DNA of 62,247 nucleotides from contig CAZOYI010000255.1 of the NCBI GenBank assembly GCA_964583965.1, positions 1 to 62,247 on the forward strand. Reading direction: 5' to 3'. The stretch is from an uncultured Caldisericota bacterium. Its GTDB lineage: Bacteria > Caldisericota > Caldisericia > UBA6126. Shown here one piece after another: positions 1-62,247 of this stretch (within the stretch, counting starts at the first letter, position 1; each line of letters begins with the position of its first letter). A program made the position numbers and the translations under genes. Below the pieces are notes generated by a model that was given only the letters and a program-made list of their open reading frames with translations, searched no databases and had not been told where the DNA came from.

Positions 1-1172
1 TCATTCATTTTTATCGTGTCGAAGGAGAAATTTCCGTATGAGTCCATTTTTACGACATTTTGATTAACTATCAAAATACAACCTGGTTCAGATTTTCCAG
101 ATATTGTGAGCGTATATCCACAATGGATTTGCCCTTCAGTTGGTGAATACAAAGCGATGGATGGTGGAGTAATGTCTACAAAAAGAACGAGTTCATCAGT
201 AGTACTATATCCAGCTTGGTTTATCACACTATAGCTGATAACATTTTTTCCCGGTTTCAAATGAATAGGTACTCTCGCTAACCCGTTTTCTACTGAATAT
301 ACTTCGTCAGAGATTGAAACAAAAGCAGGTGATATCGAAGTTACAGAAAACGAAACAACAACATCCTGTTGGTTGATCCAAGATCGCTGTCCTGGAGTGA
401 CCTCTGTACAAGAAGGAGGGTAGGGATCAACTTTCCATTGAATAGATCGAACTTGTTCGTGCAGTCCAGAAGACCGCACACCGTAAACATATAGCACATG
501 AATTCCCTCTGGAATCTGTAGAGAAGAATCTTCCAGTTTTGAAAAATCTTCCTCATCAAAAGCGATATAGATTTCTTTTGAACGCTTTGATGTTACATCA
601 ATCATGGGTGCTTTTGAAAACCAGCTATGTTGATTCGACTTTGTTTCCCCTTGAACTTCAACTGCAATAGAATTTAAAGGGGTCGACAAAAGAACTCTAC
701 TAGACTCAAAAAACTCCTCCCATTCTTCCACTAACAAAGTAAACACAAAGGAATCTCCTTGCAATGGATTCTGAATGTGAGCATAAGAAGAAATTGCAAT
801 CGACAACATATTCGTTATTGCAATAGGTGTTTGCAGTCGGATATTGTTATTCTCTGTTTTTTGTACATCAGTTGCTTCAATTCCAGAAAATGTAAAATTC
901 TCTTTTTCTACTTTGGCAATCGTGTATGGTTCAGGAAATAAAATAGTAATCCACGAATACGCAGGTATTTCCTCTTCTAAAAGAGAAAGTGAAATCTCCA
1001 TAGAAGTAATCTCTCCTTTTTCATAGGTTCCTAAAAAAACAGTAAACTGTGCATCTTGTATAGGATGAATAGATTGATTTGATGATTCCTGAGCCATCGT
1101 AAACCCTATATTGGTGATGCAGAAAATCAAAAGAATACCTACGTGTAGCATGAAGTGTTGAATTTTTTTCAT
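1..1172 (-). CDS. Secreted Ig-like-module protein, N-terminal 390 codons only (runs off the left edge). Third gene of the ECF sigma/anti-sigma operon. Missing from the supplied ORF track.
   Basis: I checked every reverse-strand codion in this frame (plus-strand triplets starting at 3,6,...,1170) and found no stop in 390 codons. ATG at 1172..1170 follows AGGAGA plus 6 nt. Translation: MKKIQHFMLHVGILLIFCITNIGFTMAQESS... (signal-like) ...DITPPSIALYSPTEGQIHCGYTLTISGKSEPGCILIVNQNVVKMDSYGNFSF. The ATG overlaps the upstream TGA (ATGA, 1169..1172). Confidence 0.85.
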   Translation of the reverse strand, partial: MKKIQHFMLHVGILLIFCITNIGFTMAQESSNQSIHPIQDAQFTVFLGTYEKGEITSMEISLSLLEEEIPAYSWITILFPEPYTIAKVEKENFTFSGIEATDVQKTENNNIRLQTPIAITNMLSIAISSYAHIQNPLQGDSFVFTLLVEEWEEFFESSRVLLSTPLNSIAVEVQGETKSNQHSWFSKAPMIDVTSKRSKEIYIAFDEEDFSKLEDSSLQIPEGIHVLYVYGVRSSGLHEQVRSIQWKVDPYPPSCTEVTPGQRSWINQQDVVVSFSVTSISPAFVSISDEVYSVENGLARVPIHLKPGKNVISYSVINQAGYSTTDELVLFVDITPPSIALYSPTEGQIHCGYTLTISGKSEPGCILIVNQNVVKMDSYGNFSFDTIKMN

Positions 1173-3403
1173 ATTCGATCTCCTGACCCAGGGATAGCGG
1201 ATTTTTCCCATCCAATATCTGAGGCAATGTACTGCCCATTTTTTAGATACACTTTACAATAGATGAATACGCCCTCATCGAGTAAACCTTGTCCATGGAA
1301 TATAGTAGTGTCATGAATTTGAATAACAATGCCAGTATCCAAGAGAAACCATTTTTGTTCTTCATTCCACTGAACAATCTCTCCTTGCATTAAGAATATT
1401 TCTTTTTCAACTCGAACAATATACCCTTTCAAGACATTTTGGTCATACTGTCCTGATATCTTTACTGTTTTACCAATCTGGAGATTTCCCTGGACTTCCG
1501 TTAAATCATCGATTCGAAGAACACAACCGTTGTCAAGTAAATACAAAGAACCATGTTCAATTTCTTTGGTTATTACAGCTTGTATGTTAACAAGAGTGGA
1601 TAGAGAAAACATTCTCCATTCAAGAGCTACGTGAATGCTACCATACGAAACTGCTTTTCCTTGAAACATGGAGATATCCTCATTGTGTGAGTGAGAAGAG
1701 TGGAGGATGTAGATACGACTACCATCCTGGGGATTATGAAAAATATCAATGCCACTGGGAAGTTGCCCCAAATATTCGACAGGAAACTGCACAACTTGTG
1801 CTTGATTGATAAAATGATTCTGAATGTTGTAAAAATTTTGATCTTCTTCATAACGGATTGATTCTCCTACCGACAAAACTTGAGAAATTTGATCTTTTGA
1901 AATCACTTTTCCACTTAGTAAGTAGTAAAGGTTCTCTTTGACTCCAACAACAATATCGCTTTCTAGTTGTTTTTTTATGCGGGATTCTTTTGGTGTTTTT
2001 GTAGCGATAGTACGCATTGGTGACGTAGACGATTCTTTTTTCACGGTTTCTCTTTGGTGAGAAGCCAAATAGTACTCTTGTTTTTCTTCGATGTAAGGGA
2101 CATGAGATACAATTTCTTCTACCACAAAAAAGGTCCCGTAATCCATTCCTTGGATTGTGACAGTATCATGCTGATTCAAAGAGTTATTCTTTGAAGAGGT
2201 AAAAATGAAGCTAATGTCTAGATCGTCCAAAGTAAATCCATTATGGTATTTTTCTGCAATATGGCCTGTAAGAGTACGCTCAGATGGTTTCTGCAATAAT
2301 GATAAAGAGGTTACAACCCATTTTTCACCCAAAGATTGTGTGGCACGAACAAAAAGATAATCTTCTTTGTTTAAAGGAGAACTAGCTGATTCGCCTTGCA
2401 AAACTTTTTCACTTACAAAGAGTGTTTCTGGAAAACCATCTAACCTACATGTATTTTTTTCTACAGAAAGGACGATTCCTTGCATTGAAATATCGTTTTC
2501 AATGGGCAAATCGATCGCCACAATGTTGGTTCTTGAAGTAACCGATTTAACCGTAAAATGGTAGGTCTTGAAAGGAATCATTTGCTGCATAATAATAAAA
2601 TCAGCATACAATGGTTCTGTAAATGCATCTACTTGAACAGCTCCAGTTGTATAATCAATGGATAATACTGATGCATCAAAAGACTCAAATGCTTGCCCAG
2701 GGAGTACATTGAATTGCTCAAGATATGAGTTAAATTCGCGCCAGGTTTTCCAGAGCGGTAAATTAGCGTTACGAATAGCTTGGAAATATAGATCTCTCTG
2801 TGCATACCGGTAGATTGTGTGGTATGAGACATCAGAATTCATCCCAATAAATTTTACAAATAACAACATGTTTCGATTGTTTTCATTGTTGCTATACAAG
2901 AACTCTCGTTCCTCTTTTGTTTCACAAAAGTACCTGGCAAATTGAAGTTGTTCTTCTTTTGGAGACGTAAACTCAGCTTCCAATAAAATGTTTGATGGAG
3001 GACTTTTCATAACTACTTTAAATTTTTCGTTCAATAGAAGAGAAAAGGTTGTATTTGTGTTTGCAACAGGAACCGTAAAGATAGCAGCCACAAGAATGCA
3101 GATTGTAAACAGGGCTACAACAAATCCCCGACGAGTAAAGGAAGATGTCTTTCTTTCTGATGCTTTTTCTCTTTGGATTCTGTTTGCAGTAGTATAGATA
3201 CAATTGCGAATCTTCCAATTCAAATCTGAAGAAAAATGAGAAGGAATATCCGTGGATATGGGAGTAAACTTCTTAAGAACAGAAGAAGAAGTAACAATTT
3301 GCTCACACAAAGGACAGTTTTGAATATGATCCTGTATCCAATCTGGCAAAGATTGGTTAGGATTCTTTTGTAGCCATTTTTCTACTTTTCTACATATATT
3401 CAT
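1169..3403 (-). CDS. Zinc-binding (ZAS-type) anti-sigma factor with one TM helix and a ~620-aa extracytoplasmic region of repeated ~55-aa modules
   Basis: H-x3-C-x2-C motif (HIQNCPLC) near the N-terminus. TM segment GFVVALFTICILVAAIFTV. At least 4 repeats of the type G-[IV]-[IV]..[FL].LD.G..[IV]....T...G.L..G..V. Start trimmed to ATG 3403, which has GAAGGGGGG upstream and forms ATGA with the sigma-gene stop. The track start 3424 is a TTG. Confidence 0.8.
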   Translation of the reverse strand: MNICRKVEKWLQKNPNQSLPDWIQDHIQNCPLCEQIVTSSSVLKKFTPISTDIPSHFSSDLNWKIRNCIYTTANRIQREKASERKTSSFTRRGFVVALFTICILVAAIFTVPVANTNTTFSLLLNEKFKVVMKSPPSNILLEAEFTSPKEEQLQFARYFCETKEEREFLYSNNENNRNMLLFVKFIGMNSDVSYHTIYRYAQRDLYFQAIRNANLPLWKTWREFNSYLEQFNVLPGQAFESFDASVLSIDYTTGAVQVDAFTEPLYADFIIMQQMIPFKTYHFTVKSVTSRTNIVAIDLPIENDISMQGIVLSVEKNTCRLDGFPETLFVSEKVLQGESASSPLNKEDYLFVRATQSLGEKWVVTSLSLLQKPSERTLTGHIAEKYHNGFTLDDLDISFIFTSSKNNSLNQHDTVTIQGMDYGTFFVVEEIVSHVPYIEEKQEYYLASHQRETVKKESSTSPMRTIATKTPKESRIKKQLESDIVVGVKENLYYLLSGKVISKDQISQVLSVGESIRYEEDQNFYNIQNHFINQAQVVQFPVEYLGQLPSGIDIFHNPQDGSRIYILHSSHSHNEDISMFQGKAVSYGSIHVALEWRMFSLSTLVNIQAVITKEIEHGSLYLLDNGCVLRIDDLTEVQGNLQIGKTVKISGQYDQNVLKGYIVRVEKEIFLMQGEIVQWNEEQKWFLLDTGIVIQIHDTTIFHGQGLLDEGVFIYCKVYLKNGQYIASDIGWEKSAIPGSGDRI

Positions 3404-3966
3404 GAAATACCCCCCTTCTTGCAAAATAACACTTTTTTTGCTAGTTTTTTTCTGCTGTTAAATAGTCTGCTTTTTACTGTTCCCTCTGGAATACTGAAGC
3501 GAATAGCAAGATCCGTTATTGTGAAATTTTCCATATAAAACAATGTAAGAATTTGTTTTTCATCCTCAGAAAGCATATCCATCGCAGTACTCAGAAGCCT
3601 TATTTCCTCTTCATCCATTAAGTTTTCATCGGTTTGTGAAACATCCTCGGATGCATAATTATCAAAGCAATCCCCACCAGGAACAATACGATTCTTCTTT
3701 CGAAACATTGTATTTGCTTGATTGTGCATAATCCTGTGGAGCCATGGTCGAATCGGATAATCTGTGTTAAACCGATCAATCGTTTGGAAAAAAGTCATAA
3801 ATGCTTCTGCTGCAATATCTTGCGCATCATCTGCATTTTTCGTGACTCCAAAAGCTGCTCGTAGGATTTCTTGTTCAAATTCTTTGTAGATTACAGTCAT
3901 TGCTTCTGAGTCTCCTTGTTTTGCTCGTAAAATGAGTTCTTTTTCTTCTTTACGGGTTAAGCTCAT
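3400..3966 (-). CDS. ECF-type RNA polymerase sigma-70 family factor
   Basis: Region 2 (DAQDIAAEAFMTFFQTIDRFNTDYPIRPWLHRIMHNQANTMFRKK) and region 4 HTH (LSEDEKQILTLFYMENFTITDLAIRFSIPEGTVKSRLFNSRKKL). Followed directly by an anti-sigma gene. Confidence 0.9.
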   Translation of the reverse strand: MSLTRKEEKELILRAKQGDSEAMTVIYKEFEQEILRAAFGVTKNADDAQDIAAEAFMTFFQTIDRFNTDYPIRPWLHRIMHNQANTMFRKKNRIVPGGDCFDNYASEDVSQTDENLMDEEEIRLLSTAMDMLSEDEKQILTLFYMENFTITDLAIRFSIPEGTVKSRLFNSRKKLAKKVLFCKKGGIS

Positions 3967-4117
3967 GATGTTTCACACAAGACCCGGACCAGTCAATTTC
4001 ATAGGTTGCCTGCCTCAATATTTTCTACAAATAATAGGATGTACCGTGAAAACGGTTCAATGAAAGTAGAGAAAAAAAGAAAAATAAAAAAAAGGAGATA
4101 AAGAAGTAAAAAAGTAG

Positions 4118-4597
4118 TTAGGGATTGGATTGCTTTTGTACAAAAGGAGCCTTATCGGCTAATAGAGCAGCTACTTTTTCCAGTAGAAGTTGATCTTCTT
4201 GGGTAAAAGCTCCTTTTGTATGACTATCAATATCAATAACGCCTAAAACTTCATTGTTTCGAATGATAGGAACGACGATTTCAGATTTTACAACCAAACT
4301 GCAAGCAATATAGTTATCACAGGATGACACGTCGTCGACAATCATGGTTTTCTTGTCATGGGCAACTTCTCCACAAACACCTTTTGGTAACTCAATAATT
4401 GTGTGTTCAGTGGGGTGCCCTAAAAAAGTTTCCAAGTGTAGTGCTTCTGCATCAAGCAGATATATGCCAACCCAATCATAGCGAGAATTTCCATTTTTCA
4501 GGTCAAACACAACATCATTTAGGGTGTAGCGCCAAATTGTATTTGCTGAAATTGTTTCAACAATCGTTTGGTAGAGTTTTTCATATTTTGCTTTCAT
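4118..4597 (-). CDS. GAF-domain protein, free methionine-(R)-sulfoxide reductase-like
   Basis: Single GAF domain with GVCGEVA and NYIACS motifs, as in the YebR/fRMsr family. MKAKYEKLYQ aligns with the family N-terminus, so the start is trimmed to ATG 4597 from the track's 4684. Confidence 0.7.
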   Translation of the reverse strand: MKAKYEKLYQTIVETISANTIWRYTLNDVVFDLKNGNSRYDWVGIYLLDAEALHLETFLGHPTEHTIIELPKGVCGEVAHDKKTMIVDDVSSCDNYIACSLVVKSEIVVPIIRNNEVLGVIDIDSHTKGAFTQEDQLLLEKVAALLADKAPFVQKQSNP

Positions 4598-4664
4598 GGG
4601 TAGTATTATACGAATATCATAAAAAAATTCTCCTCCTGAATTATTTTTTGATACACTAAGCGAT

Positions 4665-6092
4665 ATGAATATGTTGCAGAACATCTTTTACGCTTTACTA
4701 TCTGTCATTGGTATGGTACTTACCATACGCTTTTTTCTTTTTTTTCTTCTAGGTTGCAGAGAAAAATCAACTTCCAGACAAACAAAGTCTCAATTGTCAG
4801 ACAATTCTCTTTTTTTCAGTATTTTTATCCCTGCAAAAGAAGAATCCCAAGTAATAACAACAACCTTACATAAAGTATTACAAATCCAATATCCGAAAGA
4901 GAAGCAAGAAATTTTAATTATTACTGATCAAAAAGAAACTCTGAGAGTAGGCACTGCTTCCACTCGTAGAGTTCTTGAAAAGTGGATCCAAGAAAACCAT
5001 GCATTCACCAAGTATTCCTCTGACAAGAATCAATCCTACTTCAAAGGAGATTCGATTCCCTCCATATGGATATACGACGTTCCCTCAACCTACAATGGCA
5101 GAATTCCAGGGTCTACCGCAAACTATATGGTTCCTTCTTCTAAGGGAAGAGCATTGAATTATGCTCTATCGACCCATTCCTTCACAAAACCCCATCAATA
5201 CTGCACTTTTTTTGATGCAGAAACACATCCCGATGAATCTATTTTTTTAACCATCGACCGGATGACGTCAAAAACTGAACAGCTCGCTATTTGGCAAGGA
5301 CCAGCACTACAAGTCCGGAATTTTGCACAGTTGTCTCTCTTCTGCAGAATTGCTGCACTAACACAAGCGTTCTCTCACGATTACACTTTACCATCATTAC
5401 TTCGGTGGATTCCCTTTTTAGGTGGCACAAATATGCACATTCCCCATTCTATTCTTTCTTCTATTGGTGGTTTTCGATCTGATTGTGCAACAGAAGACAT
5501 TGATGCAGGAATTCGCATATGGGATCAATGCAACCAAATCCCTCAATTTCTCCCCGTTGTTTGCACAGAACAAACCCCAGCAAGTATAAAGGGATACTTT
5601 AACCAACGTTTGCGGTGGGGGAAGGGCATCATTGATGTTTTGCTCCACTCCAATTACGCATCCGTTCATTCAAAAAGGGAAAGACTTTGGATGCTGTGGA
5701 AGGTATTCTTTTTTGGCCCCTTTGAGTGGTATTTGTTTGGAATACTGTCACTCTTTTATTTGGTTCATACCGTCCAGAGACTTTCTTTCACATTTTCTCC
5801 TGATATCGTAGTATATTTTCTTTTTCTAGGGATTAGTGTGTTATTTTTGTTCTCGCTGTACATCTACTATCGACAATATATGCAGTACAAAGCATTTACA
5901 GAAAAAGAAATCATACAAGGGACATGGCTTGTTCTATACATCTTAGTGGTTCTGCCTTGGATCAGTTTTCTGTATGGACTGCCCTTTATATGGGGAAGTA
6001 TCATTTCGATCGTACAAAGAATAATGCAAAAACCTATTGCTTCGCACAAAGAGTTTTGGATGAAAACACCCAGAACAACCGAAAATAAGTAA
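4665..6092 (+). CDS. Integral-membrane family-2 glycosyltransferase of the processive synthase type
   Basis: N-terminal TM helix. GT2 core FSIFIPAKEE...ILIITD, FFDAETHPDE, ATEDIDAGIRI and the Q-x-x-R-W motif (NQRLRWGKG). About 4 C-terminal TM helices. Confidence 0.85.
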   Translation: MNMLQNIFYALLSVIGMVLTIRFFLFFLLGCREKSTSRQTKSQLSDNSLFFSIFIPAKEESQVITTTLHKVLQIQYPKEKQEILIITDQKETLRVGTASTRRVLEKWIQENHAFTKYSSDKNQSYFKGDSIPSIWIYDVPSTYNGRIPGSTANYMVPSSKGRALNYALSTHSFTKPHQYCTFFDAETHPDESIFLTIDRMTSKTEQLAIWQGPALQVRNFAQLSLFCRIAALTQAFSHDYTLPSLLRWIPFLGGTNMHIPHSILSSIGGFRSDCATEDIDAGIRIWDQCNQIPQFLPVVCTEQTPASIKGYFNQRLRWGKGIIDVLLHSNYASVHSKRERLWMLWKVFFFGPFEWYLFGILSLFYLVHTVQRLSFTFSPDIVVYFLFLGISVLFLFSLYIYYRQYMQYKAFTEKEIIQGTWLVLYILVVLPWISFLYGLPFIWGSIISIVQRIMQKPIASHKEFWMKTPRTTENK

Positions 6093-6093
6093 A

Positions 6094-9000
6094 TTATTCA
6101 TCTGCGGAAGAGGCGAGTGACCATCCTTCTACAACAACCAATTCCTTGCTTTCGTCTATATACTGAACACTAACTCCAAGCTTTTGGAAGATGAGATCAG
6201 CTCGAACTAAGAAATAATTGCCCACTGGTTGTAAAAATACTTCTTCGGTGGTTTCTGTTTTCCCATCAAGCGAATGATATGTATACGAAGAGCTCCCCTT
6301 CTTGGAAGTGAAACGGCCACAGTTTGTGTCAATCAAGATCAGATCTTTTTCGATCGTAAATTGCATATCGAAAAGTCTTCTCATGTCTTGAAGTGAAAGC
6401 CAGATTTTATCATTTTTCACTAAAGAACATAAAGTGCCAATAGCACACGCTTGATCAATGGTAAACAAGGGACTTCCATTTAGAAACTCCCACCGGGGTG
6501 GGACAGTCTGTATTTCAATAGGGATTATTTTCTTAACGGAGTCTATCTCTATCACAATTTCTTGAATCGTTTTCTCCTGAAATTCTCTCCATCCAAAGAT
6601 CTCGACACGGAAAGAAATAGAATTTCTTTTTAAAGGAGTATCATTCGTTCCCCAACCGAATCGAAAATACCTACTAATCACACCGGATGGTAAATGGAGG
6701 GTAATATCTTCGTATGTAGTCGGGATTGATACAGAGAAATACAAAGATGTAGAAGTATTTGGGTATACGTCACAAGAAAGTTGATTGGGGAAAACTACTA
6801 TATCTTCTGCCTTGAGAACCCTCTGGGAAGATTCATGCCTTTCCTTATGGTAAATTCTAATATGTCCAGATTTCTCGTCATATACATACCATTGATCTTC
6901 AGATTCAGTAAAACAGCCAATCGAAGGACATTGTGAAGAAGAAAACGAATCCACGACTACTTGGTCTTTTATGCTGTATATGGAGGATGTATTGCGATCT
7001 AGCAGTGAATAATCATTCTCTGAATATTGTATATTTGTTGGCTTTATAGGAAGAGGGAGAGTGGCTGTTGGGGTGAAGGATAAAAATCCTGCTGTATCAT
7101 AATGGAAAATTCCCTTAGTTGAAGAATCAAAAATGTGCACTTGGTCCTCTGCATCCAGATCCATTTGATCGAATGATGCTGGAATTTGCATGGGACTCTC
7201 ACCAGAAAGTAGTTTGCAAGTATCTGTCAATTCTCCATCCCATTGAAACCAATGCAAAGCAGATTGATATTGATCCAATATACAAAAGCCTGTATCATTC
7301 ACTGCCAATTGATCAGGAAAGAGAGAAGTTTGAATTTGAAGCTTTTCTGAGACTACCATTTTTTTCGATCCTTGGGGACTTATACGAAATTGACGAAACC
7401 AAAACTCTTTTGTTTCATGATGATAAAACAAGATGGAGTAGGTGTCTTTGTACCAATGTGTTGCATAAATGGAATCGATTTCTGGGTGCAATGCTGTAGT
7501 AGAAATACTTTTCAATTCTCCCGTTTGAAGATCTATTAACCGTATTCTCTGATCGGTATAAGGCATACCCTGTTCAATTGCCAAATAGGATGATTCTGGA
7601 ATTCGATGAAGTGACTGCACGTTGGATAAAAAGCTACTATCTTTTTGTGCTTCCTCTACATCACTAGAAAAAAGTTGGGTCTTCGATCCATGAGATAAAA
7701 GATGATCAAAAGTGAACAATCCGCTTTTTAACGCGATTTGACTTTGACCATGATAGGAGTACCCCAAAACAACGGCTCGATTTTTTAACATAGAGATTTT
7801 TTCTACCATATCCAAACCAAGGGAAAGATCGATTTCTTTCTTTTGGGAACGAATCTCTGTTTTGAGATCAAAAAAATACAACTTGGTTGGATTTTGCAAT
7901 GAACCAATAAGGCAAGTAAACGGATCAAGCATAAACAATCGATAGCAATATGACAAAGGAATTTCAAACTCCTGCATTTGAGAACCGTCAACATGAAGTG
8001 TAACCAAAGATCCCCAATAGGAGCATGCATAGATGGTGTCTTCTAAAATTTCAAAGTTATACAAATAATTGGGAATGGTGAGAGAAGACACTAATTTCCC
8101 AGTTGCAAGATCGAAAATATAGAATCCATTGTAAACATCCAAAATATATAAGGTGTCGCGATACACTTCCATGTCTGTCACAGTAGAATAATACACAATT
8201 GGCTGTAAAAACCTTTGGGTAGAGGTAGGCTGAATGATCGACGATAGTTGGGATGTTGTGCGGTCAAGAATTAAGAATTGATCATTCAATGAAAGAATGA
8301 TGTAGTCTTGATGCATTCGGAAAAAGAAGTGATTTGTAATGTGAGAAGACTGAATAAAAGATGGATACTGACGATATAGAAAATCTGGGTACTCAAAAAT
8401 TCGAGTAGTTGATTCACCTTCTACAAGATAGATTCCTGTAGGAGTACTTACATATAACTCGTCTTGATAGACATCGATGCAAGTGGGTAAATACATAGGA
8501 TATTTTTCCCGTCCAAGATAGGATTCATTTTCTTTGGATTCTTCAAAGGTTTGTAGGGATAGGACTTCCACAGTAGGATTCTCATGATGAATTTGCACTT
8601 CAGAAGATATTCGAATCGCTCGTGATGGCATGTAAACCTCAATAGAAGTCTCTGGTAGATATAGCAGGCATTCTACGCTGACAAGAGTTGTTCCATCCAT
8701 AAGAATAGCTGGATGATTTAACGAGTGAGTTTCTCCATCGACAATGATTTCCGTTTCACCGATGCGGAAAGATAACTTCGTATTGTTTTGATGGATGATA
8801 ATGGATTGCGTAGAAGAGTCCCAAAGAATTTCTCCACCCAATGCTTCAACTACATCACGTAGTGGACAGTACGAAATTTGATTCCGATATTGATAGGGTT
8901 GTTGCATGACAATACGTTTTCCATTTGCAACAGCACGAGCATCATCCATATGCATTTCAATCGATTTATAATCGTACCATGGCAGATGTACTTTAACAGC

Positions 9001-12000
9001 ATCTCCAATTTTGTCCTCCATTTGAGGAACAAGAGTGATATAGTCCAATTCTTTTTGATCTACTACGAAAACAAAACTACCATCTTCGTTACATGTTATC
9101 GTGGTTTCATTCCACTGGACAACGGCTTGAGGTGGTTGGACAAATCCAACTATTTCCATGCAGTTATAGAATTCATACATATCCTGTATGAACAAAGAAG
9201 GCTTTACTGCTTCTATGGGTTTTTCCTTCACTTCATACACAAGCGTATAGGTGTTGTCGGTTTTGTTCGTGTCTTGAATGCAGTCCAGTATGACTTCATC
9301 GGTATGTTTGCCAATTTCTTGGTTTTGGATGATCATTGAAATATGACGAGTTTCTTTGGGAAGCAAGTTTTGGAAATCTACTCGTTTTTCACCCACACGA
9401 ATAGAACCGTGGTCAATGGTTACCATGGATGTATTGACAATGGTGGATACGATTTCCATATCTTCTTCGGCGATTGGGATTGCAGGATGTATGGATACTC
9501 TTTCTAAAGCAGCATTGAGAAGTGGATTCCGAATCGTTCGTAAAAGATCCAAAAAGAACTCCAAAGAAGCTGGTTTTTGAGTAAAATCTTGATCGGATAA
9601 AAATCCCGAATAAAACCAGCGATTTTGATTCCGTATCAATGCTGCATATCCGCTTTCATCAATTCCAATCAATTCGGTGGAGGAGGAACGTTGAATTTGA
9701 TGCCAATTTCTCCCCTTGGGCAAGACGGTATAACGGTTTTGAATGGAATAGGAAGAGGATAAATACTTTTGTTCTCCTTGAATGCGAATCTCTGTTTCTG
9801 GTTTTGCGGTTCGATATAACAAGAAGCGTTCTTCGGGATCAATACCAAAAAAAGACTGAATGGATTGCAAATCCACTCCGTTATTGGATTGTCCCAAACA
9901 CAACAAACCTAAAACAACTCCTCCGTGAGAAGTAAAGCGTTCCAAGGAAGATTGAAAGGATTGAAGAGGATTGGTTGGTGGAAAATTATTGGTATACAAA
10001 ACGACAACATCAAAACCAAGCGCTTCGAAAGATAAATCACCATTGTCAAACACTTGATAAGGTACGGTACTAATTTCAATCTGTTCCTTTTTGTCTGCAA
10101 AAAAAGCATTTAACTTAGACAACTGGAGAGTGTTTTGAACATAGGTTGTGTGTAGACCAGAAGGATCGGTTAACACCCCAACTCGCATAATTGGCTGATC
10201 GATATATTGAACATCCCAGTCAACTGTATTATCAGAAGAGTTTGATTCTTTCAATAGTTTTTGCGTCTCAAGTCGATATGACACACTACTAGCATGCTTG
10301 GAGTGTAAAGAATAATAAAAAAACTTTTGTGACAGCACTGGTATTGGACTAATTGTCTTTCTTTTTAGCTCTTCTTCTCCTTCCAAACAAACAATATCAA
10401 ACTCTGTGGTAGGGTAAATTCCATCATTACGGATAGTAGCGTACTGAAAGCGAGTTTCTCCCTGTCTCAAAAGTTTCTGGGAATCTGAAGATACTACAAC
10501 AACATCATGATTGTATCGTCCATGAAAAACAATACGTTGTTCTTTTTGATCAGGAGTAATGAAGCGGAGTGCATAGGTTTTTTTGTGAAAATCATCAAAT
10601 TTCTTTTGGTGCATTCCATCGCTGTATTCAATGGATTCCGCTTCTTCTACAAAAGGAGTACTCATATTCGTATAATCGGCTATTACAACTCGCAACTTCT
10701 TTTCATTGGATTGAACACGAATTTCTTGTCCATCATCAATGGAAAACAAAGGCCAATTTCGATAGTCCTGTGGTTGCGACTCAATAGGTTGAATTGCGGG
10801 AACGTTTGAATCTGATTTTCGATCAAAATCAGGATACTCAATCGTAGGATCTCCTTGCAGAGTAAATCCAAAATATGTCTTTACATTCGCTCCATTCATA
10901 CCCCACATAAGTTGTCGATCTGCATAATGTATCAGAGCTTTTTTTGCCCAATCACCCAGTGCTCCTTCGCCCTGTGAATACACTTCTATAAAGTACTCCA
11001 ATATTGCGTCCATATAGTGGATGGAGGTTAGATAAGGTATTCCGTTTTGATAATGCATCGACCACCCAGCATAGTTTACTCGTGCGCCTCCAACATAGGC
11101 AATACCTGCTCCTTGAGACAAAAGTACAGCTTCTGAAAAACTCGTTGGATAAGGGTAGCTGGTATTGTTCTTGAATGGAGCATCCGCTAATCGGTTGTCC
11201 CATGCACCATTTCCGCATGCTTCGCTTAAAACAATAGGTAAACAAGATTTTTGGGGAATGGATAAAAGATCTTTGGCATTTGCGTATCCTGGTTCTAAAG
11301 CAAGTCCTTCACCAGATCCATGGCCAAATGCCCATAAGAAACCTCTTTTCCCCTCTTGGAGAACTCGCATAAATTCATCTTTGTTAAATTTGTTTTCAGT
11401 TCTATACAGTTTTTCTACTTCTAAAGAAGAAAAATAATTCTGGTTTACAGCCTGCGATGTGGCCAATTCACCAAAAAAATGTTCACCAAATGGTGCACCT
11501 GCCATTATGGTTGCTCGCGTGAGCCAAGAAGAATTTTTCGCAACAAGGTCTGCATATAGTTCTTGTTTTTCGACGATTGCATCGGCTTCTTCTCTGTCAC
11601 GAACAGGAAGTCTCCCCACGGCGATTTCGATGGGTACTTCTACGCCTTTTGAATGAGGGGATGCATAAAAAAGATCAGTAGGAACCCATTGATCATAACT
11701 ATTTCGTCGATCAGGAGAAAGAATATAGTACGATGGAGGAACACTTGTGGCATCACCTAAAATCGTAAGATACCCCAGTCCTTCATTCTCTACTACTTCT
11801 TTTAAGTAAGCTCGTAACTTAAAAGCTACTGTATAATCATATTTTGCAACACGGCTGCGAACAGATTCAGAGACATCCAAAAACCCCAAAGTGGACGGAT
11901 AAGCTGGGGCATCCAAAGGTTCTATTGTGTCTAATTCAGACAAAAGAACAACTCTAGAGGTATAACCACGTTTCTCTTGAATCGTTTGGAGTTTGTGTGC

Positions 12001-12726
12001 AGCTTCTTCATATTCATCGGGTGATACAATAATCGCATTTTTCGTGGTTTTTTTTGAGGAAGAAACAAGCCTAGAAGTGACCCCCATTTCGAATGTATAT
12101 GATTGGACAACATACAATTCCCCCCTCAATAGGAATACAGGGAAACAAGTTACCTGAACATATCGATCAAGAGAATCCCCTGAGATAATAAATTGAAGAT
12201 TCTTCGAAGGAAAGGTCTTGGAAATGTCGCTAGCTCTTATTGTAGAATTCACTGAATATATGTCGGACAAGGAAGCAAATTCTCCTGGATCATTCACAGA
12301 AATAACTTCTATATCCTTGATAGGAATAGGCTTTTGGGCTACCTCTAATGGAATATCACCGATAGGCATTTTTTTAACATCCATTGAAATGGTCTTTATA
12401 TACGCAATGGTTTCATTATCCTGCAATGGAATCTGAAAAGTATCCATGGGTACAATGGGGTGCTGTGGTTGATAATACGATGGTAAAGAACCTAAAGCAA
12501 TTCGATTTCCCATTTGGGAAGATTCTACTCGAAGCATTGAAGAGGAATACTTTCTTCGAATGGTTTTTGTCCGAAGAATATGTTGACCCAAAACATGAGT
12601 TTGTTCGCTATATGGCAAAAGATCATATTGCTGGGACGAAGAATGTGCAGCATGAGAAAAAGAAACATTGGTAAAAGCCAAAAAAATAACCAAACCAAAG
12701 GCACAAAGAGATCGTAACCACTTCAT
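6094..12726 (-). CDS. Giant secreted multidomain protein A (2,210 aa): C25/gingipain-like cysteine-peptidase core, Ig-like modules, copper-amine-oxidase-N-like stalk domains, long beta-propeller-like arrays
   Basis: Signal peptide MKWLRSLCAFGLVIFLAFTNVSFSHA. C25-type motifs YLTILGDATSVPPSYY, WVPTDLFYASP, VGRLPV, FGHGSG (His469, nt 11320..11322), SEACGNGAWD (Cys504, nt 11215..11217) and GIAYVGGARVNYAG. Stalk domain at about 8640..8965 (PLRDVVEALGGEILWD). Repeated blade-like [LI]Y[IV].D...G.[YF].[FI]D segments. GGAGG SD before the ATG. Confidence 0.85.
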   Translation of the reverse strand: MKWLRSLCAFGLVIFLAFTNVSFSHAAHSSSQQYDLLPYSEQTHVLGQHILRTKTIRRKYSSSMLRVESSQMGNRIALGSLPSYYQPQHPIVPMDTFQIPLQDNETIAYIKTISMDVKKMPIGDIPLEVAQKPIPIKDIEVISVNDPGEFASLSDIYSVNSTIRASDISKTFPSKNLQFIISGDSLDRYVQVTCFPVFLLRGELYVVQSYTFEMGVTSRLVSSSKKTTKNAIIVSPDEYEEAAHKLQTIQEKRGYTSRVVLLSELDTIEPLDAPAYPSTLGFLDVSESVRSRVAKYDYTVAFKLRAYLKEVVENEGLGYLTILGDATSVPPSYYILSPDRRNSYDQWVPTDLFYASPHSKGVEVPIEIAVGRLPVRDREEADAIVEKQELYADLVAKNSSWLTRATIMAGAPFGEHFFGELATSQAVNQNYFSSLEVEKLYRTENKFNKDEFMRVLQEGKRGFLWAFGHGSGEGLALEPGYANAKDLLSIPQKSCLPIVLSEACGNGAWDNRLADAPFKNNTSYPYPTSFSEAVLLSQGAGIAYVGGARVNYAGWSMHYQNGIPYLTSIHYMDAILEYFIEVYSQGEGALGDWAKKALIHYADRQLMWGMNGANVKTYFGFTLQGDPTIEYPDFDRKSDSNVPAIQPIESQPQDYRNWPLFSIDDGQEIRVQSNEKKLRVVIADYTNMSTPFVEEAESIEYSDGMHQKKFDDFHKKTYALRFITPDQKEQRIVFHGRYNHDVVVVSSDSQKLLRQGETRFQYATIRNDGIYPTTEFDIVCLEGEEELKRKTISPIPVLSQKFFYYSLHSKHASSVSYRLETQKLLKESNSSDNTVDWDVQYIDQPIMRVGVLTDPSGLHTTYVQNTLQLSKLNAFFADKKEQIEISTVPYQVFDNGDLSFEALGFDVVVLYTNNFPPTNPLQSFQSSLERFTSHGGVVLGLLCLGQSNNGVDLQSIQSFFGIDPEERFLLYRTAKPETEIRIQGEQKYLSSSYSIQNRYTVLPKGRNWHQIQRSSSTELIGIDESGYAALIRNQNRWFYSGFLSDQDFTQKPASLEFFLDLLRTIRNPLLNAALERVSIHPAIPIAEEDMEIVSTIVNTSMVTIDHGSIRVGEKRVDFQNLLPKETRHISMIIQNQEIGKHTDEVILDCIQDTNKTDNTYTLVYEVKEKPIEAVKPSLFIQDMYEFYNCMEIVGFVQPPQAVVQWNETTITCNEDGSFVFVVDQKELDYITLVPQMEDKIGDAVKVHLPWYDYKSIEMHMDDARAVANGKRIVMQQPYQYRNQISYCPLRDVVEALGGEILWDSSTQSIIIHQNNTKLSFRIGETEIIVDGETHSLNHPAILMDGTTLVSVECLLYLPETSIEVYMPSRAIRISSEVQIHHENPTVEVLSLQTFEESKENESYLGREKYPMYLPTCIDVYQDELYVSTPTGIYLVEGESTTRIFEYPDFLYRQYPSFIQSSHITNHFFFRMHQDYIILSLNDQFLILDRTTSQLSSIIQPTSTQRFLQPIVYYSTVTDMEVYRDTLYILDVYNGFYIFDLATGKLVSSLTIPNYLYNFEILEDTIYACSYWGSLVTLHVDGSQMQEFEIPLSYCYRLFMLDPFTCLIGSLQNPTKLYFFDLKTEIRSQKKEIDLSLGLDMVEKISMLKNRAVVLGYSYHGQSQIALKSGLFTFDHLLSHGSKTQLFSSDVEEAQKDSSFLSNVQSLHRIPESSYLAIEQGMPYTDQRIRLIDLQTGELKSISTTALHPEIDSIYATHWYKDTYSILFYHHETKEFWFRQFRISPQGSKKMVVSEKLQIQTSLFPDQLAVNDTGFCILDQYQSALHWFQWDGELTDTCKLLSGESPMQIPASFDQMDLDAEDQVHIFDSSTKGIFHYDTAGFLSFTPTATLPLPIKPTNIQYSENDYSLLDRNTSSIYSIKDQVVVDSFSSSQCPSIGCFTESEDQWYVYDEKSGHIRIYHKERHESSQRVLKAEDIVVFPNQLSCDVYPNTSTSLYFSVSIPTTYEDITLHLPSGVISRYFRFGWGTNDTPLKRNSISFRVEIFGWREFQEKTIQEIVIEIDSVKKIIPIEIQTVPPRWEFLNGSPLFTIDQACAIGTLCSLVKNDKIWLSLQDMRRLFDMQFTIEKDLILIDTNCGRFTSKKGSSSYTYHSLDGKTETTEEVFLQPVGNYFLVRADLIFQKLGVSVQYIDESKELVVVEGWSLASSADE

Positions 12727-12767
12727 AAGAACCTCCAGGATGCTGAGTGTTCTCTTATTATACCTGT

Positions 12768-15700
12768 TTATAATCCTGAAATGGTAACAGATTCAGCATT
12801 TCTTTTGATTCTTCCTTTTGCATATGTCACATATAGGGTAGGCTCAACAAATACGTATCTCTGAGAATTCTGTTGAAATAAAACTCCATCTCTGCGATAC
12901 CTTTGTCCTTCTGGATTTTGGTATACATACCAGTTTTCATTGAGCTGTGCCTCAAGGAGAATACCTCCAAAAGATAGGTAGTAGGTATCTTTTTTGCTAG
13001 ATATCTCGCATGGAAATATTGTTTCCATAAGCAATAGATCAATCCAACAATACTGTTGTTTTTTCTCTATCGTACATGGATTTTCGGACCAAAAGACACC
13101 CTTCCACGTATTTGCAAAGATAGAATGATTGTAAAAGGATACAAATTTCTCTTTCTGAACACATTGTATAGAAAGTTCTTTTTCAATTCCATCAACAATC
13201 ACTTTTAGCAAGATTGTTTTCTCTTCTTCTGGTACAAAAGATATTTGAATCACCTGGGATTGTTTTTGTTGTATTTCCTCAATATCAATTTCTTCATCCG
13301 ACGTTATTTGGAGTTCTGTAAAGGGAGCATTAATATAAATCCCTATTTGCTTGTTGATCTGCATTCCTGGATAGTATTCACATACGATGTGATCTTCGGA
13401 AAAAGAAATATCTTCTTCGGAAGAAACAGTATTCTCCTTTAAAAGTAGATTTTGCACACACACATTACCAGCAAGAGGGTCAAGGTACAGGATTTGATTT
13501 CCTTTAACATCCATGTCCCCTATAGAAGCTACTCCTAACGAATCTTGAGATATCCAACCGGTAATGCCTTCCTTTTTACACGTAAAGATATTTTTACTGA
13601 TAGAGTCATGAAAGTAAAAAATATCCCCATCAATTGACAAATAGTTCATTTGAAGAGAATTGGCAAATTGCGATCCGTCAAGGATTTTTGTAAAACCGTC
13701 TTCTGGTGAAACGGAAAAAATGTCTTCGTTAAAGAAATCAATAAAATAAACCACATCGTCAACAACCGTCAAATCCGATGCAGATAGAGGTGCATTCGCA
13801 GGATCTTCCAAAGCAAAGAATTGTCGATATGCCAGCTCTCCTGAAGAAAGATCAAACCAAAGTAGTGAATTTTTAAATGGATCATAGACAACCAAATAAT
13901 CACTAGTAAAGGTGTATGTGGCAAATGCAAAATCTCCATCTCCTACATTGATTTGATAGTATTTTCTATACGTTGGTTTTTCATCATGAAAATCGGTAAT
14001 GTCTAACAAAAACACCAGTTGCATTTCTTCTCCACTATAATCAATATCAAGTTTTAACGAAGAGTAGGATTCTCCGCTCCATGCATACCCAAGTAGCATT
14101 GAAAACATTGGGTTTGCTTTTGATCGTAATGAATGACGGACTATGCGATCCTCTTTTGTGTATAACACCTGATCGGGATCTCCAGGTTCAGATTGTGTAC
14201 ATACATAGCTATTTTGCTGAGGAATAATCTTGACTCCCGCTGGATTTGGAATCCAGTTTTTAAGACGCTTACAGTCCGAGATGTCTTCTTGAAGAGGATT
14301 CTTGTTTTTACCCCCATCGAAATCCAATTGAAGTACTTCTGTTGTAAACTCCAAAGATCCACCGGATTCTTCTTTAAGGATCCCGTAATGAGAAGGTCCA
14401 TCTGCTATGTAAACCAAGTCCCCGCGAAGTCGGGAAAAAGAAGAATACTCTTCCCAATCCTCCATGTCTATGGAATCATTGGACAATACTCGAGAAACCG
14501 ATAAAGGAACCCATTTTTCAACATCACCTAGATTATATAAAGCTAGCGTTGTGTTGTCGACAAACGTAACATTTGCAAAGCTATAGAAATTTTCTAGCAA
14601 GCATTCATGGAAGGAGAAGTCTTCTGGGTTGAATATTGTTAACACATCAAATAATGAAAAAACAGCGATATAGGAATCGGAGCAAGCCAAGGTTAGACCA
14701 AAATCTATTCCAATGGTGTATAGATACTCTTGAGTGACAACATTGTAAACCATCAACCCGTATAACGGACAGAGAACATACAGCAAATCGCCTCGTACGA
14801 ACATTCCTTCAATGCGGTAGAAATTTCTCTTTTCAACAAGAAGGTTGTGGTTTTCATATTTGGGTTGCAGTAAATCACATTCTTGAGTTTGGCGATGAAT
14901 ACGATATATTCCATTTTGGTTATGTAAGACAAAATAGTCTGAGTGAACTCCGAAGGAAAAATCTTCTGGATCAAAGGATAAAGATCGATGGGGAAAATCT
15001 TCAGGATAGGGAGTAAAAGATATCTTTTTTTCGCCTTGATATTGGTGTATTCCGAATGTTGTTGCAACAAACAATCCTTCTTCCGATTCTTGACAAGAAA
15101 GAACATAGGAGGGAATTTGTGCCTGGGTTGTAAACAGTTCTGTCTTCTGGAGGGAAGGAGCAGATTGTATGAATGCACTTGGTTCTACCTTCACAGAAGA
15201 AGGCTTGTAAGCTTTCAACGAAACTACTTGCGATACCCCATCCCAATCAATTTCTGCACCAAAGCATTCTGCAATAAATCGCAAAGGTACCATTGTTCTA
15301 CCATTCATGATAATTGGGGGAGAGTCGAGGAGAATTGACTTTTCTTCGCCATCCACAACTTCAATGGCTTCTGAATTTCCAATTTGAAGCTTGATGGATC
15401 GGTCGATATAGTGAATCTGGATTGTCTGTGTTTTATCTTCCCAAACTACTTTTGCTCCAAAACCATCTGCAATCACAGAAATAGGGACAACTGTACGGCC
15501 TGATAAAATGACGGGCGGAGAATCAATCTTCTTTGATTCGCCTTGGGTCATAATGTGACAATCTCCAATGTGAAGGAAAATTTCAGTCGATTCATACCAT
15601 TTTATGGGAATTTCCAGGGTTTTTCCTTGTACTTCGTCAAATTCAAGGTAACAGCGTAAAGAATCGGGGGCATCTGAGGGTTGAATATAAACTTCAAAAT

Positions 15701-18700
15701 CACCGTTTTGATCAATTGGTATTGTCTGATCTCCAATACGAAGGGAGGATCCAGGAAAACCTTTTCCAGAAAGCATGAATGAATCACCAAAAGCATAGAT
15801 TGGTTTTCCCTCCTCCCACTGATTCAGAGTAATTTGTAGATCTTCTTCAGATGGATCTGGTTTTTGAGCAATATAACGTAAAGAGTATTGGTCAAGAATC
15901 TCTTTCTGTTGGTCGCCCGTCATCAATACAAATTCATGAGAACAAGTGCCAACATGAGTGCTATGCAAAGAAGTTTCTATCACTTTTCTTTCGTGTGCTT
16001 CGAGTATTCCAACAGAGAGCTTCTCTTGATTGTTGACTTGCAGCCATAGATCATTTGTTGGTAAGCTGCTATGATTTACAATTTCGATACACCAAGGGAT
16101 TTCTGTAAACGCCGAGATTGAAGAAGAATCTTTTGATTCTACTAAACCAATGGATACATTTTGAATTGGGTCATACAAAGACTGTATTAAATCGTGAAAC
16201 AGATCAAATGTTTCCGATGATTTCGTAAAATACTGCTCATACATAAGCCCAGTAAAGAGAAAGATATTTTTATTGTTCTGAATCAGTGCCATTCCGTTTT
16301 GAGTCCCAGTTCCCACAATTTGGGCACTTTCCAAAAGATGTGATGAAGACCACTTTTGCTGACCAAACACTTCATCTTTCGGAATCAATGAATACTGGTT
16401 TTCAATTTGATAATTCGTTTTTTCGCTGTGAAGAAGGGGTTTTGTTAATTTGAACTCTGCTTTCGATTCGTCATTCACTTCTTCTGCAACAAATACATCA
16501 GGGCGTATTCCAAAAAAAGTTTGCAGCGACGTATTCTTCATATTCATCCGTTCGCTGCCCGCTATAGAGGAGTGAATTCCTAAAATCTTCCCTCCCTGTT
16601 GACTAAACTTTTCTAAGTCGGGGAGAATGAAACTATAATCCGCTCTCATCCAGAATGTTTCAAACAGGACAAGAGCGTCAAATCCTAACAAGTCATAGCT
16701 GATGCGACCTTTGGAGTCCTTTATCAATTCTACAACCTGCACTTCAATGGGCAAGTTTTCGGCAGAAAATTGTTTGTTGAGTTTATCCACCGACAAAAGA
16801 CCTTCTGCAAAACTGGGATAGTATTCCCCAGAACTGAGTACACCAACTCTACAGATTGGGTCTTCTTGGATTCGATATGTTACAGTTTCTTGGTTATCCT
16901 GGGAATAAGTTTCTCCTGAACTAACAGGTACATTGATTTGGGCAGTATATTCACCACTTGAAGGAAACTGATATTCATGCATCATTGTTTCAGAGAAATC
17001 TCGAGCAATGTAAGGAAAGGTTTTTTCAATTTTCTCCCCTGGTGAAGTTGTAATCTGAATAGAAGCATTTTTCATAGGGTGAATACCCTCGTTCATCACT
17101 TCCACCACGTGCACTCTTTTTTCATTTTTACGTAGAAGAGTGAGATCGTAAGATTCTTGAAGAGAAAGATCGTAGTCATATCGACCATCAAATACAATTC
17201 GTTTTTCTTTGAAATCTTCTGTGCTATATCGTATGGTAGCGTTTGTTTTTTGTAAGAAATCCAATGAAGTGCTGATTGTTTTCTCGTTAGTTAGGGACAA
17301 TTTACCACTACCGATCACTTGCTTTTCTTCATTATCCAAAGTGGCGTATATGTATTGAACCGAGGGAGAATCGGTTTGGATCTGACAATTCGTTTTTTGA
17401 TCAATAGATAGAATGGACCTTGTCCTACCAGTTAGAGATTTATAAAGACCACCGTTGAGAGTTATTTTGGGTACTTCAAAAGAAGGTTTTTTTTCAGGCA
17501 AAGGAATGCGGAGAGTAGGATCACCCAATAGGGTGAACCCAAACAATGTTTTAATATGAGGAGGCAACAAGTAGTAAGAAGTTTGTATGTCCATGATATA
17601 GTATTCTTCCAGTGCTTTCGTTGCCCAGTCTCCCAAAGATCCTTTTGGATTATCTTGAGAAGCAAGGAAGAAGTATTCAACAATAGCATCCATAAATCCT
17701 ACTTCTGATAGTTCTTGAATATAGTCTTCTTCTTTGATTCGATAACCAGCATAATTCACGCGAGCCCCGCCAACATAGGCAATTCCTGCACCAGAGGAAG
17801 CCAATACTGCCTCAGAAAAACTAGGTGTATGTTTTTTTCCAGATGGTGTTGTAAATCGAGTATCCCAAGCTCCATTCCCACAAGCTTCGCTGACAATAAC
17901 AGGAAGTTGGTTCTTTTGGGGGAGGTCCAGCAAATCTACGCCTTTCACGGCATCATCTTCTAACATAAACGCAGTTCCAGAACCATGACCCATATTCCAA
18001 ACAAAAGTAAGAAGTTCTTTTTGAAGGGTGGATAAAAACTCTTCTTTTGTAAATAAATCGGAGGTTTGAAATTTCTTATCAATCGAAAAACCATTAAACA
18101 CATCTTTATTAATCAAGCGACACTGATGTAATTCACCAAAATAGTCTCCCCTAAAGGGATCTCCTCCAAAAAGAGCGATAGCATTTTTCCATGTATCCGA
18201 TTCTGCAAGTGCTTTTCTATAGCGTCTAATTTTATCAATCTGAAATTGTGCTTCTTTTTTGCTTTGGACAGGTAAACGCCCTACAGTCACTTCAAATGTT
18301 AGTGTATCATCGTAGAACGGGGAAGAATAGTAGATATCCGTGGGTACCCACTGATCTATATGATCAAGCATATCAAAAGAAAACTCATAGTAAGAAGGAG
18401 GAATATAAGAAGCATCTCCTAAAATGGTGAGATAATCAATTTCATCTTTTTGTAGTTTCTCCCGAAGCATAGATCGTATACGTCCTGCTAAAGTAGCGTC
18501 ATAGTGTTGTATGCTTTCTCGAAATTCTTCAGAAGCTTCCAAAAAACCATCATTTATAGTCGGATCTTCCGCTACAGGATAGGATTGTACATTCGCTAAT
18601 GTGATTACAGAAGTCTCAAATCCATCTTCTTGTTGCATTTTGGCTAGTGCCGTTGCTTCTTCAAGTAATTCTGGTGGTGTTAAAATGATCGACGAATTGT

Positions 18701-19400
18701 TTTTTTCGTCGGGTCGATCTTCGTCGTCAGAAGATTGCAAACCTACTTCTAATTGCAATTCCGTAATTAGATAAGCATGGCCTTGATATAGATAAACAGG
18801 GTGAATATGTAATACCAGCTGCTTTTTTTGCTCATTGGTTGTAATAGCATGTTTTACATTTATATTTGGGAATACTTGCGAGTACTCATGAATAGAAACC
18901 CATTCCCTCAAGGGTTCTTCAAGAGACATTCCTAATACGCTTTCACTTTGTCTGTTTTCTTCCTTTAAATATTGCAGTTTGATCTTTTCAAATGAATCAG
19001 TAAAGGTCTTTGCTTCTGGTGCACAGGCGAGAGCATCTTGCTGAAGTACAATTTTTTTCGCTTTTACATGTTTTGTGAGGATATAACTGGGTATTTCATT
19101 ATTTTGTATGTCAATATTTCTTGTAACAATAGGCAAAATAGGTTTTCCGGGATGGAATACATAGGAGCAATCTGCCATCTGAAAACGAATTCCATTAGAT
19201 TCTTCTACAATTTGTAATGAGTCTAAAATATTGAATCTTAAAGGGATTGTCCGAAAAATATTAGATTGGTCAGAACAATCATTAGGTAAAATGAGAAATG
19301 AATAGGGTTTCGTTTGTGCAGTAAGTTTTGCAGGAAACAAAGAAACCATAGCAAACATAACGGATAAAGAAACACAGATCACGAATTGAATAAATTTCAT
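12768..19400 (-). CDS. Giant secreted multidomain protein B (2,210 aa), diverged paralogue of A with the same architecture
   Basis: Signal peptide MKFIQFVICVSLSVMFAMVSLFPAKLTA. YLTILGDASYIPPSYY, WVPTDIYYSSP, VGRLPV, MGHGSG (His472, nt 17985..17987), SEACGNGAWD (Cys507, nt 17880..17882). Double stalk domain at about 15195..15585 (GRTVVPISVIADGFGAKVVWE, GRTMVPLRFIAECFGAEIDWD). Propeller-like repeats. GGGGGAG SD. Confidence 0.85.
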   Translation of the reverse strand: MKFIQFVICVSLSVMFAMVSLFPAKLTAQTKPYSFLILPNDCSDQSNIFRTIPLRFNILDSLQIVEESNGIRFQMADCSYVFHPGKPILPIVTRNIDIQNNEIPSYILTKHVKAKKIVLQQDALACAPEAKTFTDSFEKIKLQYLKEENRQSESVLGMSLEEPLREWVSIHEYSQVFPNINVKHAITTNEQKKQLVLHIHPVYLYQGHAYLITELQLEVGLQSSDDEDRPDEKNNSSIILTPPELLEEATALAKMQQEDGFETSVITLANVQSYPVAEDPTINDGFLEASEEFRESIQHYDATLAGRIRSMLREKLQKDEIDYLTILGDASYIPPSYYEFSFDMLDHIDQWVPTDIYYSSPFYDDTLTFEVTVGRLPVQSKKEAQFQIDKIRRYRKALAESDTWKNAIALFGGDPFRGDYFGELHQCRLINKDVFNGFSIDKKFQTSDLFTKEEFLSTLQKELLTFVWNMGHGSGTAFMLEDDAVKGVDLLDLPQKNQLPVIVSEACGNGAWDTRFTTPSGKKHTPSFSEAVLASSGAGIAYVGGARVNYAGYRIKEEDYIQELSEVGFMDAIVEYFFLASQDNPKGSLGDWATKALEEYYIMDIQTSYYLLPPHIKTLFGFTLLGDPTLRIPLPEKKPSFEVPKITLNGGLYKSLTGRTRSILSIDQKTNCQIQTDSPSVQYIYATLDNEEKQVIGSGKLSLTNEKTISTSLDFLQKTNATIRYSTEDFKEKRIVFDGRYDYDLSLQESYDLTLLRKNEKRVHVVEVMNEGIHPMKNASIQITTSPGEKIEKTFPYIARDFSETMMHEYQFPSSGEYTAQINVPVSSGETYSQDNQETVTYRIQEDPICRVGVLSSGEYYPSFAEGLLSVDKLNKQFSAENLPIEVQVVELIKDSKGRISYDLLGFDALVLFETFWMRADYSFILPDLEKFSQQGGKILGIHSSIAGSERMNMKNTSLQTFFGIRPDVFVAEEVNDESKAEFKLTKPLLHSEKTNYQIENQYSLIPKDEVFGQQKWSSSHLLESAQIVGTGTQNGMALIQNNKNIFLFTGLMYEQYFTKSSETFDLFHDLIQSLYDPIQNVSIGLVESKDSSSISAFTEIPWCIEIVNHSSLPTNDLWLQVNNQEKLSVGILEAHERKVIETSLHSTHVGTCSHEFVLMTGDQQKEILDQYSLRYIAQKPDPSEEDLQITLNQWEEGKPIYAFGDSFMLSGKGFPGSSLRIGDQTIPIDQNGDFEVYIQPSDAPDSLRCYLEFDEVQGKTLEIPIKWYESTEIFLHIGDCHIMTQGESKKIDSPPVILSGRTVVPISVIADGFGAKVVWEDKTQTIQIHYIDRSIKLQIGNSEAIEVVDGEEKSILLDSPPIIMNGRTMVPLRFIAECFGAEIDWDGVSQVVSLKAYKPSSVKVEPSAFIQSAPSLQKTELFTTQAQIPSYVLSCQESEEGLFVATTFGIHQYQGEKKISFTPYPEDFPHRSLSFDPEDFSFGVHSDYFVLHNQNGIYRIHRQTQECDLLQPKYENHNLLVEKRNFYRIEGMFVRGDLLYVLCPLYGLMVYNVVTQEYLYTIGIDFGLTLACSDSYIAVFSLFDVLTIFNPEDFSFHECLLENFYSFANVTFVDNTTLALYNLGDVEKWVPLSVSRVLSNDSIDMEDWEEYSSFSRLRGDLVYIADGPSHYGILKEESGGSLEFTTEVLQLDFDGGKNKNPLQEDISDCKRLKNWIPNPAGVKIIPQQNSYVCTQSEPGDPDQVLYTKEDRIVRHSLRSKANPMFSMLLGYAWSGESYSSLKLDIDYSGEEMQLVFLLDITDFHDEKPTYRKYYQINVGDGDFAFATYTFTSDYLVVYDPFKNSLLWFDLSSGELAYRQFFALEDPANAPLSASDLTVVDDVVYFIDFFNEDIFSVSPEDGFTKILDGSQFANSLQMNYLSIDGDIFYFHDSISKNIFTCKKEGITGWISQDSLGVASIGDMDVKGNQILYLDPLAGNVCVQNLLLKENTVSSEEDISFSEDHIVCEYYPGMQINKQIGIYINAPFTELQITSDEEIDIEEIQQKQSQVIQISFVPEEEKTILLKVIVDGIEKELSIQCVQKEKFVSFYNHSIFANTWKGVFWSENPCTIEKKQQYCWIDLLLMETIFPCEISSKKDTYYLSFGGILLEAQLNENWYVYQNPEGQRYRRDGVLFQQNSQRYVFVEPTLYVTYAKGRIKRNAESVTISGL

Positions 19401-19449
19401 CTACTCCCCCTAAAAAAAGTAACTTCATAAAAGCTATCATAAAATAAAT

Positions 19450-20673
19450 TTATGATTGTGCAATAAATGTATACACTTCCAATGAATTTTTTTTCAAATA
19501 CATTCCAATTACTCCGCCTTCAGGCATTACAGCAACAGGATGAAGGGGAATTTTTGGAAGGATCATGTACTGTACTGAGACTTCTGGGGATTGTCGTTGA
19601 AGCAATCCGACAATACCTATGGTTTGAGAATCCACCCAGTAGTATATAGATCCGTTTTGATCACATCCAATCAAACCTCCGCCTTTCCAATTGGGCTCAA
19701 TTAGATTCATTTTTGTGATGGATTGTATAGTTTTATTTTTGTAACAAATTTGTTGTATTTGAAATGTAAGATTGTTATCTATCATTTTGAAAGGAATATT
19801 GTTCATTTTCGTTTCCCATTCATGGGAAAAGAAGGAATCTTCTTTTGTTGGATCAAAGACTTGCAGTACTCTTGCTACTTTATCCACATACAAACCAATT
19901 TGGTAGGAAGGCTGCAAAGAAACATCAAACAAGCCTTTGGAAAAACCATGCTCTATGTCTTCTACTGGAAACAAGTCTACATCTGGTTTAGATCGATCAA
20001 CAGAAGTTTTGATTTGAACTTGGATACGAAATATCGGCCCAGGTAAAACGGAAAAAAATGGTTCTACTTGAAGCAATCGATTTGGATTATAGAAAATATA
20101 GCCAATATCAAAACAGCCTTGATAAACGCCTTCTTCGCTATAGTAATGAATCCTTTTTTGTCGAGTGTCCATTACGTAAAAAGTTCCATCTTCTGTTTTT
20201 TGAAAAGTAAAACCAACTAAAGCCGGAATATCCACAATTTCTTCTCGTCGTAACTGAGGCAAGGAAATGTCACGTAAAAATTCTCCTTGGCCTGATATTT
20301 TCACCAATCGAGGGCCGTATCCATCCGTAATCCAGAAAGATCCATCTTGATTCGCTTGAATTTGCGTGGGTATTGCACCAGAGGATATTCCATTGCATGC
20401 ATCTGGATCATATCCTTTTAAACCAATTCCAGTTTCTTCCACACCCCAGGATAAAGAAAAATTGGATTTTTGCTGGGAAAAATCAATTGTTTGAATAGAT
20501 TCTCGCTGTGGCAACATCCCAATAATCTCCGCAATTGAAGGCTTTTGTAAATCTGTAGGAAGGGATTCTGTTTGAGGAGAAGAAATATTCTTCTCCTCTA
20601 ATTGGTGTATTGGAAGAGATGGATAAACAAAGAATAAACTCCCCAAAAAGATGACAAGTAGAATTTGCTTCAT
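19450..20673 (-). CDS. Secreted protein with beta-propeller-like (NHL/YncE-style) repeats, function unknown
   Basis: N-terminal signal-like MKQILLVIFLGSLFFVYPS. Blade-like segments DGSFWITDGYGPRLVKISGQGEF, DGTFYVMDTRQKRIHYYSEEGVY and NGSIYYWVDSQTIGIVG. The ATG lies 3 nt after the upstream stop. Confidence 0.6.
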   Translation of the reverse strand: MKQILLVIFLGSLFFVYPSLPIHQLEEKNISSPQTESLPTDLQKPSIAEIIGMLPQRESIQTIDFSQQKSNFSLSWGVEETGIGLKGYDPDACNGISSGAIPTQIQANQDGSFWITDGYGPRLVKISGQGEFLRDISLPQLRREEIVDIPALVGFTFQKTEDGTFYVMDTRQKRIHYYSEEGVYQGCFDIGYIFYNPNRLLQVEPFFSVLPGPIFRIQVQIKTSVDRSKPDVDLFPVEDIEHGFSKGLFDVSLQPSYQIGLYVDKVARVLQVFDPTKEDSFFSHEWETKMNNIPFKMIDNNLTFQIQQICYKNKTIQSITKMNLIEPNWKGGGLIGCDQNGSIYYWVDSQTIGIVGLLQRQSPEVSVQYMILPKIPLHPVAVMPEGGVIGMYLKKNSLEVYTFIAQS

Positions 20674-20676
20674 AAT

Positions 20677-21744
20677 TCACTCAATAATGGACAATCGAAC
20701 GATATCCCATGTATAGACAGAGCGAAATTCAGAAAGGGACGTTTCGACTGCCTTCTGAAGAGTGTTGGTGTTATATTGATAATTGGTGAACCATGCACTG
20801 TGAATAATAGATGTAGTTGGAATCGAAATTCCCTTCTGAGAAATCACGCCAAAATGAACAACAATTCCATTTCTTTTCAACACCATGACATCCCCAGGGA
20901 GTACTTCATCAAACGATGATGCTCCTCGATAATCTCCACTAGCTATTACACGTGCTGTTTGCCAATTCCATTGTAACCCAGAATAACAGCAGCATTGTTC
21001 AAGAAGTCCCGAGCAATCTACCCCTGTCCAATAAGCAGGACTTTCCATTCCTTTGGGTCGATCCCATATAGACTCTCCCTCATCAAGGTTTACGGGATGC
21101 ATAGCATTCTTATGTGTAACCATTTCTTGAAAATGTTCTGGTACTCGACCAAAGACAGAGTTATTTTTGTTCAGTTTCGTCGATATGCTTTGAAGCGATT
21201 CCTTTCCTCCCCAAGTATAAGGAGCTCCGAAATCAACAAGATCTGAAATATGGAACATCTCAGGTGGATACTTTTTTTGATTGCCCTCAATTGGAGATAG
21301 ATAATCTTCAATGTAAATTCTTCGTTGCCAGGGAATAGAAAATTCTTTAAACATGACTGCAAAATCTTTTAAAGCAAGATGGGGGTTTTGATATTTGAAT
21401 TGTATGGGGTATTTCGATTGTATTTGTAGAACAATAGGTTGATGAACAGGGGTTTGGATTTGTATACTACCTGTCAAATCATTGTTGATGCTGCATTGCT
21501 GCAAACTTGGTAGAATAGTAATTTGGATGGAAGGATCTTCAGACTGCAGAATAATATCATTACCAAAAAAAGCATAGAAAACAACTGCAGATGTAGTTGG
21601 TTCAATACGTCCTGGTAGTATCCAAGAATTGACTTCAAAAGCAAATGAAGAATACGAAAAAGACCCTATAACAAAAATGAAGAACAGCAGTACAACAATA
21701 TATAGAAAACGCTTCACTACGATTGCCGGGTGATTTCTTTCCAT
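20677..21744 (-). CDS. Membrane-anchored NlpC/P60-family cell-wall hydrolase
   Basis: N-terminal anchor FLYIVVLLFFIFVIGSFSY. C-terminal YTWGG ... VDCSGL (catalytic Cys) ... VVHFGVI (His) ... IIHSA. The start overlaps the aspS 3' end by 28 nt. Confidence 0.75.
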   Translation of the reverse strand: MERNHPAIVVKRFLYIVVLLFFIFVIGSFSYSSFAFEVNSWILPGRIEPTTSAVVFYAFFGNDIILQSEDPSIQITILPSLQQCSINNDLTGSIQIQTPVHQPIVLQIQSKYPIQFKYQNPHLALKDFAVMFKEFSIPWQRRIYIEDYLSPIEGNQKKYPPEMFHISDLVDFGAPYTWGGKESLQSISTKLNKNNSVFGRVPEHFQEMVTHKNAMHPVNLDEGESIWDRPKGMESPAYWTGVDCSGLLEQCCCYSGLQWNWQTARVIASGDYRGASSFDEVLPGDVMVLKRNGIVVHFGVISQKGISIPTTSIIHSAWFTNYQYNTNTLQKAVETSLSEFRSVYTWDIVRLSIIE

Positions 21745-23465
21745 TGCTCCTCAGAAATTGGGGATGGTTCTTTTGTAAGAGGACTAGCCCCTTTTGTATT
21801 TTTTGGGAATGCAATGACATCACGCAATGAAGCGCTTTGAGTTAATAGCATTGCGATTCGATCTACTCCAAGAGCAAATCCAGCTTCAGGAGGAGCTCCA
21901 GAGGATAGTGCGTGTAATAAGTATCCAAATTGTTCTTCAATTTGATCATGGGGTACACCAATTAATGAGAATATGTGTTTTTGCAGATCAGAGTTAACTA
22001 TTCTCGCGCCTCCGGAACCTAGCTCAAAACCATTTAAAACCATGTCAGAGGAGCAACTTTCTATCTGAAGAGGATTGGTATCAATATATTGATGGTATTG
22101 CTCCATATTGGGCAAAGTAAATGGATGTTGGGCTGAGTCAAGTCGATTTTCTTCTTCATTCCACAAAAATAAGGGAAACTGATTGATCCAAAGGAAATGA
22201 AGTTCGTTTTTACGATAGGGCTGAAGCTCTAGAATGGATTTACCAATCATTGTTCGCGCCCTACCCAGTGATTCTAACACTTCTTTTTCCGTTCCAATTG
22301 CAAACAATATGGAGTCTCCTTCTGCACTTTTCATTTTCTCTGCAATGCGCATTTTGTCTGTTTCGGTGAGGAAATTTAGTCCTACTCCATCGGGTTTATG
22401 TTTAACATAAAAGAACGTTACCTTTGGATGTTCCAATTCTTGTAAAAAAGCATCCGATTCTTTTCGAGACAAATTCATAAAAGCTTTATCTATATGTAAT
22501 GCAGCAATGGTTTTTCCTTCGTTTGCTGCTGTATAGAACATTTTGTATTCAGGATTTTTGAATTCATCTCGAAAATGAATGATAGGCACATGATAACGTA
22601 AGTCTGGTTTGTCTGTCCCATATGCATACAAAGCTTCTTTGTAACTCATTTTTAAAAATGGAAGCATGATGTCTTGGTGAAGGCAGTTCTTTACAATTTG
22701 CTGCATCAATCCTTCTAAAATGTGATGAAGTAGCATTTCGTCTGAAAAAGCCATTTCCAAATCAATTTGAGTGAATTCAGGTTGACGATCCAATCGAAAA
22801 TCTTCATCACGGAAACAGCGACAAATTTGGAAATATCTATCCAATCCCCCCACCATTAACATTTCTTTATACAATTGTGGAGATTGAGTAAGGGCATAAA
22901 ACTTCCCTGGATTCATGCGAGAGGGTACTAAGAAATCTCTAGCTCCCTCGGGTGTACTTTTCCCTAAATAAGGAGTTTCTACTTCTGTGAAGTGATGACG
23001 AGAAAGATATTCTCTTGTTGTTTGCAAAAGAGTATGTCGCAAGCGTATATTCGAATACATTTTTGGATTTCGAAGATCAAAATATCGATACTTCATACGA
23101 AGATTCTCATCCACTTCCATGGATTTGCGAACTTCGAATGGAGAATGTTTACATGCATTTAGAACATGCAATGAATCAACTTGTATTTCGATGCGGCCTG
23201 TTTTCATGTTGGGGTTGATTTCTTTTTCATTCCTATTCGCAACGATTCCCTTCACCATGATAACATCTTCATTGTGAAGTTCATGAGCTTTTTGAATAAG
23301 ATCGGGGGATGAAAACACAAGCTGAACTACCCCAGTATGATCGCGGAGTAGTACAAATGTGACTCCGCCAACTTCTCTGGTTCGATCCACCCAACCAGAC
23401 AGTGTGATGGACTTGGAGTTCCATTTTTCTGTAACTAAACCACAGTATTCATCTCTAAAATTCAT
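21717..23465 (-). CDS. aspS: Aspartate--tRNA ligase (bacterial type)
   Basis: N-terminal OB fold (ITLSGWVDRTREVGGVTFVLLRD). Class II motifs FRDEDFRLDRQPEFTQIDLE, GGARI and GFALGVDRIAMLL. Confidence 0.96.
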   Translation of the reverse strand: MNFRDEYCGLVTEKWNSKSITLSGWVDRTREVGGVTFVLLRDHTGVVQLVFSSPDLIQKAHELHNEDVIMVKGIVANRNEKEINPNMKTGRIEIQVDSLHVLNACKHSPFEVRKSMEVDENLRMKYRYFDLRNPKMYSNIRLRHTLLQTTREYLSRHHFTEVETPYLGKSTPEGARDFLVPSRMNPGKFYALTQSPQLYKEMLMVGGLDRYFQICRCFRDEDFRLDRQPEFTQIDLEMAFSDEMLLHHILEGLMQQIVKNCLHQDIMLPFLKMSYKEALYAYGTDKPDLRYHVPIIHFRDEFKNPEYKMFYTAANEGKTIAALHIDKAFMNLSRKESDAFLQELEHPKVTFFYVKHKPDGVGLNFLTETDKMRIAEKMKSAEGDSILFAIGTEKEVLESLGRARTMIGKSILELQPYRKNELHFLWINQFPLFLWNEEENRLDSAQHPFTLPNMEQYHQYIDTNPLQIESCSSDMVLNGFELGSGGARIVNSDLQKHIFSLIGVPHDQIEEQFGYLLHALSSGAPPEAGFALGVDRIAMLLTQSASLRDVIAFPKNTKGASPLTKEPSPISEEQWKEITRQS

Positions 23466-24732
23466 GCAAATCCCCTTTTAAAAAATAAGTAGTGATCGAC
23501 TCCATATCCAATTTCTTGGTTTGGCGTGTTTGTAAATTCCGCATGGTAACAATTCCTGTTTTTTCTTCTTCTTCCCCGATCACAACGAGGTATTTCGCAT
23601 TTCTCTTTTCTGCAGTCTCAAAGACCTTTTTCATGCCTTTGCCTTCAAAGTCGACTAAAACATTGATTCCATGATGTCGAAGATCCTGGGCAATTTGCAA
23701 ACTTTGAGCAGCGGTAGTCCCCCCGAAATTGGCAATATATAGCATGGGATCAACATCCCGTAGTTCCAACTCAGCCCGTTTGGTCTCAAGTAGCATTGTA
23801 ATCCGCTCTAAACCCATAGCAAATCCAATAGCTGGCATTGGTGGTCCATCCAATTCTTTTTCTAACAAGCCATCATAGCGACCTCCACCAAGCACTGTTC
23901 CTTGAGCACCCAAATCAAGAGAAATAAACTCGAACACAGTTTGAGTGTAGTAATCCAAACCCCTTACTAGATCATAGTCAACAATATAAGGAATATCTAG
24001 GGTATCTATGATGTCTAGTACTCCTTGAAAATGTTCTTTGCATTCGTCGCACAAATACGTTTGAATTTTGGGAGCTTGTGCAACACAGTTTTTGCATTCG
24101 GGGTTTTTGCAATCTAAAATGCGAAGAGGATTTGTTTTTAATCGCACACGGCAATCTTCGCACAAAGCACTTTCAAATGATTGGAAATACCGTACTAATG
24201 CCTCACGATACTCTTTTCTACATTGATCACAACCCAATGTATTGATATGCAAGGATAAAGATGAAAAGTGTAGTTTTTTTAAAATGGTGTGTGCTAATGA
24301 AATCATTTCTGCATCAGATGAAGAAGACTTGCTTCCAAAGCATTCCGCTCCAAATTGGGAAAACTCTCGGTATCTTCCTTTTTGTGGTTGTTCATATCGA
24401 AACAACCGCTGAAGATAAAAAAGCTTTACAGGTTTTGGCCAAACGGTCATTTTAGATTCTAAAAAAGCACGACATATCCCTGCTGTACCTTCCGGAATTA
24501 ATACAAGATTTCTACCTGCTTTATCGACAAGGGTATACATCTCTTTAGTGACAATGTCTGAAGAGTCTCCTACCGAATGAATAAACAATCCTGCTTCTTC
24601 AAGAATAGGTGTCGTCATCTCGCCATATCCGAAAGCATAGGCTGTGTTTTTCACAATATTAATAATGGCCTCTCGGAGAATCCATTCTTGTGGCAAAATA
24701 TCACGTGTACCTTTAACTCGTTTGTATTTCAT
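23455..24732 (-). CDS. hisS: Histidine--tRNA ligase
   Basis: MKYKRVKGTRDILP, LFRYEQPQKGRYREFSQFGAE and GGGRYDGL motifs. C-terminal anticodon-binding domain. Confidence 0.96.
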   Translation of the reverse strand: MKYKRVKGTRDILPQEWILREAIINIVKNTAYAFGYGEMTTPILEEAGLFIHSVGDSSDIVTKEMYTLVDKAGRNLVLIPEGTAGICRAFLESKMTVWPKPVKLFYLQRLFRYEQPQKGRYREFSQFGAECFGSKSSSSDAEMISLAHTILKKLHFSSLSLHINTLGCDQCRKEYREALVRYFQSFESALCEDCRVRLKTNPLRILDCKNPECKNCVAQAPKIQTYLCDECKEHFQGVLDIIDTLDIPYIVDYDLVRGLDYYTQTVFEFISLDLGAQGTVLGGGRYDGLLEKELDGPPMPAIGFAMGLERITMLLETKRAELELRDVDPMLYIANFGGTTAAQSLQIAQDLRHHGINVLVDFEGKGMKKVFETAEKRNAKYLVVIGEEEEKTGIVTMRNLQTRQTKKLDMESITTYFLKGDLHEF

Positions 24733-24799
24733 AGAATCATTTTACTTTATCATAGCGGTGTTGCAACTGTAAAAAATTTCTAGACAGGCTTGTACAGAA

Positions 24800-24829
24800 T
24801 TGATTTTTATGCTTCTTTCGTTTTATAAT
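24800..24829 (+). promoter_or_regulatory. Candidate sigma-A promoter for the GT1 gene (TTGATT-N18-TATAAT)
   Basis: TTGATT at 24800..24805 and TATAAT at 24824..24829. GAGG SD lies 6 nt before ATG 24877. Confidence 0.4.
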
Positions 24830-24876
24830 ATACTCATCTGAATCCTAGCCATGGCATTTTACACAAATGAGGTAGT

Positions 24877-25947
24877 ATGAAAAAGAAAGTTGTTGTAATA
24901 ACGCACATTCCCGCCCCCTATCAGGTGGCTTTTGCAAAATCAATGCATTCTATCTTTGATGTTGAATTTTGGTTTATGCAGTCTATTGCAGATTCAAACC
25001 GACCTTTCTATTGGGAACAACCACTACCGGAATATTGCAAAATTCTACCTACATACTTGAAAAAAGGTCAATTTTTTTATTGCCCCACTATCACAAAGCA
25101 CATGAAACGATTTCAACCAGACTGTTTGATCCTACATGGAAGATGGAACAATCTTTCGTGGTATCCAGCATATAAATGGGCCGTAAAGAATCATGCAAAA
25201 GTACTCATGGGACCATTTGAAATGCCTGTCGCTCAAAATGGAATCAAAGAATGTATTCGTAGGGTCCTATACAAAAGAATAGATGGTATTTTATGTTCTG
25301 GTTACAAAACACTGGATTATTACCGCTTCAAGTCCAAAAGAGTATTTCTTTTTGGCTATGCTGCTGATATTCAACGAGAATTAGAGCACCCTGTTCGTAA
25401 TCCATCAGAAATGGTTACTTTTTTACACAGCGGAAGCATGAATGCAAGGTTCCGTGTACATGAAATTCTTGACGCAATTGAAAGTGTTTATTCAAAACAA
25501 CCCAATATACGTCTCGCACTATCTGGAAATGGTCCCGATCGAGACTCTTTAGAAAAACGAATTCTGTCGTCTGCTACTTTATCCTCTATCACAAAATGGA
25601 TCGATGTAGACAGCTGGAGGGGTGTGCAGGATGTATATTTGCAGGCAGATGTTCTCATTAGTTACCCCTCTTATGCAGGATGGGGACTTACCATCCCAGA
25701 GGCTATGGCATCTGGTATGGGGGTTATATCTGGTTTGAATGTAACTTCAGCCCGAGAGTTTTTGGTCCCAAACTATAATGGATATTTTGTGGATACAAAG
25801 CAGGAATTACATGATGCGATTCTTCAATATGCTAAAAATCCTTCACTAGTTTCTCAGCATGGACAGATAAACAAAAAAATCGCTGCTGAGGAAGGTACAG
25901 AACAAAAAGCCTTGCGCTTGCAGAAAATTCTAGAAGAACTACCTTAA
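24877..25947 (+). CDS. Glycosyltransferase, GT-B fold, group 1 (GT4-like)
   Basis: C-terminal GWGLTIPEAMASGMGVISG (E-x7-E type region), typical of the group 1 family. Confidence 0.75.
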   Translation: MKKKVVVITHIPAPYQVAFAKSMHSIFDVEFWFMQSIADSNRPFYWEQPLPEYCKILPTYLKKGQFFYCPTITKHMKRFQPDCLILHGRWNNLSWYPAYKWAVKNHAKVLMGPFEMPVAQNGIKECIRRVLYKRIDGILCSGYKTLDYYRFKSKRVFLFGYAADIQRELEHPVRNPSEMVTFLHSGSMNARFRVHEILDAIESVYSKQPNIRLALSGNGPDRDSLEKRILSSATLSSITKWIDVDSWRGVQDVYLQADVLISYPSYAGWGLTIPEAMASGMGVISGLNVTSAREFLVPNYNGYFVDTKQELHDAILQYAKNPSLVSQHGQINKKIAAEEGTEQKALRLQKILEELP

Positions 25948-26528
25948 AGAAAAAGTGATTTCGATAGTGCTTGGGCAATCTCTTTTGGAGAAAAAGAGGG
26001 TTGGTTGATTTTTTGACGAATGACTTCTTCCGGGGATAAAGGAACATGGATAAAAAGTCCCTGCAAATTATGCATATGACACAAATGTAACGTCCAATAA
26101 TAGGAGTAGTTGCATACATACATTCCTGCATGAAAAGATGGACAACATGGTATTTGTTGAGATTGTAAGTGTCCTAGGATGTTTTCTATATCCATGGTAG
26201 TTCGATATGCTTTAGGTCCATCCGGGAGAATAGGTTGATACTGTGGTTGATCCCCCTGATTATCAGGAATCCGAGCCCAGATTTCATTCAGTGCAAAACA
26301 TTCAATTTGCACCTGCGCTGATCCCGGTGCAACCCCGATTCCTATGATTCGTTCTGGTTTCATAGCAATAAAAGCAGAAAGGAGTTCTTTCTGACAATTG
26401 AATGTCACCGGTAAAACCAAGAACTCACAATTATTTGTATGCTTCTGTATTTCCTGTGCTATTTGTGCAGCAGGATTAACTTTTAAATTACCAAAAGGAG
26501 CAAATGAATATAGTAATGTTTTACGCAT
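25944..26528 (-). CDS. pcp: Pyrrolidone-carboxylate (pyroglutamyl) peptidase I
   Basis: LLYSFAPFG N-terminus. HAGMYVCNYSYY (nucleophile Cys) and GLFIHVP (His). Confidence 0.85.
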   Translation of the reverse strand: MRKTLLYSFAPFGNLKVNPAAQIAQEIQKHTNNCEFLVLPVTFNCQKELLSAFIAMKPERIIGIGVAPGSAQVQIECFALNEIWARIPDNQGDQPQYQPILPDGPKAYRTTMDIENILGHLQSQQIPCCPSFHAGMYVCNYSYYWTLHLCHMHNLQGLFIHVPLSPEEVIRQKINQPSFSPKEIAQALSKSLFL

Positions 26529-27609
26529 TCATGAACTCCTCAATCTGTCGATATGTCAACTCTTTCGCCTCATCAAAACCATTTTCGGTGACTTGTCGGT
26601 ACCACTCCATTGTAATCTTTAGAGCTTTTTCGAGCATCCACGTTGGCTTCCATTGTAGTAATGTAACTGCTTTATGTATATCAAGATGTAACAAATTGGT
26701 TTCATGATAAAGCTTGTCGGTTGCTATCTCATATGTATGATTAGGCCAATATTGAATACATGCTTGGACGACTTCTTCCACGGTGGCTACATCTACTTCT
26801 CTAGGACCAAAATTCCACCCTCCACTATATCTTTGAGGTTCCTGGGCTAATTTTTTCCCAAGCAATACATACCCCGACAAAGGATCCATTACGTGCTGCC
26901 ATGGACGAATGGAAGAGGGACTTCGAAGAGTAAGAGATTTCCCGGCAGAAAAAGCTCTTACCAGATCAGGGATTAAACGATCTTGACCCCAATCTCCTCC
27001 TCCAATGACATTTCCCGCACGAACCGAAGCAATTCCTATAGAAGTATCGTTAAAAAAGGATTTTTGATAAGAAGATACTGCAAGTTCAGCACAACCCTTA
27101 CTAGCACTATATGGATCATAACCCCCCATAGGATCGGTTTCACGATATCCCATGCATTGATTTTGATTTTCGTAGCATTTATCGCTTGTGACAACAATAA
27201 TGGAACGAAGCGGATTGGAAGATTGTTCTTCATTCCATTGTTTTGCGGCTTCTAACACATGAATACTCCCCATTATGTTGGTTTGAAATGTTTCAAGAGG
27301 ATGTTCATATGAAGTCTTCACAATAGGCTGTGCAGCAAGATGAAAAATGTGGTGGGGTTGAAATGACTGTATCTCCCTTTTAACAACTTGAAAATCTCGA
27401 ATATCTCCTCGAGTATCTTGCATCTGAGAAGACAGACCGATAGCTTCAAAATGAGAGGGTTTTGTTGGTATATCGAGTGAAAAACCTTTTAATATCGCTC
27501 CCATAGAAAGAAGCCATGCGCTTAACCAACTCCCTTTAAATCCTGTATGCCCCGTAACAAAAACTCGTTTACCTTTATAGAAAGAAGATAAATTGTGTTT
27601 ATCTCGCAT
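26521..27609 (-). CDS. rfbG: CDP-glucose 4,6-dehydratase
   Basis: VFVTGHTGFKGSWL Rossmann motif. YSASKGCAE (Y-x3-K). Length and position next to rfbF fit. Confidence 0.88.
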   Translation of the reverse strand: MRDKHNLSSFYKGKRVFVTGHTGFKGSWLSAWLLSMGAILKGFSLDIPTKPSHFEAIGLSSQMQDTRGDIRDFQVVKREIQSFQPHHIFHLAAQPIVKTSYEHPLETFQTNIMGSIHVLEAAKQWNEEQSSNPLRSIIVVTSDKCYENQNQCMGYRETDPMGGYDPYSASKGCAELAVSSYQKSFFNDTSIGIASVRAGNVIGGGDWGQDRLIPDLVRAFSAGKSLTLRSPSSIRPWQHVMDPLSGYVLLGKKLAQEPQRYSGGWNFGPREVDVATVEEVVQACIQYWPNHTYEIATDKLYHETNLLHLDIHKAVTLLQWKPTWMLEKALKITMEWYRQVTENGFDEAKELTYRQIEEFMNA

Positions 27610-28564
27610 GGAACACCTCTTGATAATACTGGTGGTACCATTGATATGTTTGGTGCAATCCTTCTTCTAAAGAGACCTTGGCAGACCACCCAAGTTGTTT
27701 CTTTGCTTTGGCAGGATTGCTAACCATATACATTACTTCCATATCGTAGTAAGGTCTTACGTCAAATCGAAATAAAGATGGATCCACTTTTTCTTTCTGC
27801 ATCAGAATGTCAGCAACTTCTAGAAGGCTTGTTCCTACACCTGTTCCGAAATTGAATATGGAACCTGTAGGTTGAGAAGAATTTTTCAGACAGTGTAGTC
27901 CTTCAATGACATCGTCAATATAAATATAGTCGCGAATTTGTTCCCCTGGAGTTAAATCAAGTGGTACTTCGGTATAGGAGGCTTCAATCATAGAGGGTAT
28001 AACATTTTTTGGTTTATCTGCTGGGCCATACACTGTAAAAAGACGAGCGATATGAAGTGGAACGTTTAATTGCTTCGCATACACCACACTAAGGGTTGTT
28101 GTGGCAGCCTTCATAGCCCCATACATATGAACAGGTTGCAATGCCATGGTTTCATTGAGTGGTTTGCGGCCGTGATCACCATATTCATGAGAACTCCCTG
28201 CAATCACAAGCTTGTTTGCTTTGTATCTGGCACAAAAAGATATCATATTCAAGGTGAAAGCAATCCCATCGTCGACAAGATTGTTCTCGTTTTCGGCTGC
28301 AGACAATGTACTGGGGGATGCTAAGTGGTAAACACAATCAAACTGTGGAATGTCTTCTCCTGTTGAAGTGAAACGTAAGGTTCCTTTTCGAAGAGAGTCT
28401 ACGTCTACATATTTTACATCATGCAATCCAATGTTTCGCCAGTTGTCTGGGGATGACACCTTTCTTTGTGCAACGTAAACTTCTGCTTGGTTTTGAAAAG
28501 ACCTTGTTAGGTGGGATCCAATGAAACCGGATGCCCCAGTGATAAGAATTTTTTCTTTTTTCAT
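27599..28564 (-). CDS. NAD-dependent epimerase/dehydratase (extended SDR), probable CDP-4-keto-6-deoxyhexose reductase/epimerase
   Basis: ILITGASGFIGSHL and YGAMKAA (Y-x3-K). Start trimmed to ATG 28564 (MKKEKILITG), 17 nt after the rfbF stop. Confidence 0.85.
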   Translation of the reverse strand: MKKEKILITGASGFIGSHLTRSFQNQAEVYVAQRKVSSPDNWRNIGLHDVKYVDVDSLRKGTLRFTSTGEDIPQFDCVYHLASPSTLSAAENENNLVDDGIAFTLNMISFCARYKANKLVIAGSSHEYGDHGRKPLNETMALQPVHMYGAMKAATTTLSVVYAKQLNVPLHIARLFTVYGPADKPKNVIPSMIEASYTEVPLDLTPGEQIRDYIYIDDVIEGLHCLKNSSQPTGSIFNFGTGVGTSLLEVADILMQKEKVDPSLFRFDVRPYYDMEVMYMVSNPAKAKKQLGWSAKVSLEEGLHQTYQWYHQYYQEVFHAR

Positions 28565-28581
28565 GTCAAACTCACGGGTGT

Positions 28582-29355
28582 TTAATCCCAGTTTTTCCAA
28601 GCAGCATGACCCGTTGCCCATTCCTGTTCAAGAAGTTGTTTATCTCGAAGGGTATCCATACACTGCCAGTATCCTTTGTGAGGAAACACCATCAATTGTT
28701 TTTCCTCTACGAGCTTTTCTAAAGGTTCTCTTTCCCATATGGTTTGATCACCTTGAATAAAAGAAAATACAGAGGGTTCCAATACAAAATAACCACCATT
28801 TATCCATATTTTTTCTTCCATTGGCTTTTCGCGAAATTGGTGTACTAAACCAGTAGAGTCGAATTGAATTAATCCAAAACGGCTTGGTGGTTGCACGGCG
28901 GTCATCGTTGCCTTTTTCCCGTGCTTCTGGTGAAATGTAACTAGTGAAGAAATGTCCACATTGGATAATCCATCACAATAGGTAAGCATAAAAGGATGAT
29001 CTCCAATATATTTCTGCACTCTTTTCACACGGCCTCCTGTGTATGTGTCTAACCCAGTGTCAATCAATGTGATATTCCATTTTTCGGAAAATGTTTCGTG
29101 AACTTCCATGGAGTTGTCTCCAAGATGTAATGTAACATCAGAATGACGGAGAAAGTATTGATGGAAGAATTCTTTAATTTTGTCCCCTTTATAACCCAGG
29201 CAGACAATAAAATCAATATGCCCAAAGCCAGCATAATTTTTCATGATATGCCAGATAATGGGCATCTGGCCAACGTCAATGAGTGGTTTCGGTTTGTTCT
29301 CCGTTTCTTCGCTTAAACGTGTACCATAACCACCTGCCAGAAGAACTACTTTCAT
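28582..29355 (-). CDS. rfbF: Glucose-1-phosphate cytidylyltransferase
   Basis: MKVVLLAGGYGTRLSEETENKPKPL nucleotidyltransferase signature. 257 aa. Confidence 0.9.
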   Translation of the reverse strand: MKVVLLAGGYGTRLSEETENKPKPLIDVGQMPIIWHIMKNYAGFGHIDFIVCLGYKGDKIKEFFHQYFLRHSDVTLHLGDNSMEVHETFSEKWNITLIDTGLDTYTGGRVKRVQKYIGDHPFMLTYCDGLSNVDISSLVTFHQKHGKKATMTAVQPPSRFGLIQFDSTGLVHQFREKPMEEKIWINGGYFVLEPSVFSFIQGDQTIWEREPLEKLVEEKQLMVFPHKGYWQCMDTLRDKQLLEQEWATGHAAWKNWD

Positions 29356-29878
29356 GGTTCATCTCCCAGTTTGTTTTCTCCCATTGTAGAAGAAATTTTT
29401 TTCTGTCAGTGCCTGCAGAAAATCCTCCCATTTTTCCGTTACTGGTAATGACTCTATGACAAGGAATCAGGATGGGCATTGGATTTTTTCTCATACAGTT
29501 TCCAATAAACCTGGCACCATTTTCAATGTATACCATTTGTGCTAAATCTTGATAAGATACAACGTACCCATAAGGAACAATGGAGACAAATCGGTATACT
29601 TTTTGTTCTATGGGTGTTCCAAAGGTCTTTATGGGAAGTTTAAAGTAGCACCGAGTTCCTTGAAAATATTCTTTAATCTGTTTACATGCTTCCATGAGAA
29701 GTGGAAAGTTTCGCAATTTTTCAATCTCTTCGCTTTGAAGAGACTCTTTTAAATACAAAGAAGAAAACAAATCTTCTTTTTCTTGATCCACAAAAGTTAA
29801 GGATTGAATCTCTTCTGTAGTAGCTTGTATTAAAAGACCCCCAATTGGAGTACTTAACGTAGCGGAATTAATTTTCAA
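29276..29878 (-). CDS. ogt: Methylated-DNA--protein-cysteine methyltransferase
   Basis: Active-site IPCHRVI. YGYVVSYQDLA DNA-binding region. TTG start overlapping the upstream stop. The 3' tail overlaps rfbF by 80 nt. Confidence 0.8.
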   Translation of the reverse strand: MKINSATLSTPIGGLLIQATTEEIQSLTFVDQEKEDLFSSLYLKESLQSEEIEKLRNFPLLMEACKQIKEYFQGTRCYFKLPIKTFGTPIEQKVYRFVSIVPYGYVVSYQDLAQMVYIENGARFIGNCMRKNPMPILIPCHRVITSNGKMGGFSAGTDRKKFLLQWEKTNWEMNHESSSSGRWLWYTFKRRNGEQTETTH

Positions 29879-30113
29879 ACTTAGAGTATCCCTTATCGGT
29901 CACCCGAACCAGAGCTCTAAAGTCTTGATTTTTACTAAGAAGTTCAATGTAACCCAAATCTGAAAGAAATCGCAAGTGAAAACGAAGGGTTTCTTCATCA
30001 AGAGATAAAGCTTCCATCAATTCTTTTCCACTTACGATTTGAAAGGGATGTTCTTTGTGAACATCCTTCAAAAATTTCATCAAATCAGACCGGGTATCCA
30101 TCCTAAGGTCCAT
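29868..30113 (-). CDS. Small winged-helix-like protein, hypothetical
   Basis: 81-aa ORF with AAGG SD. The pattern ELMEALSLDEETLRFHLRFLSDLGYIEL resembles a wHTH recognition region. No family recognised. Confidence 0.5.
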   Translation of the reverse strand: MDLRMDTRSDLMKFLKDVHKEHPFQIVSGKELMEALSLDEETLRFHLRFLSDLGYIELLSKNQDFRALVRVTDKGYSKFEN

Positions 30114-30121
30114 ATAAACCT

Positions 30122-30313
30122 TTACGCTTTTTGCACCTTATTTGCTTTTAGGCATTTTGTGCATACCTTCATCGATTTAATACCCCCGTTGGGGAGTTTT
30201 ACTTTCACACATTGCAGGTTTGGCAATGATCTCTTTTTGGTTCGACGATTGGAGTGAGATACATTATTCCCTACCAATGGTCCTTTTCCGCATACATCAC
30301 ATTTTCTAGACAT
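30122..30313 (-). CDS. rpmB: 50S ribosomal protein L28
   Basis: [33 protein letters not shown]... (63 aa). GAGG SD 7 nt upstream. The track's 150-aa ORF is an upstream over-extension. Confidence 0.9.
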
Positions 30314-30353
30314 ATCAAACCTCATCAAATTAGTTTCAATTGAAATCATAGTA

Positions 30354-30381
30354 ATTATATGAACGAAGAACAATCCGTCAA
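30354..30381 (-). promoter_or_regulatory. Candidate sigma-A promoter for rpmB (TTGACG-N16-TATAAT on the minus strand)
   Basis: Minus-strand TTGACG at 30381..30376 and TATAAT at 30359..30354, about 40 nt upstream of ATG 30313. Confidence 0.4.
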
Positions 30382-30486
30382 ATGAATACAGTGAATAGTG
30401 AGTACATGCTGATGTCACTACAAAACCCTTATAGTAGTTGCATTTGGAACAAGTCTTTTTACTATGGATAGTGCAGCTGTGTTGTA

Positions 30487-30517
30487 TTGATTTCACAGAG
30501 ATTTCATGAAAAATCAA
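30487..30517. promoter_or_regulatory. Candidate operator upstream of the permease gene
   Basis: Inverted repeat TTGATTT (30487..30493) / AAATCAA (30511..30517). Perfect 10-bp palindrome TTTCATGAAA (30502..30511). Direct repeat GATTTCA at 30489 and 30500, spaced 11 nt. Confidence 0.2.
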
Positions 30518-30545
30518 CCCTCCGTGTAATATGTAAGGAATAGAT

Positions 30546-31646
30546 ATGACAGAAAGTTTCGTCTTATTTTTCAAGAATTTTTATCAGATGTTTGTAGATA
30601 TGAGCTTGTACATGGTGATTGGTTTGCTTTTGGTGGGTTTCCTTCACCAAGTCCTTTCCGAAGAGTGGATTCCGAAACATTTAGGAAAAAAGGGATTCAC
30701 CTCCATATTTAAAGCTTCTGTTTTTGGGGTACCCCTTCCAATATGTTCTTGTGGGGTAATTCCTTTTGCTGTTTTTTTGAAAAAAAGTGGTGCTTCCATT
30801 GGAGCTATCATTTCGTTTTTGATTTCTACGCCTCAAACTGGTGTTGACAGCATAATTGCAACTTATGGTATGATGGGACCTGTTTTTGCAATTTTCCGTC
30901 CCTTGGCCGCATTTGTTTCTGGTATTACAGGTGGTGGACTTATCGAAGCGGCTTCAAATGCATGGAATTTAAATATTCCCTCCAATTCTACCCCTGTAAA
31001 ATGTACCCATTGTCATCCTCAAAAAGAAGAGGACAACTGTGAAGATTCCCAATTCATGAAATCAAGAAACGCACCGAACAAAAAAACAATCGCTACATCT
31101 TTTTTTCGAAATATATTCACCTATGCTTTTCAAGAAATGGTTCAAGACATTGCTCTGTCATTCCTTGTAGGCGTTGCAATAGCAGCTCTCATCACCACTA
31201 TCATTCCTCCCAACTTCTTTTCAAATACAATAGTGGGAAATAGCTTGGTGTCAGGAATGGCTATGATTCTTATCGGTCTTCCTATGTATATTTGCTCTAC
31301 ATCTTCAATTCCGATTGCAATTTCTTTAATTATTGCAGGAATTAATCCTGGAGCTGCTTTTGTATTCCTTTTTGTCGGTCCAGCCACAAATGTAGCTACC
31401 ATAGCAACTCTACAAAAAGCTCTTGGGAAAAAGGTGATTGGTCTGTATTTGTGTGTTCTTGTTTTTATGGCTTTAGCACTAGGTTTTCTATTGGATTGGG
31501 TTTTTGAACAAGTTGGGGTGAATATTTCTCAATTCTTGCTAGAAAAACATACTCACATCATACAATCCCCTTATTATGTCGCCATCGCTATCTTCTTTAT
31601 GCTTGTTTTAATATGGAATCTATGGAGACGTTTTACTCGTAAGTAA
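30546..31646 (+). CDS. Permease of the DUF318/YraQ (ArsP-like) family with a Cys/His-rich loop
   Basis: About 8-10 TM segments. [14 protein letters not shown] motif. Central loop [17 protein letters not shown]. Confidence 0.75.
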
Positions 31647-32768
31647 TTTTTCCTCAATTTGCATAAGCATAAAGTTTAATTTCTCATCCCAAGAGGCTGT
31701 TTTTGCAATTTGAAGTCTCTTTTCTTTTTTCAGCATATCCTTTTCTTCCAATGCCTTTTTTACCATTTGTATGCCTTCTTCGTGAGTATGATACAGGTAT
31801 GCAACATGGCTGTATTGTTCTAATTGATGAATTGGAATTGATACACAGGGCTTACCCATAGCACAATACTCAAAAAATTTTAATGGACTGATGTTTAGAG
31901 ATAAATCATTTTGTAAGAAAGGGATAAGACAAACGTCAAAAGTCCCAATCCAGGAAGGAACTTCATTTGGAGGGATAGATCCTGGGAAATGAATACGAGG
32001 ATGGTGAGAAAACTGCGCAGTGAAGGTAGAAGAAGACGGTCCCGCAAGAACAAAATGAACATCTGGAAAGGCTTTAGCAAGAGCGAGTATGAAATCAACA
32101 TCAAACCACTCTTTTAAAGCACCCATGTACCCTATAATAGGATGAGGAATACCCCCCAGGAATGCGGGAGTTTGTCCATCCCAGGAATGGTAAAGAGAGT
32201 ACTCTACTCCATTGGGAACTAGAAATGCGTTTTTCCCGTAGGACTGTAATTTATCTACTAGTGCTTCGGTTGTAGCAAAGACCAGATCGGAAGATTGTAC
32301 CAATTTCTTTTCCAATGCATTAACAAATGGTGCACTTCGAAGACCGGGGTATGCTGAGTGATCGTCAACACAATCATAGACCACAATTGCCCGTGGAAAC
32401 AAGGAAACAAGTGCAGGATAATCCACTAAATAGAACCATACAACGTGGGTGTGAAAACCGTGGACTGCGAGTATTCGTTTTATATGCTTTAAAATTTTGG
32501 ATTGGTTCATTCTGTGAATAAAAGCACTGCGAAGGCCGAAAGGGAAAATGGTGGGAAGTGTAGCGATTCTTAAATTTAGGGGTGTTTCTAGTTTGGGATT
32601 TGGTGCAATATTATTTCCATGAAGCAGTACAGAAAGATAGGTAGAGGGGGGTTCAATGTACAAAACGCGATTCGATTGACTCAATAATGATGCAATCCTT
32701 TGTTTGCGAGTTGGTAATTCATGATATTGCATTGTCGAAAAAATGACAATATCTTTATTTTGAATCAT
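31620..32768 (-). CDS. Glycosyltransferase group 1 (TuaH-like)
   Basis: MIQNKDIVIFSTMQYHELPTRKQRIA N-terminus. C-terminal KFFEYCAMGKPCVS motif. Confidence 0.75.
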   Translation of the reverse strand: MIQNKDIVIFSTMQYHELPTRKQRIASLLSQSNRVLYIEPPSTYLSVLLHGNNIAPNPKLETPLNLRIATLPTIFPFGLRSAFIHRMNQSKILKHIKRILAVHGFHTHVVWFYLVDYPALVSLFPRAIVVYDCVDDHSAYPGLRSAPFVNALEKKLVQSSDLVFATTEALVDKLQSYGKNAFLVPNGVEYSLYHSWDGQTPAFLGGIPHPIIGYMGALKEWFDVDFILALAKAFPDVHFVLAGPSSSTFTAQFSHHPRIHFPGSIPPNEVPSWIGTFDVCLIPFLQNDLSLNISPLKFFEYCAMGKPCVSIPIHQLEQYSHVAYLYHTHEEGIQMVKKALEEKDMLKKEKRLQIAKTASWDEKLNFMLMQIEEKLLTSKTSP

Positions 32769-34134
32769 CCACTTCCCCTAGTCGAATAGACAGTGCGACA
32801 AAAAAGCAGAAGATAACCGACAATGGAACGATTTCCCATAGGTTTTCTGTATACATATTGAGAAACAGAGCAATTGCACCTGTAATCGATCCAGCGATCA
32901 AGCTCTTGTCCTTCTGTGGAGCATTTCGAAAACTCATGAAAAGTAATCGCAAAAGGAAAATAAAAATGAAGAGGAACCCAAGAAATCCTAAAGTACCATA
33001 GTTTGAAAGAATTTGAAGATAATAGTTGTCAGTGTACAATCCAGCATACTCTTGAAATCGATATGCAACGGCTCCACCATAGCTTCCAGGTCCCTGACCA
33101 AGAAATGGTCTTTGTTGTACAAGGTCAAGTGCTAGAGACCAACGATATGTTCTCCCACCTTCAGCACTTTTTAGTTGATATTGCTCAGAAAAAAGGGTGG
33201 AAAATCTTTGCTGGATCGGCGGAACAAAAGCAAGAATGCATATCATAGCAATAAAGACAAAAACTACATAGCTCCCTTTTTTCATCATTAAAAAGAATAC
33301 ACATACGGCAGGTATAAATGCGAGCCACGATGCTCTTGTAAGCGAACTAATCAAACCCCCAATCAGCAATAAGAACAAGAACCAAAACAACATTTTGTGA
33401 GTTTTTTTTATGTTGGTTCGAAAAACAAATCCTAAAGCAATAGGGGCAATCATAATACAATAACCAGAAAAAGCATTAGGACTCCCTAAAAAAGAAAATG
33501 CTCTGGTAAGACCAAATTCTAAATCTTTATCTACCCAGGTTGGAGGAGAAGCAACACCAATAAAGTATTGCACAATACCATATACAGCACAAATTACTCC
33601 TCCTATAACAACAGCAAAAAGTAAACCACGTATTTGGCTTTTGTTTAATGAAGCATTCATAACAAGAAAATAAAACAGAAAGCACTGTACTACAGAGCGC
33701 ATAGCTTCAATAGCTTGAGCAAGAGTTACAGCATCACTGAAAACGGCAGATAAAAGACCAATGCAAAGAAAAAATATGAGAGGATAAATAACAATCGTAA
33801 AACGGAGAAAGGTTTGATTTTTACGAAGACGTTCCAAAAGTATGAAAAAGAATATGAGAAGAAACAATACTTCATCCCATAGCCCAAATAAACCACCTGT
33901 ACCAAAGCTTTTTACATAATAATCAACGAGTACAAAAAAAGGAAGAATAAACAGACCGATGGTTGGTCGAAAGTACAAAAAGAAGACGAATAATCCGAAT
34001 AGAACAATCAGAAGTATTTGCCAACCACCTGCAAAAAAAGCAAAACCCCCAGCAATAATTCCTGCCAGGATATACGGGAGTTCTTGATAAGTGGATGTTA
34101 TATTGTGGGTTGATTTATTTTCAGGTGTATTCAT
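32755..34134 (-). CDS. O-antigen ligase/polymerase-like (Wzy_C family) membrane protein
   Basis: At least 10 TM segments. Loop with GGLISSLTRASWLAF. Start trimmed to ATG 34134, which forms ATGA with the upstream stop. The track start 34161 is a TTG. Confidence 0.78.
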   Translation of the reverse strand: MNTPENKSTHNITSTYQELPYILAGIIAGGFAFFAGGWQILLIVLFGLFVFFLYFRPTIGLFILPFFVLVDYYVKSFGTGGLFGLWDEVLFLLIFFFILLERLRKNQTFLRFTIVIYPLIFFLCIGLLSAVFSDAVTLAQAIEAMRSVVQCFLFYFLVMNASLNKSQIRGLLFAVVIGGVICAVYGIVQYFIGVASPPTWVDKDLEFGLTRAFSFLGSPNAFSGYCIMIAPIALGFVFRTNIKKTHKMLFWFLFLLLIGGLISSLTRASWLAFIPAVCVFFLMMKKGSYVVFVFIAMICILAFVPPIQQRFSTLFSEQYQLKSAEGGRTYRWSLALDLVQQRPFLGQGPGSYGGAVAYRFQEYAGLYTDNYYLQILSNYGTLGFLGFLFIFIFLLRLLFMSFRNAPQKDKSLIAGSITGAIALFLNMYTENLWEIVPLSVIFCFFVALSIRLGEVDDSK

Positions 34135-34673
34135 AGCCAAATCTCTGTAAACCAATGCCAAATTTTACTTTCTTTGAAGAGAGTTTTAGGTTGAATTCGA
34201 ATGTAAGATAGGGAAAACGATAGGATTACAAAAGAAAAGAGAATCAAAACAGAATGCCTAGATAAGCCTTCTCCAAAAAATAGAGTTAAAAGTGTCCACA
34301 AAACTGTATATGCGAACAAAAAAGAAAACAAACAGGCAACTCCATTTTCAGCTACATCCCGTTTCAGTGTTTGAAGGGCATATTGAATCATAGAGGCATG
34401 AAAACATGCAGTGATGTATTTCACAAAAAACGACAGAGCTTGAAAAATCCATGATCGAAAACGATGGATAATATAGCTTTTCCGAAATATTGCAGTGAAA
34501 ACGCAGTGATTATGTTGCATCCATTGAATAAATAGACTGGTCCGACTATATTGCCCAATGACTTGGGCCAAGGTATATCCGTATTGTCGAGTTTTTGAAG
34601 CAGCCCAATATCTTGATAAAGTTTGAAAAAAACGGACAGTATAGCTCTCTTGGAAAAAACAGGTTTTATTCAT
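34131..34673 (-). CDS. Small membrane protein, unknown function
   Basis: 180-aa ORF, basic/aromatic-rich, with 2-3 hydrophobic segments (ACLFSFLFAYTVLWTLLTLFF, VLILFSFVILSFSL). Coupled to both neighbours by overlaps. Confidence 0.5.
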   Translation of the reverse strand: MNKTCFFQESYTVRFFQTLSRYWAASKTRQYGYTLAQVIGQYSRTSLFIQWMQHNHCVFTAIFRKSYIIHRFRSWIFQALSFFVKYITACFHASMIQYALQTLKRDVAENGVACLFSFLFAYTVLWTLLTLFFGEGLSRHSVLILFSFVILSFSLSYIRIQPKTLFKESKIWHWFTEIWL

Positions 34674-35685
34674 CCGATAAAGCTTCCTCGGATTCTTCTT
34701 GTTCTAGAACTGTCACATCTTTCCAATCGGATTCAATGAGCTGATGTAGTTCTTCTTCTTTGGGGACAATAACAGATGTATTGGATACCCAATCCAGTGC
34801 TCCAGGAAAGGCTACGGTGTGAAGATCCTCTTCTGGATTCATCTTATAAAATAACAGAGCAATTCGGAGTAATTCAGATGAATCGATATTGGTTTCCGTG
34901 TATTTTGCAACAATGTTAATAATGCTATTGAAAGTGATCAGGTTTCCAGTGTTTACTATTTTTTTAGCCAGCTCTTTTAGGAAATGTAATTGTCTTGACG
35001 TTCGTCCGTATTGTTTTCCCTGGTAATCCAGGACAAAATCGCCTTGTGCATCCCACCGAAAACGACAATATTGAAGGGCTTTATCACCATCTAGTTTTTG
35101 TTCACCTTCTTTTAGGTTAATAACCGTTTCTGGGTCCGAGGGATCAACATAATACATATCTTTTTCCACAGTATACACAACCCCCCCCAATGCATCTACG
35201 ACTTCTTTAAAAGCTTCAAAGTTCACTTCAATATAGAGTTTTACAGGAATTTTCAACAAGTTTTCCACAGTTTTTAAGGTTAATCCTATTCCCCCATCGG
35301 AAAAATAATACGGATTTAGCGTAGAATTCACCTTATCGTAGCAATCATGTCCAGGAATTTCAATCCAAAGATCGCGAGGGATGGACATAATGCGAACTGT
35401 TTTATTTTTTAAATCCAAATTTGCAACAATCAGTGTGTCTGCTCTCACTCCCAGATTCAATCCATCTCTCTGATCGCATCCAATAACAAGTACATTCATT
35501 CTCCCCGACCAATCAATCGAATACTCTTTTCGGATCTGTTTGCCCTCTTCTGTTTCTGTATTGAAATCGAATAGGATTCGATAGATGAAGTATCCAGCTG
35601 TAGAAACAATAGCTACAATGAGTAGGATCAAAACCCACAGAAAAATGTTTGTTTTCTTTTTTGACTTACTTTCATTGTTTTTCAT
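34666..35685 (-). CDS. LytR-CpsA-Psr (LCP) family glycopolymer-to-peptidoglycan ligase
   Basis: N-terminal TM anchor. NVLVIGCDQRD...RADTLIVANLD...IMSIPRD...GGIGLT motifs. Confidence 0.88.
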   Translation of the reverse strand: MKNNESKSKKKTNIFLWVLILLIVAIVSTAGYFIYRILFDFNTETEEGKQIRKEYSIDWSGRMNVLVIGCDQRDGLNLGVRADTLIVANLDLKNKTVRIMSIPRDLWIEIPGHDCYDKVNSTLNPYYFSDGGIGLTLKTVENLLKIPVKLYIEVNFEAFKEVVDALGGVVYTVEKDMYYVDPSDPETVINLKEGEQKLDGDKALQYCRFRWDAQGDFVLDYQGKQYGRTSRQLHFLKELAKKIVNTGNLITFNSIINIVAKYTETNIDSSELLRIALLFYKMNPEEDLHTVAFPGALDWVSNTSVIVPKEEELHQLIESDWKDVTVLEQEESEEALSDE

Positions 35686-37220
35686 GATCGTCCCATCACT
35701 TCCTTGACATCGCGTTTATCAAATAAATAGATAAACACTCCATAGACCAAACAGCCTACTAAAACTAGTAAAATAACCTGAAACACTTGATCCCATTTGG
35801 AACTGAGTTGAAGAAACTTAGAAAACTGCAAATTTGCAAAGTAGAGGCTCCCTGTCATTAGTAAAGATCCTATAGCACATATAATACCAGTTTTCCGAAG
35901 GGGTGATACTACAAGATAGCTTGGATATCTCTTCGCAATAATGATCCACAAAACGATGGTATTAAAAACACCCGACAATGCTGATCCCAAAGCCAATCCC
36001 AAGTGTCCCATTGGTCCTACCAAAGCCAGGTCAAACGCAACCAAGACTAGAATGGTTGTGACTGCAACCCATACAGGTGTAATAGTGTCTTTGCAAGAAT
36101 AGAGTATCTTAACCAAAATAGCAGTTAGTGACCAGGGAATGAGAGCAATACAATACATTTGAAGGGCCGGAGCAGTAATAAGTGTATCATGAGCAGCAAA
36201 TTCTCCCGATTCAAACAATAACCGTACAACCGGAATGCTTGTTACTGCCAATCCAAGAGTTGCAGGCAGCATGATCAATAATACGAACTTTATTGCCCAC
36301 TGGACATTTTGCTGGACACTGCGATGCTCTTTCTTCTCAACATGTTCTGCTAAATTTGGAAAAACAACACTTGATACTGCAAGAGCGAATATACCGATAG
36401 GAAACTGTGAGACTTTAAATGCAGTGTGTAGCGATGCTAAATATCCTTTTGCTAGTTGAGAACCTATCATGTTGTTTACCAATGGTGCCAAATAATTGAT
36501 CCCTGAACCCACAATAACCGGTAAAATTAAAATGTATAAATCTCGCATAGCAGGATGATAAAGTATGGGTTTAAAACGATACCCAAGTTGATGCTTTTCA
36601 ACCCATATATATTGGATGAGAAATTGTCCAATAGCTCCTACGACAAGGGCAATTGCAACAGCATTGATACCCCAGATATGCGCGAAGGCTAACGTTATCA
36701 CAACAATTGTTGCATTGAATATGATTCCCCCCAGAGTGGGGATTCCAAAAATTTTAATGGAGTTGAGTATGCCCGATGACAATGCAGCCAAGCCTAGAAA
36801 AAGAATGGATGGTAAAGCAATTCGAAAAATGCTTATCCCATAATACAATCTCTCTGGATCGAATTTTGGGGCTTGGATTTTTACCATGAAGGGAGCGATC
36901 ACATATAGGACAAATAAAAAGATCACCATGAGAAGAACAAATTGATTGACGGTAACAGTGATAATCATCCGCAAATCTGCTATTTTTTTCTTTGCAACCA
37001 ATTGAGAAAATAAGGGAATAAAAACTGCCGATACGATACCCGACACAAGCATATTTGAAAGAGTAATGGGAACATAAGAGCCAACAGCATATGCATCTGT
37101 CTGTGCAGATAAACCAAATCGGTTTGTTATCGCTGTTTCACGTGCAAGACCCAATATTCTACTACATAATGCACCAAATGTTACGATGCCGGCATTTCGA
37201 AACAACAGTCGTATGTTCAT
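35682..37220 (-). CDS. murJ: MurJ/MviN-family lipid-linked oligosaccharide flippase
   Basis: 14-TM pattern. N-terminus AGIVTFGALCSRILGLARETAITNRFG. Confidence 0.88.
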   Translation of the reverse strand: MNIRLLFRNAGIVTFGALCSRILGLARETAITNRFGLSAQTDAYAVGSYVPITLSNMLVSGIVSAVFIPLFSQLVAKKKIADLRMIITVTVNQFVLLMVIFLFVLYVIAPFMVKIQAPKFDPERLYYGISIFRIALPSILFLGLAALSSGILNSIKIFGIPTLGGIIFNATIVVITLAFAHIWGINAVAIALVVGAIGQFLIQYIWVEKHQLGYRFKPILYHPAMRDLYILILPVIVGSGINYLAPLVNNMIGSQLAKGYLASLHTAFKVSQFPIGIFALAVSSVVFPNLAEHVEKKEHRSVQQNVQWAIKFVLLIMLPATLGLAVTSIPVVRLLFESGEFAAHDTLITAPALQMYCIALIPWSLTAILVKILYSCKDTITPVWVAVTTILVLVAFDLALVGPMGHLGLALGSALSGVFNTIVLWIIIAKRYPSYLVVSPLRKTGIICAIGSLLMTGSLYFANLQFSKFLQLSSKWDQVFQVILLVLVGCLVYGVFIYLFDKRDVKEVMGRS

Positions 37221-37816
37221 TAGGGAACCGTTTGTTTTGATTCTTGCGTAGACGTATTTTGAGCTTCTTGCGTAGTAGAAGTAGATTCTTCTGCTTGAAG
37301 AGATTGTCGTATCTCGTTTGCTTCTTGAATTGATACGGGCTGAATGGATAACACATAAACCGTAAATTTGGTGAAATTGGACTCTATGAATCCTCTAGCG
37401 CCAGCTTTAAAAGACTGACTGCCGTATTTTATCTCACTACTACCCTTGGGAACAGAACACAAGAAGGAAAATGTCGCATCCATCATCTTTGGTTGAGCTC
37501 TTGGCACTAGCACCCCCTGAGGGGTAGTAACATACACTTGTGTTGGTCCAACCTCGGGAACGGTTGTAACGACACCAAAATTGGTTCCATCAGGTTGCTT
37601 TATTTGCATTCCCCTTGTGATCATTTCAGCAATTTCAGGTCCTAACTCTGTCCCGCGAACCTGAATCACATAGAAATCTTTTTCCTCATTGGCAATCTTC
37701 TTTTGTGTGAAAAAACGAATACTTACCCCTATTAAAACAAGGAGCAAGATGATCACAAACAAGTCAATGATGTTAATCCAACCAAAAAGTTTTCCTTTGT
37801 CATCAATAATCGTCAT
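37220..37816 (-). CDS. DUF4330-like single-pass membrane protein
   Basis: MTIIDDKGKLFGWINIIDLFVIILLLVLIGV is the typical N-terminus. GGAGGA SD 6 nt before ATG 37816. The track start is a TTG. Confidence 0.6.
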   Translation of the reverse strand: MTIIDDKGKLFGWINIIDLFVIILLLVLIGVSIRFFTQKKIANEEKDFYVIQVRGTELGPEIAEMITRGMQIKQPDGTNFGVVTTVPEVGPTQVYVTTPQGVLVPRAQPKMMDATFSFLCSVPKGSSEIKYGSQSFKAGARGFIESNFTKFTVYVLSIQPVSIQEANEIRQSLQAEESTSTTQEAQNTSTQESKQTVP

Positions 37817-39080
37817 GTTCTTCCTCCACTCTAACAATTGAGGCTCCTAAAGACTGTAATTTTTTTTCAAAACCTTGATACCCACGATCTACATGATTAA
37901 CTTTGTGAACATACGACGTACCTTCTGCTGCGAGTGCTGCTAAAATAAGCGCACAACCACCACGTAAATCTGGACACTCTACGTCAGCACCATATAATTG
38001 CTCAACACCCGTTACAGTGGCTAGTTTGTTATCTGTCATGATAATAGCACCCATTTTCCGTAGTTCTGGAACAACATTAAAACGATTCTCATAGATGGTT
38101 TCTTTAATAATGCTCGTTCCTTTAGCATAACATGCAATGGAGAGGACAAGAGACTGCAAATCGGTTGGAAATCCTGGAAATGGCATAGTTCGTATAGAAA
38201 ATGCGTCTGGTCTTTGATCCATAGAAACCGTAAGACTAGTTTGTCCAATAATATCAATTTGTGCACCAATATCTCGCAGTTTAAAAAGTAAAGCGCTCAT
38301 GTCTTGTACACTACATTTATCGATTTGCACTACCCCTTTTGTAAGGGCTCCTGCGATCATAAAAGTGCCCGTTTCAATGCGATCAGGCATGATACGATAA
38401 TCAATCGGTTTGAGGGTAGAATTTCCAATCACCTGGATTGTTTTTGAACCCAAGCCTGTAATCCTAGCTCCTGCTTTGTTTAAAAAATAAACGAGATCCA
38501 CGATTTCTGGTTCTTGAGCAGCATTTTCAATAATCGTAATCCCGTCTGCACTTGTAGCAGCTAAAATTAAATTTTCAGTAGCCCCTACAGAAGAATAGTC
38601 CATGTATATATGGGTTCCTTTAAGCTGAGAAGTTTTAAAATGCTTACGATTCCCTATATTCTCTATGGTGGTTCCCATTTTTTGAATGTTCTGAAAGTGA
38701 ATATCCATAGGCCTAGACCCTATTCTACAACCTCCCAATATGGGTAAAATGACTTCATGATTGCGAGCTAACATTGCCCCGAGAAGAGTTTGGGATCCCC
38801 GGATTGAACTCACGCCTTTGATTGCAGATAAATCGGATTGAATATCTCCAGTAGCATCAAAAAGATACCGATCTTCTGTAAGTTGTTCTACCTTTACTCC
38901 AATATCACGAAGTACTTGGATCAGGATACGAACATCTCCTAGATCGGGAATGTTAGAGATCTCAATTGGTCCTTTAATCAATAGGGTAGCGGTAAGAATT
39001 GGAAGAGTAGCATTCTTTGAACCTGAAATCTGAACACGACCCCTTAATAGTTTCTTACCTTGAATCACAAACTGACTCAT
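37803..39080 (-). CDS. murA: UDP-N-acetylglucosamine 1-carboxyvinyltransferase
   Basis: VQISGSKNATLPIL. Active-site loop LGGCRIGSRPMDIH. 425 aa. Confidence 0.95.
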   Translation of the reverse strand: MSQFVIQGKKLLRGRVQISGSKNATLPILTATLLIKGPIEISNIPDLGDVRILIQVLRDIGVKVEQLTEDRYLFDATGDIQSDLSAIKGVSSIRGSQTLLGAMLARNHEVILPILGGCRIGSRPMDIHFQNIQKMGTTIENIGNRKHFKTSQLKGTHIYMDYSSVGATENLILAATSADGITIIENAAQEPEIVDLVYFLNKAGARITGLGSKTIQVIGNSTLKPIDYRIMPDRIETGTFMIAGALTKGVVQIDKCSVQDMSALLFKLRDIGAQIDIIGQTSLTVSMDQRPDAFSIRTMPFPGFPTDLQSLVLSIACYAKGTSIIKETIYENRFNVVPELRKMGAIIMTDNKLATVTGVEQLYGADVECPDLRGGCALILAALAAEGTSYVHKVNHVDRGYQGFEKKLQSLGASIVRVEEEHDDY

Positions 39081-40231
39081 TGTAAAAACTCGTCCATATC
39101 GGAGTATACGGTATCCATTCCAAAGTAGAGACGGACTTGATTTTGAATCCGCTTAGAAGCATTCCCATCCCCAAATGGATTCTTTGACTTTGTCATTGAA
39201 TCATAATAAAATCTATCTGTGAGAAGTGATAGAAGTTCATGATGGACATTTTCATAACTTGTTCCCACTAATTTAACAATTCCACACTGGATACCCTCAG
39301 GACGCTCAGTAACGTTTCGGGTTAACAATACAGGTTTTCCAAAAGTGGGAGCCTCCTCTTGCACTCCTCCAGAATCAGATAAAATAAGATAAGATTTTTT
39401 CATTTCGGCCACAAAATGAATATAGTCCATGGGTTCTACCAATTGAATGTTCGCAAGATCGCCCAAACAAGAAAATACAGATGTACGAACAATGGGGTTT
39501 TTGTGTACGGGGAAAATCACTTGAACATCAGAATGTTGGATGGCAATATCTCGAATTGCTTTGCAAACATTTTCAATGGGCTGACCCCAAGATTCTCTTC
39601 GATGAAGAGTAACAAGGATCCTTTTGACACCTGGTGACTCATCGACCAACAGATTGGATTTATTCGATTGAATATGAGACACTACCCAAAGCAAACTATC
39701 GACTACGGTATTACCCGTGGCATACACCAAGGAACTTTGTGTGTGGCTTTGAATAATGTTCTGTTTTGCTTGCACGGTTGGACAAAAATGAAGGTTGGTG
39801 ATTTGATCACATAACGTTCGATTCATTTCTTCAGGAAATGGGTTCTGCATATCATATGAACGTAGTCCAGCCTCAATATGAGCAATCGGGACATGATTGT
39901 AGAAAGCTGCTAAGGAAGCTGCAAACGTAGTGGTCGTATCGCCATGAACAAAAACCAGTTGAGGGTTTTCCAAATGAATCACTTTTGTTAATTCATCCAA
40001 GACTCCTGTGGTAACAGATTCTAAAGATTGCTTTTCTTTCATGAGATTGAAGTCATAATCGTACTGAATCGAAAATAAGTGAAGAACTTGATCCAACATT
40101 TCTCTATGCTGTGCGGTTATAATGACTTTAGTGCGAAATGAAGGGTCGCTTTGAAATATTCGCACCAAGGGAGCCATTTTGATTGCCTCGGGTCTTGTTC
40201 CAAATATAATCAACAGTGTTGGCTTATGCAT
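39077..40231 (-). CDS. mnaA: UDP-N-acetylglucosamine 2-epimerase (non-hydrolysing)
   Basis: IFGTRPEAIKMAPL, HIEAGLRS and LSDSGGVQEEAP motifs. Confidence 0.92.
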   Translation of the reverse strand: MHKPTLLIIFGTRPEAIKMAPLVRIFQSDPSFRTKVIITAQHREMLDQVLHLFSIQYDYDFNLMKEKQSLESVTTGVLDELTKVIHLENPQLVFVHGDTTTTFAASLAAFYNHVPIAHIEAGLRSYDMQNPFPEEMNRTLCDQITNLHFCPTVQAKQNIIQSHTQSSLVYATGNTVVDSLLWVVSHIQSNKSNLLVDESPGVKRILVTLHRRESWGQPIENVCKAIRDIAIQHSDVQVIFPVHKNPIVRTSVFSCLGDLANIQLVEPMDYIHFVAEMKKSYLILSDSGGVQEEAPTFGKPVLLTRNVTERPEGIQCGIVKLVGTSYENVHHELLSLLTDRFYYDSMTKSKNPFGDGNASKRIQNQVRLYFGMDTVYSDMDEFLQ

Positions 40232-40255
40232 ACATCCCTCATGGTCTAGAATTGA

Positions 40256-41227
40256 TTATAAGTATAGCAATAAAATTGGGATCAAACACAATAAAGCTGT
40301 TATGGCATAAAACACTAAAGCAATTCGGCGTTGTCCCCATCCTTTTTTTCGATGTAGCTGATAATGTATATTTTCCAAATCAGCTTCGTATATCTTTTTT
40401 CCCTTTCGAGACCTTGTAATGATAGAAAAAATGACGTCAAATATTGGAATTCCAAATCCTACTAAAGCAATCAGCAAAACGATTCCAGAAGTTGTTTTTA
40501 ATCCAGCCCATATCGAAATTGTTGCAATCATATATCCTAAAAAATGAGCACCACAATCACCTAGAAAAATGCTAGCTGGATAAAAATTATATCGCAGAAA
40601 AGCAAAACAACACCCAACTAGAGCAATGGCAAAAAAGGATGGAATTACAAATCCACTCAATATTCCTACAACAAACATCGATAAAAGTGCAATCCCTGCA
40701 ATGCCCGTTGCAAGACCATCCAATCCATCAATAAGGTTCATCGCATTCATGAAAGCAACACTCCAAAAAATGCTAAATAGAATTCCCCAAAATCCAATAT
40801 CAAAATAATTTCCTGTAGAAGGATTGGATATATATCGAATCTGTACGCCAAAGAAAATTGGTATGGATGCTGCAATACATTGGGCAATGAGCTTAATTCC
40901 TGGCTTCAGGTCTACTTTATCGTCCAAAGCCATCACAGCAACGATGAAAAGTGATCCTAAGAAAATACCAAAAATCTGTTGATTTAGAGGTATAGTTAGA
41001 AAAACAGCCAACCAAAATGATACGAAAAGAGCTAAACCGCCGGTTAATGGCGTGATTTTTTTATGGAGTTTCTCTCTACAATTACCGTGTTTATCCTTTT
41101 CTTTTTTCTGTGGATTATCCACGATACTCCATCGCAAACCCAATTTGCGAAAATAGGGAACCAAAAGAAGCGTTAATAATGTTGCGATCGAAAGCAACAA
41201 CAAACATTGAAAAGCAGGAGCACTCAT
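40256..41227 (-). CDS. Polyprenyl-phosphate N-acetylhexosamine-1-phosphate transferase (MraY-like GT4; TagO/WecA type)
   Basis: Multi-TM protein. AMNLIDGLDGLATG motif. Adjacent to mnaA. Confidence 0.85.
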   Translation of the reverse strand: MSAPAFQCLLLLSIATLLTLLLVPYFRKLGLRWSIVDNPQKKEKDKHGNCREKLHKKITPLTGGLALFVSFWLAVFLTIPLNQQIFGIFLGSLFIVAVMALDDKVDLKPGIKLIAQCIAASIPIFFGVQIRYISNPSTGNYFDIGFWGILFSIFWSVAFMNAMNLIDGLDGLATGIAGIALLSMFVVGILSGFVIPSFFAIALVGCCFAFLRYNFYPASIFLGDCGAHFLGYMIATISIWAGLKTTSGIVLLIALVGFGIPIFDVIFSIITRSRKGKKIYEADLENIHYQLHRKKGWGQRRIALVFYAITALLCLIPILLLYL

Positions 41228-41778
41228 ATTGGATATAACCCTGTTGTATGAAATATAGATCGCATTTTTACACCAATCAACGCAGCCAAAACAGCTTTTG
41301 CTACATCAACTAGGATAAAGGGTGCTACTGCATATTGAAAGATCTCTTGCCATGAATATGGATTGTGAATGATCCAAACTGAGTGCAGATAAAATCCGAT
41401 GCCTCCTAATAAATAAATCCAGAAAAGACCGATAAAAATGGAGACAAGAGTGTTTGAAAATACATTTTTCTTCTTTTCAAGATACCATCCCATAGTAAAG
41501 GACGCTGCTAAAAACCCAATGATAAAACCACCTGTTGGTCCCAGTAAAACCATAATACCAGCTCTTCCTTGTGAAAAAACTGGAATTCCAATAACTCCGA
41601 GAAGAATCCATACCGCTATTGAAACGGTCGCCCATTTTTTCCCCAAAAGAATTCCTGCTAAAAAAACAAAAAATGTTTGGAGTGTAAATGGAATAGGTCC
41701 AATAGGAAGATATATCATGGATCCAATAGATAGTAGGGCAACAAAGAGAGCTGTAATGGAAATTTGTCGAACAGACAT
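41224..41778 (-). CDS. bioY: Biotin transporter S-component BioY
   Basis: 6-TM BioY pattern (PIGPIPFTLQTFFVFLAGILLG...GPTGGFIIGF). Start trimmed to ATG 41778, just after the accA stop. Confidence 0.82.
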   Translation of the reverse strand: MSVRQISITALFVALLSIGSMIYLPIGPIPFTLQTFFVFLAGILLGKKWATVSIAVWILLGVIGIPVFSQGRAGIMVLLGPTGGFIIGFLAASFTMGWYLEKKKNVFSNTLVSIFIGLFWIYLLGGIGFYLHSVWIIHNPYSWQEIFQYAVAPFILVDVAKAVLAALIGVKMRSIFHTTGLYPI

Positions 41779-41782
41779 GGGA

Positions 41783-42742
41783 TTACAAGGAAATTGAGGC
41801 AATATTCTTAAATTTTTCGTATCGGTCGTCCAATAGGTCCTGTTCATTCAAGTTAATCAGTTGCAGAAGAATTTGATGAATAGATTGATCCAATTGTTGG
41901 ATTGCTTCTGTTGGACTTCTATGAGCTCCTCCTAATGGTTCTGGAATCACTTGATCAATAAGGTTTCTTTGCATAAGATCGTGAGCTGTCAATTGTAATT
42001 TTTCTGCAGCATTTGAAGCTTTTGAAGCATCTCTCCATAAAATGGAAGCACAACCTTCTGGAGAAATCACGGAATAAATACTGTATTGCATCATAAGGAC
42101 TATATTTCCAATGCCAATACCCAAAGCTCCACCAGATCCACCCTCTCCAATTACAACACTAACTATAGGAACCCGTATTCGAAACATTTCTTTCAAATTT
42201 CCAGCAATAGCTGCAGATTGCCCCATTTCTTCAGCTTGAATTCCTGGATATGCCCCTTGCGTATCAATAAGGGTTACAACAGGAGCATGGAACTTTTCTG
42301 CTAATTGCATCAATCGTAGTGCTTTGTGATAACCCTCTGGACTAGCCATACCAAATTGATTTCGTATCTTCTCTTTTGTTGATGATCCTCGATTATGACC
42401 GATCATCATAATAGTTTTTCCGTGATAGGTCCCCATGGCTCCCATAATAGACGGGTCATCTCGAAAGAGTCTGTCTCCGTGTAGTTCAATATGATCGGGA
42501 ATAAGCTGAGCAATGATGTCAGGAGTTTTTGGTCTTTCGTGGTGACGTGCGATTTGTACAATATCCCATCGGCTCAGAGAATGATATACTTCATGAATCT
42601 TTTCTTCTTTTTCTACGTAGAGTGACTGTAAGATTTCTTCTTTATTCGACAAGGATTCTTCATTTTCGATGCTTTGAATCTTCTTCTCGATTTCTTCAAT
42701 CGGGGATTCAAAAGGATAGGTTATTGAACCAGTTTTTTTCAT
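41783..42742 (-). CDS. accA: Acetyl-CoA carboxylase carboxyltransferase alpha subunit
   Basis: RHHERPKTPD and VIGEGGSGGALGIG motifs. ATG 42742 forms ATGA with the accD stop. Confidence 0.92.
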   Translation of the reverse strand: MKKTGSITYPFESPIEEIEKKIQSIENEESLSNKEEILQSLYVEKEEKIHEVYHSLSRWDIVQIARHHERPKTPDIIAQLIPDHIELHGDRLFRDDPSIMGAMGTYHGKTIMMIGHNRGSSTKEKIRNQFGMASPEGYHKALRLMQLAEKFHAPVVTLIDTQGAYPGIQAEEMGQSAAIAGNLKEMFRIRVPIVSVVIGEGGSGGALGIGIGNIVLMMQYSIYSVISPEGCASILWRDASKASNAAEKLQLTAHDLMQRNLIDQVIPEPLGGAHRSPTEAIQQLDQSIHQILLQLINLNEQDLLDDRYEKFKNIASISL

Positions 42743-43608
42743 GTTTTGATCCCTCTCGAATAAAAAAGAAGAAGAGTAGATAAACATTGTTTAACATGTT
42801 TTCTTTTCACTATTTTATCAATTTGTCCGTGTTCAAGTAAAAACTCAGAAGTCTGAAATCCGTTAGGCAATTTCTGTTTTGTTGTTTGTTCAATCACACG
42901 AGGTCCTGCAAAACCAATGAGAGCATCCGGTTCTGCGATAATAATATCTCCAAGAAATGCAAAACTGGCACTAACGCCACCGGTTGTAGGATGTGTCAAC
43001 AGGGAAATATACAATCCACCAGATTTTTGGAATCTACCTATCGCAGCAGATGTTCTTGCCATCTGTAATAAAGAGTACATTCCTTCTTGCATTCGAGCCC
43101 CACCTGAACTAGAAACAAGTAAAAGTGGTAGATGATTGTGAAGAGCATATTCTGCAATTCGAACTATTTTTTCTCCAACAACCATCCCCATGCTACCACC
43201 AATAAAGCGAAAATCCATAATCCCAACTGCTATCAGCTGATTGTCTATGCTTCCTATTCCTACACGAATAGCTTCTGTTAAACCAGTCTTTGCCTCAGTT
43301 TGCTTACATCGTTCAGGATAGGAAACCTGATCTGTAAATTGTAGTATGTCGGTAGGCCGAAGATTTGAGTAAAACTCTTCAAAACTCCCGTCATCCAGAA
43401 TGAGTCGGATACGGTCATCAGAGTCAAGACGGAAGAGATACTCACATTTTGGACATACATTCCATTGTTCTTTTAATTGTTTTTCATAGATGAGAATTCC
43501 GCATTTAGGACACTTAATCCAGTTTTTTTCAGATAAAGTCTGATCCAATTTAGAAGATTTTTTTGGAGAATTTCTTTTCGAAAAAGCACTAAAATCCAAT
43601 GGATTCAT
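42739..43608 (-). CDS. accD: Acetyl-CoA carboxylase carboxyltransferase beta subunit
   Basis: Zinc ribbon CPKCGILIYEKQLKEQWNVCPKCEY. GGSMG and SSGGARMQEG motifs. Confidence 0.92.
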   Translation of the reverse strand: MNPLDFSAFSKRNSPKKSSKLDQTLSEKNWIKCPKCGILIYEKQLKEQWNVCPKCEYLFRLDSDDRIRLILDDGSFEEFYSNLRPTDILQFTDQVSYPERCKQTEAKTGLTEAIRVGIGSIDNQLIAVGIMDFRFIGGSMGMVVGEKIVRIAEYALHNHLPLLLVSSSGGARMQEGMYSLLQMARTSAAIGRFQKSGGLYISLLTHPTTGGVSASFAFLGDIIIAEPDALIGFAGPRVIEQTTKQKLPNGFQTSEFLLEHGQIDKIVKRKHVKQCLSTLLLFYSRGIKT

Positions 43609-44849
43609 GCAGGTCCTTTCTTAAACAATAGAGAAAAATTGTGTCCTCCAAATCCAAAAGAATTTGATAGGCCATACTGGATATTTGCTTTCACCATAGT
43701 ATTGGGCGTATAATCTAAATCGCAAAGTGGATCAGGATTTTCAAGATTAATGGTGGGATGGATATTACCAGTCGACAATGTTTTTACTGCCACAACTGCT
43801 TCTACGCCACCAGCAGCTCCTAAAGTATGCCCAATCATAGATTTAGTGGAATGGATATGCACTTGATATGCGTGCTTACCAAGAAGATTCTTTATGGCAA
43901 GGGTTTCTGTAATATCGTTAGCTTCAGTGGAAGTACCATGTGCATTGATATAGGTCACTTCTTGAAGAGATATTCCTGCTTCCTCTATAGCCAATTGCAT
44001 ACACCTAGTCTGTTGATGTGCATCAGGGGAAGGCTTAGTAATATGAAATGCATCGCAAGTTGCTCCATATCCAACAATTTCACCGTAAATTCGAGTTCCT
44101 CTTTGAACTGCATGATCCCATTCTTCTAAGAATAAGATGCCTGCACCTTCTCCAACTACAAAGCCATCTCGATCCTTATCAAAGGGTCTGGATGCTTTTT
44201 TTGGCTCATCATTACGCTTGCTCAAAGCACGCATAACTGCAAATCCCCCAATGGAAATAGGGGTGACAGGAGCTTCTGCACCACCTGCAAGAGCAAAATC
44301 TTCAAGTCCAAATCGAATTCGATTATACGCATCTCCAATAGCATTAGTACCGGAGGCACATGCGGTTACAACGTCAGACGAATACCCTTTCGCTTCATAG
44401 CGAATGGAGAGAAGTGCTGCGCCCATATTACCAATCAGTTTCGGGATAAAGAAAGGACTGATCCTTGAAGGACCTTGTTTGTCCAAAACTTCACAGGTTT
44501 CAATGAAGGCTTGGTTTCCTCCAATGCCAGTCCCTACAATCACAGCAAAGCGCTGCTTTTGCTCTTCTGTAAGCTGTATGCTGGCATCCTGGAAAGCTTC
44601 CGTTCCTGCCGCAATAGCTAATTGAGCAAAGCGATCCATTCGGTTGGTTTCTGGTTTGGACATATACAAAGTTGGATCAAAATTTGGTATTTCAGCAGCA
44701 ATTTTCACCTTGAAATCTGTTGGATCAAAATGGGTAATAGTGTCCACAAAGGATGTTCCCTTCAGGAAATTCTGGAAATTCTCTTCTACAGAAAGTCCTG
44801 CAGGCGATACCATCCCTAAACCAGTGATCGCTACGCGTCGTAGATTCAT
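43605..44849 (-). CDS. fabF: 3-oxoacyl-ACP synthase II
   Basis: VVTACASGTNAIG (Cys), NAHGTSTEAND (His) and MIGHTLGAAG (His). Confidence 0.95.
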   Translation of the reverse strand: MNLRRVAITGLGMVSPAGLSVEENFQNFLKGTSFVDTITHFDPTDFKVKIAAEIPNFDPTLYMSKPETNRMDRFAQLAIAAGTEAFQDASIQLTEEQKQRFAVIVGTGIGGNQAFIETCEVLDKQGPSRISPFFIPKLIGNMGAALLSIRYEAKGYSSDVVTACASGTNAIGDAYNRIRFGLEDFALAGGAEAPVTPISIGGFAVMRALSKRNDEPKKASRPFDKDRDGFVVGEGAGILFLEEWDHAVQRGTRIYGEIVGYGATCDAFHITKPSPDAHQQTRCMQLAIEEAGISLQEVTYINAHGTSTEANDITETLAIKNLLGKHAYQVHIHSTKSMIGHTLGAAGGVEAVVAVKTLSTGNIHPTINLENPDPLCDLDYTPNTMVKANIQYGLSNSFGFGGHNFSLLFKKGPA

Positions 44850-45089
44850 CTATGCCGCTTTTACGATGTAGTCAATCATTGTGCCAACAGTTTCAAGCTT
44901 GCTAGCATCTTCATCTGGGATTTCAAGACCAAATTCTTCTTCCAACGCCATCGTAATGTCGACCAAACCCAATGAGTCAGCACCCAGATCATTAATAAAA
45001 TGTGCTTCTTCTACAACAAGATCTTCGTTAATACCTAATTTATCAGAAATAACGGGAACTACTTTTTGAAAAACTTCTTCTCTGGTCAT
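44850..45089 (-). CDS. acpP: Acyl carrier protein
   Basis: 79 aa. [10 protein letters not shown] phosphopantetheine site. Strong AGGAGG SD. Confidence 0.9.
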
Positions 45090-45103
45090 ATGACCCTCCT
45101 GTG

Positions 45104-45850
45104 TTATAGTGTTAATCCTCCATCAACAACCAAAACTTGCCCAGTAACGTAGGAAGCTTGATCGGATGAAAGAAACATAGCTGCATTTGCAATATCTTCC
45201 ATGGTTCCAAAACGCTTTAAAGATACTCTAGACATAAAATGATCGGTTGCCTCTTGGGGTAAATTCTGTGTCATTTCGGTCATGATATAACCGGGTGCAA
45301 CACAATTCGCTGTTATATTACGAGATCCAAACTCTTTCGCAACACTTTTACAAAGAGCAATCATACCTCCTTTAGAGGCAGCATAATTTGCTTGTCCTGC
45401 GTTACCAATGATACCAATCACAGACGAAATATAAACAATACGACCTTTTTTTGTTCTCATCATTTCTTTTGTAACAGCTTTTGTGCAGTTAAATGCACCT
45501 GTAAGATTGATGCGGATAACACGATCCCAATCTTCTGGAGTCATTCTCATAATCAATTTATCACTTGTTATGCCCGCATTTGCTATCAGAACATCAATGG
45601 TTTCTACGTCCATTTTTATATTTTTTACCATATTTTCTACTGCGTTCAGATCGGAAACATCTGCTTCATAAATACTTCCCTGCGCACCCAGGGATTGTAC
45701 TTCGCTCAAAGTATGCATTGCATTTTCTTTTTCTGCCTCGAAAGGATAATTGATTGCGGTATAATACCCCTCTTTGGCAAAATGCAGTGCAATTTCTCTA
45801 CCAATTCCCCTACTCGCACCAGTAATGAGTACAGTTTTTGAGTTCATCAT
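45104..45850 (-). CDS. fabG: 3-oxoacyl-ACP reductase
   Basis: [13 protein letters not shown] and YAASKGG (Y-x3-K). The start is ambiguous among three consecutive ATGs (45853/45850/45847) after AGGTGG. The track start 45859 is a GTG. Confidence 0.92.
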
Positions 45851-45852
45851 CA

Positions 45853-46836
45853 TTACCACCTAACAATAGACCCAGCATATGTGAGTCCAGCTCCAAACAC
45901 AACCATTAAAACAATATCATCTTTCTTTATTCTACCATCTTGTTTTGCAAGAGATAGCGTCAAGGGAATAGAAGCGGATGATGTATTCCCATATTCATGC
46001 AAAGTATAGATGACCTTTTCTTTGGGAAAACCCATTCTGTTTACTGCTGCATCAATAATACGGACATTGGCTTGATGGAAAACAAAATGATCAATATCGT
46101 CAACAGAAAGACCAGTTTGCTCAAGCATGTTTTCAATCATATAAATGCTAATTCGAACCGCAAACTTAAATATTTCTTTTCCGTTCATATGTACGGAGTG
46201 TTCATGATTTTGCAACGTATAGATTGAAGCAGGTTTTTGAGCTCCACCAGCAGGCATCGAAAGATATTTCCCGCCAGTACCATCTGTACCATCAATGGAA
46301 CAAAGTATTTGATCAGTCCCTTCGTCAGAGGATGATAATATCATCGCTCCTGCAGCATCACCGAACAAGACACATGTGGCTCGGTCGGAAAAATCAATGC
46401 AGCGAGATATTGCATCAGCCCCAATCACTAACGCATTCTTTTTCTGACCTGTGCGCAAAAATTGAGTTGCAGTTGTTAGTCCATACACAAAACCGGAACA
46501 GCCAGCTTGTAAATCGAAGGCAGTTGGACTCTTCAAATGAATTTTATCACAAACAACACAAGCAGTGGAGGGATAGAACATGTCAGGCGAAGATGTGCCT
46601 ACTATTACTAAATCAATATCATCTGGTTGCATACCAGTTTCATCAAGAGCCATTTGGGCTGCTTTTGCTGCCATGTCAGAAGTAGTTTGATCCTCTGCTA
46701 CAAACCTCCTTGACTGAATACCAGTTCTAGTTTGAATCCATTCATCATTTGTATCCACAATTGTGGTTAGAAACTCATTCGTTATTCTCTTTTCAGGAGC
46801 ATAATGCCCAACACCACGAATCAGAACTTTTTTCAC
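45853..46836 (-). CDS. fabH: 3-oxoacyl-ACP synthase III
   Basis: DLQAGCSGFVYG (Cys), FHQANVRI (His) and YGNTSSASIP (Asn). GTG start forming GTGA with the fabZ stop. Confidence 0.92.
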   Translation of the reverse strand: MKKVLIRGVGHYAPEKRITNEFLTTIVDTNDEWIQTRTGIQSRRFVAEDQTTSDMAAKAAQMALDETGMQPDDIDLVIVGTSSPDMFYPSTACVVCDKIHLKSPTAFDLQAGCSGFVYGLTTATQFLRTGQKKNALVIGADAISRCIDFSDRATCVLFGDAAGAMILSSSDEGTDQILCSIDGTDGTGGKYLSMPAGGAQKPASIYTLQNHEHSVHMNGKEIFKFAVRISIYMIENMLEQTGLSVDDIDHFVFHQANVRIIDAAVNRMGFPKEKVIYTLHEYGNTSSASIPLTLSLAKQDGRIKKDDIVLMVVFGAGLTYAGSIVRW

Positions 46837-47270
46837 ATTGATCTTCCTTTTTCGCTAAGGATAACCTTGATTCTCCCATTTGCAACAATGGTATCATCAA
46901 TAGTTGCAGAAACATCAAATACAAAAACAGTGAATTTTTTTCGATGAAGAGAGGAATTCAGTATTAGTACATCACCAGGCCTGACAATTCCTTTAAAAGA
47001 GAAATCTTCAATACCCGCAAAAAGACCAATTTTCTCTCCATGAGAAGAATGCTTTTCGGATACAAAAATTCCTGATAATTGTGCAAGAGCTTCAACAATG
47101 AGAACTCCTGGAAAAATTGGATTTTCTGGAAAATGACCTTGAAACTGAGGTTCGTTCATAGTCACGTTTTTTTGACCTTGAATAGAATCATCTGAGATAG
47201 ACAATACACGATCCACAAGCAAAAAAGGGTACCTATGCGGTAAGCAACGAAGAATGTCAGAATAGTTCAT
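46833..47270 (-). CDS. fabZ: 3-hydroxyacyl-ACP dehydratase
   Basis: LPHRYPFLLVDRV and GHFPENPIFPGVLIVEALAQ. Confidence 0.93.
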   Translation of the reverse strand: MNYSDILRCLPHRYPFLLVDRVLSISDDSIQGQKNVTMNEPQFQGHFPENPIFPGVLIVEALAQLSGIFVSEKHSSHGEKIGLFAGIEDFSFKGIVRPGDVLILNSSLHRKKFTVFVFDVSATIDDTIVANGRIKVILSEKGRSM

Positions 47271-47272
47271 AC

Positions 47273-47503
47273 TTACTCAATGGGTTTAAAGGGATCTGGT
47301 TTTTCATCATCGATTTGCTCACCTAAATACATCGTTTTTTTTGCATCACGAATGATATTGGTATAGAAATTCCCAATAGGAAAAGTAGTTTCACAATGTT
47401 TAGATACTTTTATGCTTTGCAAAATAATTCGCAATGCCATACTGTACTTATCTGGATCTATATTGTTTAACAAGTCTTCTATAGTCACTTCTTTTTCTTG
47501 CAC
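47273..47503 (-). CDS. rpoZ: Probable RNA polymerase omega subunit
   Basis: 76 aa, directly after gmk (conserved gmk-rpoZ synteny). IEDLLNNIDPDKYSMALRIILQS resembles the omega N-terminal helix. GGAGGA SD 6 nt before GTG 47503. Confidence 0.55.
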   Translation of the reverse strand: MQEKEVTIEDLLNNIDPDKYSMALRIILQSIKVSKHCETTFPIGNFYTNIIRDAKKTMYLGEQIDDEKPDPFKPIE

Positions 47504-48063
47504 AGGAGTTCCTCCAATAAAAATTGATTTATCTTTTTTGCAGCATTCACTGGTGTATCATTTTCAACTGTAAAATCATACTGATTTTTGTATAAAAGTT
47601 CAACTTTCGCAATTTGTAGTCTTTTCTGGATCTCTTCTTCTGTTTCTGTACTACGATTTTTCAGTCTTATATATAAGTCTTCAAACGTGGGGGGGGCAAT
47701 GAAAATGGAAACAACGTTTTGTGGATACTGCCTCATAATGTTTAATCCACCTTGCACATCAATTTCCAAAAGCAGCCATTTGTTCTGTTTTTTTGCTTGT
47801 TCCACATTTGAACAAGGAGTTCCGTAGTAGTATTCGCCTACTTTTGCCCACTCAATAAAAAGGTTGTCTTGTATTTTCTGTTCAAACTCTCCATTGGAAA
47901 CAAACCAATAATCAACTCCGTTTTTTTCCCCTTTTCTGGGGAATCGAGTGGTAACACTCACTGATAAAAGAACTTTATCGGTAAAATGTAACAATTCTTG
48001 TATTACTGTTTTTTTGCCAACACCTGACGGACCTGAAACAACGATGAAAGTACTTTTGATCAT
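47485..48063 (-). CDS. gmk: Guanylate kinase
   Basis: IVVSGPSGVGKKT P-loop. SVTTRFPRKGEKNGVDYWFV. ATG 48063 forms ATGA with the upstream stop. Confidence 0.92.
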   Translation of the reverse strand: MIKSTFIVVSGPSGVGKKTVIQELLHFTDKVLLSVSVTTRFPRKGEKNGVDYWFVSNGEFEQKIQDNLFIEWAKVGEYYYGTPCSNVEQAKKQNKWLLLEIDVQGGLNIMRQYPQNVVSIFIAPPTFEDLYIRLKNRSTETEEEIQKRLQIAKVELLYKNQYDFTVENDTPVNAAKKINQFLLEELLCKKKK

Positions 48064-50678
48064 TTTTGTTTCCGAAGAATATACTTTTGCAACTCCGCAC
48101 AAATAAGTGCTATGGTTGCGATAATGAATATATTGATCCATTGTGAGGTTTGTATGGGTACTGACTGGAAAAATGTTTCAGCAACTGGACCGTATAGAGC
48201 AAGCATCAAGAATCCAAACGAGATAAATTGAGCAAAAATCACATATTTATTGGAGAAAAATCCCATTTCAAATAAAAAGCGTTTTTGCGATCGTGCAGAT
48301 AATGCACGGAATAGTTCAATCGTTATTAAACCAGCAAAACATGCGGTAGAGGCAAAAAGTACTCGATTGTTAAAAGTACCAAAATAGTATTCATAATAAA
48401 TCCAAAAAGCACCTGCAGCAATTAAAAGACCTTGGAGGATTACACGAGTCATGAAGGGACGATTTAAAAACTGGTTTTCCTTTTGATCTCGTGGATTCAT
48501 GATACCTTTACTGGCTTTTTCAAATCCTAATGCAAGTGCGGGGAAGCTATCTGTAATTAAATTCAACCATAGCAGTTGTAGTGCACCAAGAGGTGCCGGC
48601 ATACCAAAAAGAATAGCAGTTACTACTAACAAAATTTCACCAATGTTACAAGAAAGAAGGAAGAAGATTGTATTTTTGATATTGTCGTAAATCACTCGAC
48701 CCTCTTCGATGGCTTGCACAATAGTAGCAAAGTTGTCATCCATAAGAACCAGCTCTGAAACTTCTCGAGCTAAGTCGGTGCCTCGAAGACCCATTGCCAC
48801 ACCGATATCTGCCTTGCGTAAAGCAGGAGCATCATTAACACCATCGCCAGTCATCGCAACAATCTCTCCCTGAGTTTTCAGTAAAGATACAATGCGATAT
48901 TTGTCCTCAGGATTAATTCGAGCAAACACAGAGCAAGTTTTTAATTCCTGAAGTAATTCCTCGTCGGACAATATGCTAACTTCTTTGTGTGTCAAAGCTT
49001 TATTGGAGATTTGATTGATTTTTAGCTCACGAGCATAAGCTTTTGCAGTTTCTGCATGATCCCCCGTAACCATAATTACTCGTATGCCAGCATCCTGACA
49101 CTTTTCGATAGCAGTAAACACTTCTTTGCGGATGGGGTCTCGCAAGGCAGCTATTCCAATAAATATAAGATCCTCCTCTTCATTCGTTTTTGGATTTTTG
49201 TTGTAAGCACTTGCTAAAATTCGATACCCATCCTGACTCCACCTAAGAACAGTGTCATTAATCTTTCTCCGTAACTCATCTGTAAACGGAATAGATTCAC
49301 CATTGATAACAATTTCAGTACATTTTTCTGAAACTTGTTCCCATGCTCCTTTGGTGTAAAAAAACTTTGCATCATCTTTTGATACCATGACACTCATCAT
49401 TTTTCTAGTCGAATCAAATGGTATTTCATGAGATCGCTGGAATCGATTCTGCATATAGAGAGTATCCAGGGGTTTTCCAATTTCTAGTAAAGCAATTTCT
49501 GTCGGATCTCCAGAAGAAAACTCTTGTTGAATCTCTGCATCATTATCGAAGTAAAATACTTCTTGAAGGAGTCTTGTGGAAAGATCTTTCGAGATATCTT
49601 GGGGAATATCTCCTTCTTCTAGGTTTGTGAGAATTTTGATTGCTTTCATGTTGTTTTCGGTAAGGGTACCCGTTTTGTCGGTACAGATCACTGTTGTAGA
49701 CCCGAGTGTTTCAACGGAAGCCAATTTTTTTACTATCGCCTGATGCTTGCTCATTCGAGAAACGCCATTGGATAAAACAATGGTGGTAACTGCAGGCAGG
49801 CTTTCTGGTATTGCTGCTACTGCTAATGCGATCGCAAATAGAAGAGTCTCATGAAACTCTTTTCCTTGCATGATATTAAGGACAAAAACCAAAACACAGA
49901 TAAAACCAAGAATATAGGTTAAGCTCTGCGAAAAACCATCCATTCGTTTTTCAAGAGGTGTTTTTTCTTCTTTTACTTCCCCGGTTAGGGATGCTATTTT
50001 TCCTAGTTCTGTTTTTCCTCCAGTAGAAATAACGATTCCAGTTGCTTTTCCATCTGTTACAATCGTTCCCATGTAGCATTGATTACGAACATCACCAGGA
50101 TTGGATACATCTTCTTGCATCACAGTACTATTTTTGAGAATAGAAACAGATTCTCCTGTCAGCATAGACTCGTCAACCTTAAAACCATCTGTAGAAGATA
50201 GGATTCGAATATCTGCAGGAACTTTACTACCGCTTTCTAAAAGAACAATATCTCCCGGTACCAGTTCTTCGTTTGGAATAGATTTTCTCATGCCATCGCG
50301 AATAACAGTACATTCAGGATTTACTAGCGATTGGATTGCTTTGATAGAAGCATCTGCCCGATATTCTTGTATAAATCCTAGAAGTGCATTGAGCACAACA
50401 ACAATCAAAATGGCAACAGCCTCCGTTGTATCTTTCATGTAAAAAGACAACGCAGAAGCAAACAACAGAATGTAGATCAAAAGACTCTGAAATTGATTTA
50501 GGAGTATCCTCCAGGCAGATGTCTTTTTCCCTGAAGAAATTGTGTTTCGACCAATCAATGCAAGTCTTTCTGAAACTTGTGTCGTGGTCAAACCTTTTTC
50601 AAAAGAAGACTCTGTGGTACTTAAAAGCTCCTTGCTCGTTTTTTGATACGGCTTCTCTACAAAAAATGTTGTTGTCAA
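48060..50678 (-). CDS. P-type ATPase, Ca2+-transporting (type IIA, YloB-like)
   Basis: LTGESVS, ICTDKTGTLTEN, MVTGDH, TGDGVNDAPAL and IPESLP in M4. 10-TM layout. Apparent TTG start. Confidence 0.88.
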   Translation of the reverse strand: MTTTFFVEKPYQKTSKELLSTTESSFEKGLTTTQVSERLALIGRNTISSGKKTSAWRILLNQFQSLLIYILLFASALSFYMKDTTEAVAILIVVVLNALLGFIQEYRADASIKAIQSLVNPECTVIRDGMRKSIPNEELVPGDIVLLESGSKVPADIRILSSTDGFKVDESMLTGESVSILKNSTVMQEDVSNPGDVRNQCYMGTIVTDGKATGIVISTGGKTELGKIASLTGEVKEEKTPLEKRMDGFSQSLTYILGFICVLVFVLNIMQGKEFHETLLFAIALAVAAIPESLPAVTTIVLSNGVSRMSKHQAIVKKLASVETLGSTTVICTDKTGTLTENNMKAIKILTNLEEGDIPQDISKDLSTRLLQEVFYFDNDAEIQQEFSSGDPTEIALLEIGKPLDTLYMQNRFQRSHEIPFDSTRKMMSVMVSKDDAKFFYTKGAWEQVSEKCTEIVINGESIPFTDELRRKINDTVLRWSQDGYRILASAYNKNPKTNEEEDLIFIGIAALRDPIRKEVFTAIEKCQDAGIRVIMVTGDHAETAKAYARELKINQISNKALTHKEVSILSDEELLQELKTCSVFARINPEDKYRIVSLLKTQGEIVAMTGDGVNDAPALRKADIGVAMGLRGTDLAREVSELVLMDDNFATIVQAIEEGRVIYDNIKNTIFFLLSCNIGEILLVVTAILFGMPAPLGALQLLWLNLITDSFPALALGFEKASKGIMNPRDQKENQFLNRPFMTRVILQGLLIAAGAFWIYYEYYFGTFNNRVLFASTACFAGLITIELFRALSARSQKRFLFEMGFFSNKYVIFAQFISFGFLMLALYGPVAETFFQSVPIQTSQWINIFIIATIALICAELQKYILRKQK

Positions 50679-50684
50679 TGTATG

Positions 50685-51818
50685 TTACTTTCCTTTCGTT
50701 AAAAAATCTAAAGCTCTTTGGATAAAAGGGTCATTTAAATTGCTGGAAAAAGGTTTATCAGTTTCCACAAAAATATCTGGTTCAATGCCCTTTTTCATAA
50801 TATCTCTTTTCAACGGGGTTAAGTATTTTTCTACCGTCAGCTTAATAGCTCCTCCAGTTGGAAGAACCGAAAAAACTCGCTGAATCGATGCTTTACCAAA
50901 AGAAGTTTCTCCAATCAAAGCACCTGTTTCATAATCTTGCACTGCACCGGATAAAACTTCTGAGGCAGAAGCAGAATATCCGTTGATTAATATGACAAAA
51001 GGAATATTAATGGACTTCGTCGTATACATCTTCCGCGGTGAGGCTTGTTTATTTCTCCCAATCGTCCAAAAAAGGGTAGAGTCATTAGGAAGAAAGTATT
51101 CTGCAATTTGTTGTGTTTCTTCTAAAACCCCTCCTCCATTATCTCGAAGATCTAAGATAAAATAGGAAGGCGATTGAAGCATTAACTCTTGATATATTTG
51201 TGTGAATTCTTTAGCAGTACCAAAGTTGAACGATAATATGTGAATATAAGCTGTTGATTCATTTAACATTTTTCCGAAAATGGTTTGGATTTTCACTTGT
51301 TTTCGCGGAAGAAGGAGTGTTCTGCTGGATTCACCGGGTTTTTGAAAAACGATCTCTACTTGTGATCCTTCTGGACCGCGAATCAAATTGGAAGCATAGG
51401 TGGAATCTTTCCCAAACATACTCTCACCATTAACTTGTACAATAAAATCCCCCACCTGAACTCCAGCGTCGCTGGCAGGCGACTGAGGAAAAACACGATT
51501 GATTTCTAATCGGTCATTGATTACTACGCCAATGCCGACATAGTGGTCTGAAATCTGTGTTGAAAAAGACTCATATTCGTCTTCGGTGAAATAGGTTGAA
51601 TAAGGATCTCCTGTGCCGTATACAATTCCTCGTGCTAAGCTTTCATCGTTTATAGGATCTACAAAGAATTCTTGAATAGTATGAAGTGCATATTGCGAAG
51701 CTGGATACGATAGAAGTCCCAGCTGATGACTGGCAAAACCATACCCTCCTACAAATCCAACAATTCCTACTATCAATGCTATTCCAAGAGTTAACCAGAA
51801 TTTTTTTTTCAAGTTCAT
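50685..51818 (-). CDS. ctpA: Carboxy-terminal processing protease (S41)
   Basis: N-terminal anchor, PDZ (GVQVGDFIVQVNG), LDLRDNGGG and INGYSASASEVLSGA. Confidence 0.9.
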   Translation of the reverse strand: MNLKKKFWLTLGIALIVGIVGFVGGYGFASHQLGLLSYPASQYALHTIQEFFVDPINDESLARGIVYGTGDPYSTYFTEDEYESFSTQISDHYVGIGVVINDRLEINRVFPQSPASDAGVQVGDFIVQVNGESMFGKDSTYASNLIRGPEGSQVEIVFQKPGESSRTLLLPRKQVKIQTIFGKMLNESTAYIHILSFNFGTAKEFTQIYQELMLQSPSYFILDLRDNGGGVLEETQQIAEYFLPNDSTLFWTIGRNKQASPRKMYTTKSINIPFVILINGYSASASEVLSGAVQDYETGALIGETSFGKASIQRVFSVLPTGGAIKLTVEKYLTPLKRDIMKKGIEPDIFVETDKPFSSNLNDPFIQRALDFLTKGK

Positions 51819-51883
51819 ACATCTCCTATTCAGTTCAATGATTATTTGATGATAGAAAAAAGATCGGCAAATTCAACAAAAAA

Positions 51884-53077
51884 CTAGGGTAAATAATCAC
51901 GGGGATTTACATAATCTCCATTTTTACGAACTTCAAAATGCAAATGAGGACCTGTTGACCACCCAGTTGAACCTACTTCTCCAATAATTTCGCCTTGCAC
52001 AACTTGTTGATCTTTCGTAACGTATCGACTATTCATATGGGCATAGAGAGTGCTATATTCAATATCATGTTGAATGATGACACAATTCCCATATCCGGTG
52101 AGCCAACCGGAGAATGCCACTGTTCCATCAGCTACAGCTTTTATTGGATAACCATATCGTTGATCAATATCAATTCCTGTGTGCATACGATATACCCCAA
52201 ATATGGGGTGCATACGCATGCCGAACTCTGAACTCACAATTCCTTGTATTGGCCATATCAAGGCTCCCATTTTTTTGTTTTGCAGTTCTTTTTTCCGGTG
52301 AAGCTCAACTATTTTGGTGATAGAGTATTGAACAGCCAATTCAGACTCCTCCAGTGCTTGTAAGGACTTATGCACTACTTCTTGACTGTGAGAAGCCAAA
52401 TATTGAATGTTTTGAATTTCTTGGTCTTTTCGATTTCGAGCATTTTCAAGATCATCTGATTTTTGTTCGATCTCTTTTTTTACTTCAAGTAGCCGTATTT
52501 GATCCTTGATTAGTGCATCTTTTTTATCTGCTAATATTTCTTTAGTTTTCTTGAGTTCTGTAAAAAATTCTCGATCTGCCTCATATAAATACTTTAAATA
52601 TATCCCCTTATCGAGAATCTCATTGATGTTGGCAGAAGAAAAAAGATACTTGTTATAGCGAGAACAATAATCCTTGTACAGAGCATTGATCAAGCCATCC
52701 AATTGGTTTTCTTTTAACCGGATGGACTGTTCAAGTAAGTCTATTTCTTGTTCGGTAATCAGATAAGTATTTCTCAGAAATTCTTCTTCTTTCTGCAATT
52801 GTTCAATCTCTGCTTGAATATTAGTGATTTCTTGTTCTAAATCACTTAGTTCCACAGTTAAATCATCTTTTTGGTGTTGAAGATTCTCAACCTTCTGACG
52901 TTCCTTGGCAATGGTTTGTTTTAGATCTTCTTGTGCGGCTTCTTCTCTCTTCTTTTTTTCTTCCCATTGATCAATTTGGTCTTGTAAGCTTGGTTGAGAT
53001 TGGACTGTAGAAGGTATGGTAATAAAAAATCCCAGTAGCAGGAAAATAATGATACAGATAGATAAGAATTTTCTCAT
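51884..53077 (-). CDS. Coiled-coil M23 (LytM) metallopeptidase, EnvC/PcsB-like FtsEX partner
   Basis: Signal/anchor, then a long coiled coil (about 250 aa). HTGIDI and GSTGWSTGPHLHFEV. ATG 53077 forms ATGA with the ftsX stop. Confidence 0.88.
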   Translation of the reverse strand: MRKFLSICIIIFLLLGFFITIPSTVQSQPSLQDQIDQWEEKKKREEAAQEDLKQTIAKERQKVENLQHQKDDLTVELSDLEQEITNIQAEIEQLQKEEEFLRNTYLITEQEIDLLEQSIRLKENQLDGLINALYKDYCSRYNKYLFSSANINEILDKGIYLKYLYEADREFFTELKKTKEILADKKDALIKDQIRLLEVKKEIEQKSDDLENARNRKDQEIQNIQYLASHSQEVVHKSLQALEESELAVQYSITKIVELHRKKELQNKKMGALIWPIQGIVSSEFGMRMHPIFGVYRMHTGIDIDQRYGYPIKAVADGTVAFSGWLTGYGNCVIIQHDIEYSTLYAHMNSRYVTKDQQVVQGEIIGEVGSTGWSTGPHLHFEVRKNGDYVNPRDYLP

Positions 53078-53931
53078 CGCATATACCGATTCACGGAAAA
53101 GATAGAAGACAAAACAGAGATGACGAACCCAATACAAAGAAGGATCAAACCAAGTTGCAGGCTAATGAAATGGGTATCCATTGTAATAGGAGAAAAAAAG
53201 AGAAAGGATTGATAAAACTGGTATACATACTCTACAACCGGTATAAGAAAAAACGCGTTGATTATACCTCCAACAAGGGCACTGATGGCTGCAATAAAAA
53301 TAAACGGAAATCGGATTGTGGTTGGTGTTGCACCCAGTAACTGCATAATATTAATTTCCTTTCGGAAAGAAAAAACAGAAATCCCAATTGAAGAAGTAAC
53401 AGAAAAAACAAAAGCCAATAGAAAAATAACGAGAAGTGCAATACCTAGGATTAACATGATACGGATAATATTACTATAATTCTCTGCAGCTTCAGAAGTA
53501 TCTTCTATATACTCCACTGAAGAAATAGACTGCAAAAAAACAATGATTTCAGGAACATACAATGAGTTTTTTGGCTCGATACGAAGAGAAGATGGAAGTG
53601 GATTATAGGATGTTTCCATGTCTGGATACTCTTCTTGTAGTAGAGACAAAGCTTCTTCGGGAGAAACGTATTGAACGTTCTGAACCCCCTCTATGCTCTC
53701 AATAGAAAGAATTGCTTGGTTTATGTCTTCATGATTCGCAGTTTTTTCAAAAAAAGCAGTGATATTTAAAAATCTTGTTCCTACTGCTTGTGCACCCTGG
53801 AACACAAAAATCCCGAAAACTGCAATGACACCTATGCAAAATAATGAGATAAAACAGCTAATGGTACAAATAATATAACTTGCAGGATTTCGGGAAAAAA
53901 TCTGCTTTGTTTCTCGTAAAGAACTAGCCAT
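53074..53931 (-). CDS. ftsX: Cell-division ABC transporter permease FtsX
   Basis: TM1, large extracellular loop and 3 C-terminal TM helices. Follows ftsE. Start trimmed to ATG 53931. Confidence 0.85.
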   Translation of the reverse strand: MASSLRETKQIFSRNPASYIICTISCFISLFCIGVIAVFGIFVFQGAQAVGTRFLNITAFFEKTANHEDINQAILSIESIEGVQNVQYVSPEEALSLLQEEYPDMETSYNPLPSSLRIEPKNSLYVPEIIVFLQSISSVEYIEDTSEAAENYSNIIRIMLILGIALLVIFLLAFVFSVTSSIGISVFSFRKEINIMQLLGATPTTIRFPFIFIAAISALVGGIINAFFLIPVVEYVYQFYQSFLFFSPITMDTHFISLQLGLILLCIGFVISVLSSIFSVNRYMR

Positions 53932-54604
53932 ATTTTTCTCCCATCTTTTCTCCATGATCCAAAATAATAATTCGCCTACCTGTGCCACTCACGATATCCA
54001 AATCATGGGTTGCCATTAATATGCTAGTACCCATTTGATTGATTCTAGAAAAAAGCTCCATAATGCTTTCGGAAGTTTTATAATCTAAATTGCCTGTTGG
54101 TTCATCAGCAAGCAAAATACGTGGTTTTGTAACAATAGCGCGGGCAATCGCTACTCGCTGTTGTTCCCCTCCAGACAGCATTTGTGGGTAGTTTTTGTCA
54201 CGTTCGGATAAACCAACAATATCGAGGGCAAGTTCCACTTGTTTGTGAACATACTTTTTTGAGAACCCGCGTATTTCTAAAGCAAAAGCAACATTATCAA
54301 AAACTGTTTTGTAATCAATCAAATTGAAATCTTGAAAAACAACACCTATTTTTCGGCGAACCAAATGCTTCTTCTTTCTAGAAATAGGGGAGACAAGTTC
54401 ATTCTCTATCCATACTTCACCACTATCGGGTTCTTCTTGCTTGGTAATAATCCGAAAAAGGGTAGTCTTTCCTGCACCAGAGCGTCCCATGATGTAAACA
54501 AATTCTTGCTCTGCTACAGAAAAACTTACATTGTGCAAAGCTGAAACGCCCCGGGGGTAGGATTTCGATATTGCCTTGATTTGTAGAATTGGAATACTGC
54601 TCAT
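53924..54604 (-). CDS. ftsE: Cell-division ABC transporter ATP-binding protein FtsE
   Basis: [23 protein letters not shown] and [12 protein letters not shown]. Confidence 0.93.
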
Positions 54605-55501
54605 CTATTCATCTCTTTTTCTTTCGAATCCTTCCCCCATAACTTCATCAAGAGTACCAATCATGACAAATGCTGCAGGATCGATCATTAGTATTCTCCT
54701 TTTGAAAGTTGAATACTGCCTTTTTGAAAAAGCACAAAGAAGGATTCTTTTACCAGTTGAAGTATACCCACCTTTTCCGTCAATAATAGTAACACCTCGT
54801 TCCATTTCTTGAATAATAAACTTCATCACTTCATCCTCTTTGGAAGTGATGATCATAGAAGCTTTTGATGTGGAGAAACCTTCTTGAACAACATCAATCA
54901 TTTTTCCCACAATAAAGATCCCCAATAAGGGTAACAAGGCTAATTCAGCATCTTGGAAAATGACAGCAGATGAGAGAATAACCACTCCATCTAAAATCAT
55001 GACAATTTGTCCAAAAGAAGCGTTGGAATAGGTTTTTAGAATCTGGGCTAACATATCGGTGCCACCTAGAGATCCATAGGATCGATACAGCATGCCTATC
55101 CCAAATCCCGAAAGAACAGCCCCGTATAAAACAGAGATCATTAGATCAGGGTGGATCCCCAAGTGAGGAACCACATAGGTGCTAAAAAAATCAATAGCAA
55201 ACGAATTTGCTACCACAGATATTAACGTAGTCACAATGACTCTTCGTTTTAATCTAAAAAAAGACCATATAAAAATTGGAATATTCAATACAATGTAGAT
55301 CACACCGACCGATACCATACCATTCAACAAATGGTATATGATGATTGCAATACCCGTTACCCCACCAAGGGTAAGCTTATTAGGGATTAAGAAAAGAGCA
55401 TATCCAAAAGCATCAACAAAGGTACCAAGAATGACTCCAATATAGTTAGTTTTTAATTTCGGAGTTATTGGTTTCACTGAACAAGAGATGCTATTGTCCA
55501 C
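54605..55501 (-). CDS. YitT-family membrane protein (DUF2179 C-terminal domain)
   Basis: 5-6 TM segments plus VTIIDGKGGYTSTGKRILLCAFSKRQ. GTG start after AGGAG plus 6 nt. Confidence 0.78.
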   Translation of the reverse strand: MDNSISCSVKPITPKLKTNYIGVILGTFVDAFGYALFLIPNKLTLGGVTGIAIIIYHLLNGMVSVGVIYIVLNIPIFIWSFFRLKRRVIVTTLISVVANSFAIDFFSTYVVPHLGIHPDLMISVLYGAVLSGFGIGMLYRSYGSLGGTDMLAQILKTYSNASFGQIVMILDGVVILSSAVIFQDAELALLPLLGIFIVGKMIDVVQEGFSTSKASMIITSKEDEVMKFIIQEMERGVTIIDGKGGYTSTGKRILLCAFSKRQYSTFKRRILMIDPAAFVMIGTLDEVMGEGFERKRDE

Positions 55502-55510
55502 AAAAAACTC

Positions 55511-57202
55511 CTAGAACTGAATCATGATTTCTTTGGTTTCAGGTATATATTCAATTTTAGCACCAAAAGATTCGGATATTAACCGTAGTGGAACCATAGT
55601 TCTTCCATTGGTTATATATGGTGAAGCTTCCAGAGAAACATTTCTTGTTCCAGTCTTATCATGACGTATGGTTGCTTCTGTATCTCCAATTTTCAAGCAG
55701 ACATGCACGCCAACTAAAGATATATGCACTTCCTTAGTATCAGAATTCCATTCAATATCAGCTCCATAAATATCTGCAATTGCGCGTATAGGAACAAACA
55801 CTCGTCCATTTACATTTTGAGGAGGTGCATCCAGATAAAACTCTTTGTCATTAAATATACCGACAGTCTCTCCAACGGAGAGAATGATAATATTGTCATA
55901 TGGGGGTTTATAGAAAAACACAGCATATTTTGTAATTTCATTGTCAAGATCGTCTTTCGCAGTAAAAATGAGTTGATTAATCTTATTGATAATCTCATAA
56001 TGTACCCGAAAGGAGCCATCTTTTTGAACAAGCACTTCCATGCCATTAAAAATCAATTCAGCATCTGGATCTGTTTTACCTGAAACATCAATCGATTCTT
56101 CCTTAACTTGAAGTGGTACAGGATCAATTGTTAAACTAGGTGGTTTTGTGTCCAATTCTACCTGAATTGATTTTGACACGGAATTTTGCTGCACATCCCA
56201 TACTTTTATCACGAATGTGTTATTACCTTCTTTAAGGAGAGTTCGATAAAAGAAAATTCCATCTTCTTCATCAACCGATAAACGTTGATCATTAATACTA
56301 GCATATGCACCTGGTTCTGTCTCACATAAGAAGAATATTTGTTTGATATTGGTACGATATGCTGCTTCTGGAGTTAGAATATTCAAAAAAGGTGGTTCGG
56401 TATCAATATCTTTGTCAACGTAAATTGTGACTCGATATTCAAAATTACCACCATTGCTCTGCAATGCTAAAAAGCCCTCATATTCAGCATGAGGTGGGAG
56501 CAGAGTCGTGCTTGCCGTGACAGTAATAATTTCTTCATTCTCAAATTTCTTGGGACGAATTTTTAACCATGGAGTCAAGGATTCCACTGTTCCTGCTAAC
56601 GAATTCTTCCCCGAATTGAAAACTCGAAATGTTTTTGAAGGTTCTTCTCCAAATTGGACTGTACCAAAACTGAGTTCTCCTGGTTCCACAGCCAGAATAG
56701 GGTCATTGCTTTCTTCATAAATTGCAATCTCATAAGTAGTAGGATCACAAGAAGTAGCCGCTAAGCGGCTATCCATGAGAACAATGTCAGCTGCAGATAA
56801 TCGGGCAGAACCCGTACGAGTAGGTTCTAAAACAATAGTAAAAAGATCTCCTTCTCCATGTATACCTTCTTGTTTCCCAAGAAGGGCAGAACCAATTGTG
56901 ACTATGCCAGATTCATAGACTTTGAATTGAAAAGAAGTTTCCTCGGTTTGAAAAAAAGAACCTTCCTTGCAGTCAAGAAACTGCATACGATTTGTAGGGA
57001 AAGAAAAGGATAATGAATACCCAAATACGTCCACAGCTTCTTTTAAATGAACAACAACCTCAATTGTTTTGGTTTGGAGAAGATATTTTTGTTTTTCAGA
57101 TGTAATTTGAATCGAAGCCTGCTCTGCATAGATGCTCTGATATGGAAAAGAAAAAGTAAAGAAAAGCACAACCAGAGTAGCACAGAGAAAATACTTTTTC
57201 AT
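55511..57202 (-). CDS. Secreted surface protein: cohesin-like N-domain, Ig-like modules, C-terminal double copper-amine-oxidase-N-like stalk domain
   Basis: Signal MKKYFLCATLVVLFFTFSFPYQSIYA. IEVVVHLKEAVDVFGYSLSFSFPTNRMQFLDCKEGSFF (cohesin-like). DTKPPSLTIDP...VSGKTDPDAELIFNG...DGSF (Ig-like). NGRVFVPIRAIADIYGADIEWN and NGRTMVPLRLISESFGAKIEY (stalk). Confidence 0.72.
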   Translation of the reverse strand: MKKYFLCATLVVLFFTFSFPYQSIYAEQASIQITSEKQKYLLQTKTIEVVVHLKEAVDVFGYSLSFSFPTNRMQFLDCKEGSFFQTEETSFQFKVYESGIVTIGSALLGKQEGIHGEGDLFTIVLEPTRTGSARLSAADIVLMDSRLAATSCDPTTYEIAIYEESNDPILAVEPGELSFGTVQFGEEPSKTFRVFNSGKNSLAGTVESLTPWLKIRPKKFENEEIITVTASTTLLPPHAEYEGFLALQSNGGNFEYRVTIYVDKDIDTEPPFLNILTPEAAYRTNIKQIFFLCETEPGAYASINDQRLSVDEEDGIFFYRTLLKEGNNTFVIKVWDVQQNSVSKSIQVELDTKPPSLTIDPVPLQVKEESIDVSGKTDPDAELIFNGMEVLVQKDGSFRVHYEIINKINQLIFTAKDDLDNEITKYAVFFYKPPYDNIIILSVGETVGIFNDKEFYLDAPPQNVNGRVFVPIRAIADIYGADIEWNSDTKEVHISLVGVHVCLKIGDTEATIRHDKTGTRNVSLEASPYITNGRTMVPLRLISESFGAKIEYIPETKEIMIQF

Positions 57203-57417
57203 TTTTCACTCCTTTTTGCATTTCCATCAGTATTTCTCGACATACTCAATTTAAAGATGGATTCAAGGATTTTAAAAAAAGAAGACCAACATTCATGAAG
57301 ATTTATGTTTTGATTCGACAAATAAACGAGCCCTTTTTTTGGTGTCGTTAAAAGAGCTACAAGAAAGCCTATAGAAAAACCAACCATCAATCCCCCAAGA
57401 GAATCACTCTTTTTCAT
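57199..57417 (-). CDS. YtxH-like small membrane/stress protein
   Basis: MKKSDSLGGLMVGFSIGFLVALLTTPKKG matches the YtxH N-terminal pattern. GAGAGGTG SD. The stop forms ATGA with the next gene. Confidence 0.5.
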   Translation of the reverse strand: MKKSDSLGGLMVGFSIGFLVALLTTPKKGLVYLSNQNINLHECWSSFFKILESIFKLSMSRNTDGNAKRSEK

Positions 57418-57826
57418 AACACCTCTCAATGATTTGAGAAACTCGTATGGACGCTTTAAAATGTTTATCCCAATAAAACGCAACACCGATAGCAACAGTT
57501 AAAAAAATGCCTCCGAATATCATTTGCCTTGAAGGAATTCCTTGCCCAAGCAGAATTCCAAGAACGAGCATCAACAATGGAAAAAGAAGGCTAATTGCTG
57601 TTGCCACTAAAAAAGAGCTATTTTTTATGTGCAGTTCAACCATATCTCCAACTGAAGCATCATTAAGATCATCCACAAATACAAGAGAAGGTTTTTTGCA
57701 ATCCATATGACAAGAACTGCATTGGTTTCCTGAAGAACAATCCAACGCATTAGATTCATTATCATCCATCAATGAAACCCAACCGCTCTTTCCAGCAATT
57801 CTTTTGACAATAGCTTTACGATACAT
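57404..57826 (-). CDS. RseC/MucC-family (SoxR-reducing-system-type) membrane protein
   Basis: MYRKAIVKRIAGKSGWVSL...CSSGNQCSSCHMDCKKP followed by 2 TM helices, as in RseC. GGAG SD 7 nt before ATG 57826. The track start 57895 is a TTG over-extension. Confidence 0.62.
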   Translation of the reverse strand: MYRKAIVKRIAGKSGWVSLMDDNESNALDCSSGNQCSSCHMDCKKPSLVFVDDLNDASVGDMVELHIKNSSFLVATAISLLFPLLMLVLGILLGQGIPSRQMIFGGIFLTVAIGVAFYWDKHFKASIRVSQIIERCYEKE

Positions 57827-57899
57827 CACTGTTCTCCAAACTAGAAACCCCGTGATGGCGTCTAAATGAAGGCCCATTAACCGCATTACTATCAAATTT

Positions 57900-58025
57900 A
57901 GGAATTAAAAAGCTGTTCGGGTACCAATGCTAGCAAAGGTGCCTCTCCGAGCAAATTGCAACCGGTTAATTCATCATTTAGCGTCGTAGCCTACATTCAC
58001 AACAACCACCGCAGGGCATATTCCT
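57900..58025. other. Candidate structured RNA or regulatory element in the largest non-coding gap. Class and strand unresolved.
   Basis: Flanking inverted repeat AGGAAT (57900..57905) / ATTCCT (58020..58025). Internal interrupted hairpin: 57914..57920 pairs with 57947..57953 (7 bp) and 57921..57925 pairs with 57938..57942 (5 bp), with a 12-nt loop. It contains two G-U pairs that exist only in plus-sense RNA. 8-bp palindrome AACCGGTT at 57960..57967. Confidence 0.25.
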
Positions 58026-58033
58026 ATTATACA
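58026..58033 (-). promoter_or_regulatory. Candidate extended -10 element (TGTATAAT) for minus-strand transcription toward the RseC-like gene
   Basis: Minus-strand TGTATAAT at 58033..58026. Weak TTGCAT 15 nt upstream. Confidence 0.3.
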
Positions 58034-58162
58034 ATATTTACTGTTAATGCAAAGGAAATGACCCTTGGATTCAACATTCTTAAAAAGTTACAATTTTCAT
58101 CTTTACAACTTCAGAACATTTGTTAAATACTCTATGTGGTATTTTATGGAAACGAGGTAAGA

Positions 58163-58690
58163 ATGATTTGTTCTTTTAAAACGTGGAAACCGTTCCTTCA
58201 AGAAAGCTGTTTCATCGCTCCAAATTCGGTTATTGTGGGTAATGTGATAGCAAAAAAGAATAGTAGCATTTGGTATGGTTCTGTCATTCGAGCAGATTTA
58301 GCTCAAATCTATATTGGAGAAGGTACAAATATTCAAGAATTATGTTCTCTTCATGTAAAAGAAAATGGTCCTGTTCATATAGGAGACTTTGTAACAGTAG
58401 GTCATGGCGTCATTTTACATGGTTGTACCATTGGACGCTCCTCACTTATCGGTATGGGATGCATTATCCTTGACGATGCAAGAATTGGAAACTATTCTCT
58501 GGTTGGAGCAGGTTCTCTCGTAACAGAAGGTAAAACATTTCCTGACGGATCTCTAATTCTTGGTTCTCCCGCAAAAAAAGTTCGAGATTTAACAGAAGAT
58601 GAAATTGAAAAAATCAAACAATCTGCTCATCATTACATTCAATTAGCAATTGAAAATAAACTGGCAGTAGAAGGAGCTCTTAATGAGTGA
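58163..58690 (+). CDS. Gamma-carbonic-anhydrase-like / hexapeptide-repeat (LbH) protein
   Basis: PNSVIVGNVIAKKNSSIWYGSVIRAD...IGEGTNIQE...VTVGHGVILHGCTIG left-handed beta-helix repeats. GAGG SD before ATG 58163. The track start is a GTG. Confidence 0.82.
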   Translation: MICSFKTWKPFLQESCFIAPNSVIVGNVIAKKNSSIWYGSVIRADLAQIYIGEGTNIQELCSLHVKENGPVHIGDFVTVGHGVILHGCTIGRSSLIGMGCIILDDARIGNYSLVGAGSLVTEGKTFPDGSLILGSPAKKVRDLTEDEIEKIKQSAHHYIQLAIENKLAVEGALNE

Positions 58691-59222
58691 GACCAAAATT
58701 CCTTGTGGAATTTCAAATCGACACATTCATGTATGCAAAGAAGATTTGGAAGCTTTATTTGGAAAGGGATATGCCTTATCCCCCAAAAAAGATCTATCTC
58801 AAACAGGTCAATTTGCCTGCGAAGAAACAGTTAAACTAGTTACCATGAAAGGACAAATTGAAAATGTTCGAATTTTGGGTCCTGAAAGAAGCTCTACGCA
58901 GGTAGAAATTTCTGTTACGGATAGCTTTACACTTGGCATTCGAGCTCCTTTTCGAGAGTCCGGTGATACTGCCGGAACACCGGGCGTCTTAGTAGTAGGT
59001 CCCGTAGGTTTCAAGTATATCCCAGAAGGTGTCATCATTCCTCTGCGACATATACATATGAATCCTCAAACTGCCACCAAATTAGAAGTTCAAGATAAAG
59101 AGATTGTTTCCGTAGAGACAGAAGGTCCTCGATCTGTCATTTTTAATAATGTTATGATACGTATTCGAGAAGACTTCACATTGGATTTTCATATTGACAC
59201 TGACGAAGCAAATGCTGCTGGA

Positions 59223-61761
<2,539 letters not shown>

Positions 61762-61775
<14 letters not shown>

Positions 61776-62247
61776 TTTCAGTCTTAATAAAGGTTTGAGT
61801 AAATTTCTGAATCACCCGCAAAAGGGCTTTCTCTAAATTGGAAGAAATCTCTTTTTTTGTTTCTAGAATAGAAACAAAACGAGGATATCGAGATTTCATA
61901 AATCGGTACAATTGCTCTTGGTAAACCAATATTTTCGCTACAGGAACCGATTTCATTAAATTATTTTTAAAAGCAAAAAGGAGTAAAATTTGCTTCTCGA
62001 TCTCAATTGGAGCAAGATCATTTTGTTTCATTATCTCGACCAATTGTTCTCCTTTTGTAAGTTTTGCTTTGGTTTCGGTGTCTAATTCGGTGCCAAACTC
62101 AGTAAATGCTTTTAAATCACTGTATTGGCTAAGTTCTAGTCGTAGACCTGAAGAAACTTTTTTCATTGCATTAGTTTGCGCTGAACTACCTACCCGAGAT
62201 ACTGACAATCCAACATTAATGGCAGGACGTAACCCTGCGTTGAACAT
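61762..62247 (-). CDS. atpA: F1 ATP synthase alpha subunit, C-terminal part (5' end beyond the right edge)
   Basis: FNAGLRPAINVGLSVSRVGSSAQ and the C-terminal helical domain. The gene continues upstream of the window. Confidence 0.93.

What the first reader, a model, noticed from the sequence alone, without database searches (positions are those of the whole stretch)
6094..19400. Tandem pair of secreted giants, each exactly 2,210 codons: C25-type Cys-protease core fused to stalk domains and long propeller arrays
Seen in the sequence:
- Two adjacent minus-strand ORFs of identical length (6,633 nt each), 41 nt apart, each with its own GGAGG-type SD and a signal peptide.
- Both keep the clan-CD/C25 (gingipain family) signature in the same order: YLTILGDA..PPSYY, WVPTD, VGRLPV, GHGSG (His) and SEACGNGAWD (Cys).
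- After the core each has: a beta-alpha-beta region starting RVGVL... (flavodoxin/ThuA-like by pattern only), Ig-like modules, 1-2 copper-amine-oxidase-N-like stalk domains, and about 700+ residues of blade-like repeats.
- Identity is high only in the catalytic core (about half of the residues by eye). Synonymous sites differ heavily (compare 11041..11100 with 17741..17800), and local indels are visible (KNNTSYPYPTSFSE versus GKKHTPSFSE). So the duplication is old and this is not an assembly artefact.
- Despite that, the total lengths are identical.

Inference: this is a dedicated, possibly heteromeric, wall-associated extracellular protease or scaffold of a kind I cannot match to a characterised system. 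C25 cores are best known from Bacteroidota gingipains, not from monoderm-type stalk-domain proteins.
Basis: partly seen in the sequence, partly recalled or inferred. Interest (0 to 1): 0.78.

Follow-up and report, generated by a model that had tools for sequence, protein, structure and literature searches.

The report
Paired giant C25 surface peptidases, Caldisericia
Two adjacent genes each encode a 2,210-residue secreted protein with a gingipain-type cysteine-protease core, spacer and wall-binding-type domains and two beta-propellers; the pair is real, old and conserved in uncultured Caldisericia, but the identical length is a coincidence.

Summary
There are two minus-strand ORFs, 6094..12726 (A) and 12768..19400 (B), each 2,210 codons and 41 nt apart. 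Both have signal peptides and a full-length Pfam Peptidase_C25 match (E 1e-37 and 1e-39).

His469/Cys504 are invariant in 28 family members and align with RgpB His211/Cys244. Predicted folds (pLDDT 83) best match RgpB, Kgp and PorU.

Domain order: signal peptide, C25-propeptide-like beta-sandwich, C25 core, Ig/CARDB domains, an unassigned alpha/beta domain, CARDB/Ig, Cu_amine_oxidN1, about 12 blades (probably two six-bladed propellers, NHL-like), Ig, second Cu_amine_oxidN1.

A and B are old paralogues: 27% identity, 63 indels. Each evolves under purifying selection (dN/dS about 0.11). The cluster aspS–U1–U2–B–A–GT2 recurs in five other Caldisericota genomes.

The equal length is chance. Other pairs are 2211/2210, 2209/2214, 2205/2209, 2205/2213 and 2234/2192, within a narrow family range of 2163–2234.

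Full-length relatives occur only in Caldisericota. NCBI already labels some of them "C25 family cysteine peptidase".

The most likely function is a wall-associated zymogen cysteine endopeptidase, possibly specific for basic residues. A PorU/PorZ-like surface-attachment role is the more novel alternative. Heteromer formation and the ThuA-like assignment remain unsupported.

The parts
6094..12726 (-). Gene A (downstream paralogue), 2210 aa secreted multidomain C25-family protein
   Evidence: ORF. Pfam C25 E 6e-37 and Cu_amine_oxidN1. Identical to database protein P0001. dN/dS 0.11 against the 82%-identical orthologue.
12768..19400 (-). Gene B (upstream paralogue), 2210 aa, same architecture. Catalytic His472 (codon 17985..17987), Cys507 (17880..17882), Glu423 (18132..18134)
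   Evidence: ORF. Pfam C25 E 1.4e-39 and Cu_amine_oxidN1 E 4e-30. Orthologues P0022/P0023 (82-83%) and P0017 (36%). dN/dS 0.115. Residue positions.
12727..12767 (-). 41-nt B-A spacer with a TATAAT box and the GGAGG ribosome-binding site of A
   Evidence: The sequence and its conservation (TATAAT plus GGAGG) in 5 of 6 orthologous loci. The promoter role is inferred, not shown.
12649..12726 (-). A: Sec-type signal peptide (about residues 1-26)
   Evidence: Sequence MKWLRSLCAFGLVIFLAFTNVSFSHA. Helix 2-18 followed by disorder in the model.
12052..12609 (-). A: N-terminal beta-sandwich, C25-propeptide-like (residues 40-225)
   Evidence: All-beta in the model. The family profile aligns to the Propeptide_C25 region of P0030/P0031, E 1e-9 to 3e-10 for a four-sequence search. 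P0030 82-199 matches the RgpB pro-domain 4ief_A weakly, E 0.0095.
10807..12051 (-). A: C25 catalytic domain (residues 226-640). His469 (codon 11320..11322), Cys504 (11215..11217), Glu420 (11467..11469)
   Evidence: Pfam 232-630 covers profile positions 2-373 of 374. H469, C504 and E420 are invariant in 28 sequences. The profile aligns them with RgpB His211, Cys244 and Asp163. Foldseek top hits are RgpB, Kgp and PorU.
10198..10806 (-). A: Ig-like/CARDB beta-sandwich domains (residues 641-843)
   Evidence: Beta-sandwich strands in the model. A CARDB hit at the equivalent position 728-812 in paralogue P0018.
9523..10197 (-). A: conserved alpha/beta domain starting RVGVL (residues 844-1068), family unassigned
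   Evidence: Alternating strand/helix pattern, pLDDT 80-93. Invariant R848, G850, G935, G936, G961 and no conserved Cys or His. No Pfam or PDB sequence match.
8980..9522 (-). A: CARDB plus Glucodextran_B-type Ig domains (residues 1069-1249)
   Evidence: CARDB at 1062-1156 and Glucodextran_B at 1179-1245 in paralogues. PDB 2l0d 'cell surface protein' is a weak hit. Beta strands in the models.
8572..8979 (-). A: first Cu_amine_oxidN1 ('stalk') domain (residues 1250-1385)
   Evidence: Pfam E 1e-17 at 1267-1353. PDB profile hit to the E. coli amine oxidase N-domain.
6790..8490 (-). A: about 12 four-stranded blades, probably two six-bladed beta-propellers (residues about 1413-1979); the second is NHL-like
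   Evidence: 12 sets of 4 strands in the model, pLDDT mostly 85-94. Profile hits to TRIM2/3/71 NHL domains, E 1e-11, and to a PQQ-like propeller. Foldseek hits to tandem-propeller proteins including BT4663, BT4673 and BT3049. DUF5128 six-bladed propeller in paralogues.
6496..6789 (-). A: Ig-like beta-sandwich (residues about 1980-2077)
   Evidence: Strand pattern in the model.
6097..6495 (-). A: second, divergent Cu_amine_oxidN1-like domain at the C-terminus (residues 2078-2210)
   Evidence: hhalign of the family slice 2078-2210 against slice 1250-1385: probability 97.2%, E 2.8e-11. Pfam detects it directly in paralogues P0026 and P0008.
19450..20673 (-). U2: conserved 407-aa secreted, beta-rich protein immediately upstream of B; function unknown
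   Evidence: Syntenic in all six loci, 41-77% identity. Only chance-level Pfam and PDB hits.
20677..21744 (-). U1: conserved 355-aa membrane-anchored protein, possibly NlpC/P60-like; its start overlaps the end of aspS
   Evidence: Syntenic in all six loci, 52-81% identity, with invariant C244, H297 and H315. The Pfam NLPC_P60 hit is below cut-off, E 3e-3. No PDB match.
4665..6092 (+). Convergent GT2 glycosyltransferase whose stop lies 1 nt from A's stop; conserved neighbour
   Evidence: Pfam Glyco_tranf_2_3. Present at the same place in all orthologous loci.

Best explanation
A and B are two anciently duplicated, co-oriented genes for cell-surface cysteine peptidases of MEROPS family C25 (clan CD) in an uncultured Caldisericia bacterium.

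Proposed pathway for each protein:
1. It is exported by Sec.
2. It is held inactive by an N-terminal propeptide-like beta-sandwich.
3. It is activated by removal of that domain.
4. It cuts proteins with a His/Cys dyad. The S1 pocket holds an invariant Glu at the position of RgpB Asp163, which suggests a preference for Arg or Lys.

Proposed roles of the other domains:
- The Ig/CARDB domains act as spacers.
- The two Cu_amine_oxidN1 domains hold the protein at the wall or mediate dimerisation.
- The twin propellers bind the substrate or an envelope ligand.

The two paralogues differ most in the propellers, so they probably recognise different targets.

Shown: the genes, their architecture, the conserved catalytic residues, purifying selection and conserved synteny.

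Inferred: activity, zymogen behaviour, specificity, wall attachment and biological role. The role could be nutrient proteolysis or processing of envelope proteins.
For: - Pfam Peptidase_C25 covers the full profile in both proteins, E 1e-37 and 1e-39.
- H469, C504 and E420 are invariant in 28 family members.
- The family profile aligns them to RgpB His211, Cys244 and Asp163.
- The AF2 model has pLDDT 83, and its best Foldseek hits are RgpB (E 2e-15, TM 0.64 on the target), Kgp and PorU.
- The N-terminal domain is homologous to the Propeptide_C25 region of P0030/31.
- Signal peptides are present and there is no further membrane anchor or LPXTG motif.
- There are two Cu_amine_oxidN1 domains. This domain occurs in surface proteins of monoderm Firmicutes (PMC4137172). 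In Paenibacillus PaSOD, the N-terminal domain that NCBI labels with this name mediates homodimerisation (PMC10432803).
- The same domain recurs in other secreted proteins of this window and its orthologous loci.
- dN/dS is 0.06-0.20 in every domain of both genes.
- The cluster is conserved in five other Caldisericota genomes.
Against: - No experimental data exist for any family member.
- The family is not closer to gingipains than to the transpeptidase PorU in sequence. NCBIfam PorU hits are E 1e-8 and 4e-15, and the only C25-family PDB hit is PorU. Hydrolysis therefore cannot be told apart from transpeptidation.
- The RgpB sequence used was recalled from memory. Its numbering is self-consistent, but it is not a database record.
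- The genes sit in a housekeeping run (hisS-aspS-U1-U2-B-A), which fits an envelope-building role as well as a nutritional one.
- Wall binding by Cu_amine_oxidN1 has not been demonstrated biochemically.
- Signal-peptide cleavage was not predicted with a dedicated tool.
Confidence: 0.55

Rival explanations
1. Surface-attachment (sortase-like) machine. The C25 domain works like PorU: it cleaves a signal from secreted envelope proteins and transfers them onto a wall glycopolymer. The twin propellers plus beta-sandwich play the part of PorZ or BT4663 by binding that glycan. On this reading, A and B are PorU and PorZ functions fused in one chain in a bacterium without an outer membrane or T9SS.
For: - The only NCBIfam hits are to the PorU sortase model.
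- PorU is the only C25-family protein among the PDB sequence hits, and it is also a Foldseek hit.
- The C-terminal half matches the twin-propeller-plus-beta-domain sensors BT4663, BT4673 and BT3049 at E about 1e-16. The PorZ structure paper names these same proteins as PorZ's closest architecture (PMC5121618).
- PorZ hands A-LPS to PorU (PMC8545088).
- Conserved neighbours are a GT2 and a possibly NlpC/P60-like protein.
- The window holds an LCP/TagO-like/Wzy wall-polymer cluster.
- The genes lie in a housekeeping run, as expected for a core envelope function.
Against: - PorU scores are far below the family cut-off (33-55 bits against 420).
- Foldseek TM-scores for the propeller half are low (0.18-0.26), and any tandem propeller matches.
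- The propellers appear six-bladed, not seven-bladed as in PorZ.
- PorZ itself was not in the top 50 hits.
- No candidate cargo signal was identified.
- An acidic S1 residue like that of RgpB is more typical of an endopeptidase.
- The analogy rests on architecture, not on homology of the propeller part.
Confidence: 0.2
2. Mainly structural envelope proteins (an S-layer-like or sheath-like coat). The peptidase domain serves only self-processing or is vestigial. The many beta domains and stalk domains build a surface lattice, possibly as an A/B heteromer.
For: - Very large size and a fixed length (SD 16 aa in 27 proteins).
- Several paralogues per roughly 2-Mb genome.
- Housekeeping context.
- Two Cu_amine_oxidN1 domains; in PaSOD the domain annotated with that name dimerises the protein (PMC10432803).
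- Conserved pairing of A with B in six genomes.
Against: - The catalytic His, Cys and S1 Glu are invariant in all 28 members.
- The C25 core is the most constrained part (dN/dS 0.06-0.08). That is hard to explain for a vestigial or single-use domain.
- No SLH or known S-layer domain is present.
- Other paralogues occur singly, so pairing is not obligatory for the family.
Confidence: 0.15
3. The identical length reflects a functional constraint, for example a molecular-ruler heterodimer that needs equal arms.
For: - The pair in the window is 2210/2210 and its closest relative is 2211/2210.
- The family length range is narrow.
Against: - The other orthologous pairs are 2209/2214, 2205/2209, 2205/2213 and 2234/2192.
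- 63 indels cancel by chance, with running offsets down to -22.
- With SD 16, two draws coincide with probability of about 1.7%. That is unremarkable for one feature picked out by eye.
Confidence: 0.03

Closest known systems
Gingipains RgpB and Kgp of Porphyromonas gingivalis (MEROPS C25; PDB 1CVR, 4IEF, 4RBM)
   Same: - Pfam C25 core.
- His-Gly ... Ala-Cys dyad in the same order and aligned.
- An acidic residue at the RgpB Asp163 (S1) position.
- An N-terminal beta-sandwich propeptide-like domain.
- An Ig-like domain after the core.
- Best structural match.
   Different: - About 13% identity, with no direct sequence hit to PDB gingipains.
- No T9SS C-terminal domain and no haemagglutinin/adhesin domains.
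- About 1,570 extra residues: an alpha/beta domain, CARDB domains, two stalk domains and twin propellers.
- The host is a Caldisericia bacterium, a phylum reported to lack LPS genes.
PorU, the T9SS sortase (C25-like transpeptidase; PDB 6ZA2), with its partner PorZ (twin beta-propeller plus CTD; PMC5121618, PMC8545088)
   Same: - C25-like core, and the closest family by NCBIfam and by PDB sequence profile.
- A large multidomain surface protein.
- The C-terminal half has the 'two propellers plus beta-sandwich' layout shared by PorZ and BT4663.
   Different: - Scores are far below the PorU model cut-off.
- No T9SS, CTD or A-LPS in this lineage.
- The propellers are fused to the enzyme rather than being a separate protein, and appear six-bladed.
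- No evidence of transpeptidation.
Cu_amine_oxidN1 ('stalk' domain) surface proteins of monoderm Firmicutes (PF07833)
   Same: A secreted protein carrying PF07833 without an amine-oxidase catalytic domain, as in Desulfotomaculum surface proteins and Paenibacillus PaSOD (PMC4137172, PMC10432803).
   Different: In the papers read, the PF07833 partners are wall hydrolases (glycoside hydrolase, M23) or a superoxide dismutase, not a C25 peptidase with propellers. Here there are two copies per chain.
Smaller C25 proteins with Propeptide_C25 and FlgD_ig domains (P0030/P0031), and pro+C25 relatives in a Sedimentisphaerales (Planctomycetota), a Pirellulales and an Aenigmarchaeota genome
   Same: They share the propeptide-like domain and the C25 core.
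   Different: They match only the first 600-830 residues. None carries the alpha/beta domain, the stalk domains or the propeller half.

Membership tests
Peptidase family C25 (Pfam PF01364, MEROPS C25, clan CD) | Significant full-length match to the family profile | tested here: met
   A scores 128 bits (E 6e-37) and B 137 bits (E 1.4e-39), against a cut-off of 23. Both cover profile positions 2-373 of 374. All 28 relatives carry PF01364.
Peptidase family C25 (Pfam PF01364, MEROPS C25, clan CD) | Catalytic His then Cys, each after a hydrophobic strand (the clan-CD 'His-Gly ... Ala-Cys' pattern), aligned with gingipain His211/Cys244 | tested here: met
   H469 and C504 are invariant in 28 sequences. 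hmmsearch of the family profile against RgpB pairs fgHGsG with tgHGSe and seaCgng with dvaCvng.
Peptidase family C25 (Pfam PF01364, MEROPS C25, clan CD) | Caspase-hemoglobinase-type alpha/beta fold of the catalytic domain | tested here: met
   In the AF2 model of residues 1-1200 (pLDDT 83), residues 230-630 are alpha/beta. Foldseek top hits are 4ief_B, 1cvr, 6i9a and 4rbm, E 2e-15 to 3e-14, TM 0.59-0.64 on the target.
Peptidase family C25 (Pfam PF01364, MEROPS C25, clan CD) | Demonstrated peptidase activity | not testable with these tools
   Needs biochemistry.
Gingipains proper (Arg/Lys-specific, T9SS-secreted) | T9SS C-terminal sorting domain and a Bacteroidota T9SS host | tested here: not met
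   The C-terminus is a Cu_amine_oxidN1-like domain. No CTD family was detected. The host is Caldisericota.
Gingipains proper (Arg/Lys-specific, T9SS-secreted) | Acidic S1 residue that confers basic-residue specificity | tested here: inconclusive
   Invariant E420 aligns with RgpB Asp163 in a profile-sequence alignment. No 3-D superposition or activity data.
PorU T9SS sortase (NCBIfam NF033707) | Score at or above the curated equivalog cut-off | tested here: not met
   33 and 55 bits against a cut-off of 420; only the catalytic segment aligns.
Cu_amine_oxidN1 domain proteins (PF07833) | Significant match to PF07833 | tested here: met
   A E 1.3e-17, B E 4.4e-30. The second, C-terminal copy is shown by hhalign, probability 97%, and by direct Pfam hits in paralogues.
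   No Pfam hit at E<=1 in A or in four paralogues. The 12-sequence profile against PDB gives only chance-level hits. The fold is alpha/beta, but no domain-level structure search was possible.
NHL / six-bladed beta-propeller | Profile match to NHL repeats and a blade count of six | tested here: met
   The family profile hits TRIM2/3/71 NHL domains at E 1e-11 to 1e-8 over positions 1800-1958. DUF5128 six-bladed propeller in paralogues. 12 blades in the model.

The most novel reading that the evidence does not exclude
These proteins are a fused counterpart of the PorU-PorZ attachment complex in a bacterium that probably lacks an outer membrane. A C25 transpeptidase and a twin-propeller glycan binder sit in one 2,200-residue chain and covalently anchor secreted proteins to a wall glycopolymer. 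They would work with the conserved NlpC/P60-like and GT2 neighbours. If so, C25 'sortases' are an envelope-assembly principle that exists outside Bacteroidota and T9SS.
Probability: 0.15. Interest if true: 0.75.

Novelty: new variant of a known kind. Interest (0 to 1): 0.38.

Why it matters
Caldisericota is a deep-branching phylum that is almost entirely uncultured, and its cell surface is essentially unknown. This family, with several 6.6-kb paralogues per roughly 2-Mb genome, is a large and strongly conserved investment in the envelope.

It shows a gingipain/PorU-type catalytic core in an architecture not found in any other lineage searched, in a host that probably lacks an outer membrane. 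If the proteins are nutritional proteases, they are candidates for the protein-degrading role of Caldisericia in digesters and sediments. If they are attachment enzymes, they would extend C25 sortase chemistry beyond the type IX secretion system.

The result also shows that the striking equal length was a coincidence and should not be pursued.

Tried and rejected
- **Direct phmmer of the A N-terminus against PDB:** no hit. Even the full-family profile reached only PorU, at E 0.025. The dyad alignment therefore needed a profile against an RgpB sequence recalled from memory.
- **ThuA-like assignment:** Pfam on slices of A and on four paralogues, and a 12-sequence profile against PDB, gave nothing meaningful. 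The guess is rejected at sequence level.
- **The search for homologous proteins with the alpha/beta-domain profile A4:** it returned no hits at all, not even family members. This is uninformative and reflects tool sensitivity.
- **Profile search of the 5.8-billion-protein set with A1:** it added only four shorter relatives.
- **U1 and U2 profiles against PDB:** none, or chance-level only. The NlpC/P60 label for U1 rests on a sub-threshold Pfam hit plus an invariant Cys/His/His.
- **The 356-aa gene after paralogue P0013:** it is not related to U1 or U2, so the accessory genes are specific to the A/B cluster.
- **Promoter and terminator scan:** counts equal the shuffled expectation, so it gives no information on operon boundaries.
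- **Rfam:** nothing in the window.
- **dN/dS between A and B:** meaningless because dS is saturated. Only orthologue comparisons were used.
- **Equal length as a constraint:** rejected.
- **Assembly artefact or recent duplication:** rejected (27% identity; each copy has its own orthologues).

Full report

Yes. The ORF listing gives two minus-strand ORFs, 6094..12726 (A, downstream) and 12768..19400 (B, upstream). Each is 2,210 aa and they are separated by 41 nt.

Both translations start with a typical Sec signal: a basic n-region, a hydrophobic core and a small-residue end. A is preceded by GGAGG and B by AGGGGGAG.

A global alignment has 26.6% identity and 63 indels, with 92 gap residues on each side. 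Identity is highest in the catalytic core (41% for residues 226-640, 55% for 501-600). It falls to 16-21% in the C-terminal third. Synonymous divergence between A and B is saturated. The duplication is therefore ancient and not an artefact.

**2. What the proteins are**

*Family match.* Pfam finds Peptidase_C25 over the whole profile (positions 2-373 of 374) in both proteins, at E 6e-37 and 1.4e-39. It also finds one Cu_amine_oxidN1 domain in each.

*Catalytic residues.* An alignment of 28 family members shows His469, Cys504 and Glu420 (A numbering) to be invariant. A profile of the family core pairs the HG motif with RgpB His211 and the AC motif with Cys244. It pairs Glu420 with Asp163, the S1 residue that gives RgpB its Arg specificity. 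The RgpB sequence was recalled from memory. It places H, C, E and D at the published positions 211, 244, 152 and 163, which supports the recollection, but it is not a database record.

*Predicted structure.* AlphaFold2 was run with the 28-sequence (N-terminal half) and 25-sequence (C-terminal half) family alignments and gave pLDDT 83 for both halves. The best structural matches of the N-terminal half are RgpB (4IEF, 1CVR; E 2e-15, TM 0.64 on the target), Kgp, and then PorU.

*Propeptide-like domain.* The all-beta domain before the core (residues 40-225) aligns to the Propeptide_C25 region of the shorter relatives P0030 and P0031. That region in turn weakly matches the RgpB pro-domain (E 0.0095).

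**3. The rest of the architecture**

- **Residues 641-843:** Ig-like/CARDB sandwiches.
- **Residues 844-1068:** a well-conserved alpha/beta domain starting RVGVL, with invariant Gly and Arg residues but no conserved Cys or His. There is no Pfam hit in A or in four paralogues, and a 12-sequence profile against PDB gives only chance-level hits.
- **Residues 1069-1249:** CARDB and Glucodextran_B-type Ig domains.
- **Residues 1250-1385:** Cu_amine_oxidN1.
- **Residues 1386-1399:** a disordered linker.
- **Residues about 1413-1979:** twelve four-stranded blades, read as two six-bladed propellers. The second propeller matches NHL domains of TRIM2/3/71 at E about 1e-11, and the first gives a weaker PQQ-like match. 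By Foldseek the whole half resembles tandem-propeller proteins, including the BT4663, BT4673 and BT3049 sensor domains.
- **Residues about 1980-2077:** an Ig-like sandwich.
- **Residues 2078-2210:** a second, divergent Cu_amine_oxidN1 domain. hhalign against the first copy gives probability 97%, E 2.8e-11, and Pfam detects it directly in paralogues.

There is no LPXTG motif, SLH domain, T9SS CTD or extra membrane segment.

**4. Relatives, context and the length question**

*Distribution.* The 5.8-billion-protein search returned 27 hits. The named ones are all Caldisericia MAG proteins, and some are already called "C25 family cysteine peptidase" by NCBI. A scan of one genome per GTDB species found relatives that match more than about 1,000 residues in MAGs labelled Caldisericota/Caldisericia, often several per genome. 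The exceptions by label are one unclassified 'bacterium' MAG and one record labelled Calditrichota whose contig matches an ENA Caldisericia contig. A Sedimentisphaerales (Planctomycetota), a Pirellulales and an Aenigmarchaeota genome match only the pro+C25 part.

An exhaustive HMMER search of 1.84 billion representatives used the C-terminal half as query. It found about 20 proteins that match beyond the stalk domain. The complete ones are 2,098-2,271 aa and the rest are shorter proteins or fragments. The roughly 2,200 other hits match the stalk domain only.

*Orthologues.* A has orthologues at 82, 61, 58, 58 and 41% identity. B has orthologues at 82-83% and 36%.

*Synteny.* Five orthologous loci show the same cluster: aspS – U1 – U2 – B – A – convergent GT2, then (where the contig extends that far) GAF – ECF sigma – a ~750-aa protein – Cu_amine_oxidN1 proteins. 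In the most distant locus, L003, a phospholipase-B gene follows the GT2 instead. U1 is 345-355 aa, membrane-anchored, and gives a sub-threshold NlpC/P60 hit with an invariant Cys/His/His. U2 is 407-423 aa, secreted and beta-rich.

*Pair lengths (B/A).*

| Locus | B | A |
|---|---|---|
| Window | 2210 | 2210 |
| L006 | 2211 | 2210 |
| L008 | 2209 | 2214 |
| L001 | 2205 | 2209 |
| L007 | 2205 | 2213 |
| L003 | 2234 | 2192 |

Equality is therefore not conserved. Within the A/B alignment the running offset reaches -22 residues before cancelling. Family lengths have mean 2,200 and SD 16 (n=27), so two members coincide about 1.7% of the time. The real feature is a rigid domain architecture, not a ruler.

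*Selection.* Against the 82-83% orthologues, dN/dS is 0.11 for both genes. It ranges from 0.06 to 0.20 across the folded domains and is lowest in the C25 core. Both genes and all their domains are maintained.

**5. Host and envelope**

The literature reports Caldiserica as lacking LPS genes (PMC5007114) and groups it with lineages that lost the outer membrane (10.1101/2021.05.31.446380).

The window itself carries a wall-glycopolymer and peptidoglycan cluster: sugar-nucleotide enzymes, Wzy_C, an LCP ligase, MurJ, MurA, a UDP-GlcNAc 2-epimerase and a TagO-like GT4. It also carries another Cohesin–Glucodextran_B–Cu_amine_oxidN1 protein.

Cu_amine_oxidN1 is thus a recurrent module of secreted proteins in this organism. 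It is known from surface proteins of monoderm Firmicutes (PMC4137172). In Paenibacillus PaSOD, the N-terminal domain carrying this annotation mediates dimerisation (PMC10432803).

**6. How it most likely works**

*Best explanation (0.55).* A and B are Sec-exported, wall-associated zymogen cysteine endopeptidases. The propeptide-like domain is removed. The His/Cys dyad with an acidic S1 residue then cleaves, probably after basic residues. The Ig domains act as spacers, and the propellers select substrates or envelope ligands. The two paralogues have diverged in that binding part.

- Shown: architecture, conserved catalytic residues, selection and synteny.
- Inferred: activity, specificity, anchoring and biological role.

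*Rival 1 (0.20).* A PorU/PorZ-like attachment enzyme. The family is at least as close to PorU as to gingipains in sequence. Its C-terminal half has the 'two propellers plus beta-sandwich' layout that the PorZ paper compares with BT4663 (PMC5121618). PorZ feeds a glycolipid to PorU (PMC8545088). The neighbours are glycan- and wall-related. Against this, the scores are far below the PorU cut-off, any tandem propeller matches, and no cargo signal is known.

*Rival 2 (0.15).* A mainly structural coat protein. This is weakened by the strict conservation of the catalytic residues.

*Rival 3 (0.03).* Equal length as a functional constraint. The orthologous pairs contradict it.

**7. Novelty and score**

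C25 membership is established and is already reflected in automated annotation. What is new is the Caldisericota-restricted 2,200-residue architecture and its conserved paralogous pair with two accessory genes. None of this has been studied.

I rate it a new variant of a known kind. Interest is moderate (0.38). It is useful for understanding an obscure phylum's surface. However, the feature that made it look extraordinary (identical lengths) is chance, and the mechanism remains inferential.

Noticed in passing
window 12727..12767 (B-A spacer); L001, L006, L007, L008 9959..10000: A TATAAT box about 25 nt upstream of A's ATG is conserved in 5 of 6 orthologous loci, even though the proteins are only 58-82% identical. 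In the most distant locus (L003) the spacer is 107 nt and contains a GC hairpin followed by a T-run. This suggests A may have its own promoter, and that B may have a terminator in some lineages.
   Followed up: partly
window 6094..24732 (minus strand): hisS, aspS, U1, U2, B and A lie on one strand with junctions of -11, -28, +3, +49 and +41 nt. U1's start codon lies inside the end of aspS, and does so in the orthologous loci too. The giant genes may be co-transcribed with two aminoacyl-tRNA synthetase genes. The promoter/terminator scan was uninformative.
   Followed up: partly
window 6092..6094: The stop codons of gene A (minus strand) and of the convergent GT2 gene 4665..6092 (plus strand) are 1 nt apart, which leaves no room for an intergenic terminator. 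In the orthologous loci the gap between the two genes is 5-17 nt.
   Followed up: no
window 26521..41227: A long minus-strand cluster for wall or secondary-polymer synthesis: two NAD-epimerase/dehydratases, a nucleotidyl transferase, a GT1, a Wzy_C polymerase/ligase, an LytR-CpsA-Psr ligase (34666..35685), MurJ, a MurA-like protein, a UDP-GlcNAc 2-epimerase and a TagO/WecA-like GT4. This is consistent with a teichoic-acid-like polymer in a bacterium without an outer membrane.
   Followed up: partly
window 55511..57202 (-); window 1..1168 and 1169..3424 (-); L001 21581..26630: Other secreted proteins combine Cohesin and/or Glucodextran_B with a C-terminal Cu_amine_oxidN1 domain. In the orthologous loci an ECF sigma factor (window 3400..3966), a ~750-aa putative partner and two such proteins form a conserved operon just downstream of the GT2/GAF genes. 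L005 has a 911-aa protein with C25, Cohesin and Cu_amine_oxidN1. The stalk domain looks like this lineage's general surface-display module.
   Followed up: partly
L013 (DAIMET010000010.1) versus L006 (ENA ERZ795057 NODE_545): The GTDB record is labelled 'Calditrichota bacterium', but its contig has the same length (38,941 bp), the same range and the same genes as a contig whose protein NCBI calls Caldisericia. This is probably a taxonomic mislabel in one record.
   Followed up: no
window 32001..34000: AT skew jumps to +0.21, against about 0 elsewhere, over the Wzy_C/GT1 genes. This is probably the T-rich codon bias of a polytopic membrane protein on the minus strand.
   Followed up: no
window 50685..53137 (-): An S41 (PDZ) tail-specific protease and an M23 peptidase sit side by side. 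They are further envelope-processing enzymes in the same window.
   Followed up: no
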